Shown here piece after piece: positions 1 through 64,000 of a stretch of DNA of 64,000 nt. Made by a program: the position numbers and the translations under genes. Numbering within the stretch: position 1 is the stretch's first letter; each line of letters begins with the position of its first letter. The stretch spans positions 27,404,001-27,468,000 of the forward strand of contig OX597842.1 of NCBI GenBank assembly GCA_951406725.2. The letters run 5' to 3'. This DNA comes from Octopus vulgaris (lineage: Eukaryota). The notes beneath the pieces were generated by a model, which was not told where the DNA came from, made no database searches, and saw only the letters and a program-made list of their open reading frames with translations.

Positions 1-279
1 AGGTTCAAATTCTTTGGATTGCTTCTGAGGCACCATCTGAACCAGTGCCCCTCAACCAGTTTACTGCGGCACAATGGTGTGCCATGAGACGACGCTAGGT
101 GTCCCGTAGTGTAACCTCAATATAATTTTTTTCCCCTATACTATTAGTCATATTTCTAGTCCAGGTGTGCCACCGAATTTTGCAAAGAATATAAAACAAA
201 GGTTGTGGAGCATTGATCTAATCATTTGGGAATTATCTTTTAGCTTTTAATTGTTCTGTGGGAAGAATTCTGCTTTCAG

Positions 280-537
280 AAAACCACCTTTTATCAATTC
301 AAAATGAAAAATTAAATTACACCATCTAGAAAATTACATATAATAGAAAGATTAAATGTAAGATAAAACATATAACGATAATTAAGTAATGTGCAAAATA
401 ATAAATAAAACGTATATATTTTGCATATTACTTAATTAATGTTATATTTTTTATCGTATATTTAATCTTTCTATTATATGTAATTTTCTAGATGGTGTAA
501 TTTAATTTTTCATTTTGAATTGATAAAAGGTGTTTTT
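280..537. repeat. AT-rich foldback inverted repeat (~120 bp arms, 16 nt spacer), MITE-like
   Basis: 280-400 (aaaaccaccttttatcaattcaaaatg...gtgcaaaata) is the near-perfect reverse complement of 417-537 (tattttgca...gaattgataaaaggtgtttt). Confidence 0.85.
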
Positions 538-562
538 TTTTTCTAATTTGATTTAGTATTTC

Positions 563-1949
<1,387 letters not shown>

Positions 1950-1957
1950 ATCATCAT

Positions 1958-1999
<42 letters not shown>

Positions 2000-2319
2000 C
2001 TACACACATACATGTGTGTGTGTGTGTGTGTCTTTCTGTCTGTGATTGGATTGACCCAGCGCTTGACCATAGTCCCTGGTGTATTTGCATCTCCTTAGCT
2101 TAGCGGTTCGGCAAAAGGAGAACCTGGCTTTAAAAAAAGAAGTCTTCGGTTCAATTGCCTCGTCTGAAAGTTCTTTAATGTGGTGCCCCAGAATGGCCAC
2201 AGTCTAATGATTCTGCCAGCTCACCAAAAGAAAGAGAGAGAGAGTGGGGGAGAGGGAGAGAGTGAAAGAAAGCGAGAGAGGGAGAGAGAGAGAGAGAGAG
2301 AGAGGTGAATGGTTGTATT

Positions 2320-2536
2320 CTCTTTTACTCTTTTGTTTCAGTCATGTGACTGTGGCCATGCTGGAGCACCACCTTTAGTCGAGCAAATCGACCCCAGGAC
2401 TTATTCTTTGTAAGCCTAGTACTTACTCTATCAGTCTCTTTTGCCGAACCGCTTAGTTACGGGGACGTAAATACACCAGCATCGGTTGTCAAGTGATGTT
2501 GGGGAGACAAACACAGACACACAAACATACATACAT

Positions 2537-2593
<57 letters not shown>

Positions 2594-2758
2594 TACGACG
2601 GGCTACTTTCAGTTTCCGTCTACCAAATCCAGTCACAAGGCTTTGGTGGGCCCGAGACTATAATAGAAGACACTTGCCCAAGGTGCCAGCGAGTGGGACT
2701 GAACCCGGAACCATGTGGTTGGTAAGCAAGCTACTTACCACACAGCCACTCCTGCACC
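2320..2758 (-). mobile_element. tRNA-derived SINE, family A (representative copy; more than 15 further copies or fragments, e.g. 3141-3720, 6110-6520, 7772-8172, 10304-10718, 11060-11460, 11972-12364, 15332-15750, 16162-16970, 19137-19452, 47445-47823, 61235-61485)
   Basis: Head ggcgcaggagtggctgtgtggtaag...ggttccgggttcagtcccactgcg has Pol III A/B-box-like motifs, then an internal TA/CA microsatellite and a 3' tail gctccagcatggccgcagtcaaatgactgaaac(aagagt)n; repeated throughout the window. Confidence 0.9.
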
Positions 2759-3589
2759 TGTATTGTTCACAAATATTCACAAAATAGTAATACAACCATT
2801 CACCTGTATTGTTCACAAATCTGAAAAAGTTTGCTTAAAAGTTGTAGAAGTTGTTTTGATCATTATTTGCGTCAGTTGCCAAATAAGATTCCACAGGTCA
2901 GGGTCACCTATTTTGCATTAATGTTTTACGTTGTGGATGATATAGAGAAGAAGGCAAGCGTTTTAAAACCATGACAGACGAGTTTTTTTTCTTGTATAAA
3001 GATACTTTGTTTAACAACAATAAACAGAAAATGTGGGTCACAAAGACAAGAAGTACAACAGTAAAAAAAAACAACAAAGAAAAGTTACTTTTTACCGATT
3101 GCATCTGGAAAGCAAATAATCGAACATAGATATATATATAAGCGCAGGAGTTGCTGTGTGGTAAGTAGCTTGCTTACCAACCACATGGTTCCGGGTTCAG
3201 TCCCACTGCGTGGCACCTTGGGCAAGTGTCTTCTACTATAGCCTTGGGCCGACCAAAGCCTTGTGAGTGGATTTGGTAGACGGAAACTGAAAGAAACCCG
3301 TCGTATATATGTATATATATATAAGCGCAGGAGTTGCTGTGTGGTAAGTAGCTTGCTTACCAACCAGATGGTTCCGGGTTCAGTCCCACTGCGTGGCACC
3401 TTGGGCAAGTGTCTTCTACTATAGACTCGGGCCGACCAAAGCCTTGTGAGTGGATTTGGTAGACGGAAACTGAAAGAAACCCGTCGTATATATATGTATA
3501 CATATATATATGTGTGTGTGTGGGTGTCTGTGTTTGTCCCCCCCAACATCGCTTGACAACCGATGCTGGTGTGTTTACGTCCCCGTAAC

Positions 3590-5995
3590 TTAGCGGTTCG
3601 GCAAAAGAGACCGATAGAAAATGTACTAGGCTTACGAAGAATAAGTCCTGGTGTCGATTTGCTCAACTAAACAGGTGGTGCTCCAGCATGGCCACAGTCA
3701 AATGACTGAAACGAGTAAAAGAGTAAACTTAGCGGTTTGGCAAAAGAGACCGATAGAATAAGTACTAGGCTTACAAAGAATAAGTCCTGGGGTCGATTTG
3801 CTCAACTAAAAAGGTGGTGCTCCAGCATGGCCACAGTCAAATGACTGAAACGAGTAAAAGAGTAAACTTAGCGGTTCGGCAAAAGAGACTGATAGAATAA
3901 GTACTAGGCTTACAAAGAATAAGTCCTGGGGGGATCGATTTGCTTGACTAAAAAGGTGGTGCTCCAGCATGGCCACAGTCAAATGACTGAAACGAGTAAA
4001 AGAGTAAACTTAGCGGTTCGGCAAAAGAGACCGATAGAATAAGTACTAGGCTTACAAAGAATAAGTCCTGGGGGGATCGATTTGCTTGACTAAAAAGGTG
4101 GTGCTCCAGCATGGCCACAGTCAAATGACTGAAACGAGTAAAAGAGTAAACTTAGCGGTTCGGCAAAAGAGACCGATAGAATAAGTACTAGGCTTACAAA
4201 GAATAAGTCCTGGGGGGGATCGATTTGCTTGACTAAAAAGGTGGTGCTCCAGCATGGCCACAGTCAAATGACTGAAACGAGTAAAAGAGTAAACTTAGCG
4301 GTTCGGCAAAAGAGACCGATAGAATAAGTACTAGGCTTACAAAGAATAAGTCCTGGGGGGATCGATTTGCTTGACTAAAAAGGTGGTGCTCCAGCATGGC
4401 CACAGTCAAATGACTGAAACGAGTAAAAGAGTAAACTTAGCGGTTTGGCAAAAGAGACCGATAGAATAAGTACTAGGCTTACAAAGAATAAGTCCTGGGG
4501 TCGATTTGCTCAACTAAAAAGGTGGTGCTCCAGCATGGCCACAGTCAAATGACTGAAACGAGTAAAAGAGTAAACTTAGCGGTTCGGCAAAAGAGACTGA
4601 TAGAATAAGTACTAGGCTTACAAAGAATAAGTCCTGGGGGGATCGATTTGCTTGACTAAAAAGGTGGTGCTCCAGCATGGCCACAGTCAAATGACTGAAA
4701 CGAGTAAAAGAGTAAACTTAGCGGTTCGGCAAAAGAGACCGATAGAACAAGTACTAGGCTTACAAAGAATAAGTCCTGGGGTCGATTTGCTCGACTAAAA
4801 AAGTGGTGCTCCAGCATGGCCACAGTCAAATGACTGAAACGACTAAAAGAGTAAACTTAGCGGTTCGGCAAAAGAGACTGATAGAATAAGTACTAGGCTT
4901 ACAAAGAATAAGTCCTGGGGGGGGGATCGATTTGCTCGACTAAAGGTGGTGCTCCAGCATGGCCACAGTCAAATGACTGAAACGAGTAAAAGAGTAAACT
5001 TAGCGGTTCGGCAAAAGAGACTGATAGAATAAGTACTAGGCTTACAAAGAATAAGTCCTGGGGGGGGATCGATTTGCTCGACTAAAGGTGGTGCTCCAGC
5101 ATGGCCACAGTCAAATGACTGAAACGAGTAAAAGAGTAAACTTAGCGGTTCGGCAAAAGAGACCGATAGAATAAGTACTAGGCTTACAAAGAATAAGTCC
5201 TGGTGTCGATTTGCTTGACTAAAAAGGTGGTGCTCCAGCATGGCCACAGTCAAATGACTGAAACAAGTAAAAGAGTAAACTTAGCGGTTCGGCAAAAGAG
5301 ACTGATAGAATAAGTACTAGGCTTACAAAGAATAAGTCCTGGGGGGGGGTTCGATTTGCTTGACTAAAAAGGTGGTGCTCCAGCATGGCCACAGTCAAAT
5401 GACTGAAACAAGTAAAAGAGTAAACTTAGCGGTTCGGCAAAAGAGACCGATAGAATAAGTACTAGGCTTACAAAGAATAAGTCCTGGGGGGATCGATTTG
5501 CTTGACTAAAAAGGTGGTGCTCCAGCATGGCCACAGTCAAATGACTGAAACGAGTAAAAGAGTAAACTTAGCGGTTCGGCAAAAGAGACCGATAGAATAA
5601 GTACTAGGCTTACAAAGAATAAGTCCTGGGGGGATCGATTTGCTTGACTAAAAAGGTGGTGCTCCAGCATGGCCACAGTCAAATGACTGAAACGAGTAAA
5701 AGAGTAAACTTAGCGGTTCGGCAAAAGAGACTGATAGAATAAGTACTAGGCTTACAAAGAATAAGTCCTGGGGGATCGATTTGCTCGACTAAAAGTGGTG
5801 CTCCAGCATGGCCACAGTCAAATGACTGAAACGAGTAAAAGAGTAAACTTAGCGGTTCGGCAAAAGAGACCGATAGAATAAGTACTAGGCTTACAAAGAA
5901 TAAGTCCTGGGGGGGATCGATTTGCTCGACTAAAAAAGGTGGTGCTCCAGCATGGCCACAGTCAAATGACTGAAACAAGTAAAAGAGTAAAGAGT
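3590..5995 (+). repeat. Tandem array of 17 units (~139-145 bp) made from the 3' half of SINE family A
   Basis: Unit ttagcggttcggcaaaagaga...gactgaaacgagtaaaagagtaaac starts at about 3590, 3729, 3868, 4010 ... 5710, 5849; units vary mainly in a G-run and an A-run. Confidence 0.95.
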
Positions 5996-6329
5996 AAAAG
6001 AGAGGTGAGGGTCACCTATTTTGCATTAATGTTTTATGTTGTGGATGATATAAAGAAGAAGGCAAGCGTTTTAAAACCATGAGAGACGAGTTTTTTTTTT
6101 CTTGTATAACTCTTTTACCCTTTTACTCTTTTACTTGTTTCAGTCATTTTGACTGCGGCCATGCTGGAGCACCGCCTTTAATCGAGCAATTCGACCCCGG
6201 GACTTATTCTTTTGTAAGTCCAGTACTTATTCTATCGGTCTCTTTTGCCGAACTGCTAAGTGACGGGGACATAAACACACCAGCATCGGTTGTCAAGCAA
6301 TGCTAGGGGGGACAAACATAGACACACAA

Positions 6330-6364
<35 letters not shown>

Positions 6365-6682
6365 CGACGGGCTTCTTTCAGTTTCCGTCTACCAAATCCA
6401 CTCACAAGGCATTGGTCGGCCCGAGGCTATAGAAGACACTTGCCCAAGGTGTCACGCAGTGGGACTGAACCTGGAACCATGTGGTTGGTAAACAAGCTAC
6501 TTACCACACAGCCACTCCTGTGCCTTGTTTAACAACAATAAAAAGAAAAGCTGGGTGACAGAGAAAAAGTACAACAGTAAAAAAAAACAACAAAAAATAG
6601 TTACTATTTACAGATTGCATCTGGAAAGGAAATAATTGAACATATATATATATATATATATATATATAGGAGATAAATAAAA

Positions 6683-6715
<33 letters not shown>

Positions 6716-6772
6716 TATGCATACATACAAACATATATGTACGTACCTACATCTACATGTATATATACATGC

Positions 6773-6830
<58 letters not shown>

Positions 6831-7719
6831 GAGGGGGAAAGAATAGCTTTACATTAAGGTGTAGTGAAATCTGAAATTTCCTATGTGTCAGATTGAGAAT
6901 TTAACGTCCTTTTGTCATCCACTCAGACCAATGAAAATCAGGTAAAATTGTGTGATAGAATCCTGGTTCATTTTTATCAGAAAGCACCCACCCCCACCTT
7001 CCATATCTACTTAACTAAGGGAGGGTTGATAGCACAACTTTATATCTTGATGGAATGTTTGACTGAAATTTTTTAATCACAAAGAGCTTAAGATGTGTTT
7101 CCTCTTGATTACGAATACCTTATAAATCCCCTTTTTGTTTTGATATATCTCGGGCAAGTGTCTTCTATTTCCTCGGACTCACTAAGGCCTTGCGAATGGA
7201 TCTGGTAGATGGAAACTGAAAGGAAGCCCAGTGTACGTGTGTGTGTGTGTGTGCGTGTGCGTGTGTTTGCGTTTGTGTCCTATCACCGTTTGACAACAGG
7301 TGTTGGTGTGTTTATGTCCTGGTTTTGCGAAAAAGGCCGATAGAATAAGTATAAGGCTTAAAAAAAAAAGTCCTGGAATCGAATCGTTCGACTAAAACAC
7401 TTCAAGGCGGTGCCCCAGTATGGTCGCAGTCGAATGACTGAAACATGTAAAAGATATATGATACCCATGACATTTACGACAGACACACAGACTCGGTAGT
7501 TGTTATTATATTCATAACATCTTTGATGTTACAGTTTCTGCTAATGATGTTAGAAGGAATGGTTTGTTTGTTTTTTAATTAAAAAGACAAAGACAAAATG
7601 GTAATGAAAAGAAATAAAAATGAAGCAGAATGTTATATATTTGAAGCATAGTACTTATTCTATCGGTTTTTTCTGTTGAACTGCTATGTCAAGGTGACAT
7701 AAACACACCATTGTCAGAT

Positions 7720-8555
7720 ATCTTTTCGGTTTGAACGTTAGTTTTTTAAAATAATTTCTAGGTATATATAAAGTGGCTGTGTGGTAAGTAGCTTGCTAAC
7801 CAACCACATGGTTCCGGGTTCAGTCCCACTGCGTGGCATCTTGGGCAAGTGTCTTCTGCTATAGCCACGGGCCGACCAATGCCTTGTGAGTGGATTTGGG
7901 AGACAGAAACTGAAAGAAGCCCGTCGTATATATGTATATATGTATAAGTGTGTGTGTATATGTTTGTGTGTCTGTGTTTGTTCCCCTAGCATTGCTTGAC
8001 AACCGATGCTGGTGTGTTTACGTCCCCATTACTTAGCGTTTCGGCAAAAGATACTGATAGAATAAGTACTGGGCTTCCAAAGAATAAGTTCCGGGGTCGA
8101 TATGCTCGACTAAAGGCGGTGCTCCAGCATGGCCGCAGTCAAATGACTGAAACAAGTAAAAGAGTAAAAGAGTAGGTAACTAAACACTTTTAAACTTCGT
8201 ATACTGGTAGAATGTGTTTATAAAACATCTTTTTCTCTTGGCTTTATTGAGAAAATTCTATAGTTTGTAAGATATTTGTTGTTTTTTTTTCTTCAATTTC
8301 TGCAATTTCAACCAATCAATGACGTCTATTGAGATGAAAACATTCTGTGCCATATGAAAATGTCCCTCGTTTAAGAAACAGATTGGGTTTATTTACATTT
8401 GTGAAGACAAAAAAAGATACCCTTCCACCACCCCTAACTCACCCCTAACCCTAAAACAGATTGAAATGCAATAGATCGATACTAGGGTCATAATTATGGG
8501 TGACAATTTCATATGACACCGGTAGAAAAAACTGCCGTTCAAACGGAAAAGATCC
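7720..8555. mobile_element. MITE/non-autonomous DNA transposon with a nested SINE A (7772-8172)
   Basis: Terminal inverted repeats atcttttcggtttgaacg ... cgttcaaacggaaaagat; flanking ttgtca direct repeat; related copy at 49709-49971. Confidence 0.7.
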
Positions 8556-8695
8556 CAGTTGTCAAATACTGACACAAAGACACACAGACACACATAAGGC
8601 CCCCCCCACCCGGTCACTGATAAGAAGAAAGAATGAGGTATTGTTACTTTGCTGTTGATTTATATATATAGTATAAAGTATATATAATATGTAGA

Positions 8696-8990
8696 GGCGC
8701 AATGGCCCAGTAGTTAGGGCAGCGGTCGTAGGATCGCGGTTTCGATTCCCAGACCGGGCGTTGTGTGTGTTTATTGAGCGAAAACACCTAAAAGCTCCAC
8801 GAGGCTCCGGCAGGGGGTGGTGGCGACCCCTGCTCTACTCTTTCGCCACAACTTTCTCTCACTCTTTCTTCTGTTGGCCTGCTCGCTTAGCCAGCGGGGT
8901 GACGTCATTCGAAGGCTAAAACAATGCGAATGCATTGTGACCAGCGATGTGTAACTACATCTGATAGCCTGGTCGGTCACGTGATCACGT
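8696..8990 (+). mobile_element. tRNA-derived SINE, family C (other copies 20290-20649 -, 30731-31010 +, 32321-32620 +, 52598-52745 -, 34862-34945 -)
   Basis: tRNA-like head ggcgcaatggcccagtagttagggcagcg...gtttcgattcccagaccgggcg followed by a shared body tttattgagcgaaaacacctaaaagctccacgaggctccggcag. Confidence 0.8.
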
Positions 8991-9322
8991 GATATATAAT
9001 ATATATTTCTTTGCTACCCACAAGGGGCTAAACACAGACGGGACAAACAAGGACAGACAAACGGATTAAGTCGATTATATCGACCCCAGTGTGTAACTGG
9101 TACTTAATTTATCGACCCCGAAAGGATGAAAGGCAAAGTCGACCTCGGCGGAATTTGAACTCGGAACGTGACGACAGACAAAATACAGCTACGCATTTCG
9201 CCCACCTTTATGTCACAACAGCCTTTCCCTCCCTTCCTCTTATCTCTTACTATCCCCCCTATCACCATTCATAAATATTCCTCTTTCTGTTTAGTACGCC
9301 TACCTTTGTATTTAAAATTATG

Positions 9323-9409
9323 TCATTCAAGACAACATTCACATTCAAAACAGAAGTTTGCTGTGTCAAATTAGGATACTAAAAATATCCGGACTAAAGA
9401 AAGCAACAG
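9323..9409 (+). other. Putative 5' non-coding exon of gene A (start uncertain)
   Basis: Strong donor CAG|GTAAGA at 9409/9410. 9220-9530 is homologous to 49270-49540, which lies upstream of paralog B and has the same donor. Confidence 0.45.
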
Positions 9410-10915
9410 GTAAGAAAATTCAGCCTACCTCTACTTGTGTGCCTCACCCCGACTCGTTGGGATTTTCTGAAACCCCTTTTCTCACCCACAGAAAAATTCT
9501 TCCTCAACAAATTCTGATATAATCGGAGTTTGTACCATCTGAAGCGTATTTATAGAAAATTTCATTAAAAATATCCGTTTTTCTTGAAGTTATTAGGAAA
9601 ACAGGAATCCGAAGAAATTTGGGGGAGAGAAAAAAAACAGAAAAGGAAGGAGGAGGGTGCTTAGACCTGAACTCCACCCTTATGTATAGTTTGTTTGCGT
9701 TTGTATCCTATCACCGTTTGACAACAGGTGTTGGTGTGTTTATGTCCTGGTTTTGCGAAAAAGGCTGATAGAATAAATATAAGGCTTAAAAAAAAAGTCC
9801 TGGAATCGATTCGTTCGACTAAAACACTTCAAGGCGGTGCCCCAGTATGGTCGCAGTCAAATGACTGAAACATGTAAAAGATAAAGGATACCTATGACAT
9901 TTATGACAGACACACAGACTCGGCAATTGTAATTATATTCATAACATCTTTCATTAAAAATACCCATTTTTCTTGAAGTTATTAGGAAAACAGGAATCCG
10001 AAGAAATTTGGGGGAGAGAAAAAAAAAAAGAAAAGGAAGGAGAAGGGTGCTTAGACCTGAACTCCACCCTTATGTATATTTCGTTCTTTTTAACTCTTTT
10101 CTTTTTGTTTTTCCTGCTGAAATACAATAACAATTTGTGAATTTATGATTGGACTGGATCCCATTTATATAACCATTAGAAATCCCAGGTGAGAAACTCC
10201 CCAGACCAGGTTCAAATTGAAGCAATTACTCTGTATTCACACCTGGAAATAGGTAAATCAACGATGTTTGTAAATAATAGAAGTATTTAAAACATTCACC
10301 CATTCTTTACTATTTTACTTGTTTCAGTCATTTGACTGCGGCCATGCTGGAGCACCGCCTTTAATCGAGGAACTCGACCCCGGGACTTATTCTTTTGTAA
10401 GCCCAGTACTTATTCTATCGGTCGCTTTTTGCCGAACCGCTAAGTAACGGGGACGTAAACACACCAGCATCGGTTGTCAAGCAATGCTAGGGGAATAAAC
10501 ACAGACACACAAACACACACACGCATATATAATATATATATACATATATACAATGGGCTTCTTTCAGTTTCCGTCTACCAAATCCACTCACAAGGCTTTG
10601 GTCGGCCTGAGCCTGTAGTAGTAGAAGACGCTTACCCAAGATGCCACGCAGTGGGACTGAACCCAGAACCATGTGGTTGATAGACAAGCTACTTACCACA
10701 CAGCCACTCCTGCACCTATTCTGTAGGAATTTAAAATATATATAAAATATGTAACGTAATTACATTCCCAAAATATAGACGTATGCTCCACCGACTGATT
10801 TTATGACGAAAATTTCCAGAGATACAAATTAGGAAGAAATGATTTTGCTGAATTCCTCCAAAGATTGTAACTATGAAGGGTGGAATTGGAAATATTTTTT
10901 TTAGGATCATTCCTT

Positions 10916-10982
<67 letters not shown>

Positions 10983-11475
10983 TGCTTTAAAAATGAATAC
11001 TCCAACAAAATTTTCCAGATATACACGTAGAAAACATGTCGGGTGTAGAAAACATTTAGCTTACTCTATTACTCTTTTACTTGTTTCAGTCATTTGACTG
11101 CGGCCATGCTGGAGCACCGCCTTTAGTCGAGCAAATCGACCCCAGGATTTATTCTTTGTAAGCCTAGTATTTATTCTATTGGTATCTTTTGCCGAATCGC
11201 TAAGTTACGGGAACGTAAACACACCAGCATTGGTTGTCAAGCGATGTTGGTGGGGGACAAACACATATTCAAACACACACACATATATATATACATATAT
11301 ATGATGTGCTTCTTTCGGTTTCTGTCTTCCAAATCCACTCACAAGGCTTCGGTCGGCCCAAGGCTATAGTAGAAAACACTTGCCCAAGGTGCCATGCAGT
11401 GGGACTGAACCCGGAACCATGTCGTTTGTAAGCAAGCTACTTACCATACAGCCACTCCTGTATATATATATACAG

Positions 11476-11511
<36 letters not shown>

Positions 11512-11928
11512 TGTTTATCTTATATTAAACTTTTTATACTTTTTGATAGTTATATATATATTCAATAATAAAAAATAAATAAATAAATAAATAAAAATAA
11601 ATATAAATATATATATATATAAAAATTTATAAATATAAATTAATAATTTTAAATTTTTAACTTTAAATTTAAATAATTTAAATTTTGAATTTTATATTAA
11701 TTAATTTTATTTCTATGTTTTGGTTTATGTTTTACACTGTTTGATTTGCCTAATAGTGGTTTTATCTCTAATTTAATTTATATATATATATTTATTTATT
11801 TTTTTATATATAATTCATTTTTTAAATGTCTTGCTTTGAAAAACTGCATTGGGTATGATTAGTGAAATTTTGGTAGTAATGACTTATGTCCCTCTTAGTG
11901 TGAGGCATTTATGTGTAATAATGCCCTC

Positions 11929-11972
<44 letters not shown>

Positions 11973-12573
11973 TCTTTTACTCATTTACTTGTTTCAGTCA
12001 TTTGACTGCGGCCATGCTGGAGCACCGCCTTTAGTTGAGCAAATCGATCCCGGGACTTATGCTTTGTAAGCCCAGTACTTATTCTATCGGTCTCTTTTGC
12101 CGAACTGCTAAGTGACGGGGACGTAAACACACCAGCATTGGCTGTCAAGCAATGCTAGGGGAACAAACACAGACACACATACATATATATACATATACAT
12201 ATATACGACAGGCTTCTTCCAGTTTCCGTCTACCAAATCCACTCACAAGGCATTGGTCGGCCCGGGGCTATAGCAGAAGACACTTGCCCAAGATATCACG
12301 CAGTGGGACTGAACCCGGAACCATGTGGTTGGTTAGCAAGCTACTTACCATACAGCCACTCCTACAGTAGTATATATATACTACAGTAGTATATATAAAC
12401 AACATGATGTCTACCATCAATAGTCAGCGAAGAGCTGAAGAGGCCTGGGCCATTGAGAAGATCAAACTCAATCCCAAAGTGTTCTTTTCATTTGCAAAAA
12501 ACACAGAGTCACTGGTTCTACTGTTGGCCCTCTGATTGATGAAAATGGTACTCTTCAAGACAATGCCAAAACC

Positions 12574-14274
12574 ATGGGAGAGATATTGCAGAAACAATAT
12601 TGCTCTGTTTTCAGCAATCCTGATATGACTGATCTGGGCTGTATCAGTGATGTTACTCCCCAATACACTTTATCGGACATAACCTTTGGCGCTCCTGATG
12701 TCTTAGCAGTAATAAAGGAAATGAAGCATAATTCAGCAGTAGGTCCCAATAGGTTCCCTGCTTGTGTCTTGAAGATGTGTCAAAACCAACTTGCACCCCC
12801 TCTAGCCAATCTGTGGTGGAACTCACTGAATGCTGGATATATACCAGAAGACCTTCTATCCCAGTCTGTTATCCCAGTTTTCAAACAAGGAAACAAATCG
12901 CTTGCCGTGAATTACCGTCCAATCTCACTCACCTCTCATATCATTAAGGTATTTGAGAGAGTGCTGAGATCACGTATGACTCACTTCCTTGAGAGTCATA
13001 ATATGCTGAACTCCATCCAGCATGGATTCCGTAATGGGAGAGATTGCCTGACGCAGCTACTGCATCATTTTGATGACATTTTGAGAGCCTTGGGAGAGGG
13101 TTCCAACACTGATGTCATCTACCTTGATTTCAGCAAGGCCTTTGACAGGGTTGATCATAAGATCCTTCTGAGAAAGCTGTCCAATATTGGTGTCACTGGA
13201 AAGCTGCTGCAGTGGATCAAGTGCTTCCTGCCTAACAGAACCCAACATGTTGTAGTCGAAGGAGTCAAATCCAGCCCAGCCAAAGTCAGCAGTGGTGTCC
13301 CACAAGGCACTGTGTTGGGCCCACTTCTCTTCATCATCTACATAAATGATATTACTGACACCATCAAACACAGTAACATCAGAACCTTCGCTGATGATTC
13401 CAAGCTCCAGAAGGTCATCAATGGCGTGGATGACCGAATAAACCTTCAGTCAGACCTACTGGCTGTTGTCCAATGGGCGGAAAAGAATAACATGTTACTA
13501 AATGAAGACAAATTCGAACTGATCCACTTTGGAAGGGAGGATGCTCTGAAACTCCCATACTCTCTTCCTTCTGGAGAAATTCTCATGGCATCCAACAACA
13601 TCAGAGACTTGGGAGTAACAGTGGACAACAACATAAGCTGGGCTACACATATAAGCAGCAAAGTTGACATGGCCCGCAGAATGTGTTCCTGGATTCTCAG
13701 AACCTTCCAGTCGAGAGATTCCCACACTATTATCCTTCTCTTCTCCATTTTTGCCCGACCCCACCTTGAATACTGCTGTCCACTGTGGTCTCCCTACACA
13801 AAACAAAATATTATGAGAATTGAAGCTCCCCAAAGGTCAATCACAAAAAAGATAGATGGCATGTCAGACCTTGACTACTGGGGTAGACTAGAGAAGCTGA
13901 AATTGTATTCACTCCAACGACGCCGTGAACGCTACATTATCTGTATGATGTGGAAAATATTCCATCAGCACTGTCCGAATGATGTTGGCATCACCTTCAA
14001 AATACATCCAAGGCTTGGACCACGTGCCATCTGTCCAGAACAAAAATCTAAATCGCATCACATAACGACAATACGGCACAACTATTTCACCTCAATTGGA
14101 CCCGCTCTCTTCAACATTACACCAGGACACGTCAAAAAAGAAACTGACCACACAAAATTCAAGAAGTCTTTGGACAAATTCCTTCAAACAGTCTCGGACA
14201 AACCACCCACACCCGGATATGTCTCCGCAAACAATAACTCTCTGCTCGAATGGGCCTTGGTGCCCAAATCCTGA
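12574..14274 (+). CDS. Reverse transcriptase of a 5'-truncated CR1/Jockey-group LINE (element ~12400-14366)
   Basis: Motifs NYRPISLTS, QHGFR, YLDFSKAFDRVDH, SGVPQGTVLGPLLFIIYIND and FADD. The upstream part is frameshifted and truncated with no endonuclease domain; the 3' tail (ctaagtt..)n abuts (TA)n. Confidence 0.93.
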   Translation: MGEILQKQYCSVFSNPDMTDLGCISDVTPQYTLSDITFGAPDVLAVIKEMKHNSAVGPNRFPACVLKMCQNQLAPPLANLWWNSLNAGYIPEDLLSQSVIPVFKQGNKSLAVNYRPISLTSHIIKVFERVLRSRMTHFLESHNMLNSIQHGFRNGRDCLTQLLHHFDDILRALGEGSNTDVIYLDFSKAFDRVDHKILLRKLSNIGVTGKLLQWIKCFLPNRTQHVVVEGVKSSPAKVSSGVPQGTVLGPLLFIIYINDITDTIKHSNIRTFADDSKLQKVINGVDDRINLQSDLLAVVQWAEKNNMLLNEDKFELIHFGREDALKLPYSLPSGEILMASNNIRDLGVTVDNNISWATHISSKVDMARRMCSWILRTFQSRDSHTIILLFSIFARPHLEYCCPLWSPYTKQNIMRIEAPQRSITKKIDGMSDLDYWGRLEKLKLYSLQRRRERYIICMMWKIFHQHCPNDVGITFKIHPRLGPRAICPEQKSKSHHITTIRHNYFTSIGPALFNITPGHVKKETDHTKFKKSLDKFLQTVSDKPPTPGYVSANNNSLLEWALVPKS

Positions 14275-14363
14275 ATTGAAAGATTTCGCCAGGTGGTGCT
14301 ATTAAGTTAGACATGGCCTGGGCCAATACTGGCCAAAACCTTTCTAAGTTATTCTAAGTTAAG

Positions 14364-14409
<46 letters not shown>

Positions 14410-14839
14410 TCAATATAGGGTAGCAAAAAATTCAATAGAAATTTTTTCGCCACCAGCGGTCTAGTGAGAAAGAGAAAATAGTCTGAGACTATATATATAA
14501 ATTCAACAACAATTGAGGTACGGCCTCAATAGGCCATTCGACCCACTAGAAAGAGCAGCCAGGACTCAAACTGCCAAGTAGTAGTAATTCAGAAATTAAA
14601 GAAATTGTTGTTGAATATATATATATGTATATTCACACACACACTCACACACGCACGCACACACATATATATATATTCACACACGCACACACACATATAT
14701 ATATATTCACACACACACACACACATATATATATTTCTCAAGTTAGTCATGCTCTGGCAATCAGCTTTCATTTTTAAAACCTATTTTACAGATCTTTACC
14801 TGTTCACTGACAAAATTCCGTGGCTGCATTTTACAGATC

Positions 14840-14885
14840 ATGGGCCATCAAAAGTTGTTCTCCTGTTTGTTTGTGCTGTGCTTTT
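14840..14885 (+). CDS. Gene A coding exon 1: signal peptide MGHQKLFSCLFVLCF
   Basis: ttttacag|atcATG...TTT T|gtaagt; phase-1 donor; clear paralog at 58568 with homologous upstream intron. Confidence 0.8.
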
Positions 14886-15987
14886 GTAAGTTTTCTTCCG
14901 TTTTTGTTTTTTAGATTCTGTTTTTGCTAAGATTTACTATTTTTGCCGACAATAATTGTCACATGACGTTTACGTTAAATCCTTGAACAATTCTTTTTCC
15001 CACTGTTTTTTTTTCGTTTTTGTTTTTTTATAAATATGTTATGTTATTTTTTTTAGTCTTGACTCTGTCCATTATTTACACTGCGTTCCTTTTTGTTTGT
15101 TTGTGCGCATGTGTGTGGATCAGTGTGTGTGTGTGTGTGTGTGTCTATACATGCATACATGTACGTATGTATGTGTGTATGTATGCATGTGTATGTATAT
15201 GTGTGTGTGTATGCATATGTATATATGTATGTATGTATGTGTGCATCTGTATGTATGTATCCTGCATACTCATGTGCTTGCATTTTAGGAAAATTTTAGG
15301 AAAATAAAACTAAGAAATAAAAATAAGAAATAGGCGCAGGAGTGGCTGTGTGGTAAGTAGCTTGCTTACCAACCACATGGTTCCGGGTTCAGTCCCACTG
15401 CGTGGCACCTTGGGCAAGTGTCTTCTGCTATAGCCTCGGGCCGACCAATGCTTTGTGGGTGGATTTGGTAGACGGAAACTGAAAGAAGCCTGTCATATAT
15501 ATGTATATATATGTATATGTATGTATGTGTTTGTGTGTCTGTGTTTGTCCCCCTAGCATTGCTTGACAACCGGTGCTGGTCTCTTTATGTCCCCGTCACT
15601 TAGCTGTTCGGCAAAAGAGACTGATAGAATAAGTACTGGGTTTACAAAGAATAAGTCCCGGGGTCGATTTGCTCGACTAAAGGCGGTGCTCCAGCATGGC
15701 CACAGTGAAATGACTGAAACCAGTAACAGAGTAAGAGAGTAAAGAGTAAATAAGTGGAAATTTTACCGGTGAGTGTGTTACATTATAAGGCACAAAAAGA
15801 AAATGACTCTCCCCAGACACAACAAAATATGCTTCAACACACAAACTCATATAAAGAATCTTGCAAACCAAATCCAAAAACGAAATATTTTAATTGTTAT
15901 TTTATTATTGTAACATAAATAGCAGACAATCCCGTTGATCAAATGTAAAACCCGAAAATCAAAAATATTTCTTTTCCTCTTTTACAG

Positions 15988-16044
15988 ACTTGACAAAACC
16001 AGAAAGTTCGACAAAGGCACAAAGTTATAAAATTTTCAAAAATG
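15988..16044 (+). CDS. Gene A micro-exon S1 (57 nt): (Y)LTKPESSTKAQSYKIFKN
   Basis: cttttcctcttttacag|...AATG|gtaaat; phase 1-1, open frame; flanking intron homologous to those of the other micro-exons. Confidence 0.8.
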
Positions 16045-16509
16045 GTAAATTAACAAATCTTTCTCTCCTTTTTAATTAGACATCATTTTTTCAATTCTGC
16101 CTTCTATTTCTTTCTCATAATTCATAGTTTTTAGCCACTGTGTATCTATTTATTTATCCATAGGCGTAGGAGTGGCTGTGTGGTAAGTAGCTTGCTTATG
16201 AACCACATGGTTCCAGGTTCAGTCCCACTGCATGACACCTTGGGCAAGTGTCTTCTACTATAGTCTCGGGCCAACCAAAGACTTGTGAGAGGATTTGGTA
16301 GACGGAAACTGAAAGAAGCCCGTCATATATATGTATGTGTGTGTGTATATGGCTGTGTGGTAAGTAGCTTGCTTATGAACCTCAAGGTTCCAAGTTCAGT
16401 CCCACTGCATGACACCTTGGGCAAGTGTCTTCTACTATAGCCTCGGGCCAACCAAAGACTTGTGAGTGGATTTGGTAGACGGAAACTGAAAGAAGCCTGT
16501 CGTATATAT

Positions 16510-16547
<38 letters not shown>

Positions 16548-16972
16548 ATGTGTGTGTGTGTGTGTATTTGTTTATGTGTCTGTGTTTGTCCCCCCAACAT
16601 CGCTTCAAAACCGATGCTGGTGTGTTTACATCCCCGTTACTTAGCGGTTTGGCAAAAAGAGACCGATAGAATAAGTACTAGGCTTACAAAGAATAAATCC
16701 TGGGGTCGATTTGCTCGACTAAAAAGGTGGTGCTCCAGCAAAGCCATGTGAGAGGATTTGGTAGACGGAAACTGAAAGAAGCCCGTCATATATATGTAGA
16801 TGGCTGTGTGGTAAGTAGCTTGCTTATGAACCTCATGGTTCCAGGTTCAGTCCCACTGCATGACACCTTGGGCAAGTGTCTTCTACTATAGCCTCGGGCC
16901 GACCAAAGCCTTGTGAGTGGATTTGGTAGATGGAAACTGAAAGAAGCCCGTCATATATATGTATGTGTGGTA

Positions 16973-19136
16973 AGTAACTCGCCAACCTCTGACTTGGTCG
17001 GACGTGTTTTTTGGCAGCTGCTTCGAATGTCACGTGTTGCCACGTGAAATATTGAACTTTTTGACGACAACAGGTAGGACGTTTTACATTTTTAGGAGCC
17101 TAATGAGGCTTATTGCTTGCTTAACGTTATTTAGCAGTAAATGTTATTTAGCGTTAATATTTTTTAGCGGGTAATAAACTTCACTTTGCTCCAGATATAT
17201 TTTTCTGCCTGTTGTCGAATTTAAAGTCTCACTTTTTAGTGAGTATTGTGTTTGTTGAGGAGGCGTAGCACCTCCTCAAAAATATTTTGATTCATTTTGG
17301 ATTACCTACTGATTCACTTTTGGATTACCAGGAGGCACCAGGGACATTTGTGGTCTGTTTTTTCAAGTACCAAGAATTACCAATTATTTGCCGTTGATGC
17401 TTGGCCAGGACTACCTTTTCGGCCAAAAAAAAATAATTCTTTGCCATATTTGAACTCTCTTTCTTCTAGCTATCCTTCATTTGAACTCTGAACTGTATTT
17501 TTACCGTTATTCTTCATTTCCATTTTGTTTTCTCTTCCTACTTTCTGTCACTTTTGTTTGCTCCTATTTGAACTGTTTTTGCATTTTGTTTTAAAAATGG
17601 CCAAAGAACTTATTGTGTGGGAGCTGCAAGCTCCCAAAAAGTACCTAAAACAGCTGGAGGATAAGACCGTGTTACTGAGGACTTATTCAAAGTCGCTCAA
17701 CACCATCACGGTCTTTCCGAAGGCAAAAATAATTGAAGAGCTGGCAGATTATATGCCAGCCGTAAAATACATTACATGGGGAGCCAAATACGCAACGATT
17801 TGGTTGCTGTTTGACTCCCCTAAAGCAGCTTGCGATTTCGCAAGCAAGCCCATTGAGGGCAAAGAGATCTTGTTTCTCCCTAGTTACAAGGGAGAAAAAT
17901 TAACAAGATTATGGGTCTGCGGCCTGTCACCCGGCATTGAACCCGAGTGGATAGAAGACTCTATCCGCTGGGGTCTGGGTGGCAGTAACGCAAAAATCCT
18001 AAATGTTAGGATACAACCTGTGGCTGACTGGGAGGGGTCAAAGGCTACTTTGACTATATGGACCCAGTCAGCCAAGAGTCTGGTTTTGCCGGACTTTTTT
18101 AGGATGGCCGGGTCCAGGTATCCGGTGATGCTTGAGGGACGCCCTCCCCAAATGTCACCTATGCCTGGAGCCTGGACATATCAAGAGGAAGTGTCCCAGG
18201 GGCCGTGGTGCTGCCCCGGAGCATGAAAAGGAAAAGGTGCCCGCCGCTCTCTCATTGGAGGGGGAGACGGTGGAAGTCGTGGAGGAAGTTGCCTCCACGA
18301 AAAGAAAAAGACAGGTGAGCAACAATGGTTGCTCACCAAAGAACGTACAGACGGAGGAGGAGGATAGCGAGCCCCTGCGTCTGCCGAAGGAGCCCCCCGG
18401 GCTAGCAGCCTCAAAGAAAAAAAGAGGAAAAAGAGAATAAGAGGTCAGACGACTGACGTTTCTGTGTCGCCGACGGAGCCGCGGGTGGGATGTGTGCCAC
18501 CCGCGGACAGGGCTCCGTCAGTGGGAAGTGTGCCACTGACGGATCAGTGTGAGGTCCCTTCCTGTGAAGAGGAGTTGTTTCTCCTCCTTTACCACAAGGG
18601 AGGGAAGGTGGAAAAGTTTTTAAATGGTTTGGGTGACCGAGAACGCAAGGACACGGTCGGCTCAAGGAGTCCGTTATGGCCTCCGCGGGTAGCTGTGGAG
18701 GTAGTAACGGAAGACATTTTGTCAAGGGTCGCAGAGACCTTTGAGATAAAGATTTTACTTTTCTCTTTGCAGGCCTCCACTTGTCGTCGCAGAGTTGTCT
18801 GCAGGCGGCAAGACAATTTGCTTCGGAGACCTGACAGGGAGTATTTTTGTGAAATCATGTACTGCCATTGTGGCAAAAGAAATGAAAGAAGGAACTTTGT
18901 AAGAGGTTTTAGTGCCTCATTCGAGTAAGAGGTTTGCAACCTCATGTCGATTTACTGAAACTAAAGAAAATTGAACTTATTGAAAAAAAGAACAATGTCT
19001 TAGAGAAGCGGAAGTCGGCGGGCGCTTTCGTCTTCTCCCATCATCATCTTCACTTCATCACCATCATTCATTAATGTCTATGTCCAGCCCATAGCTACTA
19101 TCTGTGTACTGCCCTTGTGGAAAATTAAATGAAATA
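16973..19136 (+). mobile_element. ORF1-only L1/Tx1-like non-LTR element inserted in a SINE A head
   Basis: SINE sequence gtgtggtaagta|gcttgcttatg is split by the insert with AAGTA on both sides; ~620 bp 5' UTR, gag-like ORF, A-rich 3' end, no RT. Confidence 0.7.
17597..18928 (+). pseudogene. ORF1/Gag-like protein (RRM-like regions plus CCHC zinc knuckle), ~443 aa after correcting two homopolymer frameshifts
   Basis: MAKELIVW...TIWLLFDS...TRLWVCGLSPGI...EGRPP, then +1 in the C-run at ~18147 to KCHLCLEPGHIKRKC (Cx2Cx4Hx4C), then -1 in the A-run at ~18420 joining the 18464-18928 ORF. Confidence 0.75.
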
Positions 19137-19614
19137 AAGTAGCTTGCTTATGAACCTCATGGTTCCAGGTTCAGTCCCACTGCATGACACCTTGGGCAAG
19201 TGTCTTCTACTATAGCCTCGGGCCAACCAAAGACTTGTGAGAGGATTTGGTAGACGGAAACTGAAAGAAGCCCGTCATATATATGTATGTGTGTGTGTAT
19301 ATGGCTGTGTGGTAAGTAGCTTGCTTATGAACCTTATGGTTCCAGGTTCAGTCCCACTGCGTGACACCTTGGGCAAGTGTCTTCTACTATAGCCTCGGGC
19401 CAACCAAAGACTTGTGAAACGATTTGGTAGACGGAAACTGAAAGAAGCCCGTTCTATATTTACGTATATATATATATAAAATTTAATAAGGGTAAAAATT
19501 GATATTAATCAATTAAAACCAGTGGCCTATATTAAAAGAATCTGAAGATTAAAATATTTTTACATACAAAATTTAAAGGACTGACCACTAAAAGTATATA
19601 TACTAGATATATAT

Positions 19615-19819
<205 letters not shown>

Positions 19820-19915
19820 CTTATATCTATCGGTCTCTTTTGCCGATATATATATATATATATATATATAAACGACAGGCTTCTTTCAGTTTCCGTCTAC
19901 CAAATCCACTCACAA

Positions 19916-20005
<90 letters not shown>

Positions 20006-20651
20006 TGCACACTCACACACATGAATCTGTGTTCGTTTATGGGTGTAATTTCATTAATTCCCCTGTATTTGCTGGTTTGTAATCAAGGGTTTTCCCATCG
20101 ATATCATTAGCTTGACTTCCACCATAACTGGATGCCTGGGCTTCTTGATGTGTTGCACAATGTTAGTAAACAAAAATGTCGTTTATCCGGTGTCATTTGT
20201 TACCAGTTCTTTGTGTAAAATAACTCCGGGTTGTTTGTCATTCTATAGAATATATATATATATATATATGGAATGGAAGCACTCCATCGGTTACGACGAC
20301 GAGGGTTCCGGTTGATCCGATCAACGGAACAGCCTGCACGTGAAATTAACGTGTAAGTGGCTGAGCACTCCACAGACACGTGTACCCTTAACGTAGTTCT
20401 CGGGGATATTCAGCGTGACACAGAGAGTGACAAGGCCGGCCCTTTGAAATACAGGTACAACAGAAACAGGAAGTAAGAGAAATTTGTGGTGAAAGTGTAC
20501 AGCAGGGATCACCACCATCCCTGCCGGAGCCTCATGGAGCTTTAGGTGTTTTCGCTCAATAAACACTCACAACGCCCGGTCTGGGAATCGAAACCGCGAT
20601 CCTACGCCCGCGAGTCCGCTGCCCTAACCACTGGGCCATTGCGCCTCCACA

Positions 20652-20946
<295 letters not shown>

Positions 20947-21225
20947 AATAGAAAAGCTTTGTTCGGAAACAGATGAGGGTTAGTGACAGGATGAGCATCC
21001 TACTGGTGGAAACGAAAAACTCTGATCCATTCAAGCTTGTAAAAGTAGGCGTTAAAAGGATGATGATCTTTTGCCGTGAAGAATTTGTAGTCAAATGAAC
21101 GAACTCCAGTATTTATTCATTTTAAGACTCATAATTATTTTATTGGTCTATTTTGCTGAATCACTAAGTTATAAGGATGTAGACACACCAACATGGGTCA
21201 GCCTGAGGCTATAGTAGAACACACA

Positions 21226-22005
21226 AGGTGGCGAGGTGGCAGAAACGTTAGCACACCGCGTCAAATGCGTAGCCATATTTCGTCTGCCGTTACGTTCTGA
21301 GTTCAAATTCCGCCGAGGTCGACTTTGCCTTTCATCCTTTCGGGGTCGATAAATTAAGTACCAGTTACGCACTGGGGGTCGATATAATCGACTTAATCCG
21401 TTTGTCTGTCCTTGTTTGTGTTCTCTATGTTTAGCCCCTTGTGGGTAGTAAAGAAATAGGTATTTTGTCTGCTGTTACGTTCTGAGTTCAAATTCTGCCA
21501 AGGTCGACTTTGCCTTTCATCCTTTCGGGGTCGATAAATTAAGTACCAGTTACGTACTGGGGTCGATGTAATCGACTTAATCCTTTTGTCTGTCCTTGTT
21601 TGTCCTCTCTGTGTTTAGCCCCTTGTGGGTAGTAAAGAAATAGGTATTTTGTCTGCTGTTACATTTGAGTTCAAATTCCGCCGAGGTCACTTTGCCTTTC
21701 ATCCTTTCGGGGTCGATAAATTAAGTACCAGTTATGCACTGGGGTCGATGTAATCGACTTAATCCGTTTGTCTGTCCTTGTTTGTCCCCTCTGTGTTTAG
21801 CTCCTTGTGGGTAGTAAAGAAATAGGTATTTTGTCTGCTGTTACATTCTGAGTTCAAAATCCGCCGAGGTCGACTTTGCCTTTCATCCTTTCGGGGTCGA
21901 TAAATTAAGTACCAGTTATGCACTGGGGTCGATGTAATTGGCTTAATCCGTTTGTCTGTCGTTGTTTGTCCCCTCTGTGTTTAGCTCCTTGTGGGCAGTA
22001 AAGAA
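21226..22005 (+). repeat. SINE family B head plus tandem array (~4 units of ~180 bp)
   Basis: Head ggtggcgaggtggcagaaacgttagcac; repeated unit gttctgagttcaaattccgccgaggtcgactttgcctttcatcctttcggggtcgataaattaagtaccag...gtagtaaagaaataggtattt. Single copies at 9005-9205, 28953-29195, 42135-42290, 54517-54732, 56790-57122 and 57194-57410. Confidence 0.9.
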
Positions 22006-22106
22006 ATATATAGTAGAACACACTTGCCCAAGCTGCCACGAAGTAGGACTGAACCCAGAGCCATGAGTTTGGGAAGTAAACTTCTTACTTGATTTTTTTA
22101 TTTCAG

Positions 22107-22358
22107 AAAAAATTGTATTTGGAGAAAATACCACTCTTTCTATTAATTTCCCAAATATGGAAAGACCAGTGGAGTGGAAATGTAAAAATTATACATACGG
22201 ATGCAACACGACAATGTGCACTAACACCAACGGATTTCAAGTGACTCAGAGTGGAAATCATTCCACCTTTTGGATCGGAAACATATCCTCGGAATGTTTG
22301 ACTTGGACATTTTATGACAACAACAACAACTTTGGAAAATTTGATTTGAAGACAAACG
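22107..22358 (+). CDS. Gene A Ig-like domain exon D1 (252 nt)
   Basis: tttttatttcag|...AACG|gtaagg; phase 1-1; (E)KIVFGENTTLSINFPNMERPVEWKCKNYTYGCNTTMCTNTNGFQVTQSGNHSTFWIGNISSECLTWTFYDNNNNFGKFDLKTN. Confidence 0.88.
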
Positions 22359-22545
22359 GTAAGGATATGATTTATAACAACAACAACAACAAGGTGGGGA
22401 TGGAAAAGTAAAGAGAAAGAGATATGTTTAGGATACAATATTTAGCCGAGGGAGATGTTCTGGTGGTGAGGTTACAGAAAGGCAGATAGAAAAAGAGGGA
22501 CAGGGGAAACAGTTACATTAAGAGTGTGTGTGTGTGAGAGTGAGT

Positions 22546-22586
<41 letters not shown>

Positions 22587-22913
22587 AGTGCTCAGAGGAG
22601 GAAAATTTAAAATCATATCTATGTAATAATTTGCTTGTTCGTTCGCCCGTTATACATTAGTTAGAGAGGTGGAGGTAGAGTGAGTGAGAAGTAGAGTAAG
22701 GGAGAGAGAGTGGGGGAGGAGTGAAGAAAGAAGAGAGGGAAAAGTAGAGAAGGTGATTAATATTAATACGCTTAGGCAAAATGGTCACGTGATCAGCTGA
22801 ATGTAGAGACGAAGAATGAGAGAGAACAAGAGGGAGGGAAAAGTGTTAATGATGTGTGGTGGGTTGAGGAGAGGATACTTATGACATTGTGAAAACGTTT
22901 ACTGAAGGGAAAG

Positions 22914-22949
<36 letters not shown>

Positions 22950-23949
22950 GCAGGGAAGGCAGTTACATTGAGAGAGTTGGGCAGGGGTGGTAGTTACATT
23001 GAGAGAGAGAGAGAGATAAGTGGGGTCTGGTAGCAGTGGTGGTGTTGGGGATGTATTGAGAGTAAAAAGTATTTTTTCGTTGAACTAATTTTGTTTTATA
23101 TGGTCTGTTGCTTAAAGCCTGCACATAAATGCAATTATTTCATCGTCTACACACTTAAAAATTGATATTTGTTTATAAGGATTAACTTAGCCTGAACTAT
23201 AGATTGACAAGAAACATGGTTATAAGCTTCTCGAGAAAGGATGTGAAAATATAGTTTAGGGGTCAGAGGGAAACAGCGAGAAGACATCATAAAAAGGGGA
23301 AAGACGACCCCGATAGAGACGTGAGGAAATGAATGGAGATGAACGTCAAGAATATTTAAAGAAAGCTAAACTATCAAAATGCAAATCGCCCTTTTTTACA
23401 TAGGTCCGCTTAATGTTTCCCATTCTGTGGAATTATTACGGGTCCCACTAATAATATATTATTATAACTGGAAGTGAAATAACTTTACTTAATGAAAATT
23501 AAAATGCAAATCATCCCTTCTTTCTTAAAAAGCTTCTCTTAATCTTTTTTGTTCTGTGGAATGTCCATGGGTCCCAGAGGAATTACAACCGTGTTTCGGG
23601 GTCTGCTACCACAACAGCTCCTTTATAGGATCCAGTTAGCTCAAGACATCATCAGGAGGAACCACGTCCGGTTTCGGCCCCTACTCTTCTTCCGTCTTGA
23701 CGTGGCGGGGCTCCACCTTTCGGAGGTGTCTTCAGCTCTGGTGTTGGGTACATATCTTCTTTCTTCTGTTCCCTGGCCTCTTCGATGTATCGTCAGCGAG
23801 GGTCAGCCGGTGACTGATTGTCTTGTCAAATTTCTCCCTTTAAATATTGTTAATTATTATTCAATCATTGTAACCTAATTAGCATCGATTCTCTTGATCA
23901 AATGGAAAATCTGAAAATAATCAAAGCTTTTCATTTTCCTCTTTTACAG

Positions 23950-23988
23950 GTTTCAGAAAAGCAGAAACTTATGAAATTACCCAAAATG
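23950..23988 (+). CDS. Gene A micro-exon S2 (39 nt): (G)FRKAETYEITQN
   Basis: ttttcctcttttacag|...AATG|gtaaat; phase 1-1; homologous to S1 and S3. Confidence 0.82.
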
Positions 23989-24992
23989 GTAAATGGATTT
24001 ACAAACCTTTTTCTCCTTTCAAACTAAATACTCGCTTTTAGCTTCTGTTTACCTAATCCAGGCCAACCAAAGCTTTGTTAGTGGATTAGAGCATCCGACT
24101 GCTGGAAATGAAAACTCTGATCCATTCAAGCATGATGGTCACTTGCTTGTTTCAGTCGTTAGATTGTGGCCATGCTGGGGCACCGCCATGAAGAATATTT
24201 AGTTGAATGAATTAACCGCTGTACTTATTTATTTTAAGCCTAGTACTAAAAAAAAAAAAAATTAAAAAGTAAATTAAATTTAAAATAATAATAATAAATA
24301 AAAATAATAAAATATATATTCATATATATATAAAATTTATAAGTACAAATTAATTAAAAAATATTTTTTAAAAATTTGAACTTTAAATTTAAATAATTTA
24401 AATTTTGAATTTTATATTTTATATATTTTGTATATTATATTCATTAATTTTATTTCTATGTATTGGTTTATGTTTTTCACTGTTTGATTTGCCTAATAGT
24501 GGTTTTATCTCTAATTTAATATATATATATATATGTATGTATATACGTGTGTGTGTGTGTGTGTATGTGTGTCTTTGTTTGTCCCCCCAACTTCGCTTGA
24601 AAACCGATGCTGGTGTGTTTACGTCCCCGTTACTTAGCAGTTCGGCAAAAAGTAACCGATAGAATAAGTATTAGGCTTACAAAGAATAAATCCTGGTGTC
24701 GATTTGCTCGACTAAAAAAGGTGGTGCTCCAGCATGGCCGCAGTCAAATGACTGAAACAAGTAAAAGAGTAAAGAGTCAGAGTACACACATATATGCACA
24801 CTCACATACACGCATCTGTGTTCGTTTGTATGTGTGTGATTTCGTCAATTCCCTTGCATTTGCTGGGTTTGTAATCAATGCTTTTCCCAGCGATGTCATT
24901 TGCTTGATGCCCACCACAAATGCATGTCGGGGCTTCTCGATGTGTTGCACAATCTTAGTAAATAAAAGGCTCATTTATACAGCATCATTTGT

Positions 24993-26475
24993 TAGCACGC
25001 CGGGTGAAATGCGTAGCCGTATTTCGTCTGTCGTTGCGTTCCGAGTTCAAATTCCGCTGAAGTCGACTTTGCCTCTCATCCTTTCGGGGTCGACAAATTA
25101 AGTACCAGTTACACACTGGGGTCGATGTAATCGATGTAATCCATTTGTCTGTCCTTGTTTGTCCCCTCTGTGTTTAGCCACTTGTGGGTAGTAAAGAAAT
25201 AGGTATTTCGTGTGCGCTACGTTCTGAGTTCAAATTCCGCCGAGGTCGACTTTGCCTTTCATCCTTTCGGGGTCGACAAATTAAGTACCAGTTACACACT
25301 GGGGTCGATGTAATCGACTTAATCCATTTGTCTGTCCTTGTTTGTCCCCTCTGTGTTTAGCCACTTGTGGGTAGTAAAGAAATAGGTATTTCGTGTGCGC
25401 TACGTTCTGAGTTCAAATTCCGCCGAGGTCGACTTTGCCTTTCATCCTTTCGGGGTCGACAAATTAAGTACCAGTTACACACTGGAGTCGATGTAATCCA
25501 TTTGTCTGTCCTTGTTTGTCCCCTCTGTGTTTAGCCCCTTGTGGGTAGTAAAGAAATAGGTATTTCATCTGCGCTACGTTCTGAGTTCAAATTCCGCCGA
25601 GGTCGACTTTGCCTTTCATCCTTTCGGTGTCGATAAATTAAGTACCAGTTATGCACTGGGTCGATGTAATCGACTTAATCCGTTTGTCAGTCCTTGTTTG
25701 TCCCCTCTGTGTTTAGCTCCTTGTGGGTAGTAAAGAAATAGGTATTTCGTGTGCGCTACGTTCTGAGTTCAAATTCCGCCGAGGTCGACTTTGCCTTTCA
25801 TCCTTTCGGGGTCGATAAATTAAGTACCAGTTACGCACTGGGGGTCGATATAATCGACTTAATCCGTTTGTCTGTCCTTGTTTGTGTTCTCTATGTTTAG
25901 CCCCTTGTGGGTAGTAAAGAAATAGGTATTTTGTCTGCTGTTACGTTCTGAGTTCAAATTCTGCCAAGGTCGACTTTGCCTTTCATCCTTTCGGGGTCGA
26001 TAAATTAAGTACCAGTTACGTACTGGGGTCGATGTAATCGACTTAATCCTTTTGTCTGTCCTTGTTTGTCCTCTCTGTGTTTAGCCCCTTGTGGGTAGTA
26101 AAGAAATAGGTATTTTGTCTGCTGTTACATTTGAGTTCAAATTCCGCCGAGGTCGACTTTGCCTTTCATCCTTTCGGGGTCGATAAATTAAGTACCAGTT
26201 ATGCACTGGGGTCGATGTAATCGACTTAATCCGTTTGTCAGTCCTTGTTTGTCCCCTCTGTGTTTAGCTCCTTGTGGGTAGTAAAGAAATAGGTATTTTG
26301 TCTGCTGTTACATTCTGAGTTCAAAATCCGCCGAGGTCGACTTTGCCTTTCATCCTTTCGGGGTCGATAAATTAAGTACCAGTTATGCACTGGGGTCGAT
26401 GTAATCGGCTTAATCCGTTTGTCTGTCGTTGTTTGTCCCCTCTGTGTTTAGCCCCTTGTGGGCAGTAAAGAAATA
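24993..26475 (+). repeat. Tandem array of SINE family B (~8 units); resumes at 27975-28342
   Basis: Same ~180 bp unit as 21226-22005; the last four units carry the same diagnostic variants as the 21290-22005 units. Confidence 0.9.
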
Positions 26476-26573
26476 TATAGTAGAACACACTTGCCCAAGC
26501 TGCCACGAAGTAGGCCTGAACCCAGAGCCATGAGTTTGGGAAGTAAACTTCTTACTTGATTTCTTTATTTCAG

Positions 26574-26825
26574 AAAAAGTTGTATTTGGAGAAAGTACCA
26601 CTCTTTCTATTAGTCTCCCAAATATGGAAAGACCAGTGGAGTGGAAATGTAAAGATTATACATACGGATGCAACACGACAATGTGCGCTAACACCAACGA
26701 ATTTCAAGTGACTCAGAGTGGAAATCATTCCACCTTTTGGATCGGAAACATATCCTCGGAATGTTTGACTTGGACATTTTATGACAACAACAACAACTTT
26801 GGAAAATTTGATTTGAAGACAAACG
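26574..26825 (+). CDS. Gene A Ig-like domain exon D2 (252 nt), recent duplicate of D1
   Basis: ctttatttcag|...AACG|gtaaag; 245/252 nt identical to D1; lies in block ~25755-27975, which duplicates ~21290-23518. Confidence 0.8.
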
Positions 26826-27010
26826 GTAAAGATATGATTTATAACAATAACAACAACAAGGTGGGGATGGAAAAGTAAAGAGAAAGTGATATGTTTAGGA
26901 TACAATATTTAGCCGAGGGAGATGTTCTGGTGGTGAGGTTACAGAAAGGCAGATAGAAAAAGAGGGACAGGGGAAACAGTTACATTAAGAGTGTGTGTGT
27001 GTGAGAGTGA

Positions 27011-27060
<50 letters not shown>

Positions 27061-28450
27061 TAAAGTGCTCAGAGGAGGAAAATTTTAAAATCATATCTAT
27101 GTAATAATTTGCTTGTTCGTTCGCCCGTTATACATTAGTTAGAGAGGTGGAGGTAGAGTGAGTGAGAAGTAGAGTAAGGGAGAGAGAGTGGGGGAGGAGT
27201 GAAGAAAGAAGAGAGGGAAAAGTAGAGAAGGTGATTAATATTAATACGCTTAGGCCAAATGGTCACGTGATCAGCTGAATGTAGAGACGAAGAATGAGAG
27301 AGAACAAGAGGGAGGGAAAAGTGTTAATGATGTGTGGTGGGTTGAGGAGAGGATACTTATGACATTGTGAAAACGTTTACTGAAGGGAAAGGCAGATAGA
27401 GAGAGAGAGATGGGCAGGGAAGGCAGTTAAATTGAGAGAGTTGGGCAGGGGAGGCAGTTACATTGAGAGAGGTAGAAGTGGGGGCTGGTAGCAGTGGTGG
27501 TGTTGGGGATGTATTGAGAGTAAAAAGTATTTTTTCGTTGAACTAATTTTGTTTTATATGGAGTGTCGCTTAAAGCCTGCACATGAATGCAATTATTTCA
27601 TCGTCTACACACTTAAAAATTGATATTTGTTTATAAGGATTAACTTAGCCTGAACTATAGATTGACAAGAAACACGGTAACAAGCTTCTCGAGAAAGGAT
27701 GTGAAAATATAGTTCAGGGGTCAGAGGGAAACAGCGAGAAGACATCATAAAAAGGGGAAAGACGACCCCGATGGAGACGTGAGGAAATGAATGGAGATGA
27801 ACGTCAAGAATATTTAAAGAAAGCTAAACTATCAAAATGCAAATCGCCCTTTTTTACATAGGTCCGCTTAATGTTTTCCATTCTGTGGAATTATTACGGG
27901 TCCCACTAATAATATATTATTATAACTGGAAGTGAAATAACTTTACTTAATGAAAATTAAAATGCAAATCATCCCTCCTTTCATCCTTTCGGGGTCGACA
28001 AATTAAGTACCAGTTACACACTGGAGTCGATGTAATCGATGTAATCCATTTGTCTGTCCTTGTTTGTCCCCTCTGTGTTTAGCCCCTTGTGGGTAGTAAA
28101 GAAATAGGTATTTCATCTGCGCTACGTTCTGAGTTCAAATTCCGCCGAGGTCGACTTTGCCTTTCATCCTTTCGGGGTCGACAAATTAAGTACCAGTTAC
28201 GTACTGGGGCCGATGTAATCGACTTAATCCATTTGTCTGTCCTTGTTTGTCCCCTCTATGTTTAGCCACTTGTGGGTAGTAAAGAAATAGGTATTTCATC
28301 TGCGCTACGTTCTGAGTTCAAATTCTGCCGAGGTCGACTTTGCTGAACCCTAATTATTAAGCATTTACCGTGAAATGGTCCTTTTTTCATGCCGAATTCT
28401 ACTTGGTGAAATTATTGATTACTTCTTAATTAATTAATTTTACCCTTTGT

Positions 28451-28493
<43 letters not shown>

Positions 28494-28661
28494 AACACGC
28501 GACAGGTTTCTCTCAGTTTCCGTTTAGTAAATCTACTCATAAGGTATTGGTCAGCCTGTGACTATAGTAGAAGTCCCTTTTCTCAAGGTTCCACAGAGTG
28601 GGACTGAACCCAGTACCATGTGGTTGGGAAGTAAACTTCTCACCTGATTTCTTTATTTCAG

Positions 28662-28910
28662 ATAATGGTGCACTCAATGTAAGCGCTACACTAATGATTG
28701 AAATACCAAACATGCAAAGACCGACCGTTTGGAAATACAACAATTATAAATACGAATGTGATACGACATGCGCTAACAGCCCCGAATACAAAGTGACGCA
28801 GGATGGAGATATATCGACTTTTTGGATCCAAAATGTAATTAAGGAACGATTGACTTGGAAATTTGAAGACGATAATTTGGAATCATCACAATTTGATTTG
28901 AAGATGCACA
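28662..28910 (+). CDS. Gene A Ig-like domain exon D3 (249 nt)
   Basis: ctttatttcag|...CACA|gtaagg; (D)NGALNVSATLMIEIPNMQRPTVWKYNNYKYECDTTCANSPEYKVTQDGDISTFWIQNVIKERLTWKFEDDNLESSQFDLKMH. Confidence 0.87.
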
Positions 28911-29719
28911 GTAAGGAATATTATTTATAATATTAATAATCCTTTCTACTAAGGCAGCAAGCTGGCAGAAACGTTAGTAGGCCGGGCAAAATGCTTAGCA
29001 GTATTTCGTGTGCTGTTACGTTGTGAGTTCAAATTCCGCCGAGGTCGACTTTGCCTTTCATCCTTTCGGGGTCAATTAAATAAGTACCAGTTATGCACTG
29101 GGGTCGATATAGTCGACTTAATCCATTTGTCTGTCCTTGTTTGTCCTCTCTATGTTTTGTCCCTTGTGGGTAGTAAAGAAATAGGTATTTCATCTGTCTC
29201 TGTCACACACAGACAGAAAGAGAGAGAAATCAACAGAAAGTGTCAAGCTTTTAACAAATTTCCATAGGAAGTGGTTTTCCGAAGTTTTAGACATTTTTTC
29301 TTCAGGGAACAAGACTAAAATAACGAGAAATACGGAAGAGATTAACATCCTATAAGTTAGAAAGAAAACTGATTGTTTTTATTTAATTTCACTCCTGTCA
29401 ACTTCTTCCTGTACAAGGACTCTCTCCGAAAAGTTGGATTTTCCACTCACCATGGTCATTTCGCCGTACACTTTCCATTCATTACAAGTAGACAAGAGAC
29501 GCCTTTCCAATGCAGACCATCACCAATGTCTTTGAATTCTGTGAAGGCATTCAACCACATGTTCAATGCATTCACTCAAACTGCCGCTGTATATAATGTG
29601 TAATTCTATTTACAAATGATAATTATTATTATTTAATTATTCTAACATAAATTGCAATCAATCCTGTTGATTAAATGTAAAATGTGAAAATCTAAAAGTT
29701 TTCTTTTCTTCTTTTCCAG

Positions 29720-29758
29720 GTTTGGCAAGAAGAGAAAGTTACAATATTACTCAAAGTG
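29720..29758 (+). CDS. Gene A micro-exon S3 (39 nt): (S)LARRESYNITQS
   Basis: cttcttttccag|...AGTG|gtaaat; phase 1-1. Confidence 0.8.
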
Positions 29759-30454
29759 GTAAATGGATCAACAAACCTTTTTCTCCTTTTAAACTAGAAA
29801 TTGTCTTTTCAATTCCGTTTCTTTACTTAACTCAGTTTTTAGCCACTTTTTTAAAAAAACTTTTTCCAATCAGATCAATTTCATTTAACATCACAAAAAA
29901 AATACAAGCATGGAAAAGTGGACGTTAGAATGTTGTTGACGATGATGACGATGACGATTGATGAGGCAATTGATGATGATTGATTGACGATGATTGATGA
30001 TGATGATTGATGATGATGATTGATGATGATGATTGATGATTAATGATGATTGATGGTGATTGAGTTGGATAATTATTAAGGATCCGACAGGCTGCAGGAC
30101 TTTGACAAGATCCAATGACTGAGGAGAGGGAGAGATAACTGAAGGGAGAGAAAGGATGCGACCAGTGAAGACAGTGCAGGAAGGGAAGAGGACATAATGG
30201 AAATAAGGGATGAAGTTGTTCTGGCAGGGTGGATGGGGTTGGGGGGAAAATAAACGGTAAGGGAGAGAAAATGGCAAGGAGTGATATGTGACGATTCTGG
30301 TTCCAAATGAATACAACACCTGAGTAGTGCCATTGACAGATGAGTGATGGGGAACTGGGTGTTAAGGGAACGAGATGTGGGGAAAGCTTGATGAGGGAGA
30401 AGAATAGTTTACAAGCATAAAGAAAATGCATTTTGGACATCATCTTTTACTAGG

Positions 30455-30730
30455 ATGGACGATTCTTCTCAATCATTGTGTTTTGTCAATCATCTCAGTC
30501 TTTTGTCATCTCCTCTTGAGTTCAGCCTTCACCGCTTTATCCCATGTCTTCCTGGGTCTCCCTCTTCAACAAGTTCCATCCACTTAAAGCACTTCTTTAA
30601 ACAGCTGCCCTCATCCTTATGCATCACATCACGAAACCATTGCAGACTCCTTTTTCCGTAGCCTTCATCTGTTCTCTCTTTTGCCTAAATTTTCTCTTGA
30701 TACTTTAACACTTTCTTTTGTATGTACACT
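30455..30730 (-). pseudogene. Degenerate RTE-clade LINE 3' fragment (duplicated at 32045-32320; related relic ~62230-62450)
   Basis: Reverse strand reads ..LQWFRDVMHKDEGSCLKKC.. with a frameshifted GRPRKTW-like motif typical of RTE C-termini. Confidence 0.55.
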
Positions 30731-31266
30731 GTGGAAGCACATGACCTAGTGGTTAGAGCAGGGTTCGAATCTCAGACCGGGCGATGTGTGTGTTTATGAG
30801 TGAAACACCTAAGCTCCACGCGGTTCCGGCAGAAGATAATGGCGAAACTTCTGCTGACTCTTTTGCCACAACTTTCTCTCACTCTTTCCTCCTGCATCTT
30901 GCAGCTCACCTGTGACGGACTAGCAACCCGTCCAGGTGGGAACCTATACGCAAAGAAACCGGGAAACCGAACCTTATGAGCCAGGCATGGCTCGAGAAGG
31001 AACAAACAAGTATGTACACAGGTATTGCACATCCAAAGGAGCACACTAGCTTTATTCCTCTCTATTGTTTATATGTTCTCTGCATTTAGGGCCCATCTCT
31101 CACTATCATGTAGCTTTGCTCTTCATACACGAACATCATACAATGTGTAATTCTATTTACAAATGATAATTATTATTATTTAATTATTCTAACATAAATT
31201 GCAATCAATCCTGTTGATTAAATGTAAAATGTGAAAATCTAAAAGTTTTCTTTTCTTCTTTTCCAG

Positions 31267-31305
31267 GTTTGGCAAGAAGAGAAAGTTACAATATTACTCA
31301 AAGTG
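31267..31305 (+). CDS. Gene A micro-exon S3' (identical duplicate of S3)
   Basis: Identical 39 nt and identical splice sites to 29720-29758. Confidence 0.7.
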
Positions 31306-33424
31306 GTAAATGGATCAACAAACCTTTTTTCTCCTTTTAAACTAGAAATTGTCTTTTCAATTCCGTTTCTTTACTTAACTCAGTTTTTAGCCACTTTTTT
31401 AAAAAAACTTTTTCCAATCACCTCAATTTCATTTAACATCACAAAAAAATACAAGCATGGAAAAGTGGACGTTAGAATGTTGTTGATGATGATGACGATG
31501 ACGATTGATGATGCAATTGATGATGATTGATTGATTGATGATTGATGATGATGATTGATGATTGATGATTGATGATTGATGATGATGATGAGGATGATGA
31601 TGATTGATGATGATGGTGATGATTGATGATTGATGATGATTGATGGTGATTGTATTGGCTAATTATTAAGGATCCGACAGGCTGCAGGACTTTGACAAGA
31701 TCCAATGACTGAGGAGAGGGAGAGATAACTGAAGGGAGAGAAAGGATGCGACCAGTGAAGACAGTGCAGGAAGGGAAGAGGACATAATGGAAATAAGGGA
31801 TGAAGTTGTTCTGGCAGGGTGGATGGGGTTGGGGGGAAAATAAACGGTAAGGGAGAGAAAATGGCAAGGAGTGATATGTGACGATTCTGGTTCCAAATGA
31901 ATACAACACCTGAGTAGTGCCATTGACAGATGAGTGATGGGGAACTGGGTGTTAAGGGAACGAGATGTGGGGAAAGCTTGATGAGGGAGAAGAATAGTTT
32001 ACAAGCATAAACAGAATGCATTTTGGACATCATCTTTTACTGGGATGGACGATTCTTCTCAATCATTGTGTTTTGTCAATCATCTCAGTCTTTTGTCATC
32101 TCCTCTTGAGTTCAGCCTTCACCGCTTTATCCCATGTCTTCCTGGGTCTCCCTCTTCAACAAGTTCCATCCACTTAAAGCACTTCTTTAAACAGCTGCCC
32201 TCATCCTTATGCATCACATCACGAAACCATTGCAGACTCCTTTTTCCGTAGCCTTCATCTGTTCTCTCTTTTGCCTAAATTTTCTCTTGATACTTTAACA
32301 CTTTCTTTTGTATGTACACTGTGGAAGCACATGGCCTAGTGGTTAGAGAAGCAGACACGCGGTCGAGGGATCGCGGGTTCGAATCTCAGACCGGGCGATG
32401 TGTGTGTTTATGAGTGAAACACCTAAGCTCCACGCGGTTCCGGCAGAAGATAATGGCGAAACTTCTGCTGACTCTTTTGCCACAACTTTCTCTCACTCTT
32501 TCCTCCTGCATCTTGCAGCTCACCTGTGACGGACTGGCAACCCGTCCAGATGGGGAACCTATACGCAAAGAAACCGGGAAACCGAACCTTATGAGCCAGG
32601 CATGGCTCGAGAAGGAACAAACATGTATGTACACTGGTATTGCACATCCAAAGGAGCACACTAGCTTTATTCCTCTCTATTGTTTATATGTTCTCTGCAT
32701 TTAGGGCCCATCTCTCACTATCATGTAGCTTTGCTCTTCATACACGAACATCATACAATGTGCCTTTCACTTTGAGGGAACTTATGTTGTCCAAGCTGCT
32801 TGCTTCTTCAGAGACGACCGTATCATGTCAAAAGCTTTTTCCAGGAAACGAATACCAAATGCAATGATTTTAGCTAAATTCATCTCTTGCAGTTGTTTTA
32901 CTCAGTAGATGGCAGCAGTAGCCCTTCTTCCTGGCAGAAAATCAAACTGCATCTCATCTAGTCTAATTCTGTTTCTAATTAATTATAACTTTCTTGACCT
33001 GGTCAATCAATTTTAAGGCCTCTCCTTTATGCTTGTAACATCTGACTACAACTTGATTTCCTTCTCAAGCGATGCCAGGCTCATAAGGGCCAGTTTCCTG
33101 GTTTCAGTGGCATAGAAATTTCTGTTCAACTTGATTAACATTATGGGTGACAAGGGTGTATCTTAGTCTGCACAATCTTAGTAAACAAAAGGCTCGTTTA
33201 TATGGGGTCGTTTGTTTCCAGTTTACTAGGTAACACATGACTTGAGTCTTTGCTATTCAATAGATTGGGATATTAGGACATGAAGAGCATCGAATTGTAC
33301 ACAAAGTAAATGCTGCTCCCAAGTAGCGAAAAGTAGGTGTTAAAATGGCAATGATGAAAAAAACAACCTGAAATTTTTCATATGGTTAACCAATCACTAA
33401 TGTTGATTTATCTTTTTACTTTAG

Positions 33425-33673
33425 AACCAGTTGCTTTAGGAGGCAGTGTCACACTTCATATTGAAGTAGCCGAGATGACAGGAATTGTTTTCTGGAAAAA
33501 CAACAACGGTAGATATGAATGTAACCCGACTTGTTATAATTACGGTAACCATGAAGTTACACGAGATGGTAGCAAATCTACTCTTTCGATCCGAATGGTA
33601 TCAGAACAAGATTTCACTTGGCGTTTTTGTGACTTGTATCTCTGCTCTGCAAAATATACCTTAATGACAAAAG
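33425..33673 (+). CDS. Gene A membrane-proximal Ig-like domain exon D4 (249 nt)
   Basis: tctttttactttag|...AAAG|gtaagg; (E)PVALGGSVTLHIEVAEMTGIVFWKNNNGRYECNPTCYNYGNHEVTRDGSKSTLSIRMVSEQDFTWRFCDLYLCSAKYTLMTK. Confidence 0.87.
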
Positions 33674-33692
33674 GTAAGGAAATTACTTTTGC

Positions 33693-33738
<46 letters not shown>

Positions 33739-33770
33739 GATGATGATGGATGATGATGATAATAATAATG

Positions 33771-33828
<58 letters not shown>

Positions 33829-34084
33829 TAAAAATAATAATAATTAAAATAATAATAGTTCTTTCTAATTATGGCACAAGGTTAGGAATTTCATGTGGAA
33901 GACGTCCTTTGATTACATTAATTTGATTATATTTAGTCGGTCCTTTATTTCATGAACCCCAAAGGAATGAAAGGCAAAGCTGACCTTAGCAGTATTTGAA
34001 CTCAGGACAGAAAGAGTCAGAAGAAATTCCACTGAACATTTTTTTCTGGTGCAGCAACAAATCTCCCAGCTCACAACCTCAATG

Positions 34085-34136
<52 letters not shown>

Positions 34137-34147
34137 TAACAATAATA

Positions 34148-34704
34148 AATGCCCTGATGCAGTACCAGGCAGTGGCTCTCATGGCTGCTAATCTTAACTG
34201 ATTGGAAGTGTTATCATGTACATTGTTTTGTCTTGGTATAAAAGATGGGCTACAGCAAATATTCTGCTCAATACCACAGATTTGCTTGTCAGTTGTTTGA
34301 TCTTAACCAGTTGAGCGTGTCCCTTAGTGGCTGACGATATGTGCATCTCTGATCACGAGCAGAAGTAGTGGGGGAGCATCATAGCCATGTGTTGAGAGGG
34401 ATTCTTTGGGGTTTGAATAGTTCACCTCTGGAAACATGGGTGGTTCTTTCAACATCCTTAAACAACCCTTATTCAGGGACCTTTTAAGCGGGATGGGCTA
34501 CTCGACCTGAAGAAAATTCTAACTGGGCCCCACCTGCAAGGTCATGTGCTGTTTATCTTGATATGATATCACCATGTCGTGTTCATATGGTTGTGATCCA
34601 TGTGCCTAGTGTACCATTATCAGACGGGTAGTCATGATGGGTATACTGAGCTTCGTATATTTTACCCCAGTGTCACTTTGATGGCATGCACTGCTCTCTC
34701 ACTC
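34148..34704. mobile_element. ~555 bp non-coding insertion inside a (TAA)n tract
   Basis: Complex, GC-richer sequence bounded on both sides by (TAA)n; no ORF. Confidence 0.5.
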
Positions 34705-34745
<41 letters not shown>

Positions 34746-35372
34746 CAACAACCTCAGTGCAAATTTTTTATAATACTTCAGCAAATTCAAAGTTTGTATC
34801 ACATAGCATTGCTGTTCATATACAGGCATCATACAATGTGACTTTCACTCTGAGAGAACACAACCCATCGCCTGGTACAGGAATCGAAACCACAATATTA
34901 CGATCACGAGTCCAACACCCTAACCATTAAGCCACGTGCCTCCACCTAGTGCTATATAACCCTTCTAAATAATCGCCTCATCTGTTGACCTTACATTTTT
35001 GTGTTAGAAAGAAGAAATTTAATCCCCGTTGCTAATGCAACATAACCTTTCTAAATGATGGATTAATCTGAAGGGGAACATCTAATCATTTAGACACAAT
35101 AATCTGGGATATTGGTGTGTGTGTTGATCCTTTTCTTACCATATTTCTGCTGAAATGCATTGCCTTTGTTTCAATAAATTTTGGAAATGATAAAGAATTT
35201 AACCTTATCATTACTAAACTATTGTTTGGAACATAAGGAAGGTTTTCTTTGGATCTCTTCAAAATTGAGGATTTGTACACTAGAAACAAAAGCAATTTTA
35301 AGCAGGATGGTATGAAAAGGGTTCAACCTGGCTGATGTTACTATTTTTTTTAAAATTAAAAACAAAAAGTAT

Positions 35373-35571
35373 ATGACGTATATTTGCCATTTAAATATGG
35401 CTAACCCCTAAGGGTGGATGCTACTGTAGCTTGTAGCCCCAGGAGGACACCTCCTCCAGCTGGCTATAGACACACTGGCTACAGCTGGAGGAGGTGTCCT
35501 CCTGGGGCTACAAACTACAGTAGCATCCACCCTTAGGGGTTAGTCATATTTAAACGGCAAATATACGTCAT
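35373..35571. repeat. Near-perfect palindrome (90 bp arms, 19 nt loop), MITE-like
   Basis: 35373-35462 pairs with 35482-35571 with three mismatches. Confidence 0.92.
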
Positions 35572-35655
35572 GATGTGTTGTAGCTACTGTTCATAACTCA
35601 CTCTGAGATTTATTATTGATTAAAAAGTATATGTTTTACTGTTCATCTTTTGCAG

Positions 35656-35906
35656 GTGAAGAAACAGAAACAACGACAACAAAAGATGCCGAAACAACAA
35701 CAACAAAAGATGCCGAAACAACAACAACAAAAGATGCTGAAACTAATGGATCAGGAGACAGCTTACCAACCTATGCCTATGTCTTAATTTTCATATCTGT
35801 ATTTGTAGCCATCGTTATCATAGTCTTCGTTGTCATATTCAAAAGCAAGTCTTGCATTAAGGTCAAAACTTCTATCACCAAGTACATATCTTGTAAGAAA
35901 GGCTAG
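35656..35906 (+). CDS. Gene A terminal coding exon: Thr-rich stalk (ETTTTKDA)x3, TM helix, 21-aa basic cytoplasmic tail
   Basis: catcttttgcag|GT GAA GAA... phase 1; GEETETTTTKDAETTTTKDAETTTTKDAETNGSGDSLPT-YAYVLIFISVFVAIVIIVFVVIF-KSKSCIKVKTSITKYISCKKG*. Confidence 0.88.
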
Positions 35907-37524
35907 GAATGATATTGGCCAACCTTACTACTGACTTTCACTGATCCGGGTAGAATAGTTGGTTTTTGCATAAACTACCTCCATATTTTATGTAACATCA
36001 TCATCATCGTTGGTTTGGCATCACCTTTTCCAAAACTCTGCTCCATCTTACTCCTGCTTGTCCAATACAAGCATGGAAAAGTGGACGTTAGAATGTTGTT
36101 GTTGATGATGAAGACGATGATATGCGATTGATGATGATTGATGGTGATGACTTATGATTGATGATGATGATGATTGATGGTGATGACTGATGGTTGATGA
36201 TTGATGATGAGGATTGGTGATGAGTGATGATGATGATGATTGATGATGAGGATTGGTAATGAGTGATGATGATGATGATGCGATTGATGATGACTTCTAC
36301 TGAAACATTGTGCTTTTGTTTCAATCATTTTTGAAACTGGTGAAGAATTTCGTAAAATAGCTTTACCATTATCAATCTGGTGTTTGGAACATAAATTAAC
36401 ATATGCTAAACATAAATTAACATATGCTAAACATAAATTAACATATACTAAACATAAATTAAGAGGAAATTTTGAATGGAAGGTTTTAATTTCGATTACT
36501 TTAACCCTTTTGTTACCATAATTCTTGTCCTTTACAGGTGCCGGTGCCAAGTAAAATGCACTAATGCTGGTGCTTTGCAAACGCATTCATGCCAGTGGCA
36601 CGTGAAAAGCACACAGCATATTCTGTAGAGTGTTGGTGCTAGGAAAAGGCGGCGAGCTGGCAGAATTGGTAGTACGCTGGACGAAATGCTTAGCAGTATT
36701 TCATCTGCCTTAAATTTCGAGACCTCTACCGTAACAAATGCTTGTGTGTGTTACCAAGAAATTTATAGAGAGTGAAAAGAAAAAGAGACTTCTAAGCAAA
36801 CAATTCTAGACTTGTGTTTTAAAGAAATCTACAAGTCCGTCTACGAGTGCTTGTGAATCGGTGAACACATTTTCAAGTGATGGCGTGCGTGAGTCTAATG
36901 CGAGTGACAGTGATTCAGAAAACAATTCTACTAATAATATTTTTTATCATAAATGATCTCTCAATATATTTTTACTTTAAATAAAATATTCTTTACATTC
37001 TGCAGTTGTTTTATTGTCATTTATTTTCGAGTATTACAAATTTTATGGATAAAATATTTTTCTGGGAACGAATTACGACTTACAACATTGCTATTATGGG
37101 AAATTATGGCACCGTTTTGCGAGTTTTCGCTTTACGAGCGATCTCTGGGAACAAATTAACTTGTATATCGAGGCATTACTGTATATACCTCCCTACCTCC
37201 CTACATTCATACATACATACATAATACTTACATACATAATACATACATGCATACACACAGACATATATATACACACACACAAACAACATATGCCACGCAT
37301 CCTCTTCCAAGTGAGTTTTGTATATATATATATATATATATATGTATGAATGTATGTATGTATGCGTATATATATATACATACATATATATATATACATC
37401 TACAAGAGATCTGGGTTCAAGTCCCATGGCTAGTTGTTGACAAATTTTTAAATGGCGGTGCCCCAACATGGCCACAGCATGGCCACAGCGCATGAGCTGA
37501 AATTAGATGGAATGAAATGGAAAA

Positions 37525-37568
37525 AATATATATATAAATATGTATATATATATATGTGTGAGTGTATG

Positions 37569-37661
<93 letters not shown>

Positions 37662-37884
37662 GTATATATATATGTATATATATATGTATATATATATGTA
37701 TATATATATATATATATATGTATATGTATATGTATATGTATATATATGTATATGTATATATATATATATTATATGTATATGTATATGTATATATATATGT
37801 ATATGTATATATATATATATGTATATATATATGTATATATATATGTATATATATATGTATATGTATATATATATGTATATGTAT

Positions 37885-37918
<34 letters not shown>

Positions 37919-37928
37919 GTATATGTAT

Positions 37929-37996
<68 letters not shown>

Positions 37997-38027
37997 GTAT
38001 ATATATATGTATATATATATGTATATG

Positions 38028-38060
<33 letters not shown>

Positions 38061-38840
38061 GTATATCGATTTTTCACCCTCATTTATAATTTTATAAATT
38101 TAACTACGCGGCAGTCAATATTTTATTTGATGCGGCATACGTTTCCAATGGAGTCTAGGCATGCTTTTGGCGCGGAATTTGAGACATAACTAAAAATGTA
38201 ATTGGTTGGACCGCTCGTGTTTTTGACGCTCGAATCGATCTAATTAATTGCATTTCTGACAAACTCTACCGAAGATTTATAGATGTAAGTGTAAGTAAAA
38301 CTACATATTACATTAGTAATGAAACAATTGTATAGAGTCAATCTATTTTATTCGTTGTATTTCACTTTCCTTCCGCTAAATGTATGTTGATTCTAGTTGG
38401 AAACAGATCTTCTGTGGTTGCTTCGGAGCTATTTTTAGCACTAGAGTTATCCACATAGTGGATAACTCTCTAATAATTTATGTATATGTATATATATATG
38501 TATATATATATGTATATGTATATATATATGTATATATATATGTATATGTATATATATATGTATATGTATATATATATGTATATATATATGTATATGTATA
38601 TATATATGTATATATATATGTATATGTATATATATATGTATATATATATGTATATGTATATATATATGTATATATATATGTATATGTATATATATATGTA
38701 TATATATATGTATATGTATATATATATGTATATATATGTATATGTATATGTATATATATATGTATATATATATGTATATATATATGTATATATATATGTA
38801 TATATATATGTATATATATATGTATATATATATGTATATG
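37525..38840. repeat. (TA)n/(TATATG)n microsatellite tracts (37525-38066, 38478-38840); similar tracts at 19600-20945, 41465-42750 and 44860-48085
   Basis: Direct reading. Confidence 0.95.
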
Positions 38841-39689
38841 AATTAATCTTCTCTCTTCGCTCTTATACGCCATTTGGTCTCAACTCTCCCTCCCTCCTCA
38901 TCTAACCCCCCTCTCCCCCCTCCTCACCTATCCTTTCTCCCCTCGACCCCTACTTCTTCAGTCCTTCATCCTTTCACCCCTACTCCCCTTCCCTTCTTCC
39001 CTCTTTCTCCCTCCCTCGTCCCCTTCCCTCTGCTCCCTCACTCCCTCTCTCCCCCTCTCCCTCTTTCCTCCTTCATCCCCCTCCTCCCCTTCCTTCTCCC
39101 CATCCTCTCCTCTTCCCCCTTCTCCTCCCCCTCTTCTTCACCTCGCCTTCTCTCCCCCTCTTCTCCCCCTCCCCTCTTCTCCTCACTACACCACATGACT
39201 TTACACATCACATCACATATGATGTGCCATACTAATACACACACCAACTAATACATACTAATACGTACTAATACATACCAGTACATACTAATACTTACAC
39301 CAACCCTATACATACACACGTCCAGACCCCGCATACACACTTATACTCTCTCACACACACACACACACACCTATACATACCAATACGTACTAATACATAC
39401 TAATACATACTAATACATACACCAACCCCATACATACGCACGTCCAAACCAATCTTACGCACTAATACTCTCTCATACACACACACACACACACACCCTT
39501 ATACATACTAATACATACACCAACCCTATACATACACACATCCAGACCCCTCCCACGCACTTTTAGCTGGTCCCTAAACCCTTTTATCAACCCTATTATC
39601 TCCCCTTATTTCGCTCTCGCGTCTCATGTTTGATCTTTGACCTCTGGCCGAAATCAGATCGCCATGTTGATTCGTTAGCTACTGCACGC

Positions 39690-39868
39690 ATTTTTTTCTC
39701 TCCTTCTTTCTGTGTTTTTCTCTCTCTGTGTATCTTTCTGTTGAAGAGCGTAGGCTCGAAACGTTAAAGACTTGTTTTATTTATATTTCCTGAGCGCCAT
39801 ACTAATACAATTGTTCGTTTGTTTTCCACCTGCCTTCGTCTTTTGTTTATTTTCATAAAGCTTCCCGT

Positions 39869-39870
<2 letters not shown>
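39690..39870 (+). mobile_element. Short repeat with a hammerhead-like motif, probable Penelope-like relic (inverse copy 46480-46670; related 48085-48290)
   Basis: ctgttgaagagcgtaggctcgaaacgtt at 39738-39765; the reverse-complement copy at 46480-46670 is clearly the same family; all copies abut (TA)n. Confidence 0.5.
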
Positions 39871-39917
<47 letters not shown>

Positions 39918-39928
39918 GTATATATATG

Positions 39929-39994
<66 letters not shown>

Positions 39995-40039
39995 TAGATA
40001 GATGCATATATATACATATATATGTATGTATAAATCCTT

Positions 40040-40535
40040 AAATTCTTAAAAATGTTTTAGCCCGAAGGCCGCGGCCATGCTGGGGCACCACCGCTGAATG
40101 AGCTACACTAATTTGTGAATCCACCTCTGATATGTGGCACTTGATCAACAAGGGAGTTTGATGCTGCTGCCCGCATCCGCGTCTCCTGTCGTGAGGTAGG
40201 TTCATCTGGGACTCCTGACAAGAAGAGATACAGTTTAGTTTTAAAGAAACCCACATCCACACCATGTAAGTCTCTCAGGCATTTAGGGAGGATGTTAAAG
40301 AGCTGTGGTCCTCTGAAACCCAAGCTGTTGCAGTATCTGGACCTGTATTTTGACGGTGATGTTGGAATCCTTGGCACCATGCAGTGGCGCCCCGTTCTGC
40401 AGTTGGGGTAACTTTGAATGCCAAAGTTTGGGACAAGACCCTCCAGGATTTTCCAGATGTATATCACCGCATATCTCTCCCGCCTCCACTCTAGGGAGAA
40501 GAGGTTTAATACCTTCAGTCTTTCCCAGAAGCTGA
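40040..40535 (-). mobile_element. Short 3' fragment of a CR1/Jockey-group LINE (ORF remnant 40108-40467)
   Basis: [16 protein letters not shown]...[14 protein letters not shown]...RAAASNSL is homologous to 907-1737; TA-rich flanks. Confidence 0.88.
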
Positions 40536-40549
40536 TATAAATATATATA

Positions 40550-40976
40550 GGAGGGAATCGACCATCTTTGGTTTCAAGACGAAAGGTGTTCTTCCATCAG
40601 GATAATGCTCAGCCACATACAGTGATGACATTCGAAAAGCTGGAGCAGTTTGAATGGGGACCGATGCCCCACCCACCGTTTTCGCGAGACATTACCCCAT
40701 CTGATTATCATTGATTCTGCAGTCTTCAAAATCATTTGGACACAAGAAATATGAATTCTGTAGATGAGATCAGAACAGCACTGGAGGAGAGTTTTTCATC
40801 ACAGATATGATGAATTTTGGAAGAGGAGCCTTGTAAGTCTACCAGATAAGATGGAAGAGCATCGTAGAAAATGAAGGAGATTATAGTTTAGATTTTAAAA
40901 AAAATTCTGCCTATCTTAATTTTGAAAAATAAATTTTAAAAAAAACCCGCATTATTTATGGAATGACACAGAATAT
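40550..40976 (+). pseudogene. Mariner (Tc1/mariner, DD34D) transposase C-terminal relic with probable right TIR
   Basis: Translates to RPSLVSRRKVFFHQDNAQPHT...EWGPMPHPPFSRDITPSDYH*F.SLQNHL, matching mariner HDNARPH and HPPYSPDLAPSDY motifs; has stops and indels. Confidence 0.8.
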
Positions 40977-41463
40977 GTGTCTATCCATCACTCACCGATT
41001 TACGTGTCTGTCCGACTGTTTGTCTGTCTGTCTCTATCCATCTCCGTCTCTCACCCTCTGCACTATAACGCTGGCATCATATTTGGTCTCAAGGGAGGCT
41101 ACTCACAAATATATTGTGCGGGAGTTATCTCCCTTGAACAATGCATCTAAATCGCTCGACTGCCATTTTCTGATATCAATTATAGGTGGTTTATATATAA
41201 GAGTTCTCTCCCTTGACACCAGTTACCCACAAAATAGATTTTATCGTCCGATGTTTACTAGTTTCGATTTTTGGACAACCGCCATGCTGGAGCACCACAT
41301 CAACGTGTTTACTCACACTCATCGACGGTGGGCTTATCTCTCTTCACACTGCTACTCATTCCTTCGTTCTCCTTTTGTCGAATTGCTAAGTTACGATGAC
41401 GAAAACAGCCAAAACCGAAAATGAATCGGTGACTTGGGAGAAACAAAAGTCACAGATATGGAA

Positions 41464-41519
<56 letters not shown>

Positions 41520-41582
41520 GTGTGTGTGTGTGTGTGCGTGTGTGTGTGTGTGCGTGTCTGCGTGTGTGTGTGGCTGTGTGTG

Positions 41583-41650
<68 letters not shown>

Positions 41651-41685
41651 TGTGTGTGTGTGTGTGTGTTTGTGTGTGTGCGTGT

Positions 41686-41734
<49 letters not shown>

Positions 41735-41833
41735 CGTGTGTGAGTGTGCGTGTGTGTGTGATATATATATATATACATATATACATACATATATACATAC
41801 ATGTATATATATATATGTATGTATATATATGTA

Positions 41834-41865
<32 letters not shown>

Positions 41866-41986
41866 CATACATTATATATATATGTATATATATTATATAT
41901 ATATATACATACATTATATATATATGTATATATATATACATATATACATACATACATATATACATACATGTATATATATCTATGTA

Positions 41987-42054
<68 letters not shown>

Positions 42055-42311
42055 TATATACATATATATATATACATATATACATACATTATATATATAT
42101 GTATATATATATATATGTACATATAATATATATATTTCTTTACTACCCACAAGGGGCTAAACACAGAGGGGACAAACAAGGACAGACAAAGGGATTAAGT
42201 CGATTACATCGATTACATCGACCCCAGTGCGTAACTGGTACTTAATTTATCAACCTCGAAAGGAGGAAAGGCAAAGTCGACCTTGGCGGAATACATACAT
42301 ACATATATACA

Positions 42312-42342
<31 letters not shown>

Positions 42343-42368
42343 TTATGTATATATATGTATATGTGTAT

Positions 42369-42469
<101 letters not shown>

Positions 42470-42600
42470 TATACATACATACATGTATATATATGTATGT
42501 ATGTATATATGTATGTATATATATATATAAAATATATACATACATTATATATATATGTATATATATATATATATAATATATACATACATTCATATATACA

Positions 42601-42631
<31 letters not shown>

Positions 42632-42690
42632 ATATGTATATATATGTGTATGTATATATGTATATATATATATTTATGTATATATATATG

Positions 42691-42724
<34 letters not shown>

Positions 42725-42923
42725 CATGTATATATATATATATATACACATGGTAAATGATCCAGAAGCACTCAAGCCAAGTGAGCACTCAACTTGTTTT
42801 ATTTGCCAAAAGACTTGCAAGGCACCAGGGGGGACCAAGGGACACCCATCGCGCCCAGAGAACATGCTTAACGCTTTATTTTACTGAAGCTCCATTTGTC
42901 GTTCACGACAAAATACCATCACG

Positions 42924-42976
<53 letters not shown>

Positions 42977-43249
42977 CATACACACAAGATGATATCTTGT
43001 CGTGAACGACAAATGAGGTTTAGTAAAATAAACCGTGAACCATGTTCTTTGGATGGGAATGTGTCTCTTGATGCCCCCTGGTGTCTTGCAAAGAAAACAA
43101 GTTGAGTGCTCACTTTGTTTCAGTGCTTCTGGGTCCTTTACCATGTGTTTTCTCGAGTGGACAATAAAGCCTGCTTTGCTTCGTGCCACAGAACCACACT
43201 GACGCTAAGATTTCTATTTAGAGGAACGGTGTTTTGCCAGCGTACCTTC

Positions 43250-43925
43250 ATGCTTGCACGAAGTTGTTCCCGGTGTTGCAGTCGATTTTTCTGAAACCTT
43301 AGAAGAAGCAGGACTAGTGCTAGGTCCTTGCGATCTGGTGGTTTGGTTTTCCAGGAAGAAGAAAAGGGAACATTGCACCGTTTCAGATTGTCTTTTAGTT
43401 TGCCTGTGAAGCGCAGGAATGGCCTTCCAACTGACCTTCCTGACAGGAATTGGCCCCAGAGAAGTTGCTTCGGAATACTTGAGAGATGACCATACTATCT
43501 AAACTGTATTTTGATGAGGATGATTTTAATACCTGATATGTACTATTCTGATCGTACCTCACTGTTCTGAATATGGTCGCTCGGTTTTATGTTGGAGGTA
43601 GTACGCACGCATCGCATATGAAAAGCGTCAAGCTGGTTGATGTGCTTTTGGTACAAAGTCCAAGATTCAGCACCACAAAGCAATGTTGTCAAAACCAACG
43701 ACCTACATTAACTTTCACCTTTTACGATACCTTGTGGTTGTTTCATAGCCTGTGATTTCCCGATTCTGGAATCGATTTCTTGATCTATTTTCGCATCCTT
43801 GGACACGATGGATCGAAGACGAGTGAAAGGGGAAACAGTTTTTAATGTTTCTCCCTCAAAATATACAGAAGCTCAGATTTTTTGATATTGACGGTAAGAC
43901 CAAAAGTCTTGGATGCATCGCAGAG
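43250..43925 (-). pseudogene. Degenerate RTE-clade LINE fragment
   Basis: Reverse-strand remnants CDASKTFGLTVNIKKSELLY and YGHLSSIPKQLLWGQ..GRSVGRPFLRF..KLKDNLK resemble RTE RT C-terminal motifs. Confidence 0.6.
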
Positions 43926-44212
43926 AGACAAACTGACAAAGAGAGGGAGACATACACACACACACACACACACATTCCCACTCCGTCTGCGCACACATGT
44001 CAATACATACACACAGCCACACACCCTTCAAACTCCTTCTGACTACCTATTGATCCGTCCATCTACGCACACATGCAAACACACACGCACGCACGGCTAC
44101 ACCCACTCACTGTAGCTGCTGACTTCTCAGAGCCACATTAAAACACACACACAGATACTATCACACACACACACAAACACACACACACACAAACACACAC
44201 ACATATAAAGTT

Positions 44213-44249
<37 letters not shown>

Positions 44250-44868
44250 AAGAGGGAGAGAGGGAGAGAGAGAGAGGGAGAGAGAGAGAGTAAAGTTTAT
44301 TTACTAACATAATGTGGCAGTACTACTTTTTAAAACCACGTCCGGTTAAAAAGTCACGTACGCCAAAATCACACTGCCTTCATTTACAAAACCAGAGGGC
44401 GGTGTTCTAATTCGCGTTCTGTGGACGAGAAATTATCTAAGCATAATTTTTCCCATTTGTAACAATATAACATCGATTTCTTTGTCTGGCGTAATGGCAT
44501 ATTTTTCCAAATCCGCCAGCTACGCTAAGTTGAACTGTCTAAAGTCGAAAGACACCCGTTGTTTTTGTCCTGTTATTATTATTATTATTATTATTGTGTT
44601 TTTTGTATTTATATTTGTGTGGCATCGTCCGTTTTTCTGTCCCTGTTTCGTATCAATTCGATCCTTTTTCAAAGAAATCTAATGCTCGTAGCTTAGTTAT
44701 TCCTTGGGGCTGGCCGGATCGGAGCGATCTCAAGTTTAATCAGCCAAAATTGCGAGGATGATCCGGTTCTTGACTGAAGATTGAAGACTTCGAATGTCCC
44801 GTCCGTGTTTTTTGTATCGTCTTCTAAATGTTTTGCGTTCTTGTCCCAGTTTGTATTTATATATATAT

Positions 44869-44947
<79 letters not shown>

Positions 44948-44986
44948 TATATATATATATATACATAACAACATACATATGTATAT

Positions 44987-45042
<56 letters not shown>

Positions 45043-45354
45043 TATGCATATACATACATACATACACACACACATACATACATACACACATACATACATA
45101 CATACATACACACACATATATGTGTGTGTGTGTATGTATGTATGTATGTATGTATTTGACTGCGGCCATGCTGGAGCACTGCCTTTAGTCGAGCAAATCG
45201 ACTAAAGTACTAGGTTTACAAATTCTAGTACTTATTCTATAGGTCTCTTTTGCCAAACCGCTACGTGACGGGGATGTAAACACACCAGCATCGGTTGACA
45301 AGCAATGTTGGGAGAACACACAAACATATACACACACACACATACATACATACA

Positions 45355-45391
<37 letters not shown>

Positions 45392-45559
45392 AGATGAGAA
45401 TGTGTGTCTGTCTGTGTGTCTGTGTGTCTGTGTGAAACCTTAAATCTTGAGAAGTACACAACCAATTTCATTTAAATTTTACGCATGCCTTATTTAGGGT
45501 CCACGTAATGTCATAGGCCAAAGAAATTTCAAACTTCTTGCCTTGTACATACATAGATA

Positions 45560-45596
<37 letters not shown>

Positions 45597-45616
45597 TGCA
45601 CAAATGTATATATATA

Positions 45617-45702
<86 letters not shown>

Positions 45703-46089
45703 AAGATATGCATGTACATATATAGATGTATCTGTATACATGTATATGTATAGATGTCTGTCTGTGTGTCAGTGTGAACCCCCAAAACTTGAGAACTACA
45801 CAACCAATTTCATTCAAATTTTACACATACATTATTGAGGGTCCATGTAGTGTCATAGTCCCCAAAAATTTAAAACTTCTTGCCTTGTGCGAGCCCAGAG
45901 CAATATCATATCTCCTTCACTATTTCAGTATTACGCGTTAAAAGTGAAACAATGACATCTCTCTATTGTAATGTCAGATATTTTCAATTTAATACTGAAA
46001 CTATTAAAGTGAAACTATTATCTCATATATATATTTAGGTATACATACATACATACATACATATATACACACATATAATATATATATTA

Positions 46090-46126
<37 letters not shown>

Positions 46127-46328
46127 ACATCTGCAACATGTATATATATATAGCTGTGTATATATACATGTATATATATATATAGATGTATATATATACG
46201 TGTATATATAGAGAGAGGTATCTGTATACATGTTTATGTATAGCTGTATATGTATAGATGTATATATATAGATATAGATGTAGATGGATACATGTATATG
46301 TGTAGATGTATATATATATCTATATCTA

Positions 46329-46407
<79 letters not shown>

Positions 46408-46432
46408 ATATATCTATCTATCTATCTATCTA

Positions 46433-46481
<49 letters not shown>

Positions 46482-46668
46482 CGGGAAGGTTTACGAAAAT
46501 AAACAAAAGACGAAGGCAGGTGGAGTACAAACAAACAAATGTATTAGTATGGCGCTCAGGAATAGAAATAGAACAAGTCTTTTACGTTTCGAGCCTACGC
46601 TCTTCGACAGAAAGATAAACAGAAAAGAAACAAGGAGAGAAAAAAATGCGTGTAGGAGCTAACGATCT

Positions 46669-46773
<105 letters not shown>

Positions 46774-46964
46774 TATGCTCGTTGCTTAGTTTTTCTTGGA
46801 GGGCTGGCCGTGATCTAGTAATCTCAAGATTAATCAGCCGAAATTACTACGATGATCCGGTTCTTGACTGAAGACTGAGGGTTTCGAATGTCCTGTCCGT
46901 GTTTATTGTATCGTCTTCTAAGAGTTATACGTTCTTGTCCATGTTGTATTTTTCTACATACCTT

Positions 46965-47063
<99 letters not shown>

Positions 47064-48017
47064 ACATATAAACATGCATACATATATACGCCCATGCACA
47101 CACACATACACACAGACAGACCAACCAAAGCCTTGTGGGTGGATTTTGTAGACAGAAACTGAAAGAAATCAATCGTATATATGTATATATATGTAAGTGT
47201 ACGTGTGTCTTTGTCTCTGTGTTCCCCTCTCGTCACTGCTTCACAACTGCTGTTCGTTTATTTACACCCCCATAACTTACTGGTTTCACAAGAAGAAACT
47301 GATAGAATAAGTACCAGGCTTATCAAAATAAAAAATCCCTTGCCAGTGTCTCACATTTTTCTTTGCCCACTCAGTTGTGTCTATCAATCTACCTTTTGTG
47401 TCTATCTGTGTGTAAATATATATATATATATATATATCATTTTCTCTTTTTTACTTGTTTCAGTCACTTTGACTGCGGCCATGCTGGAGCACCACCTTTA
47501 ATCGAGCAACTTGACCCCGGGACTTACTCATTGTAAGCCCAGTACTTATTCTCTTGGGTTCCTTTTGCCGAACCGCTAAGTTACGGGGACATAAACACAC
47601 CAGCATCGGTTGTCAAGCAATGCTAGGGGGACAAACACAGACACACAAACATACACGCACATACATAAATGTACATATATATGACGAGCTTCTTTCAGTT
47701 TCCGTCAACCAAATCCACTCACAAGGCTAGAAGACACTTGCCCAGTGTGCCACGCAGTGGGACTGAACCCGGAACCATGTGGTTGGTAAACAAGCTACTT
47801 ACCACACAGTCACTCCTGCGCCTATATATATATATATATGTTGGCCTGCTCGCTTAGCCAGCAGGGTGGCGTCATTTGAAGGCTAAAACAATGCGAAGCG
47901 TATTGTGACCAGCGATTTGTAGCAACATCTGATATCCTGGTCGGTCATATATATATATATATGTATGTGTGTGTGTATATGTTACGCCACACGTATATGT
48001 ATATATATATGTATATA

Positions 48018-48089
<72 letters not shown>

Positions 48090-48464
48090 TAATCCAAACA
48101 AGAAAGCACAAAAAAAACACAACAACGCGAGGACGTGGAACAAATATAGTATTATTGGACGCTCAGGAAAGAAGGAAGATTTAACGTTTCGAGCGGAGCT
48201 CTTCGTCGGAAACATAGAAGGAAAGATACAGAGAAGGGAAGACAGAGGGAAAAAAATCGCCAACGGTACACACGAGGTCACATTTTGAAAAAACGGAAGG
48301 AAATGGGGGAAGAAAGGTGTTTTCAATGACAGGAGAGTGGTTCTGTCAAAGACAGGAGAATGGTAGACGAGGAGGAATGTGTGTGTAAGTGTGGATATGT
48401 GCGTGCGCGGAGGTGTGCGTGTGTGTGTATGTGTATGTGTGCAATGATGACACGTGTGTGTGTG

Positions 48465-48497
<33 letters not shown>

Positions 48498-48893
48498 GTG
48501 GTTGTGGATGTAGGGCTAGTAGTGTGAAGGTCGAGGAAGAAGGAGTGGTACCTTTTGTCTCTACCACAGGTCAGTTCTGCTACTTTGAAGTATGTGTGTG
48601 TGTGCGTGTATGTATATGTATCGTGTGTGTGTTTTTTTGTAGTGTGTATGTATGGGATGTATGTGTGGGTTCATTTGTGTGTATGTGTGTGTGTGCGTGC
48701 GTGTCGTATGTGCGTGTACGTGTGCGTTTGTATGTGTGTGTGCGTAAGCGTATATGGGTGTATATACGTGTATCCGTGGGGTTGTGAGTCTTGGGTGTGT
48801 GCATTCGTGTGCGTGTGTGCGCATGTTTATGTGTGTGTGTATGTGTGTATGTGTGCAATGATGATACGTTTTTGTGTGTGTGAGTGTGTGTGT

Positions 48894-48924
<31 letters not shown>

Positions 48925-49321
48925 TGTGTCTATATGTGTATACGTAAGTGTATGTGTGTGTACACGTGTAGGCATATATTGTGTGTATGTATATGTATCG
49001 GTGTGTATGTGAATTTGTGTATGCGTGTGTGTGGGTGGGTTTTAGGAGTTGTGTGGGCGTAATGTGCGTGCGTGTGCTTGTGTGCGTGTGTGCGCTTATA
49101 TATATACATGTGCGTGTATGTAACTGATAACCTAACGACAGTTCACATTAAAAATATTTATACATTCTGAGAGAAACGCTTCCTTTTCATTACTTTTCTA
49201 AGAATTGTATATATAGAACGAGCAAAGTTTATATATATGGGTTAGGCAGACACGAGAAGAAAGTAATCTCCTCCCTCCCTTCCTCTTATTAGTTACCATC
49301 CCTCTACCACCATTTTCCAAA

Positions 49322-49431
49322 TCACTTTCACTTTGTTCCTGAACCATCTTCGTAATAGAAAGCCGTCGTGTTAGGATCTATGGACCCACAAGATTACAAT
49401 ACCAGGGAAACGGAGCTAAAGAAAATAAAAG
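49322..49431 (+). other. Putative 5' non-coding exon of gene B (start uncertain)
   Basis: Donor AAG|GTAAGA at 49431/49432; region homologous to 9220-9530. Confidence 0.45.
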
Positions 49432-49708
49432 GTAAGACAATTCGGTATACCTCCACATGTACGCCCCACCCCCAGCGCATCTGAATTTTCGAAACTCCTC
49501 TTCCTAATCACAGAAAATAATAATTCCGATATAATCAAAGTTCTTTTTGTCATATTCGTTTTCTATGCAGCCGTTAAAAAGAGCGGTCGCAGTGTGCGCA
49601 CTCGCGCATATGCTTTAATAGTCGTGACTTGTCGATCCTAGCGCGAGTGCGCGTACACGCTTTTACATGCTTCAGTCATTTGACTGTGGCCATGCTGGAG
49701 CACCACCG

Positions 49709-49971
49709 GATCTTTTCCTTCTGAACGGCACATGTCAACACAATTTCTAGTTAACTAAACACTTTAAAACTTCGTATAATGGTAGAATGTGTCAAAATAA
49801 AACAGTTTTTCTCTTGGCTTTCTTGAGAAAATTGTAATTTGTAAGTTTAACGTAGTTTAATTCTTCGAATTTTAACCAATCCTACGGCTTCTATTGAGCT
49901 AAAATCAATTTTAAAAGTGTTTAGTTAACAAGAAATTGCGTTGAAAACTGCCGTTCAGAAAGAAAAGTTCC
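49709..49971. mobile_element. MITE inserted in a SINE A copy
   Basis: TIRs ggatcttttccttctgaacggca ... tgccgttcagaaagaaaagttcc; caccacc duplicated on both sides; same family as 7720-8555. Confidence 0.75.
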
Positions 49972-50116
49972 TCACCACCTTTAGTCAAGCAAATCGACCC
50001 TAGGATTTATTCTTTGGAAGACTATTAATTAATCTATCGGTCTCTTTTGATGAACCGCTAAGTTACAGGGACGTAAACACATCACCATCGGTTGTCAAGA
50101 AAGGCCCCCCCCACAC

Positions 50117-50181
<65 letters not shown>

Positions 50182-50445
50182 TACATCGCTTCGATTTACC
50201 CACCTGTTACACCAACACTTCCGCCCCTGAACCCTAACTCTATAAACTAGTGCAAGCCCTGGTTTTTTCCCCTACTCGATTTTTCAATTCCTGCCGATAG
50301 AACACGGATCTCAGAAGATGCCGAGATAAGGAAAATTTTGACTTCACAACCTCGTTCATGTTCTCCATGTTTAATGCGTAGATCGTAACCCTAATGCCAC
50401 CCCCATTCGTTCTCTATTATTATTATTATTATTATTTTTAAAAAA

Positions 50446-50502
<57 letters not shown>

Positions 50503-50535
50503 GTTTGACTTTTGCTTTATATTTATACATGTTGG

Positions 50536-50635
50536 NNNNNNNNNNNNNNNNNNNNNNNNNNNNNNNNNNNNNNNNNNNNNNNNNNNNNNNNNNNNNNNNN
50601 NNNNNNNNNNNNNNNNNNNNNNNNNNNNNNNNNNN
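50536..50635. other. Assembly gap (100 N)
   Basis: Run of N. Confidence 1.
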
Positions 50636-50866
50636 CCCCAAGTCTCACCTGGAGACCTCAAGAGACAACAGGTTGGAAGTTCACGTTGTTGTTATGCCTA
50701 GTGTGCCATATATTTGGTTGTTTTTTGTGTTGTACTGGTAGATGTCTAAAAAAAAATGTTTGCTTTAATCCTTGCGATTACATAGAAAGTATTTTGCGTA
50801 GGATATGAACAGTTCCCATGAGCACTATCTTTTGAATTTCTGCCATTTTTGGGTTTCCTGGTATAT
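50636..50866 (-). mobile_element. 3' fragment of a second R4/Dong-like family
   Basis: Reverse strand ANIPGNPKMAEIQKIVLMGTVHILRKILSM* resembles NIQKIALLGTAHILRRTLSIQ*; adjoins (TTA)n. Confidence 0.7.
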
Positions 50867-51348
50867 TAGCTTATTATTATTGTTATTATTATTATTATCA
50901 TTATTATTATTATTATTATTATAATCATCTTTATCATTATTATTATTATATTATCTATCTCATTCTCTATCACGTAAGCATAGCACCGATAGCTTTGTCT
51001 TCCTGCTTGCCTTAAGATCATGCTTATCTGTTAAATCAAAATGTCTCATTTATTTATCCTTCCTAACCAAGGTTATCATTTCGTTCATCCATTCTCTTTA
51101 ATTTCTCTAGCCAATATATTCAAGGGCAGAAGACGATGCTCTAGTCTAAACTCGCCCAAACTCCCTAAGAATTTCTCTCTCGCTCGTATTTACTGCCTGA
51201 CTACCCAGCTCTGACCTCGCTCTCTCCGTCTCATTGTCTCCTCCAATTTACCACTGCTGTTTCTTTAAATTATGTTTCCCAAAATCTGAAAATATTTTTC
51301 GATTCTATCTCAGGATTTCGGCATTTGCTGTTCCGTTAATTTATCTCA

Positions 51349-51800
51349 CCGAGTACCCCTAAGAATTTCTTCCTTCTCCCTCCGAGTACCCCTAAGAATT
51401 TCTTCCTTCTTACCCCTAAGAATTTCTTCCTTCTCCCTCCGAGTACCCCTAAGAATTTCTTCCTTCTCCTCCGAGTACCCCTAAGAATTTCTTCCTTCTC
51501 CCTCCGAGTACCCCTAAGAATTTCTTCCTTCTCCCTCCGAGTACCCCTAAGAATTTCTTCCTTCTCCCTCCGAGTACCCCTAAGAATTTCTTCCTTCTCC
51601 CTCCGAGTACCCCTAAGAATTTCTTCCTTCTCCCTCCGAGTACCCCTAAGAATTTCTTCCTTCTCCCTCCGAGTACCCCTAAGAATTTCTTCCTTCTCCC
51701 TCCGAGTACCCCTAAGAATTTCTTCCTTCTCCCTCCGAGTACCCCTAAGAATTTCTTCCTTCTCCCTCCGAGTACCCCTAAGAATTTCTTCCTTCTCCCT
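51349..51800. repeat. 33-bp minisatellite, ~13-14 copies
   Basis: Unit ccgagtacccctaagaatttcttccttctccct repeated head to tail without spacers. Confidence 0.95.
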
Positions 51801-52752
51801 CGTGGTGTATTTACTGCTTGCCCCCTCTCTTTCTCTCTCTCTCGCTTCGATTTACCCACCTGTTACACGAACACTTCCCCCCCTGAACCTTAACTCTATA
51901 AACTAGTGCAAGCCCTGGTTTTTTCCCCTACTCGATTTTTCAATTCCTGCCGATAGAACACGGATCTCAGAAGATGCCGAGAAATGGAAAATTTTGACTT
52001 CACAACCTCGTTCATGTTCTCCATGTTTAATGCGTAGATCGTAACCCTAATGCCACCCCCATTCGTTCTCTATAATTATTATTATTATTATGATTATTAT
52101 TATTATGATTATTATTATTATTATCATTATCATTATTATTATTATTATAATCATCTTTATCATTATTATTATTATATTATCTATCTCATTCTCTACCACG
52201 TAAACATAGCACCGATAGCTTCGTCTTCCTGCTTGTCTTAAGATCATGCATATCTGTTAAATCGAAATGTCTCATTCATTCATTTCTTTATTTATTTATC
52301 CTTCCTAACCAAGATATTTATAGAAAATTTCATTACAAAATATCCATTCTATGATGTTATTCAAGTGTTTAAGTCTTCACTGATAATGGGGGGAAACATT
52401 AGGCCAAGTGTTCAAGTACTCTGTTTGAACTGATTTTTCAATTCCTGCCGATAGAACACGGATCTCAGAAGATGCCGAGAAATGGAAAATTTTGACATAT
52501 TTAATGCGTAGATCGTAACCCTCCCCCTTCGTTTTTTTTTTTTTTTGTACTTGTTTCAGTCATTTGACTGCGGCCATGCTGGAGCACCGCCTTTTAGAGT
52601 ACAGCAGGGATCACCACCTCCTGCCGGAGCCTCGTGGAGCTTTTAGGTGTTTTCGCTCAATAAACACACACAATGCCCGGTCTGGGAATCGAAACCGCGA
52701 TCCTCCGACCGCAAGTTCGCTGCCCTAACCACTAGGCCATTGCGCCAGTCTC

Positions 52753-56134
<3,382 letters not shown>

Positions 56135-56184
56135 TTTTTATTATTATTATTATCATTTTTATTATTATTATTATTATTATTATT

Positions 56185-56620
56185 CAGTAGTTTTATTTTT
56201 ATAGCGTGCTTTCACTTCACTACCGAGCACAGCTCTGTGTGCCTTGGGTATGTGCTGTGATTTGTTGTGATACTCTGATGGTTATTGTATGGAAAGTGTT
56301 CTGCGTAGGATGTGTGCAGTGCCTAGTAGTGCAATTTTCTGTATGTTATATGTGTTTGTAAGTCCTGGTGTTTTTGTTATGTATTTGTCTGAATATTTTT
56401 TTATCATGCCTAAGGCACCTACTATGATAGGAATTGTTTCTGTTTTCAGATTCCACCTTCTAGTTACCTCTATTTCCAGGTCTTTGTATTTTGAGAGTTT
56501 CTCCATTTCTTTTAGAGACACGTTGTCATCAGCCGGTATTGATACATCAATTAGAAAGCATTTTTTTTCTTCATGATCTCTGACAACTATATCTGGTCTG
56601 TTGGCCTTAATTTCTCTATC
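56185..56620 (-). mobile_element. Second, short 3' copy of the same Dong element
   Basis: Near-identical to 52856-53293; [29 protein letters not shown]...RRTLSIQ*; flanked by (TTA)n. Confidence 0.9.
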
Positions 56621-56626
56621 TTTCTC

Positions 56627-56698
<72 letters not shown>

Positions 56699-57625
56699 TA
56701 TTATTATCATTATTATTATTATTATCATTATTATTATCATTATTATTATTATTATTATTATTATTTACCACAGCAAATCTCTTATATTTATTTCTTTACT
56801 ACCCACAAGGGGCTAAACATAGAGAGGACAAACAAGGACAGGCAAAGGGATTAAGTCGATAACACCGACCCCAGTGCATAACTGGTACTTAATTTATCGA
56901 CCCCGAAAGGATGAAAGACAAATTTGAACTTAGAACGTAATGGCAGACGAAATACCTGTTTCTTTACTGCCCATAAGGGGCTACACACAGAGGGACAAAC
57001 AAGGACAGACAAACGGATTAAGTCGATTATATCGACCCCAGTGCGTAACTGGTACTTATTTTATCGATCCCGAAAGGATGAAAGGCAAAGTCGACTTCAG
57101 CAGAATTTGAACTCAGAACGTAAACTTTTTCCATGTATGAAGGAAATGGATTAAATGTAAAATATTAATGAAATATAATAATAATGAAATAAAAGGTGGC
57201 GAGCTGGCAGAAACGTTAGCACGCCCGGCGAAATGCTTAGAATTTCACCTGCCGTTACGTTCTGAGATCAAATTCCCCCAAGGTCGACTTTGCCTTTCAT
57301 CCTTTCGGGGTCGATTAAATAGGTACCATTTACGAACTGGGATCGATGTAATCGACTTAATCTCTTTGTTTGTCCCCTCTATGTTTAGCCCCCTGTGAGC
57401 AATAAAGAAATAAATATTAACGAAATATCTTTTTCCTATGTCTTAAAATCACTAGATATAATATATATGATAATCCCGAATAGATTTTCCTGGCTTGCCA
57501 GTCCTCAGTCAAACCGCCAAACCCATGCCAGCATGGGAAGCAGACGTTAAACGATGATGATGATGATATATATAATTATAATAGATTGTTACCCATTCGA
57601 TTTTTAGGTAAACTTCGTCACCCAC

Positions 57626-57665
<40 letters not shown>

Positions 57666-58089
57666 TCTCTCTCTCTCGCCTAACACAAAAATGAAACATT
57701 CTGGTGCCAAAAGTAGATTTCCTTTTTTGCGATTTTTGGCGCCGATACTTGTGGGGAGAGAGAGAAAGTGTCAAAAAATAGTGCAATGAGTGTAAAAAAA
57801 TGTGTAGGAAACGAATATGAAGAAAAATACGCGTAAAGCAACGGGAGGATGAGGAGAGGACCTCGGAAAATTCACAAGATCCGAGTTTTTCCCTTGTAAC
57901 TTTTAGGAAAATGGGGTTTTTTTTTAATGAAATTTTATATAATTACCTTTCAAACGGCATACATTACGATTATAAAGTAATTTGTAGGGAGAAGACTTTT
58001 GGAAAATTCCCAAGAATTCCCAAGAATTTGAATTCAGAACATAAAGACTTTTGAAATACCACTAAGCATTTTGTCTGGTATTCTACCCA

Positions 58090-58461
58090 ACTGGCCCCTG
58101 TGCCGGTGGCATGTAAAAAGCACCATCCGATCGTGGCCATTTGCCAGCCTTGTCTGGCACCTGTGCTGGTGGCACATAGAAAGAACCATCCAATCGTGGC
58201 CATTTGCCAGCCTTGTCTGGCACCTGTGCTGGTGGCACGTAAAAAGCACCATCCAATCGTGGCCGTTTGCCAGCCTCGTCTGGCCCCTGTGCCGGTAACA
58301 CGTAAAAAGCACCCACTACACTCACGGAGTGGTTGGCGTTAGGAAGGGCATCCAGCTGTAGAAACATTGCCAGATCAGACTGGCCCTGGTGCAGCCTTCT
58401 GGCTTCCCAGACCGCAGTTGAACCGTCCAACCCATGCTAGCATGGAAAACGGACGTTAAAC

Positions 58462-58492
<31 letters not shown>
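58090..58492 (+). mobile_element. SINE-like repeat with internal ~62-bp tandem repeats and a (GAT)n tail
   Basis: Three to four copies of cctgtgc(c/t)ggtggcacgtaaaaagcaccatccaatcgtggcc...; its 3' end catggaaaacggacgttaaacgatgatg also occurs at ~29909, 31456, 36071 and 57533. Confidence 0.7.
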
Positions 58493-58494
<2 letters not shown>

Positions 58495-58567
58495 GGTATG
58501 TAACGTTTTTCATATCAGTCATGCTCCAGCAGTCAGTTTTCATGCTCTCAAAATTATTTTTCAGACC

Positions 58568-58610
58568 ATGGGCCTTCTAATGTTCTCCTGTATGATTGCA
58601 TTGTGGTTTT
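58568..58610 (+). CDS. Gene B coding exon 1: signal peptide MGLLMFSCMIALWF
   Basis: attttttcag|accATG...TTT T|gtaagt; Kozak-like accATGG; paralog of 14840-14885. Confidence 0.82.
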
Positions 58611-59380
58611 GTAAGTTTTATTTTGTTGTTGTTTTAGTTTTGCTTTTTAAATCATTTTTCCTTAACATTTAGTTTTCTAAAAATATTTGTTTCAAATATC
58701 ATTTACATTAACTTGGAGAATAATTTTTTTCTGCCAGTTTTTAATGTTTGTTTTTACAAATATGTTATATTATTTATTTGGTTTTAGTCAATATAGTTAC
58801 AATCATTTTACAGCAGTGCTTGTATCATCATCATCATCATTGTTTTTTTTGTTTTTTGACATCTGATCCATTTTCACATGGCGTACGTCTCAGCAAGACA
58901 ATTTACGAAATGTCTAAGTGGTACATCCCGAATGTTTTTAAAAATTGTATTGATTCATTTTTCACAATAAAAATATTTCAAAAACACAGGAAGTTTTTGA
59001 AGATGATCCAAAAATATGATGTATGCATATCAGGAGTATTTGACAGTCCCAAAACACTTAGGAAGCAATGGGTTCTGACAACCAGGATTTTGTTAGAGGT
59101 TGGTTATGTCAGTGCATGACCAACCAATCGGATTTCTGAGTGAGAGGCTGGATCTGACCAGTTTGGACATAAAAACGTGAAACATTTTGGCCCGATATGG
59201 CCAGTTTAAATGCTAAATGGTTAATGTTTTAACTGAGAACCACATTTTCAATGCCTTCTCTCAAACTACCATTGGATATAATGAGTAATTAGATCTACAA
59301 GGTTAATTATCATTTAATCATTATAACACAAATAGTAAACAATCCTGTTGATCAAAAATATTTCTTTTCCTCTTTTACAG

Positions 59381-59419
59381 ATTTCACAAGAGCAGAAAAA
59401 TATAAAATTATTCAAAGTG
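59381..59419 (+). CDS. Gene B micro-exon S1 (39 nt): (Y)FTRAEKYKIIQS
   Basis: cttttcctcttttacag|...AGTG|gtaaat; phase 1-1; supplies a plausible signal peptidase site TRA-EK. Confidence 0.82.
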
Positions 59420-60087
59420 GTAAATGGATTTACAAACCTTTTTCTCCCTTGAAACTAAATAGTCTTTTGAAATCTGTCTTCTATCTCTTTCTCTTAACTC
59501 AGAAGATTTAGTCACTGTTTGGGGTGTCTTTTTATTTTTTGCTTTTTAAAAAAATTCTTAGGCAGTTCACTAACACAACTCAGTCACTGATATTGTTCTT
59601 TAGATAAAGCTACAGCTTTGAATCTGCCCATGGTTATCTCCCTTTGGCATTTCCCATTGATGAAGGTTAAAGAGCAAGAAACACGCATTGGGGAGTCCAC
59701 TGAGGAGTGGTTTACATCTCAGGTTGAGATGGCTGTTGGGGGTCCGTATAAGATTTTGTTGCTAAAATTTATGCACAATTAATTGGTTTTAGCTTTACAG
59801 TACACCAAATTTTTAATCAATTTTTTAAATACAGTTCCTAATAATATTTAATTATAAAAATAGGATTTTTTAAAACATGAAATGTTTATAAGGGCCCACC
59901 CGAGCAAAACAGGAATCAAAAGGGACCATAGGTGAAGAATGGTTGAAAATCATTGTGTTATAGGGAAGCACTGGGCAGATATGGTGTTTTCACACCTTTT
60001 ACCATCAGTGAGAAATTCTGGTAAATGCAGTAAATTTGCCTTTAGAAGTTAAAATATGTCACAAACATATTTTAACTAAGGAGCACA

Positions 60088-60154
<67 letters not shown>

Positions 60155-61504
60155 GTCATCATCATGAAATGTCCATGGATTGAGCTGTTCAATAGGATCC
60201 AGCAAGCCACAGGATTGTGTTGAGCTCCAATCCCTGAATAGGCAGGGCTTATATTGTTTGATGACCCACCTAACACCGACCACTTTACAGAGTGTAGTGG
60301 CTGCCCCTTTTCATTGAACCACCATTCATTTGGTTACTGTTATAGCTGGGATTATGATAGTCATTCTAAATAGGATTGCGGTTATCATGTCTATCATCAT
60401 AATTTGATGTCCACGGCCCCTTTTTAATGTCAATCATTTTACAGAGTAATTGAGCCTTTTATTAACATGCAGTACCAAATAACTGGAAAGACAGAGGGAA
60501 AAGAAGAAAAAACCCTTGACTGGGGAGTGTTGCGGAGATGGATGTGGCTTTACACAATGTGTTGAGAGGTTGAAGTATGATAGAAGGACAGGAACATGTG
60601 TCTTACTGTAGAGAGTATATATGGTGATACTGCATTATATAAGGCAGGGCATGAGTAAATGGATAGATATGTGATTTATTCAGACATACACCCATGTCTG
60701 ACGAACACACTGAATATTTTTTTTAACCTCTTAATATAGGGTTTGGACGTAGAGAAGTTTCTCCATTTCATATTGAAATTGGTCCCTTAATCTTTAAGTT
60801 TCCAGATTAAAGCCAAAAGGGTTCTTGTCATGGTATCTATTAAAACACTTGAGAACCTCCAATGAATACATAAATTCAAGGAATGAGATTTTTTTACTGT
60901 ATGTCCGCATCTCAGAAAATACATGTTGTCAGAATTTAAAAGGATACTACCAGACACTTAGTTAAGCATTAACATCTGGTTTACATCTGCTTGCCATAGA
61001 ATTGTTGTAATGTGGGTTATCTCCCTTGCTGCCTTAACATATACATACATAACAACATACATAGAAATAAGAGCTAAAGTGCTCTGGTGCTGCAGTCAAT
61101 GCACATGCTTGCATACATACATACATACTGGCAGCAACTGCAAATGGGTGAAAGTGGCAGTCGTGGTATCCCTGGACTGTCGACAGTTTGGGTTTTAACA
61201 CAGAAGCCTCATCACCGACCCTGTTTTTGAGTGCTTATTTTAAGCATGGTACTTATTCTATTAGTCCCGCTAAGTTATAGGGATGTGAACACACCAACGC
61301 TGGTTGTAAAAACAGTGGTGGGGGACAAACACTGACACACACACACACATGATGGACTTCTTATAGTTTCCGTCTACCAAATCCACTAGGTTTTGGTTGG
61401 CCCCAAGGTTATTGTAGAAGCTTACCCAGGGTGCCATGCAGTGGGACTGAACCCAGAACCATGTGGTTGGGCTGTAATCTTCTTACTTGATTTCTTTATT
61501 TCAG

Positions 61505-61753
61505 AAAATGTTGTGCTTGGAGGAAGTGCTAGACTTTCTATATATATTCCAAACATGAAGAGACCTGTGGTGTGGAAATGTGGAAACTATAAATACGAAT
61601 GTGACAGAACATGCGCTAATGGCCATGACTATACAGTTACCCACAATGGTAACCATTCTGTTCTTTGGATCCGAAAAGTAACGAAGGAATGTTTGACTTG
61701 GAGATTTGGAGATGGCAATCATAATTTTGGAAAAATTCATTTGAAGATAAACA
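61505..61753 (+). CDS. Gene B Ig-like domain exon D1 (249 nt)
   Basis: ctttatttcag|...AACA|gtaagg; (E)NVVLGGSARLSIYIPNMKRPVVWKCGNYKYECDRTCANGHDYTVTHNGNHSVLWIRKVTKECLTWRFGDGNHNFGKIHLKIN; about half identical to gene A D1 by eye. Confidence 0.88.
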
Positions 61754-61767
61754 GTAAGGAAATGATT

Positions 61768-61823
<56 letters not shown>

Positions 61824-63132
61824 GATAAATGTGCAAAAGGAAAAAAATGATAGAAATATCCAACGTTAAGCAATGATGATGATGATTTCTTTTATTTGCT
61901 ACACAGGCTAAGGATAAGGGGACAACACAATGATAGGCGTAAAGTGTAGGGAGTTTACATGTTATGGAATGATAATAAAATATATAAACGATTTAACTTA
62001 AACGAAGATAGGAAGTATAGATTGCATACAACAACAGGAGATAAAAGAAAGAGATGACAGTGTTGTATCTAGGGATAACCAAGGAATTTCATCATCCAAG
62101 ATCTCCCTGAACACCAAGGGTATGTGACCCCTCCGATTCCTACTCTCCAACCCAAACAACTGGTTGTTTTTAAAGAGGCACGGGTGCCTCTTGTGTGTCA
62201 CTCGTACAAGTGTCTTTCACGTGTCACCGACACTGGCCATGGCCACAATTTCACTGAGCTTGACTTGTCTTCTCAAGTACAGCAGATGGTCAGAAATCTC
62301 GGTCACTGGTCATTGCTTCTGTGAAACTCAACATCTAAACATCATATTTCACCGACCCGTCCCAAATCTTACCGTGTCAACCTCTTCCATGGCTTGCCTC
62401 CACAGTTAGAAATCGGTACTTCTTTACACAACTGTCGTTGTACATTTAATTTTAGAATGACATTATCGGATAGTTGAGAAACTTTAATATGGGCCAGATA
62501 TGGTTGGTTTAATCCTTCAAGGTTCAGATCACTCTGTCAAGTGTAATGTTCATTCATTTGCATTGTTTTGAATTAATCATTCATTATCTTCTTACGACAT
62601 TTTGATGATGTAATTGTTTATCTTTAAACTGACATTGTAGGGTAGGAGTGAGAGGCTGGATCTGGCCAATTTGAACATAAAACAGGTAGAATATTTGGCG
62701 TGGATATGGCAAGTTTAAATACTAAACAATTAATTCTTTAGCATTTAGATTAATCTATCAAATGTAATGCTTATTAATTCAAAATGTTTTGAATTAATTA
62801 TTCATTATCTTGTAGATTTCAGATTTAGATGATTGCTTAATTTTACAATGACATTGTAAGTTTGGTGTGAGAGGCTGGATCTGACCAGTTTGGATATAAG
62901 AAAGGTGAAACATTTTGGCCAGACATGGCCAGTTTAAAAGCTAAATCGTTGTTAATGTTTGAACAGAGAACCACATGTTCAATGCCTTCTCTCACACTGC
63001 CACTGTATATAATGTGTAATTAGATCTACTCGTGTTAATTACTATTTAATTATCGTAACAGAAATAGGAAACAATCTTGTTGATCGAATGTAAAATCTGA
63101 AATTCAAAAGTCCTTGTATTCATCTTCCACAG

Positions 63133-63189
63133 ATTTGGCAAGTGCAAATGATTTGAGATCAGAAGGAGTTAAAAATTTCACCCAAAGTG
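63133..63189 (+). CDS. Gene B micro-exon S2 (57 nt): (N)LASANDLRSEGVKNFTQS; the gene continues past the window
   Basis: catcttccacag|...AGTG|gtaagt; phase 1-1; lies in block ~62866-63840, which duplicates ~59140-60078. Confidence 0.78.
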
Positions 63190-63905
63190 GTAAGTGGATT
63201 ACCTTATCCCCTTTCGCCTTCTAAACTAGACACAACTTTTTCAATTCTCTCTTCTGTTTCTTTAACTCAACTCATAAATTTTATTCACTGTTTCATTTGT
63301 GTTTTTTGATTTCTTAAAACATTTATTCCGACCAGGCAGTTCACTAGCACAACTCAGTCACTGATAGTGACTGCTCTTTAGATAAAACAACAGCTTTGAA
63401 TCTGCTCAGGTTTATCTTTCTCTGGAGTTTCCCATTGATAAAGGCCAATGAGCCAGAATCACTCATTGAGGAATCTACTAGAATAGTGGTTTTTAACCGG
63501 GGTCAATATGGCTGTTGGGGGTCCATATAGGATTTTGTTGTTAAAATTTATGTACAATTAATTGGTTTTAGCTTTACAGTACACCAAATTTTTAATCAAT
63601 TTTTTAAATACAATTCCTAATAATATTTAATTATAAAAATAGGATTTTTTAAAACATGAAATGGTTATAAGGGTCCACCTGAGTGAAATAGAAATCAAAA
63701 GGGTTGCATTGTGTTATAGGTAAGCACTGGGCAGATATGGTGTTTTCACACCTTTTACCATCAGTGAGAAATCCTTCTCTTTGGTAAATGCAGTAAATTT
63801 GCCTTTAGAAGTTAAAATATGTCACAAACATATTTTAACTAAAGAGGGATTACTTATGATTGGTAGTTTCACTCTTAGGGCACAAATAATAATAATAATA
63901 ATAAT

Positions 63906-64000
63906 CCTGGAAACATGGATCCTAGAAACAGTAGCCATGAACAAGGTAGCACCAATAATTATAAAATATATAAAACTCTCTATGAATAAATAGCGGACAG
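63906..64000 (+). mobile_element. Start of another 5'-truncated Dong copy after (TAA)n
   Basis: TWILETVAMNKVAPIIIKYIKLSMNK* matches TWILETLAINKVAPTIIKFIGHSMNKW in the 54643-55110 segment. Confidence 0.8.

What the first reader, a model, noticed from the sequence alone, without database searches (positions are those of the whole stretch)
21290..28342. Domain exon duplication with breakpoints in a SINE array, creating a possible mutually exclusive D2/D3 choice
Seen: block ~21290-23518 (SINE B units, D1 and 1.15 kb of intron) is copied at ~25755-27975 into the middle of the SINE B array that precedes D3. The left junction lies in array homology; the right junction has cct(t)..tttc microhomology, and the interrupted array resumes afterwards. 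The copy stops before micro-exon S2, so one micro-exon now precedes two domain exons. Inference: SINE arrays act as recombination handles for domain shuffling, and S2 may splice to D2 or D3 (Dscam-like choice) or include both.
Basis: partly seen in the sequence, partly recalled or inferred. Interest (0 to 1): 0.75.

Follow-up and report, generated by a model that had tools for sequence, protein, structure and literature searches.

The report
Two exon alleles side by side
An octopus gene for an antibody-fold surface protein carries two versions of one exon in tandem, the second being a version that other sequenced animals carry in the first position, likely because DNA repair copied a second allele into a nearby repeat array; a Dscam-like splicing switch is unlikely.

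Summary
The duplication is in the assembly: 21291-23518 recurs at 25757-27976 (96.8%). The left joint is a 59-bp SINE homology, the right a 6-bp microhomology, and S2 is not copied. A close paralog keeps the older S-D-S-D-S-D layout. The gene belongs to an uncharacterised octopus family of Ig V-like membrane proteins (at least 83 domain exons; pN/pS about 1.5 among close pairs).

New here: D2 looks like a second allele of D1, not a diverged paralog. In a probable RNA run one contig reads S1, D2-type exon, S2, D3. Two DNA runs carry D2-type letters and run unbroken through the point where the copy ends. So the two-exon haplotype is likely rare or private (real about 70-75%, assembly error about 20%).

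Mutually exclusive splicing is unsupported: both exons are multiples of three, the intron is 1836 nt, no docking/selector pairing was found, and family gene models already join D to D. D2 has the only donor of 54 lacking G at +5, so it is likely an optional exon. SINE arrays are not a general shuffling handle: 22 domain exons in the most duplicated cluster have none. Modest interest.

The parts
14837..14885 (+). Signal-peptide exon, ATG at 14840
   Evidence: Sequence; homologous to first exons of paralogs
15988..16044 (+). Micro-exon S1 (57 nt, phase 1-1)
   Evidence: its 3' end is joined to a D2-type exon in a contig of run X3 (tables 7, 8)
21276..22008 (+). SINE B array A (4 units of about 183 bp) before D1
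   Evidence: family name not assigned, no Rfam match
22107..22358 (+). Domain exon D1 (252 nt, phase 1-1); the D1-type allele
   Evidence: D1-type letters exact in a contig of run X9 (22066-22178)
23950..23988 (+). Micro-exon S2 (39 nt), not copied; predicted first strand of the next Ig domain
   Evidence: D-end to S2 joint in runs X2 and X3; strand role inferred from S3
25019..25756 (+). Native B units B1-B3 plus mosaic unit at 25583 (body as A3 of the copy, tail as B1/B2)
   Evidence: body 0 of 102 differences to the copy's third unit, tail 0 of 32 to B1/B2
25757..25815 (+). Left junction: 59-bp exact homology between B and A units
25757..27976 (+). Inserted copy of 21291-23518 (array, D2, 1.15 kb of intron)
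26574..26825 (+). Domain exon D2 (252 nt; 7 changes from D1, all non-synonymous; donor GTAAAG)
   Evidence: all 7 letters occur together in contigs of X1, X2, X3
27977..27982 (+). Right junction: CCTTTC microhomology
   Evidence: donor letter 23519C seen in one low-depth contig of X3
27977..28343 (+). Rest of the B array (first unit identical to B3 apart from a 9-nt indel)
28662..28910 (+). Domain exon D3 (249 nt)
   Evidence: 96% to the paralog's second domain exon
29720..29758 (+). Micro-exon S3
31267..31305 (+). Micro-exon S3b, identical copy made by a separate 1.55-kb tandem duplication with none of four probed repeat families (SINE B included) at its ends
   Evidence: 18 substitutions of 1556
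33425..33673 (+). Domain exon D4 (249 nt)
   Evidence: weak Pfam Ig_3, ig and V-set hits, E 0.026-0.079, below cut-off
35656..35906 (+). Stalk, membrane helix and short tail exon with stop
   Evidence: paralog's helix in model

Best explanation
This chromosome carries two versions of one Ig-domain exon in tandem, and D2 is likely a second allele of the D1 exon that was copied into the SINE array before D3 by a one-sided repair event. Inferred steps: a break in a B unit; its left end invaded the look-alike array upstream of the D2-type allele (59-bp exact homology, with a short extra switch that left the mosaic unit at 25583); 2.2 kb were copied through the exon; synthesis rejoined the right end at CCTTTC. 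The haplotype is likely rare. D2 keeps an intact acceptor and a weakened donor, so it is predicted to be an optional, in-frame cassette: mostly S2-D3, sometimes S2-D2-D3 with a D3 that lacks its S-encoded first strand.
For: Shown: one contig of run X3 (probable RNA, depth 299) reads S1 end, exon with all 7 D2 letters, S2, D3-like start. X2 has the same 7 letters and the D-to-S2 joint. DNA run X1 has D2-type letters in exon and intron, and a contig 23345-23549 that passes the copy's end into the D1 flank; X9 has both D1-type and D2-type contigs and an unbroken contig 23383-23560. Depth at D and at S2 is alike within a run (X1 177 vs 194; X9 271 vs 286), a weak hint only. All 20 listed holders have 0.74-1.00 of the D2 words, while D1 shares only 105 of 222 D2 31-mers. 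Outgroups split the 7 changes between both copies (P0007, P0060). The array resumes inside the same 59-bp register as the left joint (about 1 in 3 by chance). Unit pairs n/n+2 occur in the paralog's arrays (1/184, 5/184, 4/182), so a second B3-like unit is plausible. The event spans 4.7 kb with no gap within 20 kb. Donor +5 is A in 1 of 54 family exons, this one; a contig of X9 over the donor shows +5 G. The public gene model skips D2 (P0013).
Against: No read or contig across either junction was seen; only 21860-24060 was laid, and 127 joints and 1287 loose ends were not shown. Contigs drop minor variants, so absence of the junction in X1 and X9 is not proven. Run kinds are guesses. The unit after the junction equals B3, which the two-step model predicts directly. 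X9's D1:D2 depth (86:223) is not 1:1. Array units differ less (4 of 719) than exon and intron (34 of 1507; Fisher p 0.003), which needs a mosaic donor. No transcript from an animal with both exons was seen, so all splicing claims for this haplotype are predictions.
Confidence: 0.5

Rival explanations
1. Two steps, also real: unequal crossover between array B of a D1 chromosome and array A of a D2 chromosome duplicated the whole D-S2 module, and a 1919-bp microhomology deletion removed the second S2 and the first B units.
For: The first unit after the junction equals B3 (0 of 145); 23519 to the CCTTTC of B3 is 1919 bp; X9's depths (86:223:271:286) would also fit a full duplication on one chromosome (weak).
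Against: Needs two events; the matching register of both joints is then chance (about 1 in 3); does not explain the B1/B2-type tail of the mosaic unit.
Confidence: 0.2
2. Assembly artefact: the sequenced animal is heterozygous, and its D1 haplotype was stitched through the SINE arrays to a D2 haplotype that lacks S2.
For: D2 behaves as an allele; four laid runs show no sign of two exons in tandem among the rows shown; the genome holds no separate D2 copy elsewhere.
Against: The join would rest on 59 bp of exact match inside a 4.7-kb, gap-free stretch. The B, A3, B, A1 mosaic needs three switches. The right junction must still exist as a real deletion allele. Polishing errors could blur unit types (inference).
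Confidence: 0.2
3. One reading: D2 is an established paralogous exon and S2 splices to D2 or to D3, Dscam-like.
For: One S before two D exons, unique among 27 pairs; S supplies the N-terminal strand of the V-like fold, so one S plus one D is the natural unit; both acceptors are the family consensus.
Against: 252 and 249 nt, chain open through D4 with both included; intron 1836 nt; best shared helix 9 bp, reached by 36 of 40 shuffles upstream, none downstream; gene models join D to D in 4 of 21 family proteins; D2-type sequence follows S1, not S2, in X3.
Confidence: 0.07

Closest known systems
Alu/Alu-mediated rearrangement (AAMR) and related SINE-primed template switching (PMC6071635, passages seen)
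   Same: A chimeric repeat with short perfect homology at a copy-number junction; replication-based switching or microhomology joining as proposed routes.
   Different: Tandem SINE arrays in an octopus rather than single Alus; only one joint is repeat-to-repeat; the copied exon appears to be another allele.
Dscam1 mutually exclusive exon clusters (PMC6071210, abstract, introduction and part of methods seen; PMC13428168, passages seen)
   Same: Tandem Ig-domain exon duplication; part-domain exons; a receptor-like protein.
   Different: No docking/selector pairing, no frame or steric barrier, one duplicate only, and the duplicate is the D1 exon, not a D3 variant.
Uncharacterised Octopus Ig-like proteins (O. 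sinensis LOC115230628, LOC115225115, LOC115227428; O. bimaculoides LOC106882146, LOC106878976; O. vulgaris CAI9743580.1, CAI9744054.1)
   Same: Signal, repeated S+D modules, stalk, one membrane helix, short tail; many annotated isoforms, some skipping S or D.
   Different: This gene has the only D-without-S duplication among the loci examined, plus a doubled S3.
Gene duplications that fix a heterozygote (for example mosquito ace-1 and primate opsins; recalled, from no call)
   Same: Two alleles placed in cis on one chromosome.
   Different: Here a single exon inside a gene, with no evidence of selection for the tandem form or of its frequency.

Membership tests
Dscam-type mutually exclusive exons | Exactly one exon of the array in each mRNA | not tested
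Dscam-type mutually exclusive exons | Competing docking/selector base pairing | tested here: not met
   Best shared helix 9 bp upstream (36 of 40 shuffles reach it), none of 8 bp or more downstream; the 25 longest inverted repeats are SINE fragments or simple repeats. Perfect helices in chosen windows only.
Dscam-type mutually exclusive exons | Another enforcing mechanism: very short intron, frameshift with decay, or U2/U12 mismatch | tested here: not met
   Intron 1836 nt; 252 and 249 nt, GT-AG ends, no stop through D4.
Dscam-type mutually exclusive exons | Alternative exons are homologous tandem duplicates of like length | tested here: inconclusive
   D2 and D3 are homologous (about 52% aa), but D2 is a copy of D1, not of D3.
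Repeat-mediated (AAMR-like) rearrangement | Chimeric repeat unit with perfect homology at the junction | tested here: met
   Left joint: B-type to A1-type switch within 59 identical bases.
Repeat-mediated (AAMR-like) rearrangement | Both substrates are same-orientation copies that predate the event | tested here: met
   Arrays before D1 and before D3, both on +, also present in the paralog.
Repeat-mediated (AAMR-like) rearrangement | Junction exists in genomic DNA, not only in the assembly | tested here: inconclusive
   Not among the joints or loose ends shown for X1 and X9; their contigs cross the donor end unbroken.
Immunoglobulin superfamily, V-like domain | Ig beta-sandwich fold | tested here: met
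   Model of paralog P0007 (pLDDT 69.8) matches V domains at Z 10.8, rmsd 2.7 over 92 residues (9eba_E) and titin I9-I11 at Z 11.0, rmsd 10.4 over 257; Atlas V-set/I-set cluster score 0.90 with 151 shared features, a lead.
Immunoglobulin superfamily, V-like domain | Pfam V-set/I-set score above cut-off and canonical B-F disulfide | tested here: not met
   Only D4 hits, 13.6-15.5 bits, below cut-offs of 21.8-30; cysteines sit in a C-x3/4-C motif and the B strand has none in D1-D4.

The most novel reading that the evidence does not exclude
SINE-array-primed repair between homologous chromosomes placed two positively selected alleles of one Ig domain in a single gene, and carriers splice the extra allele in as a new domain, so allelic diversity of an unstudied octopus recognition receptor is turned into isoform and domain-number diversity.
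Probability: 0.25. Interest if true: 0.6.

Novelty: new member of a known kind. Interest (0 to 1): 0.36.

Why it matters
If real, it is a base-resolved snapshot of how a fast-evolving receptor family gains domains: an allele becomes a paralogous exon in one step. The family itself (at least 83 domain exons, 70 on one contig, excess amino-acid change) is a candidate variable recognition system in octopus and matters more than this single event. If it is an artefact, it is a warning that exon 'duplicates' at 2-3% divergence in this assembly can be alleles.

Tried and rejected
RNA editing or RNA-templated change as the source of D2: 5 of 7 differences are A>G in the D1-to-D2 direction, but D2 letters are in DNA-labelled runs and outgroups place three changes on the D1 side; rejected. 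Selection on D1/D2 alone: 7 non-synonymous, 0 synonymous gives p 0.06-0.21; not significant alone. SINE B arrays as general handles: 9 of 55 D exons have an array within 1.5 kb upstream against 5% of random places, but these share ancestry, and 22 D exons in 12 blocks (210 kb) at C29 19.74-20.33 Mb have no SINE B hit although modules there are 90-97% duplicates; rejected as a rule. Loss of S destabilising D: the D3-type domain drops about 9 pLDDT points in the D-D model, but the unchanged D1 drops about 7; inconclusive. No run is on record as RNA: no RNA holder listed. An energy-based duplex scan timed out. The Foldseek PDB search did not run. PDB sequence search gave only CD79b at E 0.015 and 0.15. 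In one search the last exon was set one base off, so the stops listed there lie in a wrong frame of that exon. Literature: no paper names six family loci; searches listed nothing on this family or event (listings only; supplements not seen; subscription journals not covered).
Full report
Observation. The block 21276-23524 recurs at 25743-27982 at 96.8%. B-type letters end at 25756, and the copy then matches the D1 array exactly for 398 bp. The longest exact match between native B units and the D1 array is 59 bp, so the left switch lies in 25757-25815. The copy ends at 27976 and SINE sequence resumes with CCTTTC. Substitutions between the copies: array 4 of 719, exon 7 of 252 (all non-synonymous), intron 25 of 1157.

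The gene. Exons on +: signal, S1, D1, S2, D2, D3, S3, S3b, D4, stalk and membrane helix. The internal exons are phase 1-1 multiples of three, and the chain with every exon included has no stop through D4. A second, separate tandem duplication doubles S3 (18 substitutions of 1556) with none of the four probed repeat families at its ends. A close paralog at C29 19.58-19.60 Mb has signal-S1-D1-S2-D3-S3-D4-TM, with D3 96% and D4 91% identical, an array before D1 and an uninterrupted array before D3. That is the older state. Proteins on a contig of the same length are labelled Octopus vulgaris. The public model of this gene, P0013, skips D2; it is a model, not evidence of splicing.

The family. A protein search of the genome gave 83 domain matches, 70 on C29, a lower bound (150 of 158 candidates scored). 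All 21 longer homologues and the single short one are from Octopus. The folded paralog matches Ig V domains (Z 10.8, rmsd 2.7, 92 residues), and S3-encoded residues from 219 align to the first strand of those domains, although S segments have pLDDT near or below 50. Of 55 D exons fetched, 54 are clean phase 1-1 exons. Among 27 disjoint nearest pairs, the 17 under 12% divergence (my cut-off) have 152 non-synonymous and 27 synonymous differences, pN/pS 1.54, binomial p 0.03; the six closest have 28 and 0. Among the ten more distant pairs the ratio is mixed, and below 1 in the five most distant. Gene conversion weakens independence.

D2 behaves as an allele. Twenty of 24 listed runs, from 9 studies and three organism codes, hold 0.74-1.00 of the D2 words; D1 alone would give about 0.47. 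The list is ranked, so it gives no frequency. I laid 4 of the 24 on 21860-24060. In X3 (RNA by guess; exon depth about 300, intron 0-15 away from repeats) one 410-nt contig reads S1 end, an exon with all 7 D2 letters, S2, then a D3-like start with 2 differences in 28. X2 has the same 7 letters and the D-to-S2 joint. No S2-back-to-D joint, the mark of S2-D2 splicing, is among the 15 joints shown (127 not shown). DNA run X1, which may be the source sample and so is not counted as independent, has 9 of 10 D2 letters around the exon, 5 of 5 in one intron contig, and a contig that carries a D2 letter through 23518 into the flank that the copy lacks. X9 (organism B) has an exact D1-type contig, D2-type letters, and an unbroken contig over 23518. 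Depth at D and S2 is alike in each run, a weak hint. A low-depth X3 contig has C at 23519, which makes the right microhomology an exact six bases. Limits: contigs merge shared words and drop minor forms, and no junction-spanning contig was seen.

Mechanism. The first unit after the right joint equals B3 (0 of 145). The unit at 25583 has the body of the copy's third unit (0 of 102) and the tail of B1/B2 (0 of 32), and n/n+2 unit pairs occur in the paralog's arrays. A one-sided templated insertion from the other allele explains the shared register of both joints and the mosaic unit with one event. Unequal crossover plus a 1919-bp deletion explains the B3 match directly but needs two events. Both resemble Alu-mediated rearrangements, where a chimeric repeat and short homology mark the joint (PMC6071635, passages). 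An assembly stitch cannot be excluded, but it would rest on 59 bp inside a 4.7-kb gap-free stretch. All of these steps are inferred.

Splicing. The known routes to mutual exclusion are a short intron, mixed spliceosomes, frameshift with decay, and competing pairing (PMC6071210, introduction). None is met: intron 1836 nt, GT-AG ends, both exons in frame, no shared helix above shuffles. Family models join D to D in 4 of 21 proteins (P0001, P0005, P0008, P0011) and S to S in 4 (P0004, P0013, P0015, P0016), which points to plain cassette skipping. D2's donor is the only one of 54 without G at +5, and X9's contig over the donor has G. That +5 changes weaken donors is established knowledge, recalled. 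D2 is therefore predicted to be optional. A model of a D-D join keeps the strand pattern; its lower confidence is not specific to that domain.

SINE handles. True for this event only. D2-D3 is the one of 27 adjacent pairs without an S between. The most duplicated cluster, 22 D exons in 210 kb fetched, has no SINE B hit, and its duplicated modules include S with D.

Verdict. A real or possibly artefactual tandem of two alleles, made by a known kind of repeat-primed rearrangement, in an unstudied and fast-evolving octopus Ig family. Not a Dscam-like system on present evidence. Searches found no paper on the family or the event (listings only).

Noticed in passing
window 29591-31147 and 31138-32762: Second tandem duplication doubles micro-exon S3 (identical exon, about 1% divergence, short AATGTG homology at the joint, no probed SINE at the ends). 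Its reality was not checked in reads.
   Followed up: partly
G000:C29 16512001-16532000 and 27389288-27391326: S-only duplications recur in other family genes (three S in a row; two S in a row), some with one end in another repeat family.
   Followed up: partly
G000:C29 27389503-27390478 and 27467002-27467971 (window about 63000-63970): Micro-exon regions of the upstream and downstream neighbour genes are 97.6% identical 77 kb apart, which suggests recent conversion between paralogs.
   Followed up: no
window 28662-28910; run X3 loose end behind S2: The D3-like start in X3 differs at 2 of 28 letters and encodes the LSVSATL motif seen in P0009, so D3 is polymorphic too or the contig crosses paralogs.
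   Followed up: no
window 22107-22358; run X9: A run under a second organism code carries both D1-type and D2-type letters, which could mean a polymorphism shared across species or a labelling difference.
   Followed up: no
window 58568-63191 and L011-L013: Next family gene begins in the window (signal exon, S, D, S); upstream another ends at L014-L015. Three genes lie head to tail.
   Followed up: partly
P0002, P0003, P0004 clusters: O. sinensis LOC115225115 has 18 annotated isoforms with alternative first exons and skipped modules; a better place to look for real splice diversity in this family.
   Followed up: no
window 3587-5991: Array of 17 units of 142 bp from another SINE-like repeat (96% unit identity).
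   Followed up: no
window 12400-14280 and 52870-56620: Long stretches that look like LINE remnants by eye, the first inside the gene's upstream region; not tested.
   Followed up: no
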